This document shows, in pieces, positions 1 to 43,716 of a stretch of 43,716 bases of DNA. A model generated the notes under the pieces. That model did no database searches and was not told the DNA's origin. It saw only the letters and a program-made list of their open reading frames with translations. The DNA is taken from positions 1 through 43,716 of the forward strand of contig JAYPKL010000004.1 of NCBI GenBank assembly GCA_038128845.1, in the 5' to 3' direction. Source of the DNA: Candidatus Woesearchaeota archaeon. Lineage in GTDB: Archaea > Nanobdellota > Nanobdellia > UBA10117 > ARS21. The translations under genes were made by a program, and so were the position numbers. Every line of letters begins with the position of its first letter. Position 1 is the first letter of the stretch.

Positions 1-346
1 GAGTAACAACTAACCAATGCTCACCAAAAGCCGCAATATCTCCATCTGTTGCATCAACAGTTTTTTTGATTTTGTCAATAACTCTCTTTAAACCAATTGA
101 ATCTTTGTCTTTCAAAGGCAACATATTTACAATTGCGATAGTTGATCCGGAACGGATAGCATCTAAAATATCTTTAGATGAATCAAAATTTTCAATTCTA
201 AAAGTTCGAACTAATAATTTTGAATTATTATTTACTTGATTTGAGTTATCAATTTGTACATAATCTTCTGTTAAAGTTGCATCTTCGGAAGTATTTAGTA
301 TATTTCCAAAGGAAAATTTATCTTTAAATCTATTGAACGGATTCAT
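1..346 (-). CDS. sepF: Cell division protein SepF (archaeal type), 3' end runs off window
   Basis: Not in ORF track; manual translation from ATG at 346: MNPFNRFKDK...EDYVQID...LLVRTFRIENFDSSKDILDAIRSGSTIAIVNMLPLKDKDSIGLKRVIDKIKKTVDATDGDIAAFGEHWLVVT(P), the archaeal SepF pattern (GDIA...LVVTP). Confidence 0.85.
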   Translation of the reverse strand, partial: MNPFNRFKDKFSFGNILNTSEDATLTEDYVQIDNSNQVNNNSKLLVRTFRIENFDSSKDILDAIRSGSTIAIVNMLPLKDKDSIGLKRVIDKIKKTVDATDGDIAAFGEHWLVVT

Positions 347-399
347 ATAAATCTTTAATATTTCATATTATAAATATTATTATGCTAGTGAATAGAATA

Positions 400-642
400 T
401 TATTCTTCTAAAATTGAAGATAGATTCCAGATTTGAGTTCTTGAAAAAGATTCTATATTTGGGTCATCTGATATTTCTGATAATATATCTTTTGCTCCAT
501 TGATTACTTGTTCAACATTTGTAGAACTATCGCTTAATTGATTTGATATAAAAACTAGTTTTTCTTTAACATTTTTTGGAAGATATTTATCTTCATCTAT
601 TAATTCTATAAGTAATTCTTTGAACTCAATTAGATTTTTCAT
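400..642 (-). CDS. UPF0147 family protein
   Basis: D..LPKNVK and L.EISDDPNI....RTQIWNL.S.LE motifs. Confidence 0.85.
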   Translation of the reverse strand: MKNLIEFKELLIELIDEDKYLPKNVKEKLVFISNQLSDSSTNVEQVINGAKDILSEISDDPNIESFSRTQIWNLSSILEE

Positions 643-964
643 CTTTTAATGACTCCTGTATTTTTGATTGAATTTCTTCACTCTTTTTTGATAATTTTTC
701 AATTTGTTTATTAATAATTACCAAGTTTGCAGATAATTGAGTTTTTTGTAATTCAAGGTCTTTAATTACTTCTTTAGGATCTTTTGGAATCATTATAGAA
801 CCGATAATAGAATAAACTTTGTCTTCAACTTTGCTTGCTTCAGTAATTGAAGTTTCAATTTCTTTTATTGAAAATTCCATTTGTCTACTTTGTGTGTCAA
901 ATATGTGCAATCTTTGTTGTAAAATATTTAATTCGTTTAAATCTTCGTTTAATTTATTTTCCAT
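626..964 (-). CDS. pfdB: Prefoldin beta subunit
   Basis: Coiled coil - VYSIIGSIMI beta hairpin - coiled coil; conserved position after pcc1. Confidence 0.85.
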   Translation of the reverse strand: MENKLNEDLNELNILQQRLHIFDTQSRQMEFSIKEIETSITEASKVEDKVYSIIGSIMIPKDPKEVIKDLELQKTQLSANLVIINKQIEKLSKKSEEIQSKIQESLKDEKSN

Positions 965-1193
965 TTTTTAATTTCCAGGTTTTTTCAACAATTGACATTA
1001 AACCAGATAAGTTTGTAACAATTGCTCTAAATACTATTACATCTTTAGCTGTAATATTAATTTTTAAATCCTTCCCCAGTTCCATTTCATAAAAACCTCT
1101 GTCATTTTTGAAATTTTGTTCGGGAAGAAGGGCTTCATAAAATAAATTAAGATATTTTTTAGAACCTTTTAGAATAATTGTTGATTCAATCAT
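954..1193 (-). CDS. pcc1: KEOPS complex subunit Pcc1
   Basis: YEALLPE, LKINITAKD...FRAIV motif; rpoP-pcc1-pfdB synteny. Confidence 0.85.
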   Translation of the reverse strand: MIESTIILKGSKKYLNLFYEALLPEQNFKNDRGFYEMELGKDLKINITAKDVIVFRAIVTNLSGLMSIVEKTWKLKNGK

Positions 1194-1327
1194 CTTGCCT
1201 TTACAGGTTTATTGTTTAAAGATCTTGCCTTGAATAAAACTCTTGATGAACAATAAGGGCAGATAACTCTATGTCTAATTTGATCTTCTTTAATTGACTT
1301 TGAACAGTTTTGACATACATATACCAT
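1190..1327 (-). CDS. rpoP: RNA polymerase subunit P (Rpo12)
   Basis: MVYVCQNC...VICPYCSSRVLFKAR...VKAR zinc ribbon; ATG at 1327 directly after the rpl37ae stop (the ORF track start at 1384 is too long). Confidence 0.93.
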   Translation of the reverse strand: MVYVCQNCSKSIKEDQIRHRVICPYCSSRVLFKARSLNNKPVKAR

Positions 1328-1328
1328 T

Positions 1329-1550
1329 TTATTCTGATGTTGCCGGAGAATAAGCTTTTCCGGTAAATTTAGCTTCGCAACCATTACAGTACCAGATTCC
1401 TACGGATAATCTTTTAACTTTGGATTTAAGGCAGTAAGGACATTTGTGTTTTGCTCTTTGAGATATTTCGGAATTTAATAATCTTTGTTTGATTCTTCTA
1501 CCGTATCTTGCACCGAATCTACCTGCGGATGCTAATTTTTTAAGTTTCAT
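1329..1550 (-). CDS. rpl37ae: 50S ribosomal protein L37ae (eL43)
   Basis: AGRFGARYG, CPYC...VKR..VGIW.C..C...F.G.AY. Confidence 0.97.
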   Translation of the reverse strand: MKLKKLASAGRFGARYGRRIKQRLLNSEISQRAKHKCPYCLKSKVKRLSVGIWYCNGCEAKFTGKAYSPATSE

Positions 1551-1588
1551 ATTGAATTGTATGTGTAGTATTTATAAGGTTTTTTATA

Positions 1589-1661
1589 TGCGCCGACCGG
1601 GATTTGAACCCGGGTCACCAGCTTGGAAGGCTAGAATGATACCAGACTACACCATCGACGC
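1589..1661 (-). tRNA. tRNA-Gly(TCC)
   Basis: GCGTCGA...CTAGC CTTCCAA GCTGG...CCGGG TTCAAAT CCCGG TCGGCGC A cloverleaf; no intron, no encoded CCA. Confidence 0.96.
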
Positions 1662-1726
1662 ACATTAATTTTCATTAATTTCTATTTAAAAAGTTAACCT
1701 TTAAAATTAATAAATTGAAATTCTAT

Positions 1727-2356
1727 ATGAAAGTATTAACCATAGTGGCACATCCGGATGATGAGGTTTTAGGATGCGGAGGAACATTAGCACACTATAA
1801 TGAAAAAGGTTACCAAACTAAAGTTTTAATTTTTACTAACGGAGAAAATTCTAATTTAATTAAAGATTCAACAGAACTTGCAAAAACAAGAAAAAAAGAA
1901 TCTAGATCTGCATTAAAAATATTGGGCACAGAGGATGTTTATTTTATGAACTTACCGGACAATACATTGAAAAAAGAATTAAAAGACAAATTGATTATTA
2001 AAAAAATACAAAAACAAATTGAAGAATACAAACCGGATATAATTTTGACTCATTCTGATGATGATTATCATCCTGCACATAGAAATGTTGGTAAATTAGT
2101 TAAATTTTTGACAAAAAATGAAAAAATAAGAATATATACTTTTTATATTGGAATACCTATAAAAGCAACTAAAAAAAATAATCCAAAATTAATTATAGAT
2201 ATAACTCAATATATGGATAAAAAAAATAAAGCCTTAAGAGAATATAAATCTCAAAAATTTAATTTTAATTATTTCAAAAATTTATCTCTACTTAAGGATT
2301 TAATACATGGTTTTTATAATAATAAAAAAAATGCAGAGGTATTTTACAAATGGTGA
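1727..2356 (+). CDS. PIG-L/LmbE family N-acetylglucosaminyl deacetylase
   Basis: VAHPDDEVLGCGGTL, R..E, D.HPAH motifs; ATG 1727 preferred from TATA spacing. Confidence 0.92.
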   Translation: MKVLTIVAHPDDEVLGCGGTLAHYNEKGYQTKVLIFTNGENSNLIKDSTELAKTRKKESRSALKILGTEDVYFMNLPDNTLKKELKDKLIIKKIQKQIEEYKPDIILTHSDDDYHPAHRNVGKLVKFLTKNEKIRIYTFYIGIPIKATKKNNPKLIIDITQYMDKKNKALREYKSQKFNFNYFKNLSLLKDLIHGFYNNKKNAEVFYKW

Positions 2357-3507
2357 ATATACTGGTTGTTTCAGATACTTTTTATCCAAGAATGGATGGA
2401 ATAATAAGATTTATGACTGAATTAAATAAAAATATAAGAAATAAATACAATCTTAAATTCTTAATACCTGAACTTGAAAATTCAGAATATTTTATTAAAA
2501 AATATAATTTTAATGTTGAATATTGTCCTACATTTAATTTTTCAATTGCAGAATTTAATCCAGCTAAACCTGTTAAAAAAATAATAACTGATGAAATTAA
2601 TAAAGCAGATATTATTTTTGTAAATACTCCTGGCGGACCTCTGGGAATATCTTCCATTTATCGTGCAAAAAAATTAAATAAAAAAGTTATAGGATATGCA
2701 CATACGATTGATTGGGAATTATTTCCAATTTTTGGAGATGCATTTATGTTATTTAATAAAAAAATTAATTTAACTTCAAAATCAATTTCAAGAATAATAA
2801 ACCCGTTATTAAAACGATCTTATAACAAACTTGATCTAATTTTGTATCCTAATGAAAAAATAAAAAAAATCTACAAAGATTTTGGAATTAAAGTTAATTC
2901 AAAAATATTAAGTCTTGGTGTGGATAAAAAAAGATTCAAAAAAAATTATTTAGATAAGTTAATTACAAAAAAAGAACTTAACTTGAGTAAGGAATACATT
3001 TTTGGTTATCATGGAAGATTAAGTAAAGAAAAAAATATTGAATTATTAATAAATAGTTTTAAAGAAATAAATAAAAAATATAATAATACTAAATTACTTT
3101 TAATGGGTGATGGTCCTGAAAGAAAACTGATTGATGATGAAAATATTATCTTTTTAGGAAAAGTAGAAAATCCTGAAAAATATCTAAATATAGTTGATTG
3201 TTATCTTTTATTATCTGAAACAGAAACTAGTTCTTTAAGCTTGATGGAAGTTATATCGATGAATATACCATTTATAACAAGTAAGTTGGATATTATAGAT
3301 AAAAAAATAGATAAAAAAAATTATACTGAATTAAATAAAAGTCAATTAAAACCAAAAATAATTAGCAAATTTATGGAAGAAAAAATGAATAACAAATTTC
3401 ATACTAAATTTAAATCAACTTTAGTTAAGCAACAGTCCAAAATTAAAAATTGGAATCAAATAATTTTAAAATTAGAAAAAATATTTGATGAAATAATAAA
3501 AAATTAG
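2350..3507 (+). CDS. Glycosyltransferase family 4 (GT-B)
   Basis: SDTFYPRMDGI N-terminus, GRLSKEKN, GDGPER, S.TET.SLSLME. Confidence 0.9.
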   Translation: MVNILVVSDTFYPRMDGIIRFMTELNKNIRNKYNLKFLIPELENSEYFIKKYNFNVEYCPTFNFSIAEFNPAKPVKKIITDEINKADIIFVNTPGGPLGISSIYRAKKLNKKVIGYAHTIDWELFPIFGDAFMLFNKKINLTSKSISRIINPLLKRSYNKLDLILYPNEKIKKIYKDFGIKVNSKILSLGVDKKRFKKNYLDKLITKKELNLSKEYIFGYHGRLSKEKNIELLINSFKEINKKYNNTKLLLMGDGPERKLIDDENIIFLGKVENPEKYLNIVDCYLLLSETETSSLSLMEVISMNIPFITSKLDIIDKKIDKKNYTELNKSQLKPKIISKFMEEKMNNKFHTKFKSTLVKQQSKIKNWNQIILKLEKIFDEIIKN

Positions 3508-3581
3508 GACTCGTAGCTCAGCATGGATAGAGCACTTCCCTCCTAAGGAAGGGGTCGAGGGTTCAAATCCCTTCGAGTCCG
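3507..3581 (+). tRNA. tRNA-Arg(CCT)
   Basis: GGACTCG TAGCTCAG...CTTCC CTCCTAA GGAAG...GAGGG TTCAAAT CCCTT CGAGTCC G. Confidence 0.96.
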
Positions 3582-3586
3582 TAAAA

Positions 3587-4858
3587 TTATTTTTTATTTA
3601 CTTTTTTGGAATTTCTTTTCTTTAAATTTGGCTTATTATTTCCTGAGTTAAAATTTCTTTTTCTAAATTTGCTATTTTTATTTCCTGATTTAAAATTTCT
3701 TTTTCTAAATTTGCTATTTTTATTTCCTGATTTAAACTCTATTATAGGAAAATCTACTAGATTTAGTTTTTCAATTTTTAAATTATATTCTTTTAGTATT
3801 CTAGAAAATACGTTTTTATCTTGTCTACTTAGTAAAGTATATGCTTTACCTTTTTTTCCACCCCTTGCAGTTCTACCGACTCTATGTATATATTCTTGGG
3901 GATCCTTAGAAAGATCGTAATTAAAAATATGAGAAACTTGTTTTATATCTAAACCTCTTGCTGCAACAGGTGACGCAACCAATATTTTTTGTTTAACATC
4001 ATTAAATTGATTAATTGATTTTATTCTTTTATTTTGATTCATTTTTCCGTGAATAATACCTGCATCAATTCCATTTGATATTAAATTTTTATGTACCATT
4101 TTAACAGTACTTACTGATGAACAAAAAACAATCACTTGTTTAGAATCTTCAGTTTTTAATAAATGTGTTAATAATGAAAACTTATTCTGTTTTTTAACGT
4201 TGTAATAATATTGCTTAAGTAAATCTTGAGATACATTAACTTCTGACTCTGCAACCGAAGGTTTATTCATATAATTATTTATTATATAATTTATCTCGTC
4301 AGAAATGGTTGCGCCAAATAAAATGATTTGTTTATTTTTTGGAGTAAAATTTAATATTTTTTCAATATCTTTGATAAAACCCATATCTACCATTTGGTCA
4401 GCTTCATCAAGAACAAAACTATTTATCTTTGATAAATCTAAATTGTAATTTGTTAAATGATCTATTATTCTTCCGGGAGTTCCAATAATTATATCTGCTT
4501 TTTTAATATCTTTAATTTGCTTTTTTATAGATGATCCTCCGTAAACTGTTGCATAGTTTAAATGTTTATATTTGCTAAATTTAGAAAATTCATTAGATAT
4601 TTGAATTGCCAATTCTCGAGTGGGAGCCAATACTAATGATTTAATATGATTGGAATGATTATTCATATTTACTATAGGAATTCCAAATGCTCCCGTCTTT
4701 CCTGAACCGGTTTTTGATTTTCCAATTATATCTTTTCCGGACAAAATTATTGGTATTGACTTTATTTGTATATCGCTAGGTTCAATAATATTTTCTTCCT
4801 TTAAAGCTCGAACAATGTTTTGTTCTATTCCTAATTCTGTAAATGTTTTTTTAACCAT
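3587..4858 (-). CDS. DEAD-box RNA helicase with basic C-terminal tail
   Basis: TGSGKT, PTRELA, TPGR, LDEAD, ARGLD, HRVGRTAR; likely start MVKKTF at 4858. Confidence 0.96.
   Translation of the reverse strand: MVKKTFTELGIEQNIVRALKEENIIEPSDIQIKSIPIILSGKDIIGKSKTGSGKTGAFGIPIVNMNNHSNHIKSLVLAPTRELAIQISNEFSKFSKYKHLNYATVYGGSSIKKQIKDIKKADIIIGTPGRIIDHLTNYNLDLSKINSFVLDEADQMVDMGFIKDIEKILNFTPKNKQIILFGATISDEINYIINNYMNKPSVAESEVNVSQDLLKQYYYNVKKQNKFSLLTHLLKTEDSKQVIVFCSSVSTVKMVHKNLISNGIDAGIIHGKMNQNKRIKSINQFNDVKQKILVASPVAARGLDIKQVSHIFNYDLSKDPQEYIHRVGRTARGGKKGKAYTLLSRQDKNVFSRILKEYNLKIEKLNLVDFPIIEFKSGNKNSKFRKRNFKSGNKNSKFRKRNFNSGNNKPNLKKRNSKKVNKK
3609..3734. repeat. 42-bp in-frame tandem repeat (2 exact copies + 1 degenerate) in helicase tail
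   Basis: aaatttctttttctaaatttgctatttttatttcctgattta at 3651-3692 and 3693-3734, degenerate copy 3609-3650; encodes KSGNKNSKFRKRNF. Confidence 0.9.
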
Positions 4859-4904
4859 CTTTATATTGAAATAAATGTACAAATATATTATTTCAAATAT
4901 AATT

Positions 4905-4928
4905 AGAACTTTACTTCCTCAAAGTTCT
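4905..4928. promoter_or_regulatory. 8-8-8 inverted repeat at predicted helicase TSS
   Basis: AGAACTTT-acttcctc-AAAGTTCT; minus-strand TTTATATA at 4940-4947. Confidence 0.4.
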
Positions 4929-4962
4929 GTTTTGTTGAGTATATAAATGTTGTCTATTTGTA

Positions 4963-6582
4963 TTAAGCAAATTTAATTTCATTGCGATTTCTAAATGCAT
5001 TTGAAATCTCTTTTCCTAGGCCACTTTTTTTAGAAACTTTTAACGATTTACCTTTATTTAATGGTAATTTTGTAACTAAAGTATTATTTATTATTACTTC
5101 AACAGATTTAACTGGAGTAAAAAATAAAAATTCAAAATATTTTGAAGTTTCTATTAGTCTCCATCTCATTTGTCTTTTTTCATTAAGTTTTTTATTTTTT
5201 ATAATTTCAATTGGCATAACAACTGTTGAATCTCCATATGAATAAATTTCATACTCTAAATTATCTGTATCAAAATCAAAAACATCAACAACTGGTCTTG
5301 CTAAATCTTTTTCTCTCATTCCCGTAGGAACTTTGACTCCCATTCTTATTCCATAAATTTTTTCCACAGAACCATTTTTAATAAAAATAACAGTATCTAT
5401 AATTGATGGAATCATACCTACTTCGATTTTACCAATAAATCTTTGTATAGAATCTATTGGATTTGAAGCATGTACTACTCCTACCATTCCAACACCTGCA
5501 AGTCTCATATCTGAAAATAATTCAAAGTCTTTTAGATTTCTTACTTCATCATAAAGAGTATAATCTGGACGAGTTAATAATAAAATATCTCTTAACTCAT
5601 CGTGAGATCCTTTATTCAATGAATATTGAGTTATTTCGGGAGGTAGTTGCATATCTCTTGGTGATTCAAGTGATTTTACAACTTTGTTATTTTGAGAATA
5701 TTTATTCGCAAGAGATTGTGCAAAAGTTGATTTGCCGCTACCCGGACTTCCTGAAATTAAAATACCTTCTGCTCTTGAATCAAGTCTATCTAGTACTTTT
5801 GAAGATAACCGATAATCAGACAAATTTAATTTTTTTACCGGTCTAACTATTGTAATTTCCCATGCATCAGACAGAGGAGGTTTTGTTATTACAATTCTAA
5901 AATTTTTTATTTGAGCGATTACGGATCCTCTTTTATTTGTTTCAATAAATGAGTTTTTCAAATATCTTGCAGACTCAATTATTTCATCAGAAATTAATTT
6001 AATTTCTTTATCGTTTAATTTTTTATTATTAACTTTAATGAATTCCCATTTTCCTGGCCAACCTTTTTTTGCTTTAATAAATTCGTCTTCTTTAATATGA
6101 AGTGACATAAAATCTTCGCTAAAATATTTTTCAAAACTTAACTTTATTTTTGATTTTTTTTCGATATATATAGTTTCTATTCCCAATGTTTTGCCAACTT
6201 CAGATTGAACAAAATCAGAAGTTATAAGTTTTGCAGACTCATGATGAGCCAAGTCTCTAATTAATGAGTCTATACTTCCTTGTTTTGCATTTCTTATATT
6301 TTCTTGATTTGGGCTATTTCCAGAAAATTTAATTATAAAATTATTTTTTTTAGAAATTTCTTGAAGATTCTTTATTTCATCAAGTCCTAAAAATCCTGTA
6401 TCTTTATTTTGATTGGCTTGATTTTCTAACTCTGCTATTGAAGCATTATGAATTATCAATTCAGAAATATTAAAATCGGAAATATTTTTGGATATATGAT
6501 TATCAATTAAAATACTAGTATCTGGAACTAACTTATATTTTTTTACGATTATTTTCCACCCAATTAACAAAGTCTTTGACAA
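4963..6582 (-). CDS. PINc/VapC-domain ATPase (PINA family)
   Basis: N-terminal VPDTS PIN motif, ELENQAN, Walker A GSPGSGKS, RPDYTLYDEVR, DMRLAGVGMVGVVHA, DLARPV; start codon uncertain. Confidence 0.92.
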   Translation of the reverse strand: MSKTLLIGWKIIVKKYKLVPDTSILIDNHISKNISDFNISELIIHNASIAELENQANQNKDTGFLGLDEIKNLQEISKKNNFIIKFSGNSPNQENIRNAKQGSIDSLIRDLAHHESAKLITSDFVQSEVGKTLGIETIYIEKKSKIKLSFEKYFSEDFMSLHIKEDEFIKAKKGWPGKWEFIKVNNKKLNDKEIKLISDEIIESARYLKNSFIETNKRGSVIAQIKNFRIVITKPPLSDAWEITIVRPVKKLNLSDYRLSSKVLDRLDSRAEGILISGSPGSGKSTFAQSLANKYSQNNKVVKSLESPRDMQLPPEITQYSLNKGSHDELRDILLLTRPDYTLYDEVRNLKDFELFSDMRLAGVGMVGVVHASNPIDSIQRFIGKIEVGMIPSIIDTVIFIKNGSVEKIYGIRMGVKVPTGMREKDLARPVVDVFDFDTDNLEYEIYSYGDSTVVMPIEIIKNKKLNEKRQMRWRLIETSKYFEFLFFTPVKSVEVIINNTLVTKLPLNKGKSLKVSKKSGLGKEISNAFRNRNEIKFA

Positions 6583-6868
6583 TATTTAAAGCATTTGTAG
6601 CAGAACCATAAGAAGAATATTCTGAATTAATCAATTTATAATAAAAATTGTAAAAATTTGAATGTTCTGAGTTTAATTTATTAAAAGTCTTAATTACAAG
6701 ATCTTTATCTTTTAATTCCTCGTCCGAAATTTGCAAATATGATTTGATTGCTAACTTGGATGCAGAAATTATATGGTTGGTTGCACCAGTAACAAAATTT
6801 TCAGAACTCTCTCTACTTAATAAATAATCTGCAAAAACTAATTTTCTTTTTGCTTCAATCAGACTCAT
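6533..6868 (-). CDS. Hypothetical helical protein, HEPN-like N-terminus
   Basis: EAKRKLVFADYLL helix; overlaps both neighbours in an operon. Confidence 0.6.
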   Translation of the reverse strand: MSLIEAKRKLVFADYLLSRESSENFVTGATNHIISASKLAIKSYLQISDEELKDKDLVIKTFNKLNSEHSNFYNFYYKLINSEYSSYGSATNALNIVKDFVNWVENNRKKI

Positions 6869-7328
6869 TTAAAATTTCCCCCACTTTTGCAATAAATTCT
6901 TGAGATTGATCAAAATAAGTTTTTAATGTGTTTAAATTGTAAGTCCTTGTATCAAAATTACTATCTGCAATAACAAAATTAGAATCTTGTCTGTAATGAA
7001 TGGAGCTTGATTTAAGTGAGTTATCTAATTCAACCATTTTTCTAAGAAATCCTTTAACAAATGGAGTAAATTCTCTTCTTTCGTATACTTTAGTATTAAA
7101 TATTTCAGTTAAAACAGAAAATTGTTTAGGGAAAGGTTCTATATTTTTTATTGATCGCTCATATAGCATCAAAGATTCTAAACTTTTTTTAACGGCATTA
7201 AGTAACTTTGATGTAACGCTCATTATAAAATTTGAATCCTTTGATATATTATAAGTAACATAAAGTAAATGTTCTGCAGAATCTAAATCTAATTTGGAAC
7301 TATTATAGAGCTCTCTATACTCGGCCAT
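6855..7328 (-). CDS. Hypothetical protein, HEPN-like helical fold
   Basis: SKLDLDSAEHLLYVTY...D..F...V motif; C-terminal F..KV..IL helix. Confidence 0.65.
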   Translation of the reverse strand: MAEYRELYNSSKLDLDSAEHLLYVTYNISKDSNFIMSVTSKLLNAVKKSLESLMLYERSIKNIEPFPKQFSVLTEIFNTKVYERREFTPFVKGFLRKMVELDNSLKSSSIHYRQDSNFVIADSNFDTRTYNLNTLKTYFDQSQEFIAKVGEILNESD

Positions 7329-7389
7329 ATTAAATTTTCATATTTTGATATAAAAACTTATATATGCTATAATATTTAGAAAAAAATGT

Positions 7390-7463
7390 GCTTCAGTAGC
7401 TCAGTCTGGTAGAGCACTTGTTTCGTAAACAAGGGGTCGCAGGTTCAAATCCTGTCTGTGGCA
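7390..7463 (+). tRNA. tRNA-Thr(CGT)
   Basis: GCTTCAG TAGCTCAGTCTGGTAGAGC A CTTGT TTCGTAA ACAAG...GCAGG TTCAAAT CCTGT CTGTGGC A; BRE/TATA AAAAACTTATATA upstream. Confidence 0.93.
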
Positions 7464-8174
7464 TTATCCTAAATAACTTAAATTATCCTTATTTTTTTCT
7501 TCTGAGCCATTAAGACTTAACTTAACAAGATCTTTTAATTTATTTTCAAATTCTTCTGCTTGTTTAATTAATGGAGTTGGATCAATTTTTAGACCAAGAT
7601 ATGCATCAAGATATTTAATTAATTCTGCAGAACTTCTTGAATCAGGCATTCCTGCACTAGTTTCAGCAAAAAGAAAAGTTGAGTTTACATGTTCGGATCT
7701 TAACATTAATGCTCCAGTAACTCCGGTAACTGCTCCATTTTCTAATTTTTCAACTCCCATTTTAAGAAATTCTTTTTCAGAATTCGAATCATTAGACCTT
7801 ATGAATACTCTCGATAGTTGATCATCTAATGGAGAAACAACTCCTTCCAAACTAATAATTTCTTTTGCATTAAGAGTTTTTGCAAGTTCAAGAATTGTAT
7901 CTGCTATATCCCATTCCATTCCTCGAATTCCCGTTATTGCATGAATAAAAACTATATTTTCTTTTTTAGCATAATAAATCTCCATAAGTCTTCTTGTTTG
8001 ATTTTTATACAACATGGCTACTGGCGGAATTTTTTCATCAAAAATAAGTCCAATTGGTTTTGCATCAAGATGATTAATCATATATTCTACTGTTATTGTA
8101 CCGACATAACCGATTCCCGGAAAACCTTCGACAATAATAGGTCTTTTAGGTTTCTCATGAAGAATTAATTCCAT
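7464..8174 (-). CDS. Proteasome assembly chaperone PAC2 family protein
   Basis: IVEGFPGIGYVG, G.TGALM, PDSRSSAELI, L...AEEFE. Confidence 0.93.
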   Translation of the reverse strand: MELILHEKPKRPIIVEGFPGIGYVGTITVEYMINHLDAKPIGLIFDEKIPPVAMLYKNQTRRLMEIYYAKKENIVFIHAITGIRGMEWDIADTILELAKTLNAKEIISLEGVVSPLDDQLSRVFIRSNDSNSEKEFLKMGVEKLENGAVTGVTGALMLRSEHVNSTFLFAETSAGMPDSRSSAELIKYLDAYLGLKIDPTPLIKQAEEFENKLKDLVKLSLNGSEEKNKDNLSYLG

Positions 8175-8222
8175 ATAGAGTAAGGTTTCTAATTTATTAT
8201 AAATCTTATCGAATCAGAAATC

Positions 8223-8230
8223 TTTATAAA
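8223..8230 (+). promoter_or_regulatory. TATA box of 5S rRNA gene (preceded by purine-rich BRE)
   Basis: cagaaatcTTTATAAA about 20 nt before the 5S start; back-to-back with the PAC2 TATA at 8196-8203. Confidence 0.7.
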
Positions 8231-8250
8231 TGTAATAAAAATAACTTTAT

Positions 8251-8366
8251 TGTCAGCGGTCAAAGCGAACAGGTAACACCCGTTCCCATTTCGAACACGG
8301 AAGTTAAGTTGTTCTACGTTTTTGTCGGTACTGCACAAGTGTGGGAAAGCAAGAAAGCTGCTGACA
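8251..8366 (+). rRNA. rrf: 5S rRNA (standalone)
   Basis: TGTCAGCGG/CTGCTGACA terminal helix; ACACCCGTTCCCATTTCGAACACGGAAGTTAAG; GGTACTG...TGGGAAAGC; about 116 nt. Confidence 0.95.
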
Positions 8367-8394
8367 TTTATATATATCCTTTTTGTAATAAAAT

Positions 8395-8679
8395 ATGAGA
8401 GATTCAAATAAAAAAATAGTAAATGAAAGAATAAAAATACTATTTGAAGAAGCAGAAAAAAATTCATACTATTCTAATCTATATTTATATTTGGCAAGAA
8501 AATTATCTATGAGATATAATGTAAAAATACCTAAAATTCTTAAAATTAAATTTTGTAAAAATTGTTATAATTATTTAAATTCAAAAAATAGTATTGTACG
8601 TACGAATCCTAAAACTAAAACAATAGATAGATTATGTTTAAGTTGTAAAACTAAAAGTAGAGTCGGTTATAGAGTTTAA
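8395..8679 (+). CDS. rnp4: Ribonuclease P protein component 4 (Rpp21)
   Basis: ERIKILFEEA, Y..LARKLSMRY, FCKNC...CLSC zinc ribbon. Confidence 0.92.
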   Translation: MRDSNKKIVNERIKILFEEAEKNSYYSNLYLYLARKLSMRYNVKIPKILKIKFCKNCYNYLNSKNSIVRTNPKTKTIDRLCLSCKTKSRVGYRV

Positions 8680-9882
8680 TTAATTTTTATTTGAAATTTC
8701 CTTTTTTATTTCTTTAACGAAATCGTTCATTTTAACACCGAACTTAGGTTTAGATCCTCTTGGTCTTACTGCGAGAGTATTTTTTTCTTTTTCCTTTGAA
8801 CCAATTACTATAATGTATGGTACTTTTTGTAATTCTGCTTCTCTGACTTTTCTTTGAACAGTTTCGGATCTCAAATCAGATTCTACTCTAATTCCTGAAG
8901 ATTTTAATTTATTGGCAATTTTTTTTGTATATTCAGTGATATCATCGTTAAAACTGATAACTTTGACTTGTGTTGGTGCCAGCCAGGTTGGGAATGCTCC
9001 ATTATAATGCTCGATAAGTATTCCGAACATTCTTTCAAATGAACCCAATAAAGCTCTATGTAAAATAATTGGATATTCATTTTTATCTTCTGAATTTTTA
9101 AAAGTTGCATTTAATTTTGAACACAAATTAAAATCTAATTGAATTGTTGCAAGTTGCCATGATTTTCCATTAGCATCTTTAATATGAAAATCAATTTTTG
9201 GACCATAAAAAGCACCATCGCCTTTATTTATGGTAAATTTCATTTTTGATTTTTTTAAAGTTTCTTCAAGTATTTTTTCTGCATTATTCCAAGTTGATAT
9301 ATCTCCAACATATTTTTCTGGACGAGTTGATAATTCAACACTAACATCTTTAAATCCTAAAATTGAATAAACTTCTTTTACTAATTTTATTAAATTAATA
9401 ATTTCTGAATCTAATTGATTTATTGTACAAAATATATGAGCATCATCTTGAGTAATCATTCTTACTCTGGATAATCCTGTTAAAGCACCTGACGCTTCAT
9501 TACGATAAACAGTTGCAAATTCAGCATATCTTTTTGGTAAATCTTTATATGAATTTGATTCATTTGCAAAAATACTTGTATGGAATGGGCAACTCATTGG
9601 TTTTATGGCCATTTTTTCATCTTTTGATTTTATTTCAAACATGTCTTCCCTATAATTTGTCCAATGACCTGATTTTTTGAATAAATCAATTTTAGAAATA
9701 TGCGGAGTTCTTACAAAATTATAATCATTTTTTTCAAGTAAATCTCTTAGAAATAATTGTAATGAATTAATAACTGATTCTCCTTTCCATGGAAATAAAG
9801 GTAATCCGGAACCTATATTTTCAATCTGTTGATATAACTCTAATTTTGGTCCTAAAATTCTGTGATCATTTGAATTTGTCAT
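8680..9882 (-). CDS. thrS: Threonine--tRNA ligase, catalytic + anticodon-binding domains only
   Basis: DHRILG start, SGHW, KPMSCPFH, YRNEASG.L.GL.RVR..TQDDAH, GAFYGPKID, HRALLGS.ER, FP.WLAP.Q. Confidence 0.96.
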   Translation of the reverse strand: MTNSNDHRILGPKLELYQQIENIGSGLPLFPWKGESVINSLQLFLRDLLEKNDYNFVRTPHISKIDLFKKSGHWTNYREDMFEIKSKDEKMAIKPMSCPFHTSIFANESNSYKDLPKRYAEFATVYRNEASGALTGLSRVRMITQDDAHIFCTINQLDSEIINLIKLVKEVYSILGFKDVSVELSTRPEKYVGDISTWNNAEKILEETLKKSKMKFTINKGDGAFYGPKIDFHIKDANGKSWQLATIQLDFNLCSKLNATFKNSEDKNEYPIILHRALLGSFERMFGILIEHYNGAFPTWLAPTQVKVISFNDDITEYTKKIANKLKSSGIRVESDLRSETVQRKVREAELQKVPYIIVIGSKEKEKNTLAVRPRGSKPKFGVKMNDFVKEIKKEISNKN

Positions 9883-9921
9883 AGTTAAAGCTAAGTTGAA
9901 TATATAAAAATTAATCGATGT

Positions 9922-10188
9922 TTACAGGTGTCTTATGCCTTTTTTATTAACTTTTGCTCTCCAAATTGTATCTGGCATCCAATCTGGTTTATTATCTGGA
10001 GCAGATACTTTAACTCTTTCACCGGAATATATATGTAATTTTTTTGATCCTCTTTCTCTCAAAATTATAGATGAAAAACCTCTTGAAGCTGCCTTAAGAG
10101 CCGCTTGTCTAGGTTGTCTTCCTGTGAAAACGTGTGCAGAGTCTCTTTCATTTTCTTGTAAAACAAAATATCTCATACCTTTTGCCAT
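9922..10188 (-). CDS. Non-histone chromosomal protein MC1 family
   Basis: RYFVL...VFTGRQPRQAALKAA.RG...LRERG.KKLH...PDWMP. Confidence 0.93.
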   Translation of the reverse strand: MAKGMRYFVLQENERDSAHVFTGRQPRQAALKAASRGFSSIILRERGSKKLHIYSGERVKVSAPDNKPDWMPDTIWRAKVNKKGIRHL

Positions 10189-10227
10189 AAAATATGTATA
10201 ATCTATAATATAAAAGCCATTCGAAAT

Positions 10228-10806
10228 CTATTTTATTATTTCTCCAGTTTCTTCAGACCATAATAGTAAATCTAATTCTGCCATTGAAATTCCAATATTA
10301 TTGCAAAAATCTTTCATTTTATCTTCAATCTCAATATATTTATTTCTTGAAATTGTTGCAGGTACTTCTTCAATAACTCCAACATTTTTCAAATTCTTTA
10401 ATATATGTCGATCCAATATAGCAATATCCGAACCATATCCTATGTTTCTTAAAAAGTGACTTGCTTCTTTCATTCCAATTCCTTTAAATGAATTTACAAT
10501 TTCATCTCGGAGTAAAAAGATATTGTCAAAATTGAAATTGAAATTATCAAAAACTTCTCGAGATGCCTCAAGTCTTTTTGATTTAGTAATATGAAATCTT
10601 ATACCTTTTAAATGGGGTTGAATTTCTTCAGCAGATCCGGAAAATAAAATTTTATTTTCTAATAAACTTTTAATTGCTAAATCTGCAGATTTGGCTTTTG
10701 ATTGAGGAGTTAAAAAACAAAAAGCTAGTTCTTCATATAGCTTATTTTTATCTGATTTATCAATTGATTCAAAATCAGTAAGTCTAGAATTAATTTTTTC
10801 TTTCAT
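10228..10806 (-). CDS. ogg: N-glycosylase/DNA lyase (8-oxoguanine glycosylase, OGG2)
   Basis: ELAFCFLTPQS, IRF...K, KGIGMKEASHFLRNIG, AILDRHIL, LDLLLW...TG.I.K; start uncertain (see findings). Confidence 0.93.
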   Translation of the reverse strand: MKEKINSRLTDFESIDKSDKNKLYEELAFCFLTPQSKAKSADLAIKSLLENKILFSGSAEEIQPHLKGIRFHITKSKRLEASREVFDNFNFNFDNIFLLRDEIVNSFKGIGMKEASHFLRNIGYGSDIAILDRHILKNLKNVGVIEEVPATISRNKYIEIEDKMKDFCNNIGISMAELDLLLWSEETGEIIK

Positions 10807-10843
10807 AATTTGATATTTTCTTAGAAATCTATTAACATAAACT

Positions 10844-11275
10844 TCATTTATCTGTTGATCCGAATCCACCTCTATTTTCACCAAATTTCGTTTCTGTTTC
10901 ATTAAATTTAACTTTTTTTATTTGAACAAATATACCTTGACCTAATTTTTCTCCTCTTTGAATTTCAACAGCTTCATTTGTTAAATTATAAACTTGTAAT
11001 AATAGCTCATCATTATCTCCGCAATAATCTTGATCAATAATTCCTACTGAATTTGGCATAATAAGTCCTTTTTTCTTAAATAAAGAACTTCGGGGGGCCA
11101 ACATTAGCATATAATTTTCCGGAACTTTTACAACTAAATTTGAAGGTAGCAATGCAATTGAATTTGGATTTATTTTAGAGTTTTCTCTACAAATTAAATC
11201 AAAACCTACGGCGCCTTCGGATTCATATCTTGGTAATTCTAAATTTTTATCGATTCGCTTTACAAAAACTTCCAT
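10844..11275 (-). CDS. dut: dUTP diphosphatase
   Basis: GFDL, PRSS, NSVGIIDQDY.G, RGGFGST. Confidence 0.96.
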   Translation of the reverse strand: MEVFVKRIDKNLELPRYESEGAVGFDLICRENSKINPNSIALLPSNLVVKVPENYMLMLAPRSSLFKKKGLIMPNSVGIIDQDYCGDNDELLLQVYNLTNEAVEIQRGEKLGQGIFVQIKKVKFNETETKFGENRGGFGSTDK

Positions 11276-11342
11276 AATCTAGTATATTTTCTTTACTTAA
11301 AAATAATTATATATCAAAATATTTAAAAATCAAGTAAATTAA

Positions 11343-11356
11343 TTCACAATTGTGAA
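11343..11356. promoter_or_regulatory. Perfect 14-bp palindrome, candidate operator of the suf operon
   Basis: TTCACAATTGTGAA covering the GTG start at 11352; TATA TTTAAAAA at 11322-11329. Confidence 0.65.
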
Positions 11357-11735
11357 AAATAAACTATTAATGCCGCAAGAAATAGAAGTTCATTACTTAA
11401 TTCCTTCTATAAATCGAATAATATCAAAAGAACTAACAAATCTAAATATATCTCAAAAAAGAATTGCTGAACTTTTACATTCTCAAACTTCGGCAATATC
11501 TCAATACATAAACGATAAAAGAGGGATAAAAATTAAATTTGATAAAGAAATAGAAGATTACATTAAAAAAAGATCTAATATAATTTTAGAAAATAATAAT
11601 TATATTTTTGAAATTCAAAATATTCTTTCTAAGTTTAGAAAAGAAAAAATATTATGTAAATATCATAGAGAACTTTCTCCTATCATTAATTTAACTTGTT
11701 CAGAAAAAAATTTGGGGTGCAATATACATGGATAG
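11352..11735 (+). CDS. Archaeal HTH transcriptional regulator (COG2522-like) with C-terminal Cys/His cluster
   Basis: MPQEIEVHYLIP, SQ..IAELL....SAISQY...KRG HTH; LCKYH...C......C. Confidence 0.82.
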   Translation: MKNKLLMPQEIEVHYLIPSINRIISKELTNLNISQKRIAELLHSQTSAISQYINDKRGIKIKFDKEIEDYIKKRSNIILENNNYIFEIQNILSKFRKEKILCKYHRELSPIINLTCSEKNLGCNIHG

Positions 11736-13128
11736 TAATTTTGAAATAGATAGAAGTTTATATGATAATCCAACCGAAACTGAGTACAACTACATAAGTG
11801 AACCGGGTATTTCTGAAAATATTATTAAAAAAATATCAAAACTGAAGGACGAACCTGATTGGATGCTTAAAAAAAGATTAGAATCTTACAAAATATTTAA
11901 AGAATTAAAAATGCCTAGTTGGGGGCCGGACATATCTGAATTGGATTTAAATAAAATTATTTATTATCTTGATCCAAAGGCAAAAAAGAATTCAAAAAAT
12001 TGGGATGAAGTTCCAGATGAAATAAAAAATGTATTTGAAAAATTAGGAATACCTGAAGCTGAAAGAAAAGCATTAGCTGGTGCAGGTGCACAATTTGAAA
12101 GTAATACAATTTATCATAATCTAAAAAAAGATTTAGAAGATAAAGGTGTTGTATTTTTGGATATGGATATTGCAGTAAAAAAATATCCGGAATTAGTAAA
12201 GAAATACTTTATGACTTCTTGTATATCTCCTCGACTTCATAAATTTGCTGCTTTACATGGAGCAGTCTGGAGTGGAGGTACATTTATATATATTCCAAAA
12301 AATGTTATTGTAGAACAACCATTACAAGCTTATTTTAGAATGAATAGCTTAAATTCGGGTCAATTTGAACACACACTAATAATTGCAGATGAAGGATCAT
12401 ATATAAATTATATAGAGGGCTGTAGTAGTCCGAAGTTTGATAATTCTTCAATACATGCGGGTGGAGTTGAAATACATGTTTTGAAAAATGCAAGAGTTAG
12501 GTATAATTCGGTAGAAAATTGGAGTAAAAATACATACAACTTGAATACTAAAAGAGCAAATGTTCAGGAAAATGGAGTTATAGAATGGGTAAATGGAAAT
12601 ATGGGGAGCAATGTTACAATGCTTTATCCTTGCTCAGTTTTGATAGGAGATAATTCAAAATCTGATTTCTTAGGTATTGCATTTGCAAGTAATGAACAAA
12701 ATCAAGATACCGGTCATAAATTATATCATATTGGAAAAAATACACAATCAACTATTCGAAGTAAAAGTATATCTAAAGGCGGAGGAATTACAACATATAG
12801 GGGTTTAGTTGATGTAAATAAAAATGCTAAAAATTCAAAGATAAGTGTTGAATGTGATGCTTTGATGTTAGATAATATATCAAAATCTGATACGATTCCC
12901 GTAATGAAAATTAATAATAATGAAACAGAAATTGCTCACGAAGCAAAAGTCGGAAAAATAAGTGATGAAGAAATTTTCTATCTTATGAGTAGAGGTCTAT
13001 CTGAGGAAGAAGCTTTGAAAATGGTCGTTTCAGGATTTATAGAACCTGTTGTTAAAGAATTGCCATTTGAATATGCTGTCGAATTAAATAAATTAATTGA
13101 ACTTGAAATGGAGGGAAGTTTAGGATGA
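11728..13128 (+). CDS. sufB: Fe-S cluster assembly protein SufB
   Basis: K.EPDWML..RL, LGIPEAE, WSGGTFIY, GQFEHTLI, EGCS, HEA.VGKI, FYLMSRG, EMEGSLG. Confidence 0.97.
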   Translation: MDSNFEIDRSLYDNPTETEYNYISEPGISENIIKKISKLKDEPDWMLKKRLESYKIFKELKMPSWGPDISELDLNKIIYYLDPKAKKNSKNWDEVPDEIKNVFEKLGIPEAERKALAGAGAQFESNTIYHNLKKDLEDKGVVFLDMDIAVKKYPELVKKYFMTSCISPRLHKFAALHGAVWSGGTFIYIPKNVIVEQPLQAYFRMNSLNSGQFEHTLIIADEGSYINYIEGCSSPKFDNSSIHAGGVEIHVLKNARVRYNSVENWSKNTYNLNTKRANVQENGVIEWVNGNMGSNVTMLYPCSVLIGDNSKSDFLGIAFASNEQNQDTGHKLYHIGKNTQSTIRSKSISKGGGITTYRGLVDVNKNAKNSKISVECDALMLDNISKSDTIPVMKINNNETEIAHEAKVGKISDEEIFYLMSRGLSEEEALKMVVSGFIEPVVKELPFEYAVELNKLIELEMEGSLG

Positions 13129-14090
13129 AATCAATAATAAATCAAATTAAAGAAATTAAACTTGAAAAAAATTCAAATAAATTAGATAAAAATAATCTTA
13201 ATAAAATATTTAATATTACATATGAAGATGAATTTACAAAAATTCATAAAAATAATTTAACAAAATTAAATAAAATTATTTTAGAAAAAAATGAAATCAA
13301 AACAATTGAAATAAAAGAAAATTTGGAAAAAAGTCAATTTAATCATTACTTGATAAATTGTAAAGAAAATTCTGAATTAAATATAATTATAAAAATAAAT
13401 TCAAAAAAATCAAAAGAAATTTTTTATAGATCTGCAATTTATGAAATTTATCAAGAAAAAAATTCAAAAATAAACTTTATTGAATATCAAAACTTGAAAA
13501 ATAATTACATAAATTATAATTACAAAAAATCTATATTAGATAATGATTCAAAAATAAACTTTTATGATTTTCAATTAGGTAGCAGATATACAAAAAATAT
13601 TGTTCTAAGTGACTTAAAGGGTAAAGGTTCAGAATCAAGAAATTATAGTCTATATTCTTCAAAAGACAATCAAACTTTTGATATAATAAATGAATCCAAT
13701 CATTATAATGAATATACTTTTTCAGATATGATAAATAAAAGTACGGTAAATGAATCAAGTACTAATTCATACATTGGAACTGTAAACATTACTCGTAATG
13801 CAAAATATTCTAATGGATATCAACAATCTCATTCAATGATTCTAGATAATAAATCAAAATCTGAATCCATACCCATTCTTGAAATTGATAATTCTGAAGT
13901 TAAGTGTAGTCATGGAGCGACTGTTGGTAAAATTGATAAAGAAAAAATATTCTATCTTATGAGCAGAGGATTTACTGAAAAAGAATCAAAAAAAATAATT
14001 GTTGAAGGATTTATTAGTGATTTGATAAAAAAAATTGACAATAAAAATATGCAAAAAGAAATACACGGTGAGGTTATTAAGAAAATATGA
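13125..14090 (+). CDS. sufD: Fe-S cluster assembly protein SufD
   Basis: SIPILEI...VKCSHGATVG, FYLMSRG; shortened N-terminus. Confidence 0.9.
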   Translation: MKSIINQIKEIKLEKNSNKLDKNNLNKIFNITYEDEFTKIHKNNLTKLNKIILEKNEIKTIEIKENLEKSQFNHYLINCKENSELNIIIKINSKKSKEIFYRSAIYEIYQEKNSKINFIEYQNLKNNYINYNYKKSILDNDSKINFYDFQLGSRYTKNIVLSDLKGKGSESRNYSLYSSKDNQTFDIINESNHYNEYTFSDMINKSTVNESSTNSYIGTVNITRNAKYSNGYQQSHSMILDNKSKSESIPILEIDNSEVKCSHGATVGKIDKEKIFYLMSRGFTEKESKKIIVEGFISDLIKKIDNKNMQKEIHGEVIKKI

Positions 14091-15247
14091 AAAATGAATT
14101 TAAAATTATAAAAAATATAACTTATTTGGATAGTGCAGCTACAACTCAAAAACCAAATAGAGTGATAAATAAAATTTCAGAATTTTATGAAAAATATAAT
14201 TCAAATGTACATAGAGGAATATATGACCTAAGTATTAAATCGGATAAATTATTTGAAAATTCAAGAAATATCGTTTCAAGATACATAAATTCTGATACGG
14301 AAGAAATTATATTCACCAGAAATACAACTGAATCATTAAACATAATAGCAAACTTAGAATCAAAAAATCTTAATAAAGATGATGAGGTTATCTTATCGAT
14401 TTCCGATCATCATTCAAACATATTACCATGGCAAGTCTTATCAAAAAAGATTGGATTTAAATTGGTATTTGCTGAATTAAATTCTGATTACCAACCAAAA
14501 ATTATAGAAAATATAACTAACAAAACAAAAATAATTAGTGTAAGTCACATATCGAATGTTACTGGAAAAGAAATAAATCTAAATAATATATCTAATGAAA
14601 TTAAAAATAAAAAAATAAAATTAATTTTAGATGCTGCACAATCTGCAAGTCATAAAAAAATTGATGTTAAAAAGATGAATATTGATTATCTTGCTTTTTC
14701 AGGGCATAAAATATTTGGTCCAACTGGAATTGGAATTTTATATGCTAAAAAAGAAAACTTGGAAAATAATGATCCACTGTATTATGGAGGAGATATGATA
14801 AAAAGCGTAACTAAAGAAAATTTTGAATATAATAAATTACCAAACAAGTTTGAATCAGGTACTCCAAATATTTCTGGAGCAATTGGTTTGGGTGAAAGTA
14901 TTGAATTTGTAAATGAAATAGGTATCAAAAATATAAACAAAAAAATTAGTGAACTAACAAGTTATGCTATGAAAGAGTTAAGCAAAATAAAAAATATAAA
15001 AATTTATGGCGGTTCAAATGGTATAATTTCATTTAATCTTGAAGGAATTCATTCTCATGACGTTGCAGAAATTTTAAACCAAGAAGGCATATGTATACGA
15101 GCAGGTCATCATTGTTGTATGCCATTAATGAATTATCTTGGAATAAATTCTTGTGCAAGAATAAGTATTCAATATTATAATAATAAGTCAGATATTGATA
15201 AATGTATATCTGGTTTAAATAAAGTGGAGGAAATATTTAATGGATAA
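14087..15247 (+). CDS. sufS: Cysteine desulfurase SufS
   Basis: YLDSAATTQKP, DAAQS, FSGHK, FESGTPN, RAGHHC. Confidence 0.96.
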   Translation: MKNEFKIIKNITYLDSAATTQKPNRVINKISEFYEKYNSNVHRGIYDLSIKSDKLFENSRNIVSRYINSDTEEIIFTRNTTESLNIIANLESKNLNKDDEVILSISDHHSNILPWQVLSKKIGFKLVFAELNSDYQPKIIENITNKTKIISVSHISNVTGKEINLNNISNEIKNKKIKLILDAAQSASHKKIDVKKMNIDYLAFSGHKIFGPTGIGILYAKKENLENNDPLYYGGDMIKSVTKENFEYNKLPNKFESGTPNISGAIGLGESIEFVNEIGIKNINKKISELTSYAMKELSKIKNIKIYGGSNGIISFNLEGIHSHDVAEILNQEGICIRAGHHCCMPLMNYLGINSCARISIQYYNNKSDIDKCISGLNKVEEIFNG

Positions 15248-15596
15248 TCAGATATATCGAGAGAATATTATGGATCACTATAAGAATCCAAGAAATTTTG
15301 GTAAAATAGAACATAATCATTCTAGTAATGGTAATAATGAACTTTGTGGCGATAATATAAATTTTTATGTTAATAAAAAAAATAATAAAATAGAAAATAT
15401 CTCTTTTGACGGTGAAGGTTGTGCAATATGTATTGCTTCTGCATCTATGATTAGTGAAGAATTAAAAAATGAAAATATATCTAAAATTAAAAAAATAAAT
15501 AAGGAGGATGTTATTGATATGCTGGGAATAAAATTGAGCCCGATAAGAATTAAATGTGCTTTATTACCTTTATATACAATAAAAAATATAGAATAA
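15240..15596 (+). CDS. sufU: SufU/IscU-type scaffold protein
   Basis: IMDHYKNPRNFG, LCGD, GCAIC.ASAS, R.KCALL. Confidence 0.93.
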   Translation: MDNQIYRENIMDHYKNPRNFGKIEHNHSSNGNNELCGDNINFYVNKKNNKIENISFDGEGCAICIASASMISEELKNENISKIKKINKEDVIDMLGIKLSPIRIKCALLPLYTIKNIE

Positions 15597-15597
15597 A

Positions 15598-16323
15598 ATG
15601 TTAGAAATAAAAAATTTACATTTGAGTATTGATAAAAAAGAAATATTGAAAGGAGTTTCATTTAAAATAGAAAAAAATGAAATTGTTGCAATTATGGGTC
15701 CAAATGGTTCAGGAAAAACCTCATTATCTTATGCAATTATGGGTCATCCAAATTATAAAATTACAAAAGGAGAAATATTATTTAACGGAAAAAACATAAA
15801 TGATCTTGATCCATCGGAAAGAGCAAAATTGGGTATTTTTCTTTCATTTCAATATCCTGTAGAAATATCAGGAGTTACAGTTAGTAATTTCTTAAGAACA
15901 GCATTAAAAAATGCAAAAAATAAAATATATAGTTTAGTCGAATATAAAAAATTATTATTACAACACATGAAAAATCTTAACATAGATATTTCATTTAAAG
16001 ATAGATATTTGAATGAAGGTTTTTCCGGCGGAGAGAAAAAAAGGTTTGAAACTTTACAGATGTCAATTCTTGAACCAAAACTTGCGGTTATTGATGAAGT
16101 TGATAGTGGATTAGATATTGATTCTTTAAATATAGTGGCAGATAATATTAAAAAAATACAGAAAAAAAATAAAATGAGTATTTTGATAATTACTCATTAT
16201 GACAGAATTCTCGAATATATTAAACCAGATAAAGTTTTAATTTTTGATAAAGGTAAAATAACTAAAATTGGAGATAAAAATTTGGTAAAAGAAATTGAAT
16301 CAAAAGGATATAAAAATCTATAA
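15598..16323 (+). CDS. sufC: Fe-S cluster assembly ATPase SufC
   Basis: MGPNGSGKT, FLSFQYPVEI.G, NEGFSGGEKKR.E, DEVDSGLDID. Confidence 0.97.
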   Translation: MLEIKNLHLSIDKKEILKGVSFKIEKNEIVAIMGPNGSGKTSLSYAIMGHPNYKITKGEILFNGKNINDLDPSERAKLGIFLSFQYPVEISGVTVSNFLRTALKNAKNKIYSLVEYKKLLLQHMKNLNIDISFKDRYLNEGFSGGEKKRFETLQMSILEPKLAVIDEVDSGLDIDSLNIVADNIKKIQKKNKMSILIITHYDRILEYIKPDKVLIFDKGKITKIGDKNLVKEIESKGYKNL

Positions 16324-16379
16324 AAAACAAAAATCATAGAAATCAAAGATTCCTCCTAAAGTATTTTTATACACTTTAA

Positions 16380-16472
16380 CTAATAGTCATCCCAATCACC
16401 ATCATCGTCATCTGAGTCATTGTCATCATCGTCCCAGTCTTCGAATTGGTAATTCAAGTAATTTCTTACCAT
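16380..16472 (-). CDS. 30-aa highly acidic Asp/Trp small protein
   Basis: MVRNYLNYQFEDWDDDDNDSDDDDGDWDDY*; own TATA (TTTAAATA, 16494-16501) 21 nt upstream of the ATG. Confidence 0.65.
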   Translation of the reverse strand: MVRNYLNYQFEDWDDDDNDSDDDDGDWDDY

Positions 16473-16502
16473 TAATTGCTAATTTTATTCTGGTATTTAA
16501 AC

Positions 16503-17126
16503 TTATTTATATTTGATAACACCGTTTTTTGGGCATGAATTTTTTAAAAAACAAGAAGAACATTTTGGTACAGGAGCATTACAATATGCTCTGCCATGCT
16601 CAATAATTAACCAAGAAGCCTCTTTCCATTTTTTTTGAGGAAAAAATTTCATTAAATCAATTTCTACTTTATCGGGATTTTTATTTTTTGTAAGACCCAA
16701 TCTATAAGATACTCTTTTTACATGAGTGTCAACTGCAATTCCTTCATTTTTATTGAAACCTTGACTTAAAACAATATTTGCAGTTTTACGTGCAACTCCT
16801 CTTAAGGAAGTTAAATCATCCATATTTGTCGGAACTTTTCCTCCATAATCTTTTATTATTTTTTTACTTGTCTCAATTATTGATCGAGATTTTGCTCTAT
16901 AAAAACCCGTTGAGTAAATTAGTTTTTCTAATTCTTCCTGATTTATATTTGAGAATTCCTCGGGAGTATTGTATTTTTTAAATAAAATTTTAGTTACTTT
17001 ATTTACTCTTTCATCAGTACATTGAGCACTTAATATTGTAGCAACTAATATTTCAAAAGGTGAATCTGCATTAAGAAATGGACCTCCGTTATATTTTTTT
17101 TCTAAAATATCTAAAATATTATCCAT
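16503..17126 (-). CDS. nth: Endonuclease III
   Basis: LVATILSAQCTD.RVN, LRGVARKTAN HhH, VDTHV.R, C-x6-C-x2-C-x5-C 4Fe-4S motif. Confidence 0.97.
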   Translation of the reverse strand: MDNILDILEKKYNGGPFLNADSPFEILVATILSAQCTDERVNKVTKILFKKYNTPEEFSNINQEELEKLIYSTGFYRAKSRSIIETSKKIIKDYGGKVPTNMDDLTSLRGVARKTANIVLSQGFNKNEGIAVDTHVKRVSYRLGLTKNKNPDKVEIDLMKFFPQKKWKEASWLIIEHGRAYCNAPVPKCSSCFLKNSCPKNGVIKYK

Positions 17127-17781
17127 ATCGTTCAGTTCTTATTTTTTCTTCTTTAACTCCCAATTCAATAAGATTATCATAAATACTATTTACAAATTCG
17201 GGTGGACCGCAAATGAAATATAATTTAGAATCAATTAAATTTTTAGACAAAAAATCTTTATCAATTCTTGATTCATTGGATGTTATAACATATTTACCTG
17301 AAATATTATTTTTAAAACCTTCATCTAATATTTTTTTACCGATTATATCTTCTTCTTTTCTTTCACTATAAATTAAATTACATTTTATATTATTCTTATT
17401 AGCAAGTTCATACATAGAAAAAAAGGGTGCTATTCCTGTTCCTGCAGCAATAAAATTTATTGAATCAGAATCATTTTCATTCAATACAAATCTTCCGAAT
17501 GGTCCTGAAATATCTAATTCATCTCCTTCTTTTAACTTATTAAAATAACTAGAAAATCTCCCATCTTCATAAATTTTTATAAATAATTTAATTTCATAAA
17601 TATCGTTAGGTGCATTTGCAATTGAATAAGCTCTTGCAGGAATTAATTTATCAAATTTTTCTTTTGGTATTTTAACCATAACAAATTGACCTGATTTGAA
17701 TGGCATATTTTTATCTAATTCCAATACAACTGCTTTAACATTTCGAGTTTCATTCCAAATTTTTCTTATAATTGATTTCAT
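17119..17781 (-). CDS. FAD/NAD(P)-binding oxidoreductase (ferredoxin reductase-like)
   Basis: FKSGQFV, RAYSIA, G.FS, GPFG.F, AAGTGIAP, ICGPP, terminal E.YG. Confidence 0.92.
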   Translation of the reverse strand: MKSIIRKIWNETRNVKAVVLELDKNMPFKSGQFVMVKIPKEKFDKLIPARAYSIANAPNDIYEIKLFIKIYEDGRFSSYFNKLKEGDELDISGPFGRFVLNENDSDSINFIAAGTGIAPFFSMYELANKNNIKCNLIYSERKEEDIIGKKILDEGFKNNISGKYVITSNESRIDKDFLSKNLIDSKLYFICGPPEFVNSIYDNLIELGVKEEKIRTERYG

Positions 17782-17809
17782 ATAAATCTATAATCCGTTT
17801 ATTAATAAA

Positions 17810-18436
17810 TTATATCATATTAATAATTTCATTATGAATTTCATCAATAGATCTAAATTTATTATCTTTCATACAATCTATAACTGCCCAATTTTTATCT
17901 CTTTTTGATAGTTTTATGTAAGATTCTAGAACATTATTTTGATAAACTTTATCGTTCTCATGACCGTCTGTAGAAGATCTACTTAACATATTATTTTCAG
18001 AAACTGAAACTGGAACTTTTAAGAAAATAATTTTATCGGGGTAGGGTAATTTAAAATAATTAAACTCCATATCTTCAATGAATTTTAAAAAATCTTCATG
18101 TAATTCTTTGGGTAATTTAGAAGTTTGATAGGCCATATTAGATTGAGTGTATCTATCGCACAAAACATAATATCCTTTTTCAAGGTAGTTTTTTATTTCA
18201 GATCCAACTTCAAAACGGTCTAGTGCATATAATATTGAAATAAGTTTAGCATCAACTTTTGTAGAATCTCCAAAATCGCCATCTAAATATGATCTTATAA
18301 TCTTTCCAAAAAAAGTAGAATAATTAGGAAATTCATAAGTAATAACTTTTTTACCATCTGATATCAATTTATCTTTAAGTAATTTGGTTTGAGTTTGTTT
18401 ACCGGAACCGTCGATTCCATCAATTACAATAAGCAT
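17810..18436 (-). CDS. tmk: Thymidylate kinase
   Basis: IDGIDGSGKQTQ, LYALDR, CDRY..SNMAYQ. Confidence 0.93.
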   Translation of the reverse strand: MLIVIDGIDGSGKQTQTKLLKDKLISDGKKVITYEFPNYSTFFGKIIRSYLDGDFGDSTKVDAKLISILYALDRFEVGSEIKNYLEKGYYVLCDRYTQSNMAYQTSKLPKELHEDFLKFIEDMEFNYFKLPYPDKIIFLKVPVSVSENNMLSRSSTDGHENDKVYQNNVLESYIKLSKRDKNWAVIDCMKDNKFRSIDEIHNEIINMI

Positions 18437-18487
18437 AGAAAATATATTATTAATTTTATTAAAAACAATTGTTTAATTTAGATTATA

Positions 18488-19372
18488 TCAATTAAAAACA
18501 TCAGATAGATCAGTATACTTAAATTTAAATCCGGAATCCAATAATTTACTTGATTTTACTTTACATCCTATCAAAAATATATCTTGTAATCTTCCAAAAA
18601 CTAATTTTGAAATAAAGTTAGGTATATTTATTTTTATTGTGTTCTTATTTTTTATCGCATTAATAAAATCATCAAATTTTGTGTCTGAATTTGCTGAACA
18701 ATTAATTGGTCCTTTAATTTTATTATTAATAATTGTATACTTTATAATTTCAATCAAATCATCCAAATGTATCCAAGAAAAATTTGGTTTACCATAATTT
18801 ATATTTAAAATAAAACCTAAAAATTTGGTTTTTGAGAATGTTTTAACTATTTTTGAGTCTTTAGTAATAACGGGACTTATTCTTAATGAAACTGAACGTT
18901 TTGACACTTTTTTTATTTTATCTTCCCACTCTATACAAAGTTTTTGTAAATCTGATAAATCTTTATTTAATTTAGAATTCTCTGTATATATTTTTTTAAA
19001 ATCCGACTTATAAATTTGTATTGCGGATGCTGAAATAAATAAATCCATATTGGGTTTTATTTTTTTAATAATTTTTTCTAATGATTTAATTCTTGAATCA
19101 TAAACTTCTTTTCTTCCTTTTTGAGACGAGTAAGAAGTTATACTCTCTCCCATAAGATTTATGAAAATATTTGAATTTTGAACTGAATCTTCGGGAAAAT
19201 CTTGAATCTTATAATTCCATTCAAAATAATTTACTTTATTACCAAATATTTTTTTTGCTTTTAATTTATTTCTTGTAATGATATTAATATAGTATTTTTT
19301 TGATTTAATTAATTCAAAAATTAAATTTTTTCCTACAAATCCCGTTGCACCAGTAATAGTAATAGTTTTCAT
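18488..19372 (-). CDS. NAD-dependent epimerase family (TIGR01777/YfcH-like)
   Basis: ITGATGFVG, INLMGE, YDSRI, ISASA, C.EWE, SWIHLDDL, KLLDSGFKFKY. Confidence 0.88.
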   Translation of the reverse strand: MKTITITGATGFVGKNLIFELIKSKKYYINIITRNKLKAKKIFGNKVNYFEWNYKIQDFPEDSVQNSNIFINLMGESITSYSSQKGRKEVYDSRIKSLEKIIKKIKPNMDLFISASAIQIYKSDFKKIYTENSKLNKDLSDLQKLCIEWEDKIKKVSKRSVSLRISPVITKDSKIVKTFSKTKFLGFILNINYGKPNFSWIHLDDLIEIIKYTIINNKIKGPINCSANSDTKFDDFINAIKNKNTIKINIPNFISKLVFGRLQDIFLIGCKVKSSKLLDSGFKFKYTDLSDVFN

Positions 19373-19409
19373 AAAAATTATATAAACTATATTTAATAAT
19401 ATTTATTAA

Positions 19410-20156
19410 TTATTTATTTTCAATTCTTGGAGCTAATATAAAAGACAATTGACATTGATTTATTGCTCTAAAATCCAACTTAAGCGGATAATCTGAAGAA
19501 AAATTTAACTTAACATCATCAGAGAAAGTTGAAGATTTTGTCATTTTCTTTAAATAATCAATTGAATAAATTGAACTTGAATTTTCCCTTACTTGAAAAT
19601 TATTTAATATTTCTGAAGTTTTATTCATATCAATATCTACTTTTCTTCCAGTATCTCCTGAAAGTAAATTAAAGGTATCTTCATTTGCTCTGAAAGTTAC
19701 AGCATCCCCTACTATAGATGAATCTTCAATAAAGTTTCTAAATTCTATTGCGTTCATTTCAATAGATACATTAAAATCAAGAGATGGAATTTTTCTTTCC
19801 ATTTCCTCATCATCTAATAAAGGTATTGAGAATTTTCTTTTTGAATTTCCAAGAATAGTAACATTTAATCGATTATTTGAATGTGATAAAACTAAGGTCT
19901 CTCCGCTTCTAACTCTTTTTAGGGCTTGCTTCAAAGAATCTAAATTAATTGTAATTTTTGAAGGTTCTGTTACATTATATTCTATGAATGAAGATGGTAA
20001 TATGTTTAATATAACCATGGAAATATTTGCAGGATCCATGGAAACTAATTTTAATCCTTCATTTGTTACATGAAATGTTGCATCGGAGATAAATTCTGAA
20101 ACTATTCCGATAGTATTGTTTAAAATTTTTGTATCATTAACTCTAAGTGTAAACAT
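19410..20156 (-). CDS. pcn: DNA polymerase sliding clamp PCNA
   Basis: SMDPANISMV, YSIDYLKKM, DYPLKL, FILAPRIE; ATG 20156 is 21 nt after TTTATAAA. Confidence 0.96.
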   Translation of the reverse strand: MFTLRVNDTKILNNTIGIVSEFISDATFHVTNEGLKLVSMDPANISMVILNILPSSFIEYNVTEPSKITINLDSLKQALKRVRSGETLVLSHSNNRLNVTILGNSKRKFSIPLLDDEEMERKIPSLDFNVSIEMNAIEFRNFIEDSSIVGDAVTFRANEDTFNLLSGDTGRKVDIDMNKTSEILNNFQVRENSSSIYSIDYLKKMTKSSTFSDDVKLNFSSDYPLKLDFRAINQCQLSFILAPRIENK

Positions 20157-20204
20157 ACACAATCAAACTATTTTGTATTTATAAACATTAATATACTAAA
20201 AACC

Positions 20205-20402
20205 TTAGAAATTTCTAAATAAATTAATTCTTACAATAAATAAGGTTACCAAAATTAATGAAATTCCCATCAAAAATCCTGAAATTGCAAAATTATTCAT
20301 ACCCGGTATAACTAGTGGGTAAGTTTGTGCAAATAAATTGCCTGCTATAAATGTAAGTAATATTGATAAATATAATAATACTTTAGCTAAACCAAATTTC
20401 AT
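20205..20402 (-). CDS. Small two-TM membrane protein
   Basis: Two hydrophobic helices; fills the gap in a co-oriented cluster. Confidence 0.6.
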   Translation of the reverse strand: MKFGLAKVLLYLSILLTFIAGNLFAQTYPLVIPGMNNFAISGFLMGISLILVTLFIVRINLFRNF

Positions 20403-20421
20403 ATATAATTTAAATAAGATA

Positions 20422-20742
20422 TTATAAAATAGTTTCTTTATATAAATCTGAATTTATATTATTAAAATCTTGAATTATATCTGATTGTAATTCTATTTCT
20501 GAACCTTCGCCCCAAACTTTAGCAAGAACTCTTACTTTATCTCCGGAATTTAGCTCATTAAACCTTTCAGAATTATTAGTAATAACGGTAATCTTTGAAT
20601 CGCCATCATCTAGAATAAAACTCATAATCTCAGAATCTTTTGATATAACTGTACCAAAAACGCTAACTGATCTTGTTTCAGAATTTAAATTAGATATTCG
20701 AGTCGGAATAAATGGATATCTTTTATATTCTGTTTCAACCAT
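20422..20742 (-). CDS. OB-fold protein, replication protein A small subunit-like
   Basis: KR.P....I..L, VSVFGTV, LDDG, GDKVRV, DIIQDF...D.LY; start MVETEY at 20742. Confidence 0.75.
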   Translation of the reverse strand: MVETEYKRYPFIPTRISNLNSETRSVSVFGTVISKDSEIMSFILDDGDSKITVITNNSERFNELNSGDKVRVLAKVWGEGSEIELQSDIIQDFNNINSDLYKETIL

Positions 20743-21005
20743 TACGTATATTCTCTCCAAGTATGTTTACATTTAACACATCTAAAAAAAGATGTTTCGG
20801 GTTCATCTGATGCTCTTGTTTGCTCTTCCCAGAAAAAAGCTTTATTATGACCACATTTTGGACAATCTTCGTCAACAGTTGTCATAGTAACTTCATCATT
20901 TGTGCTTGCACCTTCACCTTTTACTTCATGAACAGTTTTTTCTTTTATTTTCACATCTTGTCCAGGTAATTTTATAGAACCGTCTTTATTGAACATATTT
21001 GCCAT
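20742..21005 (-). CDS. tfs: Transcription factor S (TFS), C-terminal zinc ribbon only
   Basis: CPKCGH..A.FW..QTRASDEPET.FFRCVKC.HTWREY; ATG 21005 preferred from TATA spacing. Confidence 0.88.
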   Translation of the reverse strand: MANMFNKDGSIKLPGQDVKIKEKTVHEVKGEGASTNDEVTMTTVDEDCPKCGHNKAFFWEEQTRASDEPETSFFRCVKCKHTWREYT

Positions 21006-21046
21006 AAAAATAATAAAAGAATACATAAATAAAGGTTTCTAAAAAA

Positions 21047-21589
21047 TTAAAATAAATCAACTAAAAGTTTTTTTGGCCATCCTAGTAAAGGTATTTTTGC
21101 AATTGCTCTTCCGATATATTCATCTTGATAAATATATTTTTCATAAGTTAATTGTCTAGAATTATTATCTCCAAGAGTTGAAACATAATCTGAATTTATT
21201 TTTACTACTCGGTGTATTGTTGGTTGATGTCCTGATTTTTTGAAAACAATAACATCTCCTAGTTCTATAGAATCAAAATTATTACCTTTTATTATAATGA
21301 CGTCTCCTGAATTAAATCCATTTTTAAAAATAAAATTTTCAAAGTCTTCAAATAAAATATTATACTCCTCATAAGTGTCTTTTTTAGAATCAAACCAATC
21401 TTCAAATTCATTATCATGTTCCATTGAAGAACTCATTACTGCAACAACAGGCATAGATGTAGATAGAATAGATCCAAATATTGGAAATAAAATAAATTTA
21501 CCAAAAACTAAAATTAAAATTCCTGAAACAATATATGATTCAAGACTCTCTTCTTTCCATAAAAAATTCCAAATTTTTTTTAATTTCAT
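21047..21589 (-). CDS. Signal peptidase I (archaeal Sec11 type)
   Basis: VAV.S.SMEH, GD.II, GDVIVF, IHRVV, T.GDNN, IPLLGW.K. Confidence 0.92.
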   Translation of the reverse strand: MKLKKIWNFLWKEESLESYIVSGILILVFGKFILFPIFGSILSTSMPVVAVMSSSMEHDNEFEDWFDSKKDTYEEYNILFEDFENFIFKNGFNSGDVIIIKGNNFDSIELGDVIVFKKSGHQPTIHRVVKINSDYVSTLGDNNSRQLTYEKYIYQDEYIGRAIAKIPLLGWPKKLLVDLF

Positions 21590-22158
21590 GCTCTTCCCTT
21601 ACTTGAACCAAAGAACATTCCAGATCCAATTATATGTGCAACTCTTAATGGTTCAGGTACTTTACCTATTTTGGTACTTATTTTTAAAACATCTGATGCT
21701 TCGTTTTCCGATATTCCGGCAGTTTGAAAATATACTTTATTTTCATTTAAAGTTGTTTCATATATGGTTCCTGCCTTTCTTATAATTTCGATTCTATCAT
21801 CAATATTTTTTGAATGTAATAAATTTTCAATTTTTTTAATATTAGGCATTCTGTCCATTACTGCAATTACTGGAATTCCTGTACTATTGTTTAATTCATG
21901 AATATCCAAAGTATTTAATCCTCCGAATGTGATTCCATCAGTTAAAATTACGGACAATTGATCAGAAATTTTTGATTTATTTATCATTTTTATAAACTTT
22001 TGAGTAGAATCATTTGAATGCGGACTTATAGTAGTAGACAATAAATTTTCCATATATTTATTTCCTCTAAAAACCACGCCTGCAACAGATATTGGATATC
22101 CTGAAGAATTTGAAGGAAAATCATCTATACCTAAAATTTTGATATCTTCTGAAATCAT
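21586..22158 (-). CDS. DUF99 family (endonuclease V-like) protein
   Basis: ILGIDD, GVVFRG, DGITFGGLN, PVIAV, PEPLRVAHII. Confidence 0.92.
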   Translation of the reverse strand: MISEDIKILGIDDFPSNSSGYPISVAGVVFRGNKYMENLLSTTISPHSNDSTQKFIKMINKSKISDQLSVILTDGITFGGLNTLDIHELNNSTGIPVIAVMDRMPNIKKIENLLHSKNIDDRIEIIRKAGTIYETTLNENKVYFQTAGISENEASDVLKISTKIGKVPEPLRVAHIIGSGMFFGSSKGRA

Positions 22159-22184
22159 AAAAAATATATAATTAATACATTAAA

Positions 22185-22433
22185 TTAATTACTAATTTCT
22201 TTAAATTGTTTTTTTAATTCAGAAACAGCATTATTCCAAACCGTTTTTGCATCAGTTTTTTCAGTTTCTAAAGTAAATATTGCTTCTCCAACTTCTGGAT
22301 GAGTAACTTGGAAACCTGATTTTTTAACAGATTTATCTTCCCAAATTTTCTTATTTATAGCATTTAATAATCCTTGGTCAAAAGGTTTAAACATTAATTT
22401 TATTTTATTTTTTTCAGATAATAGTTTTTCCAT
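22185..22433 (-). CDS. rpoL: RNA polymerase subunit L (Rpo11), divergent
   Basis: LLNAI..., V..SGF...HP motif, size 82 aa, dph2-rpoL-DUF99-tfs-pcn synteny. Confidence 0.8.
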   Translation of the reverse strand: MEKLLSEKNKIKLMFKPFDQGLLNAINKKIWEDKSVKKSGFQVTHPEVGEAIFTLETEKTDAKTVWNNAVSELKKQFKEISN

Positions 22434-22467
22434 TTATTCTAAAAATTTATTAGCTTTATAAATATTT

Positions 22468-23190
22468 CTAATTCTTTAATTCATCAAAGATTTCTCTTAA
22501 TTCTGAACCATTTACAATTGTTTTTGGATATTCGTCTTCAACAATTCTTGGACATGCTGTATTGACATAACAATCTACTTCTGAGAAATTAAGTAAGTCG
22601 TTATTTACAATAGTATCATGTGTTAAAATAATTCCGTCTTTTCCTAATTCTCTTGCTTCTTTTAACATTCTTTTTGCCATGTTTAAATAATATTGTCCTG
22701 GTTTGGTTGAAACTAAAAAACCATAACATTTTGCATGTTTTGCATTATTTTTTCTTATAGCTTGTTTAGAAAAATATCTTCTTTTTCTTTCTTCAGGTAA
22801 TAAATCAACTTTTTTTGTTAAAGGATTTGCTAAGTAAATATCTTTATCTGTAAGATAAGCAAGATTTAGTGGGTGAAATTCACCAGTTCCAAAAAATAAA
22901 AAAACTTCAACATCTTCTTCAACATCTAATGCCGCAGTAGAATCGCAACCCAAAACTTGTCCATCGTGAAAAGAGTATATTCCTTGTTTTGGTACTAAAT
23001 TTCTTGAAGGTTTTCCAACGAACACTTCCTTCCCTTTTTCGGTTAAATAATCTTTAATAAATTTAATATGTCGAATATGTTGCACAGTTGTTACAAGACC
23101 TATTTTAGTTTCTTTAACTTTTTCTATAATTTCGTTTAATAGCGGAGTAAAGTCTTCTTTAATGTATGCTTCAACAAATAATGTTCTCAT
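22468..23190 (-). CDS. dph2: Diphthamide synthesis protein Dph2, domains 2-3
   Basis: IGLVTTVQH, GQVLGCD, G.G.FHPL, STKPGQ, VNTACPRI; lacks domain 1. Confidence 0.92.
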   Translation of the reverse strand: MRTLFVEAYIKEDFTPLLNEIIEKVKETKIGLVTTVQHIRHIKFIKDYLTEKGKEVFVGKPSRNLVPKQGIYSFHDGQVLGCDSTAALDVEEDVEVFLFFGTGEFHPLNLAYLTDKDIYLANPLTKKVDLLPEERKRRYFSKQAIRKNNAKHAKCYGFLVSTKPGQYYLNMAKRMLKEARELGKDGIILTHDTIVNNDLLNFSEVDCYVNTACPRIVEDEYPKTIVNGSELREIFDELKN

Positions 23191-23249
23191 AATTCTTGGT
23201 CAATAATCTGACCTTTTAAATGTTTTCATTAAAAAAAATAAGATTCGAA

Positions 23250-23543
23250 TTAACGAATCTTAGCAAATATTTGAACTGCCATTAAAACAGCTCCAATTAG
23301 AGTTAATAAGAATGCAATTACAACAAAGATTATGTTTATGTATTGAATAGCTTGTTCAAAACCTGCTACTCCTTCTAATCCTGTACCTGTAACTGAACTA
23401 AGTAATAAAAATACTGCACCTGCAGCTATATAACTTAATTCTCTTTTAACTCCGTCAGCATAACCGCTGTATTTTAGTAAAGATAATCCTAAAAGTAATC
23501 CAATACCAATTTCAAGAGTACCTTCCATACCGAACAAAGCCAT
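23250..23543 (-). CDS. Three-TM membrane protein
   Basis: Three Gly/Ala-rich hydrophobic segments. Confidence 0.7.
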   Translation of the reverse strand: MALFGMEGTLEIGIGLLLGLSLLKYSGYADGVKRELSYIAAGAVFLLLSSVTGTGLEGVAGFEQAIQYINIIFVVIAFLLTLIGAVLMAVQIFAKIR

Positions 23544-23572
23544 ATAATATTATATCTTATTTTTTTATATAA

Positions 23573-24535
23573 TTATCTACCATATGATCCGTCTGGCAGA
23601 ATAGTTGGAAATCCGTACTTGGGATTTGTTAATAAATTATAAATTCCTGGGTCTTGATTTTTTACTTTTTCTTTTGTACAAAGTTTCCATTCATGATCTA
23701 TCTCGTTACATCTATTTTCCTGTGCGCCCAAAATCGAAGTCATTGCCCAATAGATATATTCAGTATTCATACAATCATATCTACAAGATTTATCATCATA
23801 AGTATACCATGCGCTTGCCGGATATGATTTTGGTACTGCACTTTGGAAAGAATGTCCATCTTCGATTATTGTACCTTCATTTTCAAAGTGACCTCCTCGG
23901 GCATTATCCATAAGATTTGCTAATTCAGATCCAGAAAATTCTCCAAATACACTCGGATATACTCCTTCATAACCTGTGTCAGTAATTAAATGAAAAATTT
24001 CTTCTAAACTTGCATCAAATCTTGATCCAGATATTATTACTTCCTCTCCGTGTAATTCTGCATATCGATACATCGGAGCATCAGAATCCCATGCATCAGA
24101 ATTTTCTGCTTCTCTATGATTTGCAAACATAATCATTCCTCCTTCTTCTTTTAGTAATTCGTCTAATACGCGGGTATTATCTGGAATGCCGTTTTCATCA
24201 TTATCTAAATATTGTGCCATTATATTCATGGCATGTAATAGTTTATCGTCCGTTACGCCTCTTGTTGCAAAAAAAGGTATACCAAATATTTCACCATATT
24301 TTTCAAAATATGGAATCATTTCCGGATGTTTATTTGGTACTGAAGTTATATCAAAACTTAAATCGTATTTTTTAGTTATTGGTTCTTGATTTGATGAGGC
24401 CATATTAATTTCAAATGAATCTTCATATATGGAATTATTTTCAATTATTATTTCTTCGGAAGTAGTTTTATCTAGATGAATACATCCGCTTAAATAAATT
24501 AATATTAAGAAAAAAAATAATAAAGTCTTATTCAT
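23573..24535 (-). CDS. Secreted lipoprotein-like protein with zincin-like motif
   Basis: Lipobox-like LSGC; QYLDNDENGIPDN loop; LEEIFHLI and downstream TEY.YW. Confidence 0.65.
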   Translation of the reverse strand: MNKTLLFFFLILIYLSGCIHLDKTTSEEIIIENNSIYEDSFEINMASSNQEPITKKYDLSFDITSVPNKHPEMIPYFEKYGEIFGIPFFATRGVTDDKLLHAMNIMAQYLDNDENGIPDNTRVLDELLKEEGGMIMFANHREAENSDAWDSDAPMYRYAELHGEEVIISGSRFDASLEEIFHLITDTGYEGVYPSVFGEFSGSELANLMDNARGGHFENEGTIIEDGHSFQSAVPKSYPASAWYTYDDKSCRYDCMNTEYIYWAMTSILGAQENRCNEIDHEWKLCTKEKVKNQDPGIYNLLTNPKYGFPTILPDGSYGR

Positions 24536-24558
24536 AAAGGATAATTAAATAATCGTTA

Positions 24559-24825
24559 TTAATCTTTTTTATTATATGCAAATGCATGGCCTACTGCAAC
24601 CATTAAATCATATTCTTTTGGTAAATTTGTTGGAACGTCACAAGCACCGAAATTTGAACCTGCCCAAACAGTAACTGTACATCCTGTTTTTTCTTCAATA
24701 ATTTTACTAAGTTCAACAGCATTCATTTTAATACCGTCGGGAAGCTGAAGAATAATATTTTTAGCATCGATTTTTTTAGCCTCATCGATAATTCTGTCAA
24801 TTTCAATGTCATATTTATTTAACAT
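24559..24825 (-). CDS. dph2: Diphthamide synthesis protein Dph2, domain 1
   Basis: YDIE..RI, ILQLPDGIK, NFGACDVP, VAVGH; ATG 24825 fits TATA spacing. Confidence 0.9.
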   Translation of the reverse strand: MLNKYDIEIDRIIDEAKKIDAKNIILQLPDGIKMNAVELSKIIEEKTGCTVTVWAGSNFGACDVPTNLPKEYDLMVAVGHAFAYNKKD

Positions 24826-24859
24826 AAAACTAACCATCTTAATGGCATTATAAATCTTA

Positions 24860-25153
24860 CTAATCGAAAGAAAGTGGATCTTTTTGATCTGTTATTTCTT
24901 GGCCATCAATTCTACCGTCTCCATCGGTATCTTGTATTACTTTATTTGTTCCGTAAATATCTTCACAATAATCAGGTAAATTATCGGAATCAGTATCAGT
25001 ATATCCTGAAAAAGTTGATGTATCTCCGCAATCTATTAATTCACCTGTAAACAGTCCAGTATTTGAAAAAGAGAATAAAAATAATGCCAGTGTAATTAAT
25101 CCAATAGAAATATAAACAAATTCTTTATTTTTATCTTTATTTTTTTTTGGCAT
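24860..25153 (-). CDS. Membrane-anchored protein with Ca-binding (TSP3-like) repeats
   Basis: N-terminal TM; DTDSDNLPDYCE..GT and DTDGDGRIDGQE...DPL. Confidence 0.75.
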   Translation of the reverse strand: MPKKNKDKNKEFVYISIGLITLALFLFSFSNTGLFTGELIDCGDTSTFSGYTDTDSDNLPDYCEDIYGTNKVIQDTDGDGRIDGQEITDQKDPLSFD

Positions 25154-25210
25154 ATATAAATATTAATTATTAATATATAAAGTTTTTATAATAATAAATA
25201 TTCAATTAAT

Positions 25211-25963
25211 ATGGTGCTTGAAAAAATTGTTAATATAACTGAAGTAGAGCATAAACCCAGTAAAACTCTGTTTTATTCAATAATAATTACTTTGGTATCA
25301 ATATTGATTGGTTATAGAGTTTTTGAGAGTAGCCCAGGTTTTGCGGCATTATCTTTCATTGTAATTGGATCTTTACCGTTCATAAGAAAATTAATTGAAA
25401 TTGAAGAAATTGAAGAAGCAAATGCAAGTAATTGGAAAATTGCTTTGAAACGTAATAGACCTACAGTCGAAATATTATTTTTCTTTTTTTTGGGTGTTTC
25501 AATAACATATTATTTAATATCCGTATTTTTACCGAATTTTGGTGAAATATTATTCTCAGAACAAAACAAAGTATTTTCGGGAGCCATTTCACACTCACTT
25601 GAATCAACATCCTTATTACCTATAATTAAAAATAATCTTTCTATCATAATATTAGCAATTCTATTATCTTTACTTTACGGTTCTGGATCAATTTTTGTAA
25701 TTTCATGGAATGCTTCAGTATTGGGTACATTTTTAGCATCAAAAGGATTAACAAATGCATTATTATATATCCCTCACGCATCTCTGGAATTTTTTGGATT
25801 TTTTATGGCAGCATTAGCAGGTTCATTAATCTCTGAAGCAATAGAAAAACATGACTATTCAGGAAATCATTTCAAAAACATTCTTAAAGACTCAACAATG
25901 CTAACTCTATTATCTGTAACTCTTATAATAATTGCAGCATATGTTGAGGTAGCCGTATTATGA
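25211..25963 (+). CDS. Stage II sporulation protein M (DUF95) family membrane protein
   Basis: I.NN, YG.G.IF...WNASV.G, PH..LE, AAYVE. Confidence 0.88.
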   Translation: MVLEKIVNITEVEHKPSKTLFYSIIITLVSILIGYRVFESSPGFAALSFIVIGSLPFIRKLIEIEEIEEANASNWKIALKRNRPTVEILFFFFLGVSITYYLISVFLPNFGEILFSEQNKVFSGAISHSLESTSLLPIIKNNLSIIILAILLSLLYGSGSIFVISWNASVLGTFLASKGLTNALLYIPHASLEFFGFFMAALAGSLISEAIEKHDYSGNHFKNILKDSTMLTLLSVTLIIIAAYVEVAVL

Positions 25964-26250
25964 AATTAATAACTGAAAAAAAATTAAATGATTATCATAA
26001 AACTACAAAAAAAGCTCTATCCAAAGTAAAAATTGAAAAAAATTTAACAAAAAAAGATCAGAAAACAGCAAATATATACTTAGATATGGCAAAAAACTAT
26101 TATTCTGATTCTTTATATTTTAAAAAACAAAAAGATTTTGTAAATTCTTTTGCAGCAGTTAATTATGCTCATGCATGGTTAGATGCTGGAGCAATAATAG
26201 GATTGTTTGATGTAGAAAAAGATAATATATTATTTACCGTTGATTCTTGA
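25960..26250 (+). CDS. DUF357 domain protein
   Basis: LDMAKNYYSDS.YF...D.VN.FAAVNYAHAWLDAG...G. Confidence 0.93.
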   Translation: MKLITEKKLNDYHKTTKKALSKVKIEKNLTKKDQKTANIYLDMAKNYYSDSLYFKKQKDFVNSFAAVNYAHAWLDAGAIIGLFDVEKDNILFTVDS

Positions 26251-27654
26251 TTTTATTTCTCTTATTTCCCACTCTAACTCTGAAATTAGTTTTGCCTTAT
26301 GTAAATCAATTTCAATTCCATCTTTTCTTTTTTGAGAAAAACTAAGATTTAGATTTACCAATTCCAATTCCAATTCTTCTAATAAAGTTCTTAAATTGGA
26401 AAATTCATCGGTTTCAATAAATTCTTCTTCATCATATGATTCATTAAATTCATTATCATTTTGTGAATGAATAATTTTTCCATGAATTATACATGGTTTT
26501 TCAAAATCTTTACAAATACTTGAACCAAATGAAGTTATATCTTCTTTTGAAAAAATAGAACCTCCCGAATGTATAATTTCATTAATTTGGTTCGGTGAAA
26601 AACTTTCAAAAAACTTATAGTTTGATAAATATCCCGAATTAACTTTTATTCCCTCATATTTAACATCCGAATTAATTTCTAAATTTGAGTTTAAGTAATT
26701 ATTAATTGGACTAACTTGAAGTAAATTAAATTTTCTTTTAGAAATTGAAAATTCTGCATAAATTGGAAATCCAAAACGACTTTCTAGATCTTTTGATATT
26801 TTATAGATAAGTTCAGATTCTTTCTCACTTAAAATTGGAACATTTTTATATTGGTCTTCTAAATTTCTTTGTGCAGTTATTCCTGATTGTGGATCTTGCG
26901 TAAAGTAAGTATTGAATTCATTAGTATATGATTTAATTATTTCTGAAGATTTTACAAAATATATATTTTGAGGATCAGAATTTTTAATATTAAATCCCCA
27001 CTTAATTTGAATTATATTTTGATCTTTATCTCGATTAATTGGATTAATTGAGAAAACCTCCCCAGATTTAGATGAATTTACCATTTCTTGTATTATTATT
27101 GCAGGTTTTGGAAAAGGAATTCTTTTGCTAATATGATATAAAATTGAATATGGTGAATAAACTGAGGACCATACTTTTTTTATTGATGAATAAATATTTG
27201 AATTTCTCCTTATATTAATCAAACTAGTATATCTCTTATTTGAATTATTTTTTGTAGAAATTCTTACAGAAACTAAAGGATCATCTCTTCCTGCTTTAAT
27301 AAAATTAAATGCATCAGAATTTACATCTCCGTAACTTTCTTTATCAATTTTTAGTTTTTCATAATTTTCAGTAATTTCTTTTTGTAAATCTTCTGGCAAT
27401 TCGTAACGATCAAATAAATATCTAATTTTTTTACTTACATCTATAATAGAATTCATATCGTCTGAATGTAAGTTTGAAATTAATTCATTAATTTCATTGC
27501 CATTATCTATCATAAATCTTGAAAAATAATCATTTGAAATTGCAAATCCTTTTGGAACTGGAAATCCAAATTTAACTGCTTGGCTTAAAAAAACTGCTTT
27601 TTCTCCAAAAGAATTAGAATCTTCTCTGCTTAACTCAGATATAGATCTTATCAT
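26230..27654 (-). CDS. Degenerate PEP synthase/PPDK N-terminal domain protein
   Basis: G.K, GFPVP.GF, V.VR.S, IKKVWSS, IIQEMVNS.KSG..FS.NP, LLQ..PI; no C-terminal PEP-binding barrel. Confidence 0.8.
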   Translation of the reverse strand: MIRSISELSREDSNSFGEKAVFLSQAVKFGFPVPKGFAISNDYFSRFMIDNGNEINELISNLHSDDMNSIIDVSKKIRYLFDRYELPEDLQKEITENYEKLKIDKESYGDVNSDAFNFIKAGRDDPLVSVRISTKNNSNKRYTSLINIRRNSNIYSSIKKVWSSVYSPYSILYHISKRIPFPKPAIIIQEMVNSSKSGEVFSINPINRDKDQNIIQIKWGFNIKNSDPQNIYFVKSSEIIKSYTNEFNTYFTQDPQSGITAQRNLEDQYKNVPILSEKESELIYKISKDLESRFGFPIYAEFSISKRKFNLLQVSPINNYLNSNLEINSDVKYEGIKVNSGYLSNYKFFESFSPNQINEIIHSGGSIFSKEDITSFGSSICKDFEKPCIIHGKIIHSQNDNEFNESYDEEEFIETDEFSNLRTLLEELELELVNLNLSFSQKRKDGIEIDLHKAKLISELEWEIREIKSRINGK

Positions 27655-27687
27655 AAAACTAATTTAATAGATTAAATAAAAATATTA

Positions 27688-28323
27688 TTATTCAGAAGAA
27701 GCCATAGCAACTTCTTCAGATGGTTCAGATTGTTCTGTTGTAACTGCATCTTGAACATTAGATTCAATATCTTCTTTTGTTAAATTAGGATCATAAATTT
27801 TATTATCTTCTGCAATTGATTTACATGCAATTGGGAATTTTGAAGCGCCTTTACTGAATGCAGTTTTTGCATCTTGTATATTTTCTGTTGGAATGAATAA
27901 TTGCATAATTGCTTGACCTGCTTTAACTCTTGCAGATCTAGAAACAGATTTACCAAATGCTGCTCTCATACCCTGAGACATTCTATCTGCTCCTGCACCC
28001 ATAGCAATTGGATTTTCTCTAATAATTTGATGTGGAAAGACTCTAACTTTAAAACCAAAACCTGCTTTTCCTAAAACTTTATTCATATGTCTATTAATTG
28101 CGATTCTTCCTGCTTCAATAGCATTATGTCTTAAGTTAATATCTTTCTTTGCGTATAAAGTTACAGTAGTTGGGAAAAATTCATATCTTTTATTTCCTGA
28201 GTCAAAATGAATAATTTTATGATTAGGTGCAGCTCTAATGTATGATTTTTTTCTATATTTAGATGTACGTGTGAATGCTCTCTTTAATCTTCTATGACAC
28301 TTTGCTGGTCTTAACTTTGCCAT
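27688..28323 (-). CDS. rpl10e: 50S ribosomal protein uL16 (L10e)
   Basis: RHNAIEA.R, RVFPH.I.REN, GAGADRMSQGMR.AFGK, K.P; acidic tail. Confidence 0.96.
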   Translation of the reverse strand: MAKLRPAKCHRRLKRAFTRTSKYRKKSYIRAAPNHKIIHFDSGNKRYEFFPTTVTLYAKKDINLRHNAIEAGRIAINRHMNKVLGKAGFGFKVRVFPHQIIRENPIAMGAGADRMSQGMRAAFGKSVSRSARVKAGQAIMQLFIPTENIQDAKTAFSKGASKFPIACKSIAEDNKIYDPNLTKEDIESNVQDAVTTEQSEPSEEVAMASSE

Positions 28324-28347
28324 TAAATATTCTAATGAGTGTGCTTT

Positions 28348-28914
28348 TTAAATATTTCCCTCTTCATTGTTTTCTTCGATATTCGCAACATTATATTCGG
28401 AATATAATTCGAAATTAGGATAAAATTTAAAGTTAATTATAGAAGAATTAATCAATATATACGATCTAATTAGCTCCTCCTCTCCTTCAAATATTACGTC
28501 GTCACTAGATAAATAGATTTTTGAATCAACTATTTTTAATGGAAATCCGGATACTTTTACTAAGTTTGTTTCATCATCAAATTCAAAAGTATAATCCATA
28601 TTTACACTGTATTCAAAAATTGTAAAATCTTTGTAAAATTTTGGATATTCATTCATTCTTTCTTCAAATTCTAAAACAAAATTAGTTTCAAAATCATTTC
28701 CGGAATAAAATCTAGAGTCATAAGCTGCATAATTTGCTGAATCTTCAACAAAAGTTTGGTAATTTTGTGATATTTCAGTTAATTTTACCAATTCTTTTTG
28801 AGACTTTCCTATCTCAACTGTAAAATTTTGTGGTTCATAAGTTGATATTAAAATTAAACTGAGTACTCCTACTAAACCGATTGAATATAATAATATGATA
28901 ATTCCTTTTTTCAT
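28348..28914 (-). CDS. Pilin-like protein (class III signal peptide)
   Basis: MKKG|IIILLYSIGLVGVLSLILI; last gene of the pilin cluster. Confidence 0.65.
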   Translation of the reverse strand: MKKGIIILLYSIGLVGVLSLILISTYEPQNFTVEIGKSQKELVKLTEISQNYQTFVEDSANYAAYDSRFYSGNDFETNFVLEFEERMNEYPKFYKDFTIFEYSVNMDYTFEFDDETNLVKVSGFPLKIVDSKIYLSSDDVIFEGEEELIRSYILINSSIINFKFYPNFELYSEYNVANIEENNEEGNI

Positions 28915-29387
28915 TATTTATATAACTCCATGTGCAAAAATTTAACACAATCTTCTTCACATACTTTTTTTGATATTGCCAAAGAGCAAGAAATAACTTT
29001 TTCTTTATTTGATAAATCTCCGTGATTTATTGTAGTATATGAATCATCTAACTCGCAGTTTTCTTCAAATGATTCGCAATCTTCACTTATACTGAGTTTG
29101 AAATTTAAATTTAAATTTAACAAATGTTGGTCAATTTTATTTAGATTAGTTAAATCATCATCAGATTCTCCTAAATGTAACGAAGTTTTTTTATCAAATA
29201 TCTTATCTGATTTTAATATATTATTGAGATTATTATAACATTCAAATCCTGAATTAACTGCTATAACATCGGCATTTGATCTAACTTCTCCTTGCTGAGA
29301 AAAATAAATGCTTGATACAAAAATAAACATAATTATCATAACTCCAAAATAAATTTCAATCATACTGGCAACAGAACCTTTACGCAT
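28914..29387 (-). CDS. Pilin-like protein (class III signal peptide), Cys-rich
   Basis: MRKG|SVASMIEIYFGVMIIMFIFV. Confidence 0.7.
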   Translation of the reverse strand: MRKGSVASMIEIYFGVMIIMFIFVSSIYFSQQGEVRSNADVIAVNSGFECYNNLNNILKSDKIFDKKTSLHLGESDDDLTNLNKIDQHLLNLNLNFKLSISEDCESFEENCELDDSYTTINHGDLSNKEKVISCSLAISKKVCEEDCVKFLHMELYK

Positions 29388-29796
29388 TGTAACAAACCTC
29401 TGCAATTAATTCTCTACTACCTCTCAAATATAGAACCATATCAGGAAAATCACATTCTAAAAGACCTTCTGAATAAACCAAGTTATAATTTAAATCAAAA
29501 AAACTTAAACTATATTTTTCTTCATCAAATCCGCTTAGACAATTATTATCTAGATTTTTAAAATCACTTTTATAACCAAAATCGGCTACAGGAAAATCTT
29601 GAATAGTTTTAACATCAGTATAACAATAACTAGTAATTCTTTTTCCTATAATTGTTAAATCCATTTCATCCAATTCATAATTTGCATCAACTTTCAAATT
29701 TACCAAATAACTCTCTACGGAGAAAATTCCAACCATCAAAATTATAACTGCAAAAATTACATAAATAATGGTTTGAAGTTGCATGAATCCTTTCAT
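29380..29796 (-). CDS. Pilin-like protein (class III signal peptide)
   Basis: MKG|FMQLQTIIYVIFAVIILMV. Confidence 0.7.
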   Translation of the reverse strand: MKGFMQLQTIIYVIFAVIILMVGIFSVESYLVNLKVDANYELDEMDLTIIGKRITSYCYTDVKTIQDFPVADFGYKSDFKNLDNNCLSGFDEEKYSLSFFDLNYNLVYSEGLLECDFPDMVLYLRGSRELIAEVCYNA

Positions 29797-32162
29797 AATA
29801 ATTTATTAATCTCCGTTATTAATATACCATTATGTTCTTTTTTACTTATTTCTATTACAAGAGGATTTTCAATATAATAATTATTATCTGAGTCTATCAT
29901 ACCCGCAGATTTAGATATATATGGGAAAAATGATTTAGAATCAACAGGATTAGTCAAAAATGCCGTGGTTAAACCAATTGCAGCCGGACCTGCAAATGCT
30001 GCTAAAACTCCTCCTGAAAAGTAAGCGCTAAATGAGCCCGAAATTTGTGGATCTGCCCAAGATCCTAAATATAGAATTCCCCATCCGAAAGTACAACCTG
30101 GTCCGAATGATGCTTTAATTGCAGTAACTGATCCGCAAGCTACAAAAGGTATTGTTGCAACCATTTCTCTTGGATTAATAATAGTATCTTGTAATACTTT
30201 CGGAGTTGCATCTTTAGATAATAAATTATTATGTGAATCAACACAATTGTTGTCTGAATTAATTATATTTGGATATTCTTTTGATTTTAAAATTGGTGAA
30301 CTGGATGGCATTGCAAATATGCCTTCTGCTATGTCTCCAAAAATTTTTATTTCTCCTATAAAACTATTGTCAAAATCAGGATAATTCAGTACCGATTCAG
30401 ATTCGCAATTTGGTTTTGATACATAGTAAGTTTTATTTTCCGATTTACAAGAAATTGTTGAAAATGAATTTTCAACAGCTTCTGTAGCTTTTTGAGACTT
30501 ATTAATAAAATAAACTATTGGAAGATATGTTAAACCGTACTCTAAAGCATAACTTATCCAAGACATACCTTTAACTGATAATATACAAACCGGTGCAAAT
30601 ATCGCTAACCCGCTACAAGCCGGTTCTGCAACCTCTGTTGTTGCTTTAACCGCCAATGATCTAACTGCGGACTTTCCGATTCGTTCTGATGTTTGTTTTG
30701 CTGCACTGTTATATAATTTATTTAAACCTGTTACTTTACCCATAAATTTTATTCTTTTTTTAGCTCGTTCTGCAGATTCAATTGCTGCTGTTTTAACAAA
30801 ACTAGCACCTTTTTTGAATGGTGACGTTATATAATTTAAACTAGATCCGGTACGTTTCAAAAATCCTTTTTTTGCAATTTGTTTTTCGGCAAGTAAAGGT
30901 GCTTTTTCTAATGCCTTGCTTAGTTTATACGCTCTATATTTTTTAACTCCAGGTATTTTGGATTTCAAATCATTTCTACCCGATCTTTCAATTGCATCCA
31001 GTGTAGAATCATCAAGACTTGCATATAACTTGTCTAATTCATCAAAAAAATTTGGACTTATATCTGGATTAATTTTATCAAAAGCCTGTCTATAATTATC
31101 ATGTGCATCTGCTAATGCTTTTTCAACAACATCGTCTCCTAATGATTTTGCTTCATTTAATTCTGCAATAGCGCTTCCAGCTTTATTATTGGCATTTGAT
31201 ATTTGAAAATCTCTTTCTTGAATAATATCGTTTCGAATTTTAGTACGTTCATCTGATAAAAATTCTTCTGAGGGAGTTCTAGTGATTTGTGTATTTCCTG
31301 TTTTACTCTTTTTATTTTTATATCCTCCTGGCGGATTCTTACTTGGATTTATTCTTTCATCAAAATAAAAATCAAATCGATCTTTATATTTTCCAGTTAT
31401 TTCTCCTGTATCTATATCAATCTTTCCAATAAGTTCTTCATCAGATAATTCGGCTAAGGCTTTAGATTCATCACTCCATTGTCTTGTTGCAGAACTTATT
31501 TCTTCTTGTTTAGTTAGCTCTATATCTGTTGCTTGCTGAATATATTGTTCATCAACATATTCTCCGTATAATTTTGCAGAATTTAAGTCGTCCTCTAATT
31601 TTTGCTCAAGAATTGCTTTATTTACTTCATCTAAATTATAACCTGCTTCTTCAAATTGTTTTCTTAGAATCTTTTCTCTATATTGATCTTCTCTCCAATT
31701 TTGGAGTTCTCTAGTCGTAAGATCTTGACCTGCATCAGATGCAATTCTTGCTAATTTTGCAGTACTAGTTCGATCTTTATTGTATTGATATAAACTATAA
31801 TAAAGCAATCCTTCCTCGATAGGAATATTATCCCATGCTGCGTTTAGAATTAAATTTGACATATAATCTTGAGGATATTTACTCAGAGTATATTCACATT
31901 CTACTGGGTTAAAAAGAACCGTACCATAACCAGGGTTGCCTAAAAAATCTGTAGGAATTTCATGATATACGGATATAGGTACTGATGACGAGTCAACGAA
32001 ATCTGTTGTAATTGCAAGAGTTTTTGCAGCAATAGTTGGATCTCCTAAAACCGAAGTTTCTACAGCATCATAAAAAACATTAACTGAAGCAATAGTAGTT
32101 AGTGAAGCAATTAAAACTATTCCAATTTGAAGAATTAAATCTCCGGATATACCTTTCTTCAT
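29793..32162 (-). CDS. Giant pilin-like protein (~789 aa) with helical region and hydrophobic hairpins
   Basis: MKKG|ISGDLILQIGIVLIASL; ATGA overlaps with both neighbours. Confidence 0.7.
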   Translation of the reverse strand: MKKGISGDLILQIGIVLIASLTTIASVNVFYDAVETSVLGDPTIAAKTLAITTDFVDSSSVPISVYHEIPTDFLGNPGYGTVLFNPVECEYTLSKYPQDYMSNLILNAAWDNIPIEEGLLYYSLYQYNKDRTSTAKLARIASDAGQDLTTRELQNWREDQYREKILRKQFEEAGYNLDEVNKAILEQKLEDDLNSAKLYGEYVDEQYIQQATDIELTKQEEISSATRQWSDESKALAELSDEELIGKIDIDTGEITGKYKDRFDFYFDERINPSKNPPGGYKNKKSKTGNTQITRTPSEEFLSDERTKIRNDIIQERDFQISNANNKAGSAIAELNEAKSLGDDVVEKALADAHDNYRQAFDKINPDISPNFFDELDKLYASLDDSTLDAIERSGRNDLKSKIPGVKKYRAYKLSKALEKAPLLAEKQIAKKGFLKRTGSSLNYITSPFKKGASFVKTAAIESAERAKKRIKFMGKVTGLNKLYNSAAKQTSERIGKSAVRSLAVKATTEVAEPACSGLAIFAPVCILSVKGMSWISYALEYGLTYLPIVYFINKSQKATEAVENSFSTISCKSENKTYYVSKPNCESESVLNYPDFDNSFIGEIKIFGDIAEGIFAMPSSSPILKSKEYPNIINSDNNCVDSHNNLLSKDATPKVLQDTIINPREMVATIPFVACGSVTAIKASFGPGCTFGWGILYLGSWADPQISGSFSAYFSGGVLAAFAGPAAIGLTTAFLTNPVDSKSFFPYISKSAGMIDSDNNYYIENPLVIEISKKEHNGILITEINKLL

Positions 32163-32644
32163 CCAAATATTGCCTCTCCTATTGAACATCCGCTTGCAAT
32201 CCCGTATTGATAAGGCATTTTAGATAGAATAATTGTTCCTCCGTCATTACACACACATGCCCTTGTATCAATTTTTCTTGTAAAATCTATATTTAGAGGA
32301 AATTCATTATTTATAGAATTGAAAAAATCATTATCACTTATTCGTACTGATTTCTTCATTGAAACTGAAGTTACTGGATCAGATTTACCTTCTTCAATTA
32401 AAGATAATTTACCAGAAATATGCTCCATTCTGAATCCTTCTTTTATTAAAAAATTAAAATCTGCACACTTATCTTTGCTCAATGAATCCGAAAATGCTGC
32501 AAGGTCTCTTATTGTAAAAATTGATTCATCATCGTTTTCAATTAAACCGCCAAATAAATTTGATAATAAAAATCCGCCTATCAATACTACCATTCCTGCT
32601 ATAACCAACTCAATAATAGAATATGCAGTAATACTTCCTTTCAT
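32159..32644 (-). CDS. Pilin-like protein (class III signal peptide)
   Basis: MKG|SITAYSIIELVIAGMVVLIGG; 4 Cys. Confidence 0.72.
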   Translation of the reverse strand: MKGSITAYSIIELVIAGMVVLIGGFLLSNLFGGLIENDDESIFTIRDLAAFSDSLSKDKCADFNFLIKEGFRMEHISGKLSLIEEGKSDPVTSVSMKKSVRISDNDFFNSINNEFPLNIDFTRKIDTRACVCNDGGTIILSKMPYQYGIASGCSIGEAIFG

Positions 32645-32811
32645 TATAACAAACTTTGATCAATTAAAGCAGTAACTGGTTCTTCAATTTCATTAAACGA
32701 ACCAGATAAAGCAGTCCATTTAGAAGTTATAAATATAAGAACTAAAACTAATATAGAAACTGCGATTATCATTACAATTATTGTTTCGATTGATAAAGCA
32801 CCTCTCCTCAT
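32644..32811 (-). CDS. 55-aa mini-pilin (not in ORF track)
   Basis: MRRG|ALSIETIIVMIIAVSILVLVLIFITSKWTALSGSFNEIEEPVTALIDQSLL*; E at +5; TAATG overlap with next gene. Confidence 0.82.
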   Translation of the reverse strand: MRRGALSIETIIVMIIAVSILVLVLIFITSKWTALSGSFNEIEEPVTALIDQSLL

Positions 32812-32851
32812 AGTGAATTAAATAATTATATTATAAAAAGTTAATTTAGGA

Positions 32852-34234
32852 TTATAAAATACTGGAACTTTCGCAAATATTTGTTAATGCCTCAAATACG
32901 CCTGAATCTAATGTTTGTCTATCTACTGAACTTATTGTTGAAAAAATAGGGCATGATCCTCCAGTTGAATCTCTTGATAGTCTTGATCCCGCATTATTTA
33001 ATTCGTCAGATATAGAAATATGTTTTTTATTTCCGCAAGAATACATAGGTATTAATCCAGAAGAAACTGAAGATAAACCGTCACAATAATTTATTTGAAA
33101 TGCAGAACTAGGGTTTATTGGTTCATCATTAAATAAAACTAATTTATTTTCCATATCTGGATCATTTAATCTAAATATATCAGAAAAAGACAAATAATCA
33201 TTATACATTTTAACATCAGAAACGCGTTTTATATCTTCAGAATATATTCTTTCATCAAAATTATTTTCCAGTTGTAAAGTTAATTCAAATCGATCATAAT
33301 TATCACAATTTTGATTAATTAGTGAATTACAATAATTTGTAAAAATAATATCATTTTTTTCTTCTTTGACTTTAATTAATTTTTCATTTGAATTATGAAT
33401 TGATTGAAAATTTGATTTTATCTCGGAAACATCACAATCTGAAATTGAATTATTTATTATAGAATTCAATAAGCCATAATTATTATTATTAGTTAAATCA
33501 TTATACATTTTTTCATATAATTCTGAATCAAAAATAACACTACTTTCGGTTACTTGTAATAAATTTTGATTTTCAAACTCTGCGTCTATATTTGAACAAC
33601 TCTTCAATTTATCTATATTTAAATTTCTTGAAGATTGAATTATTGAATTATATATTGAACTTATTTGTGCACTTACAAATGAATCTCTTTGAAGAGCTTT
33701 ACAATTTGAATTTGAATTTTCAGAATCACAGTTAAAATAATTTTCTAATCTGATTCGAATAATTTCATTAGGATCTTTATTTTCAACAGAACCTATCGAT
33801 ACTGTAAAACAAGCCCAATTATATCCATTAATAAATCCTTCTGAATTCATTTTCCAACATTTTCTTGATAGATCTAAAATTTCATCAACAATACAATTTT
33901 TTTGTTGATCATAGGGATTTATATTTATAACATTTTGATCACAATCTAATTTATTTGGATCAATAATTATTTTTTGTGTTGGACATGATTTTAAAAATTC
34001 AAAGGGATTTATTTGTTGAGGTAATAAGTTTATAATATCATCTTGTATACCTTGGTCTTTTGTTTCTAAAGAAACGGCATTTATTTTTGCAGTACATAAT
34101 TTTTCATTAACTTCACTAACTTCAACAGAGTCCGTAAATTGATTATAAACACCTATAGAAACTATTAAACCTAATATTGACAACAAAATTCCTACAATAA
34201 AATAAGTAGATTGTCCTTTTATATTAAATACCAT
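32852..34234 (-). CDS. Large Cys-rich pilin-like protein
   Basis: IKG|QSTYFIVGILLSILGLIV; many Cys including NCIVDEILDLSRKCW. Confidence 0.72.
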   Translation of the reverse strand: MVFNIKGQSTYFIVGILLSILGLIVSIGVYNQFTDSVEVSEVNEKLCTAKINAVSLETKDQGIQDDIINLLPQQINPFEFLKSCPTQKIIIDPNKLDCDQNVININPYDQQKNCIVDEILDLSRKCWKMNSEGFINGYNWACFTVSIGSVENKDPNEIIRIRLENYFNCDSENSNSNCKALQRDSFVSAQISSIYNSIIQSSRNLNIDKLKSCSNIDAEFENQNLLQVTESSVIFDSELYEKMYNDLTNNNNYGLLNSIINNSISDCDVSEIKSNFQSIHNSNEKLIKVKEEKNDIIFTNYCNSLINQNCDNYDRFELTLQLENNFDERIYSEDIKRVSDVKMYNDYLSFSDIFRLNDPDMENKLVLFNDEPINPSSAFQINYCDGLSSVSSGLIPMYSCGNKKHISISDELNNAGSRLSRDSTGGSCPIFSTISSVDRQTLDSGVFEALTNICESSSIL

Positions 34235-34788
34235 ATTAATGTCATTATTAAACCTCCTAAAATAAATAATATTAAATAAAAAATTCTAGAAAGTCCAAGA
34301 TAGTTGCTATAATTTTTAATAATAGAATATGAAAATACTATAATTATTAAATAAAATAGAATGAATCCTATATAAATTAAAAAATTAAAGCCGCTGCTGA
34401 GTAATAAAAATGAAAACAAAAATAGATTAAAATAAAATATATATGGATAAATTAATGAATAAAACATTTTAATATCTGAATTTGAACCGAATAATTTTGA
34501 AAAAATTACCAAAATAAACGATAAAAAATTTATAAAAATAAAATAAAAAATAAATACTGAAATTAAAAATAAAAAATAAGAACTAAAAATTGTTAAAGAA
34601 TTTATATTTGTATTGATCAAGGAACCTATTTCTTGTGAATAATTAGAATTAATTATTCTTGATGAATTTAATGAATAAATTATTAATAAAAACGAAAATA
34701 AAAATAAATTTTGTATTAGGTATGTAAAATTATTATTATAATAATTTGATAGTCCTAAAGAATATTTTATATTTCCAATAAAGCTCAT
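34219..34788 (-). CDS. Multi-pass membrane protein, Yip1-like
   Basis: About 5 TM segments; FSKLFGSNSD resembles the Yip1 KLFGG loop. Confidence 0.55.
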   Translation of the reverse strand: MSFIGNIKYSLGLSNYYNNNFTYLIQNLFLFSFLLIIYSLNSSRIINSNYSQEIGSLINTNINSLTIFSSYFLFLISVFIFYFIFINFLSFILVIFSKLFGSNSDIKMFYSLIYPYIFYFNLFLFSFLLLSSGFNFLIYIGFILFYLIIIVFSYSIIKNYSNYLGLSRIFYLILFILGGLIMTLIWYLI

Positions 34789-34814
34789 ATTAATAATTAA
34801 ATTATTTATATATA

Positions 34815-34973
34815 TTAATTTCCTAAATTATCGGTACTTGATTTTAATAAATCAGTTGCAATATTTGTAACAGATCCGTCTGATCCTATTTTTGAAATCA
34901 TAAAAACAATTAATAAAACTGCAACAGTTATTCCAATAATGAATAAAATTATTTGATTTATTCCTAATTCCAT
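34815..34973 (-). CDS. 52-aa mini-pilin without leader peptide (not in ORF track)
   Basis: MELGINQIILFIIGITVAVLLIVFMISKIGSDGSVTNIATDLLKSSTDNLGN*; TAATG-coupled to upstream gene. Confidence 0.72.
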   Translation of the reverse strand: MELGINQIILFIIGITVAVLLIVFMISKIGSDGSVTNIATDLLKSSTDNLGN

Positions 34974-35116
34974 TATATTTTAACTGCGGAGCCTAATTCT
35001 TTAGCTATATTCATCATATCTCCTCTGGTGTTTGCAATAAATATTACCATCAAAACTAAAAATGTTATTGCAATTAAAAAAGCTATTACTTGCCAATTAA
35101 GTTGTCCTTTTAACAT
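34973..35116 (-). CDS. 47-aa mini-pilin (not in ORF track)
   Basis: MLKG|QLNWQVIAFLIAITFLVLMVIFIANTRGDMMNIAKELGSAVKI*. Confidence 0.8.
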   Translation of the reverse strand: MLKGQLNWQVIAFLIAITFLVLMVIFIANTRGDMMNIAKELGSAVKI

Positions 35117-36123
35117 TGTCCCCTCCTCTCATAATAAATATAATTTTCTGATAGTTTGGCATTACCAAATTCAAATTCTCCTAAGATTGCACCTGCGGCA
35201 TATAATGGTTGATTTCCTTTTAAAACCGAGATCGTTTTTACTCCTGCTTCCAAAAGATTTATATCTGTTGATTCAACAAATCCTAAAATTATTTGATCTC
35301 CGGAATTATAATTTATATTTGGATCAAATAAAATATTATCATAAGGTCCCAATTCGTTTACTGATGAATAAAGATTTATCATTTCAGATAAACTATTTGA
35401 ATTTAATTCTAGATCAACTATATTAACTAGATAAAAATCTTTATCTTGAATACCTACTGCTTTTTCGTAACTTATTTTTATTAATTCGCCTTCATTTTTT
35501 GGAGTTATCTTAATTCCTATTTCTTCCGGATCATATAAATTTCCAATATCTTGAAATTTCAATGTGTATTGGTTTACGGGTGTATCTGAAATTTTAACAT
35601 CTAACTCATTTGTGTTTGGTACATAAATTTCACCAACAGGTTTATCTAACTTATATGATCTGAATCCATTTGATAGACAAATTCTATTACATTCGCCGCT
35701 GAATTTTGCATTTCCTTTAAGATATGTATTCCAGCAAGAATTTGATCTGTCAATTAATGCATAACTTAAGCATAAATTTCCAAAATTTTGATCATTTTTG
35801 GCCAACTCATAATTTCCTTGATAATATTCAATTAGTCCTTTACACATATCGAACATTCGATTAGTATTTGTAATGTCCGGAGGTCTCAATGTTTCAGAAA
35901 CTACTTTACAATTGCTATTTCCAATATCTAGAGCTTGTTCAACAATATCATCTCCGGTATACATATTTTGAAATGCATTTCTTAATGTACATGCACTATT
36001 ACCTTGATTGTTTAATATTCCGTAAGATATTTCAGAATAAACTAATATTGAAACGAATCCCGCTATAAGTATTAATAAAATACTTACAATATAAAACTGA
36101 ACTGCACCTCTATTTGAGAGCAT
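35110..36123 (-). CDS. Large Cys-rich pilin-like protein
   Basis: MLSNRG|AVQFYIVSILLILIAGFV; LCLSYALIDRSNSCW motif paralogous to 32852..34234. Confidence 0.72.
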   Translation of the reverse strand: MLSNRGAVQFYIVSILLILIAGFVSILVYSEISYGILNNQGNSACTLRNAFQNMYTGDDIVEQALDIGNSNCKVVSETLRPPDITNTNRMFDMCKGLIEYYQGNYELAKNDQNFGNLCLSYALIDRSNSCWNTYLKGNAKFSGECNRICLSNGFRSYKLDKPVGEIYVPNTNELDVKISDTPVNQYTLKFQDIGNLYDPEEIGIKITPKNEGELIKISYEKAVGIQDKDFYLVNIVDLELNSNSLSEMINLYSSVNELGPYDNILFDPNINYNSGDQIILGFVESTDINLLEAGVKTISVLKGNQPLYAAGAILGEFEFGNAKLSENYIYYERRGQC

Positions 36124-36211
36124 TATTAACAATAACAAGCATTATTCCTACTGCAACAAGGGATAATATTAGCATTATTATATAAGAATAAGTTGAATTT
36201 TGACCTCTCAT
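36110..36211 (-). CDS. 33-aa micro-pilin (not in ORF track)
   Basis: MRG|QNSTYSYIIMLILSLVAVGIMLVIVNNALK*; TATA-like TTTAAATA about 20 nt upstream. Confidence 0.7.
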   Translation of the reverse strand: MRGQNSTYSYIIMLILSLVAVGIMLVIVNNALK

Positions 36212-36255
36212 AGTTATTAAATCAAAAATTTTATTTAAATTAATCTATATACTTT

Positions 36256-36501
36256 TTAAGAACACTCGCCATAGACTTCCAAACAAGCATCTTCATTAAA
36301 TAAATCTAAATTTCCAACGGATTTAGCATTATTACAAGAAAGTAAACAAGATGCATAATTTGTATTTGTTGAATCTTGAAGTTCTGAAACTTCTTCAGAT
36401 AATCCGGAAAATCGACCAGAAAAGAATAATAACATTCCTACTAAAACAGATAATGCGATAATAAGTGCAATTATTGTATTGATACTAATTTGTCCTTTCA
36501 T
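36256..36501 (-). CDS. Pilin-like protein
   Basis: MKG|QISINTIIALIIALSVLVGMLLFF; C...C..AK and terminal Cys pair. Confidence 0.82.
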   Translation of the reverse strand: MKGQISINTIIALIIALSVLVGMLLFFSGRFSGLSEEVSELQDSTNTNYASCLLSCNNAKSVGNLDLFNEDACLEVYGECS

Positions 36502-36502
36502 A

Positions 36503-36871
36503 TTATATACCGCAATCAGTTTCTCCGTCAAAATAAACTAATGAACCTGAATCGGATCTTCCTGATCCGCTACATGATACGGATATTGGACTTTCATAAC
36601 AATTTAACTCTTCACCGTCAACAATAAATTTTTTTGAACAATATGATGAAGTTGGAAATGAATCAATTCCGGAATTTGATACTGAAGCTTTAGCAGTATT
36701 ACAAAGATTATTACAATTTGATTTGTATGTGTCAATTTTATCAGGGCTAGATTCGGACACTGATGAAAATAAGTTACCTAGTCCTCCGGTAGTAAATCCA
36801 ACTATTATAATTAAAGCTGAAAGAGCAATAATTAAACCAACAATAGTGTTTGTACTAATTTGTCCTTTCAT
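36503..36871 (-). CDS. Pilin-like protein (candidate major pilin)
   Basis: MKG|QISTNTIVGLIIALSALIIIVGFTTGG; C...C..AK, 6 Cys; first after the platform gene. Confidence 0.82.
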   Translation of the reverse strand: MKGQISTNTIVGLIIALSALIIIVGFTTGGLGNLFSSVSESSPDKIDTYKSNCNNLCNTAKASVSNSGIDSFPTSSYCSKKFIVDGEELNCYESPISVSCSGSGRSDSGSLVYFDGETDCGI

Positions 36872-36901
36872 ATATATAATGTTAAATCTTATTTATATGT
36901 T

Positions 36902-38902
36902 TTATGCCAAAACTCCGGTGACTACTCCCGCCATTTGGGAAAATATAAAAGTTCCAATAAATGCAAGACCGCAATATAATAATGTGGCAATAATTATATT
37001 TTTTGAAAACATATTTTCAAAATCTAATTTACTTGATCCGTTTATAATTCCAGATACTAAATTTGTCAATAAATATATTGCTTGAATTATATAAATTCCA
37101 ATCATTAATTGTAAAATAAATGGTGGTACGGCGACATCTACTTGAAATATATTTGTAATTCCAGTTCCAATACCTTGACTTTCTATATCTCCGGCGTTAA
37201 AACCTTCTAATTGATTACTCAAATTAAGTAGAACTTTGGTTACTAATACGGAAAGGCTTACTACAAGTGCAGACATTACTGGTGCTAAAAAAGATATTTG
37301 CATTTTCATACTCGATAGAGAGTCTGATAAAAGATCAAACATTCTTTCTTTAAGTTGATGCATTTTTTGAAGATATAAAGAAAGTGTTGTCATAGAATCT
37401 GCAGTAATTTGAGAACCTTTTTTTGAAGATTCTATTAAGATTTTCATAACAGATTCTATTAAAGGTGAAGGATATTTAGTTAACGCACCAATTTCATTAT
37501 TAAAAATTGAATCTTCTAAATTCATTCCTCTTTTTCTTATGTTATCATCAATAATTGTGAAAAAATTATTAACTTCAGAACCTTTTGTATTCTCAACCAT
37601 TTTTGAAAAAGCTGCCTCAGTAGGAATATTTTGACTAATTAGATTACCTAATTGAAAAATTGCAGAAGAAAATTCATCTTCAATTTTTTCTAAAGATTTT
37701 TTTGAATTTATTAAGTTCTTTGTTTTATAATTATAATAGACAAAAAAAGAAATACCTATTGAAAATATTATTAATAGAGATATATAAAAAACACTATTTT
37801 CAAATTTATAAAATCCCCAATTATCAGAACCTGCAAACCATAATAAAATTAACGTTGCAGGTATTGCAATAACTGAAAATAATAAACCTGAAACTAATTT
37901 CAGTCTTCCAGTATGCATATTTCTTTTATCTAAAATAGATGTTGAAACGCCTCCTGGACGAGTATTCAATATTTTTTTAGAAATTAAAAATACAATGACT
38001 GGTAAAAATAAATTATAGGTAAAAATTAAAGGAATTGGTTTGATTGTATCTGCTAAGAATGCAGACACCATTGGCATCATTATCAGCATTAAAAGAGGCA
38101 TTACTATACCTAACATATTAACTGTTTGTATGGGAGATTGTAAATTATGTGCATAATGAGTAAGATTATCTTGAACTCCGGTTGTAATAACTTCAGTGGA
38201 TTTTTCTAAAATTTTTTTTGCTTTATTTGAATCTGATTCTTGTAAACTTGATTGAATTAGATGTATAGATTCAACAAAAGCAGGTTCTGAATCTTTCCAA
38301 GTTTCAATATAATAATTTAAAGAATCATCAATTGTTTGATATTTTCCCGTTTCAACATCCCATAATATTTTAATAAAATCAATAGAAAGCGGAGCAGGTA
38401 TTTGATTTGCAACAAATAAAATTGCTCTTTCTAAATTTGAATCTCGCTTCATATATATTACAATATATAAAACTGCAATTAGTAATTGGTCTGAAGCCTT
38501 AGCTCTCCAACTTTCAAAAATTAATTTAGGCATATTTGAAAGATAATAAATTAAAAATAATGATGTAGCAATACTTGCAAAACCAAAAAAATATTGTCCT
38601 AAAAAAATAAGCGGAATTGCTAATATGAAAAAAGGAATGGCAGAAAGAATTGCCAAAGACATAACTCCATTCGGATCAATGTTTAAATGAGCTAGTTGAA
38701 TGTATTTTTGAAGATTTGGTAAATCTTTTTCTGAAGGTTTTAATTTTAATATTTTGGAACTAAAATTTACAAATTTTTCATATCTACCCGATAAAACTTT
38801 TTTATTTTCTTGTAAAAATGTTTGATACTCTTTTGAATATGAAATATTTTTTTTTGAAGGATTATTAACTTTATTTAATCTTTCTTCGAATTCATTAGCC
38901 AT
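36902..38902 (-). CDS. Type IV pilus/T2SS membrane platform protein (TadC/FlaJ-like, duplicated domain)
   Basis: Two cytoplasmic domains (YMK...NLERAI; E.EFSSA.FQLGN...PTE.A) alternating with TM bundles; follows the ATPase. Confidence 0.85.
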   Translation of the reverse strand: MANEFEERLNKVNNPSKKNISYSKEYQTFLQENKKVLSGRYEKFVNFSSKILKLKPSEKDLPNLQKYIQLAHLNIDPNGVMSLAILSAIPFFILAIPLIFLGQYFFGFASIATSLFLIYYLSNMPKLIFESWRAKASDQLLIAVLYIVIYMKRDSNLERAILFVANQIPAPLSIDFIKILWDVETGKYQTIDDSLNYYIETWKDSEPAFVESIHLIQSSLQESDSNKAKKILEKSTEVITTGVQDNLTHYAHNLQSPIQTVNMLGIVMPLLMLIMMPMVSAFLADTIKPIPLIFTYNLFLPVIVFLISKKILNTRPGGVSTSILDKRNMHTGRLKLVSGLLFSVIAIPATLILLWFAGSDNWGFYKFENSVFYISLLIIFSIGISFFVYYNYKTKNLINSKKSLEKIEDEFSSAIFQLGNLISQNIPTEAAFSKMVENTKGSEVNNFFTIIDDNIRKRGMNLEDSIFNNEIGALTKYPSPLIESVMKILIESSKKGSQITADSMTTLSLYLQKMHQLKERMFDLLSDSLSSMKMQISFLAPVMSALVVSLSVLVTKVLLNLSNQLEGFNAGDIESQGIGTGITNIFQVDVAVPPFILQLMIGIYIIQAIYLLTNLVSGIINGSSKLDFENMFSKNIIIATLLYCGLAFIGTFIFSQMAGVVTGVLA

Positions 38903-41136
38903 TTATTTAACCAATCCTCCCATTCGGAATAAATTTTATCTGGATCTGTTTTTTGATATCGATCATATACTTCTTTACTTATTTTATGAAACATATCATT
39001 ACAAAGAATAGTAAATTCAGCTTCCAATAAAGATTCATTATTCTCTGAAATTTCTACGATTTTACTTTTTATTTTAGATCTCAACAAAATATTATTATAA
39101 ACTGCATCCCAATCGCCTGCCCATTCTGGAATCTTTGATGCAATATTTTTTAGAACTTCAGATTCTCCTTGAATTAATGCGTCCGTTGGTTCTAATTCAT
39201 CAGTTTCAGGATTATAAATCATTAAATCTAAAAAGCCATTTTCTTTTAATGGATCGTCAGTCCATTCTTTTTTAACTTCAGCAATTTGAACAATACGCTT
39301 TTTTCTGTCAAGACCCGATGCGGTTTTTACTGGATTTGCAACAACTATTATATCTGTAGCTTTAAATGAAGTTTTTGGAACATTTAAATCATTCACAACT
39401 CTATCAAAAATAGAATAAGGAGAATCTCCGTGAATTGTTCCCATAACAACATTTGCTAATGCACCAACTCTCATTGCCTCATATAATGCTGTGGCTTCTT
39501 TGCTCCTAACTTCTCCAACTATTAATGCTGAATCTCCCAGTCTTAATGCTGCTCGAATACCATCTTCTGCAGTTAGTTCTGCAGATCCTTGTGATAAAAC
39601 CGATTGAACTTTCATGGATTGTATATCATAATTTAATCTCTGATAACTTCTTATGGGTAATTCTAATGTATCTTCTATTGTAAGAATTCTTGTTGATCTC
39701 ATTAATTCAACTAATGATGAACTTAGAAAAGAAGTTTTACCTGAAGATCTTGTACCTGCAATAAGAATTGTTCTTGCTCCGTCAATTAAAAAACTAAGTA
39801 AACCTGCTGCAAGCGGATTTATCATTTTATTTTTTATAAATAGAGGATAAGTCCAAGGTTTTTCTCTATGTCTTCTAAATGAAAATGCCATACCGTCTGG
39901 GCTAATTGGTTGCTGAATGGCTGCAACTCTTGCAGTAGAATTTGGTAAAATTAAATTAGTATCTAAAACTGGATTTGCTTCGTCCAAAGGTCTACCGGAT
40001 ATTAACCTTAGTTTTGTGGCAATTGCTTCAGTTTCTTTCTGAGTTAGAGTAATATTAGTTCTACATTCTCCGTATTTTTGATGAACTATAGAAATCTCAT
40101 TAATATTAGATGGTGCATTTATAGAAATATCTTGAATATTATCATCCATTAAAATAACTTCAATAAGTCCGAAACCCAAAGTATATCTTACTAAAATCTC
40201 TGCAAGTTGATCAACTTCATCTTTAGTTAATTTAATTCCTTTAGATATACTTAAATCGTTAATTAAATCTTTTTCTACATTTTTGAATAATTCTCTGGTT
40301 TTTTCAGGATCAATAAATTCTGATTTTTGAGGTTTGTGTTCAGAAACTACTTGCTTTGCTTCTCCTAGAAGTAAATATTTATCTTCAGATAAACTCATTT
40401 CGGGAGGAACTATATGGTAAATTGGCCGAATACTTTCCTTTAAATCTAGAATTGATACTTTTGTTTTATCATTTAATGAATAAGATTCTAATATAACTGA
40501 ATCTGAGGGAATTTTGGTAATTAATTTTGCATATAAAAAATTTGGTTTAATGACTGGGCTAAAAATTCTTGAATAAATTTTCCTGTCATTGGGTTTATGT
40601 TCAGAAAAATAAGGCTGTGCCAATCTGATTAAATCTGTTTTTTCTAAAGAATTTTTTATATAATTTAATGTTTGTAAAAATGCTTGTCTTGATTTCGGAT
40701 TTTGTCGATTTGAAGTTTGTCCGAGTTTTAATTCTTCATCAATTTTTGATAAAAGTCTTAAATATACGCCTATTGGTTCTTCTCTTAAACCAAAATTTAC
40801 TATTGACTTTAAAAATTCAATACGATCTGGATACGGTTCTTCATCAGATATATCTCTTACAGAAGATTCAGAAAAAATTTTTTTATTCTCCAAATCCATT
40901 ATTATTGAAGCAATCTCAATAAGTATATTTGTTTGATCATATGGATAAATTACATCTTCTTGCTGCAAAAATTGTATTTGGTTTACTCTGCCTGATTTTG
41001 TAAGTTTATCTATTGTATCTGCCATAACTGAAGAATTATTTTCAATAGTTGGTGACTTTACGCTTTTTGAATAGTCTACTTCAAGAATTCTTTGTCCGGG
41101 TTTTTCTATAATTCTATATGGGTTATTTGAATCCAT
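38875..41136 (-). CDS. Type II/IV secretion system ATPase (TadA/FlaI/VirB11 family)
   Basis: Walker A GTRSSGKTS, TIEDTLEL Asp box, LRLGDSALIVGEVR, GTIHG; likely start MDSNN at 41136. Confidence 0.93.
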   Translation of the reverse strand: MDSNNPYRIIEKPGQRILEVDYSKSVKSPTIENNSSVMADTIDKLTKSGRVNQIQFLQQEDVIYPYDQTNILIEIASIIMDLENKKIFSESSVRDISDEEPYPDRIEFLKSIVNFGLREEPIGVYLRLLSKIDEELKLGQTSNRQNPKSRQAFLQTLNYIKNSLEKTDLIRLAQPYFSEHKPNDRKIYSRIFSPVIKPNFLYAKLITKIPSDSVILESYSLNDKTKVSILDLKESIRPIYHIVPPEMSLSEDKYLLLGEAKQVVSEHKPQKSEFIDPEKTRELFKNVEKDLINDLSISKGIKLTKDEVDQLAEILVRYTLGFGLIEVILMDDNIQDISINAPSNINEISIVHQKYGECRTNITLTQKETEAIATKLRLISGRPLDEANPVLDTNLILPNSTARVAAIQQPISPDGMAFSFRRHREKPWTYPLFIKNKMINPLAAGLLSFLIDGARTILIAGTRSSGKTSFLSSSLVELMRSTRILTIEDTLELPIRSYQRLNYDIQSMKVQSVLSQGSAELTAEDGIRAALRLGDSALIVGEVRSKEATALYEAMRVGALANVVMGTIHGDSPYSIFDRVVNDLNVPKTSFKATDIIVVANPVKTASGLDRKKRIVQIAEVKKEWTDDPLKENGFLDLMIYNPETDELEPTDALIQGESEVLKNIASKIPEWAGDWDAVYNNILLRSKIKSKIVEISENNESLLEAEFTILCNDMFHKISKEVYDRYQKTDPDKIYSEWEDWLNKWLMNSKKD

Positions 41137-41169
41137 ATTATTAAATAGAATAGATAGTTTATATATCAT

Positions 41170-41484
41170 ATGGCAGATTTACCTGAGACAAATATCATGG
41201 CAGAATTATCAAAAATAAATAGGCGACTTACGCTTATTGAAAATAGATTTTCAAATCTCAGTGATCAAGTAAATTTAATAGAAAATTCACTTAATGAAAA
41301 ACATGAAGCTTCTGGAAAAAATGTATCAAATATGGATCTCTCGTTAAAAGAATTAAAAGACAGAGTAAATAATTTTGAATTGGAAATAAAAAAATTTAAT
41401 GGAATAATTTCAAACTTTGCTTCAAAACAAGATGTAAAAATACTGGAAAGATATATAAATTTCTGGAACCCAATTAAAGAATAA
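41170..41484 (+). CDS. Coiled-coil protein with C-terminal ERYINFWNP motif
   Basis: Heptad pattern; divergent from the ATPase; coupled to next gene by TAATG. Confidence 0.75.
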   Translation: MADLPETNIMAELSKINRRLTLIENRFSNLSDQVNLIENSLNEKHEASGKNVSNMDLSLKELKDRVNNFELEIKKFNGIISNFASKQDVKILERYINFWNPIKE

Positions 41485-42041
41485 TGGCCTTATTTGATAA
41501 AAAAGATAAAGAAAATAATTTACCTTTGCCTCCGCCATATAATCCCAACTCAATGAATAATCCTATGCAAAATCAAAATATGAATAATATGCCACAACCA
41601 AATAATTTTCAAAATAGTTCTCCAGGAAATCCTTTTGATAAACTTCCTCCTTTAAATCAGACAAATTTATCTCAATTACCTGAGGTGAATAACACTAATC
41701 AAAAAGATCATACTGAATTAATGACTGAGGATATAGAAAAAATAACTGAATCCATAATCGGCGAAAAATGGGATAAAATAAATACTGAATTAAAAAATAT
41801 GACTGATTGGAAAAATGAATTAACCAAACAATTAGATTCTTATAAGAAAAAAGTTGAAGATTTAGAAAATAAACTATCTGAAACTCAAACTGCAATGATT
41901 GGAAAGGTTGATGAATATAATAAATCGATAGGTAATGTCAATATAGAAATTCAAGCAATGGGTAAAGTATTTGAAAAATTAATACCTGAATTTACTTCAA
42001 ATGTTAAAGAATTATCTGAAATTGTAAAAAAACATAAATAA
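41484..42041 (+). CDS. Pro/Asn-rich N-terminus + coiled-coil protein
   Basis: LPLPPPYNP low-complexity region; IE.I.ESII.EKW; AM.KVFEKLIP.F..NVKEL. Confidence 0.78.
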   Translation: MALFDKKDKENNLPLPPPYNPNSMNNPMQNQNMNNMPQPNNFQNSSPGNPFDKLPPLNQTNLSQLPEVNNTNQKDHTELMTEDIEKITESIIGEKWDKINTELKNMTDWKNELTKQLDSYKKKVEDLENKLSETQTAMIGKVDEYNKSIGNVNIEIQAMGKVFEKLIPEFTSNVKELSEIVKKHK

Positions 42042-42044
42042 TTT

Positions 42045-42650
42045 TTATTTTCCTGGCCTTCCGATTAACAAAGTTGCTCCAGTAAATATAAGTAATAATA
42101 CTATAACTGATAATATAGATGGATCATATATTGTTGCCAATCCTCTTGAAACTGGGTCTGAGCTAGGTGAGAACTCTGAAAGTAAATCTCCTTCTTGCAA
42201 ATCTGTAGAAGATCCTTTAGATACGGCAATTCCGTCTGCTTCAGTGGCTTGCTGAACAGTAGGTATTGCTGAAACAATAGCAATAATCAGTATAATTATC
42301 ATTACAACAAAAATAGCAGTATAAGATTCAGATTGTTTAGCTGCCGAAGCTATATCTTCTGTTTTAAGACCTAAGAAACTAAATATTAGCAATAATAATA
42401 TAATAACTGAAAATAATAATGTGGAACCTATTAATAAAATTCGAAATAAACTTACAATAGATGAAAAACTAATTAATGTAACTGAAATTGACAGAGCAAT
42501 CAATGCATTTATTGTTTTATTATCTCCTAATAATTCTTGACTAGATAAAACACCATATGTTCCTGCAAAGAATAAAATAAACGGAAATACAACATCAAAG
42601 AAACCTAAGTCTCTCATAACATCAATTCCAGAATTTAAGGTTACGGCCAT
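42045..42650 (-). CDS. Multi-pass membrane protein (GF.DV..PF.L.F family)
   Basis: LGFFDVVFPFILFFAGTYGVL, INALIALSI; about 5 TM. Confidence 0.78.
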   Translation of the reverse strand: MAVTLNSGIDVMRDLGFFDVVFPFILFFAGTYGVLSSQELLGDNKTINALIALSISVTLISFSSIVSLFRILLIGSTLLFSVIILLLLIFSFLGLKTEDIASAAKQSESYTAIFVVMIIILIIAIVSAIPTVQQATEADGIAVSKGSSTDLQEGDLLSEFSPSSDPVSRGLATIYDPSILSVIVLLLIFTGATLLIGRPGK

Positions 42651-42690
42651 AAATTATTTCTATTTAAAACAATAAAAAGATTACTTATTA

Positions 42691-43278
42691 CTATTCATCT
42701 TTTTTTGGTGAAGTTGATGCAGATTTACCTAAAATATAAATTACTGCAAGTGGGAAACCCAACACTAATGCCAAAGAAAGAATAGTCTCAAATCCTTCTC
42801 CTGAACTTGCAGCTGAAGCTCCAACCAAGAACTCAGATAATGGACGTATGAACGGTATTCCTGAGGGAACTCCCATATCAATTACTAATAAAAATACTAA
42901 AACTATTGTTAAATAAAATAAGTTTTTACCAAAAGTAATATTATCTCCGAACATAGGATTTCCAATAGGGTTCTTCAATCCTAATAAACCTAATACCATC
43001 ATAATTAATAAAACTATAACCAGCAAGAAACCTGCCTGAGGTATAACTCCCGCAATATAGTTAACGGCATCAGTTGACGTTATGAAAAATGCACCGATAG
43101 CAAGAGAAATTATTTGATTTACTGTTTTTGATGAGTCATCATTACCGAATAATTCTACTTTTTGCAATAGTCCGAAAACTAATGCATACAACAATACAAA
43201 TGGTAAAATAACTGTAAAAAATCCAAAGTCTTGCAATAATACTACTGCATTTTCTAAAGGATTAACTATTTGTACCAT
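42691..43278 (-). CDS. Multi-pass membrane protein, paralog of 42045..42650
   Basis: FGFFTVILPFVLLYALVFGLL, VNQIISLAI; about 5 TM. Confidence 0.78.
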   Translation of the reverse strand: MVQIVNPLENAVVLLQDFGFFTVILPFVLLYALVFGLLQKVELFGNDDSSKTVNQIISLAIGAFFITSTDAVNYIAGVIPQAGFLLVIVLLIMMVLGLLGLKNPIGNPMFGDNITFGKNLFYLTIVLVFLLVIDMGVPSGIPFIRPLSEFLVGASAASSGEGFETILSLALVLGFPLAVIYILGKSASTSPKKDE

Positions 43279-43323
43279 TTTAATTAATATATCGCTCTCT
43301 TAATATAAAGATTACTGAGATGT

Positions 43324-43716
43324 TTATTCTTCTTCATCGATGCTTATTAAGTATGCATTAATTTGTTCTTCCGTATAGTTATGATCTTTCCAATATGTAT
43401 CGATCAAATCTGCACTTCCTGTTGTTTTACATAACTTGGTAAATTTACTATGAACAGAACCTATATTAGTGTTTATCACTGTGTTTAATTTTGATTTTAA
43501 ACGATTACTCCCTCTTGGAAATTTACTTCCATAAATTTTATCTATTTCTTGAATCTCTGAAACTAAATTCTTATTTCTTAAATCTCTAATACGATGATAC
43601 TTCATTATTTTATCTAATTGATTCATTATTGCATTAATAAAATCTTGCTCCAAATTTGCTACTAGCGTCAATTCCTTTTTCAAGTCTTCATCTAAAGAGT
43701 TATCTGATTGTAACTC
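43324..43716 (-). CDS. Hypothetical protein, 5' end outside window
   Basis: Frame stays open to the window edge (ELQSDNSLDEDLKKE...). Confidence 0.55.
   Translation of the reverse strand, partial: ELQSDNSLDEDLKKELTLVANLEQDFINAIMNQLDKIMKYHRIRDLRNKNLVSEIQEIDKIYGSKFPRGSNRLKSKLNTVINTNIGSVHSKFTKLCKTTGSADLIDTYWKDHNYTEEQINAYLISIDEEE

Follow-up and report, generated by a model that had tools for sequence, protein, structure and literature searches.

Woesearchaeota and Pacearchaeota are abundant, uncultivated archaea, and to our knowledge it is not known how they contact other cells. The locus described here lies in a window of 43,716 nucleotides, the whole stretch of DNA that was analyzed (Candidatus Woesearchaeota archaeon, GenBank assembly GCA_038128845.1, contig JAYPKL010000004.1, positions 1 to 43,716 of the forward strand). 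On the minus strand, from 41136 to 28348, a secretion ATPase and a TadC-like platform protein are accompanied by 14 further co-oriented ORFs (Table 1). We interpret the locus as very probably encoding a member of the archaeal/Tad branch of type IV filament machines.

The original prediction, made from the letters of the window, had described a co-oriented, largely overlapping run of an ATPase, a platform and 13 pilin-like ORFs in a DPANN archaeon, and the ORF map bears this out. Overlaps are found at 9 of the 15 internal junctions with the ORF-caller starts used for the spacing count, and at 10 with the ATG starts of p342 and p163 (re-read by hand from the ORF translations) and the ortholog-supported start of p798; the widest intergenic gap inside the run is 44 nt. 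The pilin-like ORFs range from 33 to 798 aa (789 aa from the likely p798 start), and the uL16 gene (PF00252, 5.6e-28) lies 24 nt past p188. The genome measures 0.46 Mb and is 90% complete, with relatives titled Woesearchaeota, Pacearchaeota or Nanoarchaeota, as expected of a DPANN archaeon. None of the 14 proteins downstream of the platform scored above the cut-off of any Pfam or NCBIfam family. RNA-library contigs cover p122, p91/p33, p342, p161/p798 and the platform gene, weak evidence since such a library can hold DNA and contigs are all that it offers.

Table 1. Features of the locus, its upstream module and the prepilin peptidase. A slash marks the predicted cleavage site; the last column gives the orthologs that retain the class III motif.
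Feature	Coordinates	Strand	Description	Remarks	Motif retained
u195	42691-43278	-	Polytopic membrane protein	Paralog of u201	
u201	42045-42650	-	Polytopic membrane protein	Paralog of u195	
cc185	41484..42041	+	Coiled-coil protein, N/P/Q-rich N-terminus	Weak Filament and CC149 matches	
cc104	41170..41484	+	Coiled-coil protein, divergently transcribed	Weak Sec3_CC match (2.8e-4)	
ATPase	38875..41136	-	Secretion/assembly ATPase, 753 aa from M12	ORF extends to 41169 (38875-41169)	
Platform	36902..38902	-	TadC/PilC-like platform membrane protein, 666 aa	28-nt overlap with ATPase gene	
p122	36503..36871	-	MKG/Q, pilin-like	Candidate major pilin (family profile and AF2)	
p91	36256..36501	-	MKG/Q, 81 aa from ATG	p122 paralog (phmmer cross-hits with p122 orthologs)	6/6
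p33	36110..36211	-	MRG/Q	Mature part is one hydrophobic helix; in 6/6 family genomes at 36-61% identity	6/6
p342	35110..36123	-	SNRG/A, 8 Cys, 337 aa from ATG	ORF opens at TTG 36138	6/6
p47	34973..35116	-	MLKG/Q	Flp-sized, pilin-like	6/6
p52	34815..34973	-	MELG/I, small single-helix protein	Without class III cleavage motif	
mem189	34219..34788	-	Polytopic membrane protein	~5 hydrophobic segments	
p460	32852..34234	-	IKG/Q, 16 Cys		
p55	32644..32811	-	MRRG/A, Glu at +5	Flp-sized, pilin-like	5/5
p161	32159..32644	-	MKG/S, 4 Cys		4/6
p798	29793..32162	-	MKKG/I, 789 aa from this motif	ORF opens at 32189	
p138	29380..29796	-	MKG/F, 4 Cys		5/5
p163	28914..29387	-	MRKG/S, 6 Cys, 157 aa from ATG	ORF opens at TTG 29405	5/5
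p188	28348..28914	-	MKKG/I, no Cys	Last gene of the run	5/5
A24 peptidase	G000:C1:99373-100146	-	Prepilin peptidase, 257 aa	On another contig (C1)	

The ATPase probably starts at M12, because its orthologs align from residue 8-18. It is a secretion ATPase of the VirB11/PilB/FlaI superfamily: it matched PF00437 with an E value of 5.4e-17 (61.9 bits, cut-off 24.9), carries a Walker A motif (GTRSSGKT at 472) and a Walker B motif (LIVGE at 549), and found its best PDB matches in afGspE (2OAP, 1.1e-34), CpaF (4.4e-25) and FlaI (2.4e-20). Its N-terminal domain of ~300 aa is lineage-specific. The platform protein is polytopic, with at least eight hydrophobic segments; its T2SSF match fell below the cut-off (E 0.0058, 17 bits against 25.2), the same model matched 4 of 17 orthologs (best E 4.8e-5), and homologs were found in 60 of 80 related loci. 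A duplication of its domains, as had been proposed, was not recovered by sequence when the halves were compared with each other (BLASTP E 0.086; hhalign of the half-profiles, probability 0.4%), but the layout, two soluble stretches of ~140 aa between groups of transmembrane segments, does fit, as does the split of the platform gene in two (420+241 aa) in one relative, L083. The census of these genomes by Sivabalasarma & Albers 2026 (PMC13705601), in its rows for relatives, places the ATPase in arCOG01818 and the neighboring platform in arCOG01814.

To identify class III signals we used a FlaFind-like rule (K or R followed by G or A no later than residue 35, and after it a stretch of 20 residues with 11 or more strongly hydrophobic and no more than one charged). 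The twelve leaders predicted to combine K/R-G with a hydrophobic helix were recovered, with 12 of the 13 pilin-like ORFs satisfying the rule and p52 failing it. Genome-wide, 38 of 2455 ORFs (at least 30 aa) do so: 12 come from the 42 ORFs that the locus spans, 9 from another pilus locus of this genome (contig C1) and 17 from elsewhere, a clustering at the present locus with a hypergeometric P of 2e-13. Of 68 orthologs of the 12 families in five same-family genomes, 65 retain the motif, and the family orthologs of p52 (0/6) and mem189 (0/6) do not pass. The residue at +1 is Q in five of the 12 class III-type ORFs of the window and A, S, I or F in the others. Judged by these N-termini, the 12 precursors are predicted class III-signal substrates of the archaeal type IV filament kind. 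The genome also holds the prepilin peptidase that such substrates call for, an A24 protein matching PF01478 at 32-33 bits (cut-off 26.5), in which a GGGD motif can be read by eye and crude hydropathy gives ~6 hydrophobic segments; in 12 related loci the pilin run ends with a homolog of this protein. With the PF00437 ATPase, the TadC-like platform and the class III N-termini, it completes the type IV pilus-like gene set that had been predicted.

The p122 family is the sole subunit family traceable across order and class. Its profile matches 2651 cluster representatives (E<=1e-3), all 20 aligned sequences share the Q at +1 and four Cys, and no Pfam family was consistently matched among 83 members. 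The AF2 model (mean pLDDT 85.5) consists of a helix (7-27), a break, a second helix (43-67) and four short strands; it had no significant structural match by Foldseek (best E 2.9), and in VIA-align the best Z was 4.1, solved pilins reaching 2.8-3.1, tied with unrelated folds. By hhalign, p91 aligned with the order-wide w123 group (93%), p47 with w50 (61%) and p52, whose N-terminus is M(A/S)ELTINQLIK throughout the order, with w55 (77%). A search of 5.8 billion proteins returned six homologs of p460, and only 15 were found for p798. The latter is composed, in order, of a pilin-like N-terminus, a small beta domain, a long coiled coil and a Cys-bearing C-terminal domain, with residues 1-135 and 525-798 conserved and a variable charged middle. 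Its AF2 model is poor overall (mean pLDDT 56.6), with helices 186-247 and 308-373 at pLDDT 86-94, and its C-terminal segments are moderately hydrophobic, which is odd for a filament subunit.

The membrane protein mem189 was found at the same place in five family loci (23-30% identity) and was not seen at that place in five order-level loci. Its earlier designation as Yip1-like had to be abandoned, since PF04893 matched nothing in the genome at E<=10 (the search control was positive in 11 of 14 genomes) and mem189 had no Pfam match at E<=0.1.

Several features suggest where the subunits reside. Cys counts are even in eight of them (6, 4, 8, 16, 4, 8, 4, 6), and seven of these eight Cys-bearing proteins lie above the genome's 95th percentile of Cys content; the ATPase has 0.26% Cys and the platform 0.15%. 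The subunits hold 4 N-glycosylation sequons where 28.1 would be expected (p460, 1 against 8.3), and the ATPase (5 against 5.7), the platform (5 against 6.0) and the genome as a whole (ratio 0.93) stay near expectation; AglB is present in the genome. The subunits also diverge faster (23-63% identity) than the ATPase (65-73%). Taken together, even Cys numbers, sequon avoidance and fast evolution are sequence signs of subunits probably located outside the cell. The sequon avoidance nevertheless sits against the type IV filament reading, known archaeal pilins being N-glycosylated, as exemplified by EpdE (PMC4390842).

All 16 genes of the run are intact and keep the same order in five same-family genomes (16/16, including ORFs of 33 to 55 aa). 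The ATPase was found in 41 of 41 relatives, and its N-terminal domain in 394 of 401 sampled genomes and 277 of 281 genera of the class; six of these genomes are unpublished (G281, G282, G357, G368, G395 and G431), and leaving them out gives 388 of 395. Similar loci are thus widespread in other DPANN genomes, as had been supposed, and a machine kept in a 0.46-Mb genome and at this frequency in the class probably serves a core need.

Our analysis adds a conserved module 5' of the ATPase, made up of two coiled-coil and two membrane proteins, whose presence was counted over 61 loci with at least 2.5 kb of upstream sequence. Homologs of cc104 occur in 28 of them, 25 within 3.5 kb of the ATPase start and all 28 on the opposite strand, and those of cc185 in 45, of which 42 lie within 3.5 kb upstream and 44 on the opposite strand. 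The paralogs u201 and u195, which had no Pfam match, are each present in 52 of the 61 loci, in 48 of them no more than 3.5 kb upstream of the ATPase.

Type IV pilus-like loci of DPANN archaea are already in print, a picture that the present locus leaves unchanged. Hamm et al. 2024 (PMC11291902) report two conserved loci of this kind, with CpaF, TadC and coiled-coil proteins, in cluster-2 DPANN, Woese- and Pacearchaeota among the lineages, and proteomic detection of locus proteins in a Nanohaloarchaeum; the architecture is therefore not without description, as had been thought. From that account the present locus fits the 'locus 2' type of Woesearchaeota, Pacearchaeota and other cluster-2 DPANN: a CpaF-like ATPase and TadC are adjoined by coiled-coil genes (cc104 and cc185 here), cc185 being by its position beside the ATPase a candidate for their 'CCP', and the other locus, with PilA/FlaF-type pilins beside a chaperonin, corresponds to the one on contig C1. 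The filament proteins named for locus 2 in that description are CpaF and TadC. Matching their second locus, ours is a new member of a known, uncharacterized kind; beside the filament proteins named there it has a 12-gene class III run (with, in relatives, the peptidase at its end), the Gln at +1 and the sequon avoidance. The present analysis adds the full parts list with refined starts, the upstream module, the even, high Cys counts, the sequon avoidance and the p122 family, a candidate main subunit family of more than 2600 cluster representatives without a Pfam model. Our literature search found no functional study of the Woese-/Pacearchaeal locus, nor filament, processing or binding shown for any member of the locus type in these groups.

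Among characterized systems, the Epd pilus of Methanococcus maripaludis ('system 1' or clade 1) resembles the locus in its many pilin-like genes in one operon, its very divergent ATPase, its small pilins without a globular domain and a Gln at +1 in the main pilin family that is conserved, a residue that EppA reportedly requires for processing (PMC4390842); one relative, L083, also has the platform split into two genes. It differs in several respects. The platform here is a single fused gene, PF04021 (Class_IIIsignal, the short Epd pilins) matched nothing in the locus at E<=10 and gave one weak hit elsewhere in the genome, the peptidase is a 257-aa protein with ~6 hydrophobic segments by crude hydropathy, against nine TM segments in the EppA type (arCOG02300), and the subunits avoid sequons whereas EpdE is glycosylated. 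In the S1 table of PMC13705601, system 1 combines arCOG01817 with arCOG01811 and arCOG01812, against arCOG01818 and arCOG01814 in the census rows for relatives of our locus; for the relative PBZO01 these rows also list an arCOG02300 protein close to the platform gene.

Likeness to bacterial Tad/Flp pili is seen in the CpaF-like ATPase, in the Flp-sized subunits of 33-55 aa and in the absence of a retraction ATPase from the locus. The differences are the archaeal single-membrane setting, with no secretin or other outer-membrane parts, the many large subunits, and leaders that end in K/R-G, the Flp leader motif being G/xxxxEY.

The sequence data document the parts, their conservation, the signal motif, the peptidase and signs that the subunits are extracellular; that they assemble into a filament, what each of them does and what the filament targets are inferences. 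The A24 peptidase would cut the short basic leader after the Gly or Ala of the twelve precursors, and the ATPase hexamer would dock on the TadC-like platform; together they would pull the processed subunits from the membrane by their N-terminal helices and stack them into a filament. The most likely main subunit would be p122 with its paralog p91, an assignment of p122 to which we give an even chance. The Flp-sized p33, p47 and p55 may be core or initiating subunits, and the larger, disulfide-rich group (p342, p460, p161, p798, p138, p163 and p188) may be present in low copy and display binding domains, p798 bearing its C-terminal domain on a coiled-coil stalk. The filament would contact a host cell or a surface, a purpose that we propose tentatively, at slightly under even chance. 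Equally putative are the composite filament with a tip complex and the host-contact or delivery role suggested in the original prediction. The weak T2SSF match of the platform, the missing family matches of the 14 downstream proteins and the lack of a significant structural match for p122 weigh against the explanation, which as a whole seems on balance probable.

The same parts could instead build a display apparatus, akin to a bindosome, in which ATPase and platform insert class III-signal proteins and arrange them into a short stalk or a layer on the surface, with no long filament, the large Cys-rich proteins being anchored binding proteins. Seven subunits are indeed large (138-798 aa) and mutually unlike, the hydrophobic C-terminal segments of p798 would suit anchoring of this sort, and among 64 class III-like ORFs (190 aa or longer) from the loci of relatives there are one Amidase_2, one MopE+CARDB and one Mucin2_WxxW protein; class III-signal binding proteins have been proposed to functionalise type IV filament machines (Sivabalasarma & Albers 2026, PMC13705601). 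We consider this arrangement unlikely, given that none of the 13 subunits matched a substrate-binding-protein family (Pfam, NCBIfam), that p122 is a conserved small pilin family with a pilin-like model, and that four Flp-sized subunits suit a filament core.

A pseudopilus that takes up DNA or secretes proteins, working as a short piston and not as an adhesive fiber, is improbable. Com and type II secretion systems have one main and several minor pilins, a tiny genome probably must scavenge building blocks, and sequon avoidance with disulfides would suit a compact, buried piston; against this, the 90%-complete genome gave no match to ComEC (PF03772) at E<=1, neither a secretin nor another channel partner was recognizable, and Pfam and NCBIfam profiles detected no nuclease or DNA-binding family in the locus. 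An archaellum or a degenerate, functionless remnant is hardly credible, for although FlaI is the ATPase's best NCBIfam model by score, it reaches 143.8 bits against a cut-off of 550, Pfam found no archaellin or ArlH/F/G genes in the run and Arch_flagellin (PF01917) matches at the C1 locus alone, and a remnant would not keep 16 intact, overlapping, syntenic genes and a near-universal ATPase.

If the locus is a type IV filament machine, as we favor, the genome has two. The other, of Aap/PilA type, lies at 42-57 kb of contig C1, with a Cpn60_TCP1 protein (3.5e-177) and Arch_flagellin pilins, and, like the present locus, has an ATPase, platform proteins and class III-signal subunits; the two probably use one peptidase. 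Its ATPase is canonical (408 bits to the FlaI model), its platform genes are two (T2SSF 1e-13) instead of one, and one of its subunits, of 906 aa, contains cadherin and Big_9 domains; with these domains in the C1 locus and not in the present one, adhesion may be the job of the former. Labor could then be divided between a general adhesin with glycosylated PilA-type pilins and the cadherin subunit, and a glycan-free, disulfide-cross-linked, short rigid contact or penetration device, which would combine about ten distinct subunits with a coiled-coil fiber (p798 or the cc proteins). This division is speculative and we think it rather doubtful. If true, the organelle would engage the host envelope or break through it, and a dependent lifestyle shared by the whole class would rest on it; its signature would be the sequon avoidance, which is conserved across genera and within the p122 family. 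The C1 locus has its sequons at expectation (59 against 52.9). High, even Cys counts and sequon avoidance are two marks that set the present locus apart from it, and enrichments can be studied with their help by proteomics, antibodies or cryo-ET.

The minus strand of the window carries a packed run of genes from 41169 down to 28348. As far as sequence can tell, this run is a genuine type IV filament locus, complete and conserved, from a DPANN archaeon of the Woese-/Pacearchaeota type. The window is one entire 43.7-kb contig (C4) from a 457-kb genome in 10 contigs (~27% G+C; completeness estimate 90%), and the run consists of an ATPase gene, a platform gene and 14 further ORFs, 13 of them pilin-like (p122, p798 and so on, named by length in aa) and one, mem189, coding for a polytopic membrane protein. 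The ATPase gene probably starts at M12, since ortholog alignments begin at residue 8-18. Overlaps occur at 9 of the 15 internal junctions with the first set of starts and at 10 with re-read ATG starts for p342 (36123), p798 (32162) and p163 (29387), and the widest intergenic gap in the run is 44 nt, so that the ORF map and junction counts confirm the co-oriented, largely overlapping run described from the sequence alone. The next gene downstream codes for the ribosomal protein uL16 (PF00252, E 5.6e-28). The original prediction of a pilus-like apparatus is supported by the ATPase, the class III N-termini of the subunits, an A24 peptidase and synteny in five genomes; the tip complex and the host-contact role are putative.

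Features of the window, of its genome (G000) and of related loci (L and G numbers)
Feature	Position	Strand	Length	Remark
ATPase ORF	from 41169	-	764 aa	likely start M12 at 41136
Platform, polytopic		-	666 aa	28-nt overlap with ATPase gene
Further ORFs (n=14)	rest of run, down to 28348	-	33 to 798 aa	
cc104, coiled-coil	41170-41484	divergent from ATPase		directly upstream of ATPase; weak coiled-coil family matches only
cc185, coiled-coil	41484-42041	divergent from ATPase		weak coiled-coil family matches only
u201, membrane protein	42045-42650			next to cc185; paralog of u195
u195, membrane protein	42691-43278			beyond u201; paralog of u201
PINA, PIN-domain Holliday-junction branch-migration ATPase	4963-6582	-	539 aa	also matches PF00437
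Second type IV filament locus (L118)	G000:C1:42378-57426			three Arch_flagellin-type pilins beside thermosome gene
Lys/Arg-rich ORFs of relatives	L079:19788-19919, L086:19144-19263, L088:19494-19643, L044:18676-18816, L059:10954-11082		39-49 aa	
Class III-type ORF of a relative	L066:16711-17904	+		in pilin run; Amidase_2 E 3.3e-21
ATPase gene of a relative	G013:C12:894-4673			match broken at ~residue 500, no stop codon

The ATPase matches PF00437 (E 5.4e-17) and has both Walker A and Walker B motifs; among solved structures, the closest to it are afGspE (1.1e-34), CpaF (4.4e-25) and FlaI (2.4e-20). Against the NCBIfam FlaI model (cut-off 550 bits) it scores 143.8 bits versus 408 for the ATPase of a second pilus locus on contig C1 of the same genome, and is therefore the divergent one of the genome's two. 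It was found at full length in all 41 relatives searched (43-91% identity), and its N-terminal 300 residues in 394 of 401 genomes (277 of 281 genera) sampled evenly across the phylum and all listed as the same class, or in 388 of 395 without six unpublished genomes (G281, G282, G357, G368, G395 and G431). Some relatives have an ATPase frame longer by ~500 aa, with about ten genomes having frames of 1255-1801 aa; the extra stretch resembles an intein placed within the ATPase core. The window's third "T2SSE" match is PINA (NF010335, E 6e-201), which is unrelated and no pilus part.

Pilin-like N-termini were scored with a FlaFind-like rule: a [KR][GA] pair had to occur by residue 35, and the 20-residue stretch after it had to contain 11 or more strongly hydrophobic residues and no more than one charged residue. 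As predicted, 12 of the 13 pilin-like ORFs pass, and p52 (MELG before I) fails, its hydrophobic helix being present and the basic residue at -2 absent. Of the genome's 2455 ORFs with 30 aa or more, only 38 pass: 12 belong to the 42 ORFs that the locus spans (hypergeometric P = 2e-13), nine to the C1 pilus locus, and 17, mostly short, lie elsewhere. Across five same-family genomes, the motif is kept in 65 of 68 orthologs of the 12 families, and by the same rule in none of six p52 orthologs and none of six orthologs of mem189. Lack of a prepilin peptidase in the genome had been named as grounds against the pilus; we found a 257-aa A24 peptidase on contig C1 (PF01478 above cut-off), in which a GGGD motif can be read by eye. 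A homolog of 279-292 aa closes the pilin run, co-oriented, in 12 related loci, which ties the peptidase to this pilus system. Order-level loci have a 39-49-aa ORF extremely rich in Lys/Arg that separates the peptidase gene from the last pilin gene; the window lacks such an ORF.

The five same-family genomes (G001, G003, G005, G007 and G008; the G003 contig stops inside p798) have all 16 genes in the same order, including ORFs of 33, 47, 52 and 55 aa, and uL16 then follows as in the window. Compared with the family orthologs, the ATPase shows 65-73% identity, the platform 54-64% and the subunits 23-63%. Beyond the family, we compared 80 related loci from public genomes with titles such as Woesearchaeota, Pacearchaeota, Nanoarchaeota or similar, a few of them evidently mis-binned. 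The ATPase is recognisable in all 80 and the platform in 60, most subunits are below the reach of phmmer, and of the 43 loci that extend 7 kb or more downstream, most still have a series of class III-type ORFs. The expectation of similar loci in other DPANN genomes is thus borne out by these loci and by the ATPase counts.

The platform protein has a weak T2SSF match (17 bits, below cut-off), and four of 17 orthologs match this family (best E 4.8e-5); its profile gave no match below E 0.68 in the PDB. The duplicated domain ascribed to it did not emerge from the sequence: BLASTP of the whole protein against its own C-half gave E 0.086, and hhalign of the N-half against the C-half profile (63 sequences) a probability of 0.4%. 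One relative, L083, carries this gene as two separate ORFs (420 and 241 aa). In about a dozen related loci (L081, L046, L041, L069, L097, L037, L035, L070, L085, L076, L073, L063 and L055) the platform and ATPase genes are on opposite strands, and hence the pair is not always co-transcribed.

Hamm et al. 2024 (PMC11291902) describe, for cluster-2 DPANN with Woese- and Pacearchaeota among them, a conserved pair of type IV pilus-like loci. Both encode CpaF, TadC and coiled-coil proteins, FlaF, PilA and GroEL being added in locus 1, and proteomic detection is reported for such loci in Nanohaloarchaeum antarcticus. As far as that description goes, locus 2 fits the window locus and locus 1 fits the C1 locus by its thermosome, Arch_flagellin-type pilins, two platform genes and cadherin protein. 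The C1 locus further holds a 559-aa canonical ATPase and another six class III-type ORFs; one of these, 906 aa long with cadherin and Big_9 domains, is likely an adhesin subunit. The original prediction had known of no functional description of this architecture; such DPANN loci are in print (PMC11291902), although our literature search returned no functional study of the Woese-/Pacearchaeal locus. In the portion of the census of Sivabalasarma & Albers 2026 (PMC13705601) that we could consult, DPANN rarely have ordered loci and their pilins are scattered; its rows for relatives at this locus type hold only the arCOG01818 ATPase and the arCOG01814 platform, so the pilin run seems to be missed by arCOG-based detection. 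The window locus, a possible member of the Epd system ("system 1"), resembles it in the Gln at +1 and in having many subunits. This kind of locus is already in print and the novelty is modest; the points worth carrying forward are sequon avoidance, the p122 family and the upstream module.

Eight subunits contain cysteines, all in even numbers (6, 4, 8, 16, 4, 8, 4 and 6), and seven of them lie above the genome's 95th percentile for Cys content (2.2%), compared with 0.26% Cys in the ATPase and 0.15% in the platform. N-x-S/T sequons were counted against the number expected from each ectodomain's own composition, across the window subunits, the related loci L100-L104 and G000:C1 42-57 kb. The ectodomains of the 13 pilin-like ORFs (28348-36871) hold four sequons against 28.1 expected (Poisson P ~1e-7), and orthologous loci 6/16.4, 7/16.5, 1/18.6, 1/19.5 and 0/18.3 (seen/expected). 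Five order-level loci hold 12 against 31.6, and the p122 family 25 against 84.9. No depletion is found in the ATPase (5/5.7), the platform (5/6.0), 350 long ORFs genome-wide (ratio 0.93) or the C1 pilus locus (59 seen, 52.9 expected). An AglB/STT3 gene is present in the genome. We read this as subunits that would be exposed to the oligosaccharyltransferase and under selection to stay unglycosylated; together with the even, high Cys counts, sequon avoidance would be a sign of extracellular subunits. EpdE and other studied archaeal pilins are N-glycosylated, according to PMC4390842, which would set them apart from the sequon-poor subunits here.

The p122 family keeps the Gln at +1 and four Cys invariant in a 20-sequence alignment across order and class, and its profile found 2651 cluster representatives at E<=1e-3 (688 at E<=1e-10) in a search against 1.84 billion entries; no Pfam family was consistently matched among 83 members. 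The AlphaFold2 model from that alignment (mean pLDDT 85.5) has a helix at 7-27, a break at a Gly-rich stretch, a second helix at 43-67 and four short strands, a predicted layout that is that of pilins in general. Structural searches with it gave no significant match (Foldseek best E 2.9; VIA-align wide best Z 4.1, with solved pilins at Z only 2.8-3.1), and the profile matched only TM helices among PDB sequences. Many members have a DxDGDG-like loop after the third Cys (alignments A3 and A4), which suggests a calcium site; EF-hand_5 is matched by two of the 83 and another EF-hand family once. The loop is shortened in the window's own p122.

Upstream of the ATPase gene, cc104, cc185, u201 and u195 are probably part of the machine, judging by their recurrence: among 61 related loci that extend 2.5 kb or more upstream, they occur in 28, 45, 52 and 52, respectively, nearly all homologs lie within 3.5 kb of the ATPase start, and the cc genes are on the opposite strand. 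cc104 and cc185 may be the "CCP" genes published by Hamm et al. 2024.

No Pfam or NCBIfam family was above cut-off for any of the 14 downstream ORFs, and single-sequence phmmer found p342, p460, p161, p798, p138, p163 and p188 in the closest loci only. Profile-profile comparison linked only p122 and p91 (w123), p52 (w55) and p47 (w50) to order-wide positional groups of subunits, the link of p138 to w175 being weak. For p460 six homologs were detected. p798 has only 15 among 5.8 billion proteins; its residues 1-135 and 525-798 are conserved and its charged middle is variable. Its model is poor overall (pLDDT 56.6), with two long, confident helices (186-247 and 308-373, pLDDT 86-94) that would indicate a coiled coil; Foldseek with this poor model found nothing in the PDB at E<=0.001, and the sequence profile only coiled-coil noise (best E 0.032). 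The membrane gene described as Yip1-like is mem189, which has no Yip1 match and belongs to no known family; it is restricted to this family of genomes, and a pilin-like ORF stands in its place at five order-level loci. PF04021 has no support in the locus, PF07790 has weak matches only, all on C1, and ComEC, which was looked for, has no support. In the runs of relatives, 58 of 64 class III-type ORFs scanned lack any family. One, in L066, carries an N-acetylmuramoyl-L-alanine amidase domain, a hint of action on bacterial walls; nothing like it is present in the window. Two others carry MopE and CARDB, or Mucin2_WxxW.

RNA contigs from a salt-marsh library (X20) fall on p122, p91/p33, p342, p161, the start of p798, the platform gene and uL16; such a library may hold DNA, its contigs cannot rank the genes, and uncovered parts are not informative. 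Near-identical DNA occurs in estuary metagenomes, which may be its source, and in salt-marsh metagenomes of several studies, with small shares in marine runs; when matched at 90% likeness, all 30 bins are covered by a salt-marsh run and 29 of them by a marine run.

Follow-up and report, generated by a model that had tools for sequence, protein, structure and literature searches.

A putative giant modular minor pilin in a type IV filament operon of a DPANN archaeon

What is a 789-residue protein that begins like a pilin doing in the type IV filament (T4F) operon of an archaeon with a 457-kb genome? The question is raised by the window analyzed here, 43,716 nucleotides of DNA from an ultra-small, probably symbiotic DPANN-type archaeon, whose genome is 90% complete. 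The target ORF is a single open frame of 798 aa (29793..32189, minus strand). The likelier start is the ATG at 32162 (MKKGIS...), which gives 789 aa and is preferred because it overlaps the TGA of the upstream gene as ATGA, has AGGAGAGG ~10 nt upstream and agrees with the homologues, which likewise start with MKKG or NKKG; the preliminary description of this DNA had used the same start, and on this evidence it is the better one. With 23 homologues at E ≤ 1e-3 and conserved synteny, the ORF is a real gene. Searches of the protein against Pfam (E ≤ 0.01) and NCBIfam returned 0 families, and a Pfam scan of 24 family members found only scattered chance matches, with no family at E ≤ 1 common to more than 4 of them. 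A PDB sequence profile search yielded coiled-coil noise only, the best match being apolipoprotein A-IV (E = 0.026) within the coiled coil.

The operon, ~12.8 kb long, encodes a platform protein (666 aa) and a secretion ATPase (764 aa) at 36902..41169 on the minus strand, together with nine class-III-like ORFs. The ATPase matches PF00437 (E = 5.4e-17) and the FlaI model (E = 7.1e-42, but below its cut-off), and the platform protein, which has orthologues in 37 of 39 genomes of the order, matches T2SSF weakly (E = 0.0058, below cut-off). An A24 prepilin peptidase (PF01478; 33 bits, cut-off 26.5) is encoded at G000:C1:99805-100128, and the ATPase and platform genes lie upstream of the target. Genome-wide, 19 ORFs combine a [KR]G leader with a hydrophobic helix: 9 belong to the target operon, 8 to a second T4F locus and 2 lie elsewhere; the target carries both elements of this pilin signal. 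None of the nine operon N-termini (60 aa each) matches any pilin family among curated models at E ≤ 10. Cysteine counts are even in all nine pilin-like ORFs, and in seven of them cysteine makes up 2.4 to 4.9% of residues versus a genome median of 0.48%, a pattern suggestive of an extracytoplasmic location.

Within the operon, the target is the second gene of an overlap-coupled five-gene block, pil161-target-pil138-pil157-pil188, which is syntenic in all loci with flanks. The first gene encodes a small class-III-like pilin of 161 aa (32159..32644, minus strand), a homologue of which precedes the target in L003/L011 and L012. Three further class-III-like small pilins of 138, 157 and 188 aa (28348..29796, minus strand) are translationally coupled to the target, with successive overlaps of 4, 26 and 1 nt, and their homologues follow it in L001, L002/L010, L003/L011, L004, L012, L013 and L014. 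By hhalign the target family is not related to the pil138 family (probability 0.1%). The remaining operon genes (32852..36871, minus strand) encode two candidate major pilins of 122 and 81 aa, paralogues of each other (E = 1e-12), class-III-like proteins of 337 and 460 aa, and a 189-aa polytopic membrane protein. The giant of the second T4F locus is unrelated in sequence, and the genome holds a single copy of the target family.

How is such a large chain organized? The class-III-type leader MKKG occupies residues 1 to 4 (32151..32162, minus strand, as for all features below), as indicated by the start evidence, the homologue N-termini and the genome-wide [KR]G pattern. It is followed by a hydrophobic helix equivalent to the alpha1-N of pilins (residues 5 to 37, 32052..32150), with a KD 19-mer maximum of 2.25, an AF2 helix at residues 7 to 37 and a simplified insertion energy of ~0 kcal/mol, like that of true TM helices of the platform protein. 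The conserved N module (residues 38 to 135, 31758..32051) comprises a helix at 42 to 58, strands at 64 to 68, 81 to 85 and 90 to 94, and C89, at an AF2 pLDDT of 80 to 86. As a lead only, the ESM Atlas relates the N module to small DPANN hypothetical proteins at 0.87 to 0.88.

Beyond this module lies a hypervariable, charged helical middle (residues 136 to 414, 30921..31757), recognized by its AF2 helices and low identity. Mean pairwise identity is 0.52 for residues 1 to 135 versus 0.11 for the middle, the length of which ranges from 55 to 343 aa over 20 homologues; residues 136 to 520 consist of 17% K+R and 17% D+E. AF2 places long helices at 150 to 172, 177 to 238 and 299 to 363 (pLDDT up to 93), the last two forming a predicted helical hairpin of ~9 nm with a low-confidence distal loop, for which the VIA fold search returned generic coiled coils only. 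Contigs of four DNA runs were compared with the locus: in X5 and X9, long contigs span 28348-30798 and 31605-32644, but the pieces listed in ~30.85-31.63 kb are short (129 to 442 nt); these short pieces may be a sign that strains differ in the helical middle, which contigs cannot establish. Among 20 public runs, none listed is an RNA run with this locus. The middle leads into a polybasic linker rich in Lys, Ala, Gly and Ser (residues 415 to 512, 30627..30920), delimited by net charge and AF2 (pLDDT 25 to 47). Its net charge is +16, and in 31 of 32 homologues a charge of +12 to +21 is kept over 73 to 121 residues despite an identity of 0.16; amphipathic helices within it have a muH of 0.45 to 0.52.

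The chain ends in a Cys-stapled alpha/beta C domain (residues 513 to 789, 29796..30626), in which C586, C640, C676 and C690 are invariant in the family. Although the full-length AF2 model is poor (pLDDT 63, pTM 0.44), the model of residues 500 to 789 is confident (pLDDT 81.7, pTM 0.75). It has no recognized fold in Foldseek against the PDB (best E = 0.98), in VIA wide (best Z = 6.1, 0 chains at Z ≥ 8) or against BFVD (best E = 0.38), and the ESM Atlas value of 0.77 is noise; a missing fold match does not by itself prove a new fold. Three Gly/Ala-rich hydrophobic segments lie in this domain. Segment 1, ACSGLAIFAPVC (residues 515 to 526, 30585-30620), is bracketed by C516/C526 and is predicted in the C-domain model to be the turn between helices 501-517 and 523-564. 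Segment 2, ACGSVTAIKASFGPGC-TFGWGILYLG (residues 675 to 701, 30060-30140), contains the invariant pair C676/C690 and would correspond to helices 664-682 and 686-702, and segment 3, FSGGVLAAFAGPAAIGLTTAFL (residues 715 to 736, 29955-30020), to two short helices at 718-724 and 727-736. Segments 1 and 3 have identities of only 0.17 and 0.21, the latter with a length of 33 to 86 aa. A glycine-zipper reading of segment 3 was discarded, as no Gly-zipper Pfam family appears at E ≤ 1 in any member. A catalytic site built on invariant C586, H644, S588 and the SKSAG motif was also rejected: no enzyme family matches, and the cysteines are better explained as disulfides. The most conserved part of the protein is the tail (residues 738 to 789, identity 0.56), which includes a terminal beta-hairpin (residues 762 to 788, 29799..29879) proposed to return to the pilin sheet; AF2 places strands at 762-765, 769-777 and 780-787 in the full-length model, and the C-domain model has strands here as well.

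The preliminary description had listed most of these parts, and the charged helical middle, the Lys/Ala-rich stretch (residues 415 to 512) and the beta-rich end are confirmed, while every segment that it quoted lies where it had placed it. The Cys pairs it saw around two of the three hydrophobic segments are C516/C526 and C676/C690. Its account of the segments themselves survives in part: they are Gly/Ala-rich, but their hydrophobicity is only moderate, with KD 19-mer maxima of 1.69, 1.47 and 1.70 versus 2.25 for the N-terminal helix.

Is the protein then a pilin into which a large module has been grafted, as that description proposed? In the related genome G005, the slot that it occupies in the operon holds an insert-less class-III ORF of 102 aa (L018:3744-4052), whose similarity to the N module of P0042, a family member, reaches 39.8 bits (iE 2e-12) and whose last 21 aa align weakly with the last 21 aa of P0035 (iE 0.89); this link to the target runs via distant members, in small local searches. 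In G023 the slot is filled by a divergent 763-aa family member. Direct hhalign comparisons of A1 are weak, with probabilities of 11% against the 102-aa ORF and 7% against the 763-aa ORF. Overall, the slot is much more variable than the platform gene, holding a 102-aa pilin in one genome and divergent giants of 500 to 920 aa elsewhere. A word-based search of 5.8 billion proteins revealed no stand-alone small homologue of the N module; its 4 matches with shorter N modules were judged to be contig-end fragments.

Cysteines are gained or lost in pairs. C89 of the N module and C572 of the C domain are both present in 20 of 29 rows and both absent in 9, with no row having one alone, and the tree requires two joint changes of this pair; C516 and C526 are both present in 18 rows, both absent in 10 and split in only 1 of 29. 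Co-folding of residues 1-135 with residues 500-789 scored 0.43 against 0.00 for the best of 3 controls, weak support on a scale where 58 of 80 solved complexes and 2 of 110 mismatches attain the mark, but only 7 of the 80 do so with a score of 0.60 or lower; at least 70% of contacts recur between runs, with partner pLDDT of at least 57. The predicted secondary structure is compatible with a pilin (helix 7-58, strands 64-94 and 762-787), in a full model of pTM 0.44. Whole-model fold searches returned generic coiled coils only, covering residues 164 to 377, and no pilin is among matches so dominated by coiled coil. Taken together, the insert-less 102-aa relative, the C89/C572 coupling, the weak co-folding signal and the variable insert lend support to a putative grafting of a large module into a pilin, in line with the earlier proposal; the ortholog comparison that it had suggested likewise bore out a hypervariable insert, with a middle identity of 0.11 versus 0.52 in the N module and 0.56 in the tail.

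We favor, somewhat above even chances, a reading in which the target is a giant modular minor pilin of a T4F system, displayed at the tip for contact with hosts or surfaces together with its four co-transcribed small pilins. What is observed at the locus is the gene with its family and operon, the way its domains are laid out and conserved, and the coupling of its cysteines. A small pilin, consisting of the four-residue leader, the hydrophobic alpha1 helix, a few strands and the terminal beta-hairpin, would be split by an insert of ~660 residues made up of a hypervariable acidic helical hairpin (~9 nm), a charge-conserved polybasic linker and a disulfide-stapled alpha/beta domain, with the Gly/Ala-rich helices probably forming part of the compact fold of that domain. 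The prepilin peptidase would cleave after MKKG, the target and the four small pilins would build a priming or tip complex capping the filament, and the helical finger and cationic linker, facing outward, may recognize or hold a partner cell or surface.

Known systems offer partial parallels. Like the GspK/XcpX-type minor pseudopilin of T2SS (also PilX-like in T4aP), the target is the largest subunit among co-encoded minor pilins; modular pilins are documented in bacteria, and GspK has an alpha-domain inserted into its pilin sheet, according to PMC8179133. However, the target matches GspK neither in sequence (no Pfam family, including T2SSK, at E ≤ 0.01) nor in fold, its insert is about three times larger and joins a coiled-coil finger, through a polybasic linker, to a Cys-stapled alpha/beta domain, and its leader is of the archaeal class III type. 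In PilB and PilC of Streptococcus sanguinis, CofB, TcpB and ComZ, a pilin module also carries a bulky functional module at the pilus tip, modular type IV pilins being described as widespread and architecturally diverse (PMC8179133). In these bacterial proteins the extra module mostly follows the pilin module as an appendage of known fold (vWA, lectin, beta-solenoid), whereas that of the target appears inserted, with both chain ends in the pilin part, and finds no fold match. The PilY1/PilC tip adhesin with its four core T4aP minor pilins is likewise a large protein whose gene lies amid those of four or five small minor pilins, and Makarova et al. (2016) suggested that archaeal T4P loci encode comparable tip adhesins (PMC4858521); PilY1, however, is a beta-propeller protein that is not itself a pilin, whereas the target starts with a class-III N-terminus of its own and lacks a propeller. 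Another analogue in strategy lies in the same genome: a 906-aa class-III cadherin/Big_9 protein of the second T4F locus (L015:6936-9656) shares the signal type and the giant-pilin design, but its adhesion repeats are recognizable and appended C-terminally, and its locus is archaellin-type with two platform genes.

Could the payload instead act on membranes? The preliminary description had seen a layout like that of pore formers and translocators, and in such a reading the stapled bundle would open on contact, the cationic linker would bind an anionic target membrane and the Gly/Ala segments would insert as a pore or fusion wedge. The segments do exist, segments 1 and 3 keep their composition at low identity, and the linker ahead of them is strongly cationic in nearly all homologues, with amphipathic helices; moreover, this is a 457-kb lineage, and DPANN cytoplasmic bridges with hosts have been reported, their molecules being given as unknown in PMC11329633. 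The resemblance to colicin-type domains, ClyA/PaxB and T3SS translocators is nevertheless a general impression of long amphipathic and Gly/Ala-rich hydrophobic helices. No pore-former or translocator family or PDB chain was matched in the Pfam and PDB sequence searches, and in the fold searches by Foldseek and VIA the pore formers stayed at noise level (PaxB, Z 5.0, C-domain model in VIA; ClyA, E 1.8, whole model). In the AlphaFold and Foldseek comparison that the description had recommended, the C domain folds confidently, but a likeness to pore-forming folds did not emerge. The hydrophobic helices are predicted to be only 7 to 19 residues long in the C-domain model, and KD values of 1.6 or more occur in 5, 3 and 11 of 32 homologues for segments 1, 2 and 3. 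By a simplified, position-independent insertion energy, every internal segment costs at least +2.3 kcal/mol in all 32 homologues examined, whereas the N-terminal helix ranges from −4 to +0.7. Segment 3 is absent or non-hydrophobic in P0035, P0038 and P0042, the three most distant homologues. A bilayer-spanning hydrophobic hairpin conserved across the family was not found. In addition, the bundle has four conserved Cys pairs that would keep it locked, and the compact C-domain model suggests that the segments are buried in a globular fold, which the description itself had named as evidence against its idea. We consider a membrane-active payload unlikely. A latched tip device, in which the finger would find the host, the linker would land on its anionic membrane and unstapling would expose fusion-peptide-like segments for opening or fusion, is just as improbable; if true, it would be the first molecular candidate for DPANN cytoplasmic contact with hosts.

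Slightly less likely still, in our estimate, is a membrane-retained assembly or anchoring component, held in the producer membrane by its N-terminal helix and internal segments and scaffolding the pilus base. The KD maxima of segments 1 and 3 reach the usual TM threshold, a filament subunit of 789 aa would be bulky, and in the models of Makarova et al. (2016) archaeal minor pilins sit close to the pilus base (PMC4858521). Yet if segment 1 crossed the membrane, C572-C690 would end up in the cytoplasm, although C572 shows perfect covariation with C89, which belongs to the external N module. Furthermore, most homologues fall short of TM-grade hydrophobicity, the co-occurrence of C516 and C526, ten residues apart within segment 1, fits a stapled turn rather than a TM helix, and, with segment 1 as the first re-crossing, the basic linker would break the positive-inside rule.

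Pilus-dependent natural transformation is known in methanogens. A polyanion or DNA capture pilin, whose polybasic linker would bind extracellular DNA or another polyanion at the tip, in the manner of competence pili, and feed a cell unable to make its own nucleotides, has in its favor the linker charge kept at 16% identity and the bacterial DNA-binding modular or minor pilins such as ComZ (PMC8179133), but it is comparably improbable, as the 90%-complete genome encodes no ComEC-type channel (PF03772), the target has no known DNA-binding domain and anionic S-layers, glycans or lipids could just as well be what the charge binds.

Returning to the giant modular minor pilin, what would it mean for its bearer? 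How DPANN archaea recognize and hold their hosts is described as molecularly unknown (PMC11329633), and recent surveys present type IV filaments as rare or poorly resolved in DPANN (PMC13705601). Here, a 457-kb genome spends ~12.8 kb on the target operon and keeps a second T4F locus as well. The series in the operon slot, from the 102-aa pilin to the giants, would show a pilin turning into the carrier of a fast-evolving surface module. The C domain, confidently predicted but matching no solved fold, lends itself to structural work. Should the variable finger prove to determine host recognition, it could serve as a marker of host range in uncultivated DPANN lineages.

The longest open reading frame of the giant pilin-like gene lies on the minus strand (29793..32189) and codes for 798 aa. 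Translation more likely begins at the second Met (32162), since this ATG overlaps the TGA of the upstream gene as ATGA, AGGAGAGG lies ~10 nt upstream, and the homologues begin MKKG or NKKG. All the sequence features that the preliminary description had reported for the resulting 789-aa protein (29793..32162) are present and correctly placed.

The gene is part of a type IV filament (T4F) operon. Encoded upstream of it on the same strand are a secretion ATPase, matching PF00437 (E 5.4e-17) and, below the model cut-off, FlaI (E 7.1e-42), and a polytopic 666-aa platform protein, with a T2SSF match below cut-off (E 0.0058) and full-length orthologues in 37 of 39 genomes of the order. They are followed by nine ORFs with a basic leader ending in [KR]G and then a strongly hydrophobic helix. 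Of the 19 ORFs that a genome-wide scan for this combination returned, 9 belong to this operon, 8 to a second T4F locus, situated on contig C1, and 2 lie elsewhere; contig C1 also encodes an A24 prepilin peptidase (33 bits versus a cut-off of 26.5). All nine pilin-like ORFs of the operon have even cysteine counts, and Cys accounts for 2.4 to 4.9% of seven of them (genome median, 0.48%), a pattern that fits disulfide-bonded surface proteins. The operon further contains a gene for a polytopic 189-aa membrane protein (34219-34788, minus strand) that lacks Cys and matches no Pfam family; its positional equivalent in L003, a Nanoarchaeota MAG locus, encodes 211 aa (L003:7160-7795).

In a block of five genes, which encode proteins of 161 aa, the target, 138, 157, and 188 aa, the target comes second; 207 nt separate the block from the upstream genes. 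Consecutive genes overlap by 31 (4 if the start is 32162), 4, 26, and 1 nt. Synteny is kept at every locus with flanks: the full order occurs at L003/L011 and L012, and the order target-138-157, with 188 in some, at L001, L002/L010, L004, L013, and L014. The ribosomal protein L10e gene (27688-28323, minus strand) begins 24 nt after the last pilin gene and is found behind the pilin block in L002, L003, and L018 as well, so cotranscription with the block is possible.

A word-indexed search found 23 target homologues, all unnamed and without Pfam domains, and the target profile had 26 matches at E ≤ 1e-3 among 1.84 billion cluster representatives; one of these, P0040, was rejected as a homologue when its sequence proved to be a false repeat match. 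Within the order, the profile matches 8 of 39 genomes, namely this one and 7 of the 10 others of its family, and none of the 28 genomes in other families. Public contigs with the gene are labelled as Woesearchaeota or Nanoarchaeota MAGs, except for two short ones in bacterial bins. These two (L001 and L004; 2052 and 1582 bases) carry the end of the target gene and the next pilin genes and are filed under Ectothiorhodospiraceae and Marinoscillum MAGs; they are probably misbinned archaeal contigs. The window itself is AT-rich (GC 0.23 to 0.32), carries archaeal markers (PCNA, MC1, prefoldin, TFS, L10e, Dph2, and SepF), and is contig C4 of a genome of 457,113 bases in 10 contigs with a completeness estimate of 90%. 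The Dph2 gene (PF01866, diphthamide synthase) is split over 22468-24837 (minus strand): an N piece (24559-24837, profile positions 1-57) and a C piece (22468-23190, profile positions 64-289), both on the minus strand, flank two ORFs unrelated to the gene (320 and 97 aa), a layout also seen in L003 (L003:17210-19588). A 539-aa protein with a PIN domain and a T2SSE-like P-loop ATPase domain (4963-6582, minus strand) is unrelated to the pilus operon. Near-identical DNA is present in estuary and salt-marsh metagenomes, with no RNA run among those listed, an absence that bears on expression in neither direction; contigs of three salt-marsh runs have an in-frame 3-nt insertion (ACT) after position 30839, in the polybasic linker, and many single-base differences around it.

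Conservation is distributed unevenly along the protein. Averaged over all pairs of 20 full-length homologues, identity is 0.52 in the N module (residues 1-135), 0.11 in the helical middle (136-414), which ranges from 55 to 343 aa, 0.16 in the basic linker (415-512), and 0.35 in the C domain (513-789), whose tail (738-789) has the highest value of all parts, 0.56. Hydrophobic segments 1 and 3 of the C domain (residues 515-526 and 715-736) belong to the least conserved stretches, at 0.17 and 0.21. The linker keeps its charge despite sequence drift, as 31 of 32 rows carry a net charge of +12 to +21 there, and C586, C640, C676, and C690 are invariant.

Is the target a pilin split by an insert? The grafting proposed in the preliminary description is favored by four concordant lines of evidence, none of them decisive. 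First, both chain ends are conserved around a hypervariable middle. Second, a natural insert-less homologue exists: G005, of the same family but another genus, has a 102-aa class-III ORF directly before the gene for the 138-aa-like pilin (L018:3744-4052). In small local searches this ORF scored 39.8 bits (iE 2e-12) against the N module of P0042, a member of the family, and there was a weak alignment (iE 0.89) of its C-terminal 21 residues with those of P0035, a minimal giant of 495 aa. The same slot in G023, from another family of the order, holds a 763-aa protein (L017:10130-12421), a divergent member with, again in small local searches, 61 bits to a distant-clade profile and N and C matches to P0042. 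Payload size at this slot thus varies about ninefold within one order. Aligned by hhalign with the main family, the single 102-aa and 763-aa sequences gave weak probabilities of 11% and 7%. Third, of 29 rows, 20 have both C89 (N module) and C572 (C domain) and 9 have neither, with no uncoupled case; two joint changes are needed on the tree. Fourth, co-folding of residues 1-135 with 500-789 gave weak support, with a score of 0.43 (best of three controls, 0.00), where the mark is reached by 58/80 solved complexes and 2/110 mismatches and scores of ≤0.60 occur in only 7/80; contact agreement between runs was at least 70% and partner pLDDT at least 57. Against the grafted-pilin reading, no curated pilin model in Pfam or NCBIfam matched the target, no pilin family matched any of the nine N termini of the operon, and no homology of the target to its small pilin neighbors was detectable.

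The full-length AF2 model is mediocre (pLDDT 63.2, pTM 0.44); in it, residues 7-58 form a helix and 64-94 strands, helices 177-238 and 299-363 pair in a long hairpin whose pLDDT reaches 93, and strands return at the C-terminal end (762-787). Residues 500-789 alone, with a 34-row alignment, gave a compact, confident model (pLDDT 81.7, pTM 0.75). No solved match was found for it by Foldseek in the PDB (best E, 0.98), no viral match in BFVD (best E, 0.38), and none of 48,161 chains reached Z ≥ 8 in VIA (best, 6.1); the whole model retrieved only coiled-coil look-alikes.

Nothing supports the pore former or translocator that the preliminary description suggested for the payload. What remains in favor of a membrane-active insert is compositional: the three hydrophobic segments of the C domain (residues 515-526, 675-701, and 715-736) stay Gly/Ala-rich while their sequence drifts, and a strongly cationic, amphipathic linker precedes them. 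Neither the sequence nor the models matched any pore-former family or fold. The segments are modeled as the turn that joins helices 501-517 and 523-564, and as short helices (664-682, 686-702, 705-715, 718-724, and 727-736); the predicted hydrophobic helices are short, spanning 7 to 19 residues. P0035 and P0038 lack segment 3, which in P0042 is nonhydrophobic. Of 32 homologues, only 5, 3, and 11 have a Kyte-Doolittle maximum of at least 1.6 in segments 1, 2, and 3, respectively. A simplified, position-independent insertion-energy sum, its scale values reportedly those of Hessa et al. 2005, is nowhere below +2.3 kcal/mol for the internal segments of the 32 rows, compared to -4.0 to +0.7 for the N-terminal helix and -2.3 to +1.0 kcal/mol for the platform protein's transmembrane helices. 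C516 and C526 occur together in 18 of 29 rows, are jointly absent from 10, and stand unpaired in 1; this pair and the invariant C676/C690 resemble staples across helix-turn-helix elements. These observations also speak against the segments being ordinary transmembrane anchors, as does the coupling of C572 to C89: a crossing at segment 1 would place C572 in the cytoplasm.

The target is most likely a modular minor pilin. Its leader would be cleaved behind MKKG, and the mature protein would assemble with four small partner pilins when polymerization starts, which would place it at the filament tip. There it may present a ~9-nm helical finger with a hypervariable distal loop, and likewise the cationic linker, to a partner cell or surface, possibly for adhesion, with the conserved Cys-stapled C domain as a base tying the insert to the pilin module.

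Giant modular pilins as a kind are already known. Examples are CofB, ComZ, PilB, and GspK, whose pilin sheet takes up an inserted alpha-domain (PMC8179133), and PilY1-like tip adhesins are proposed for archaeal loci (PMC4858521). A precedent exists in the same genome, where the second T4F locus encodes a class-III protein of 906 aa that carries cadherin/Big_9 repeats. This locus (L015, G000:C1:42000-58500) also encodes archaellin-type (PF01917) small subunits, an ATPase, two T2SSF platform proteins, and a 631-aa class-III protein without a Pfam match. Among the titles and abstracts listed by searches on DPANN pili, DPANN-host contact, archaeal T4P censuses, and Woesearchaeota pilins, none concerned the target family. 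New in this family are its archaeal, DPANN-specific occurrence, a fold without a match, and a module that appears to be inserted rather than appended. One and the same operon slot is occupied in one genome by a pilin of 102 aa, in others by giants of ~500 to 920 aa.
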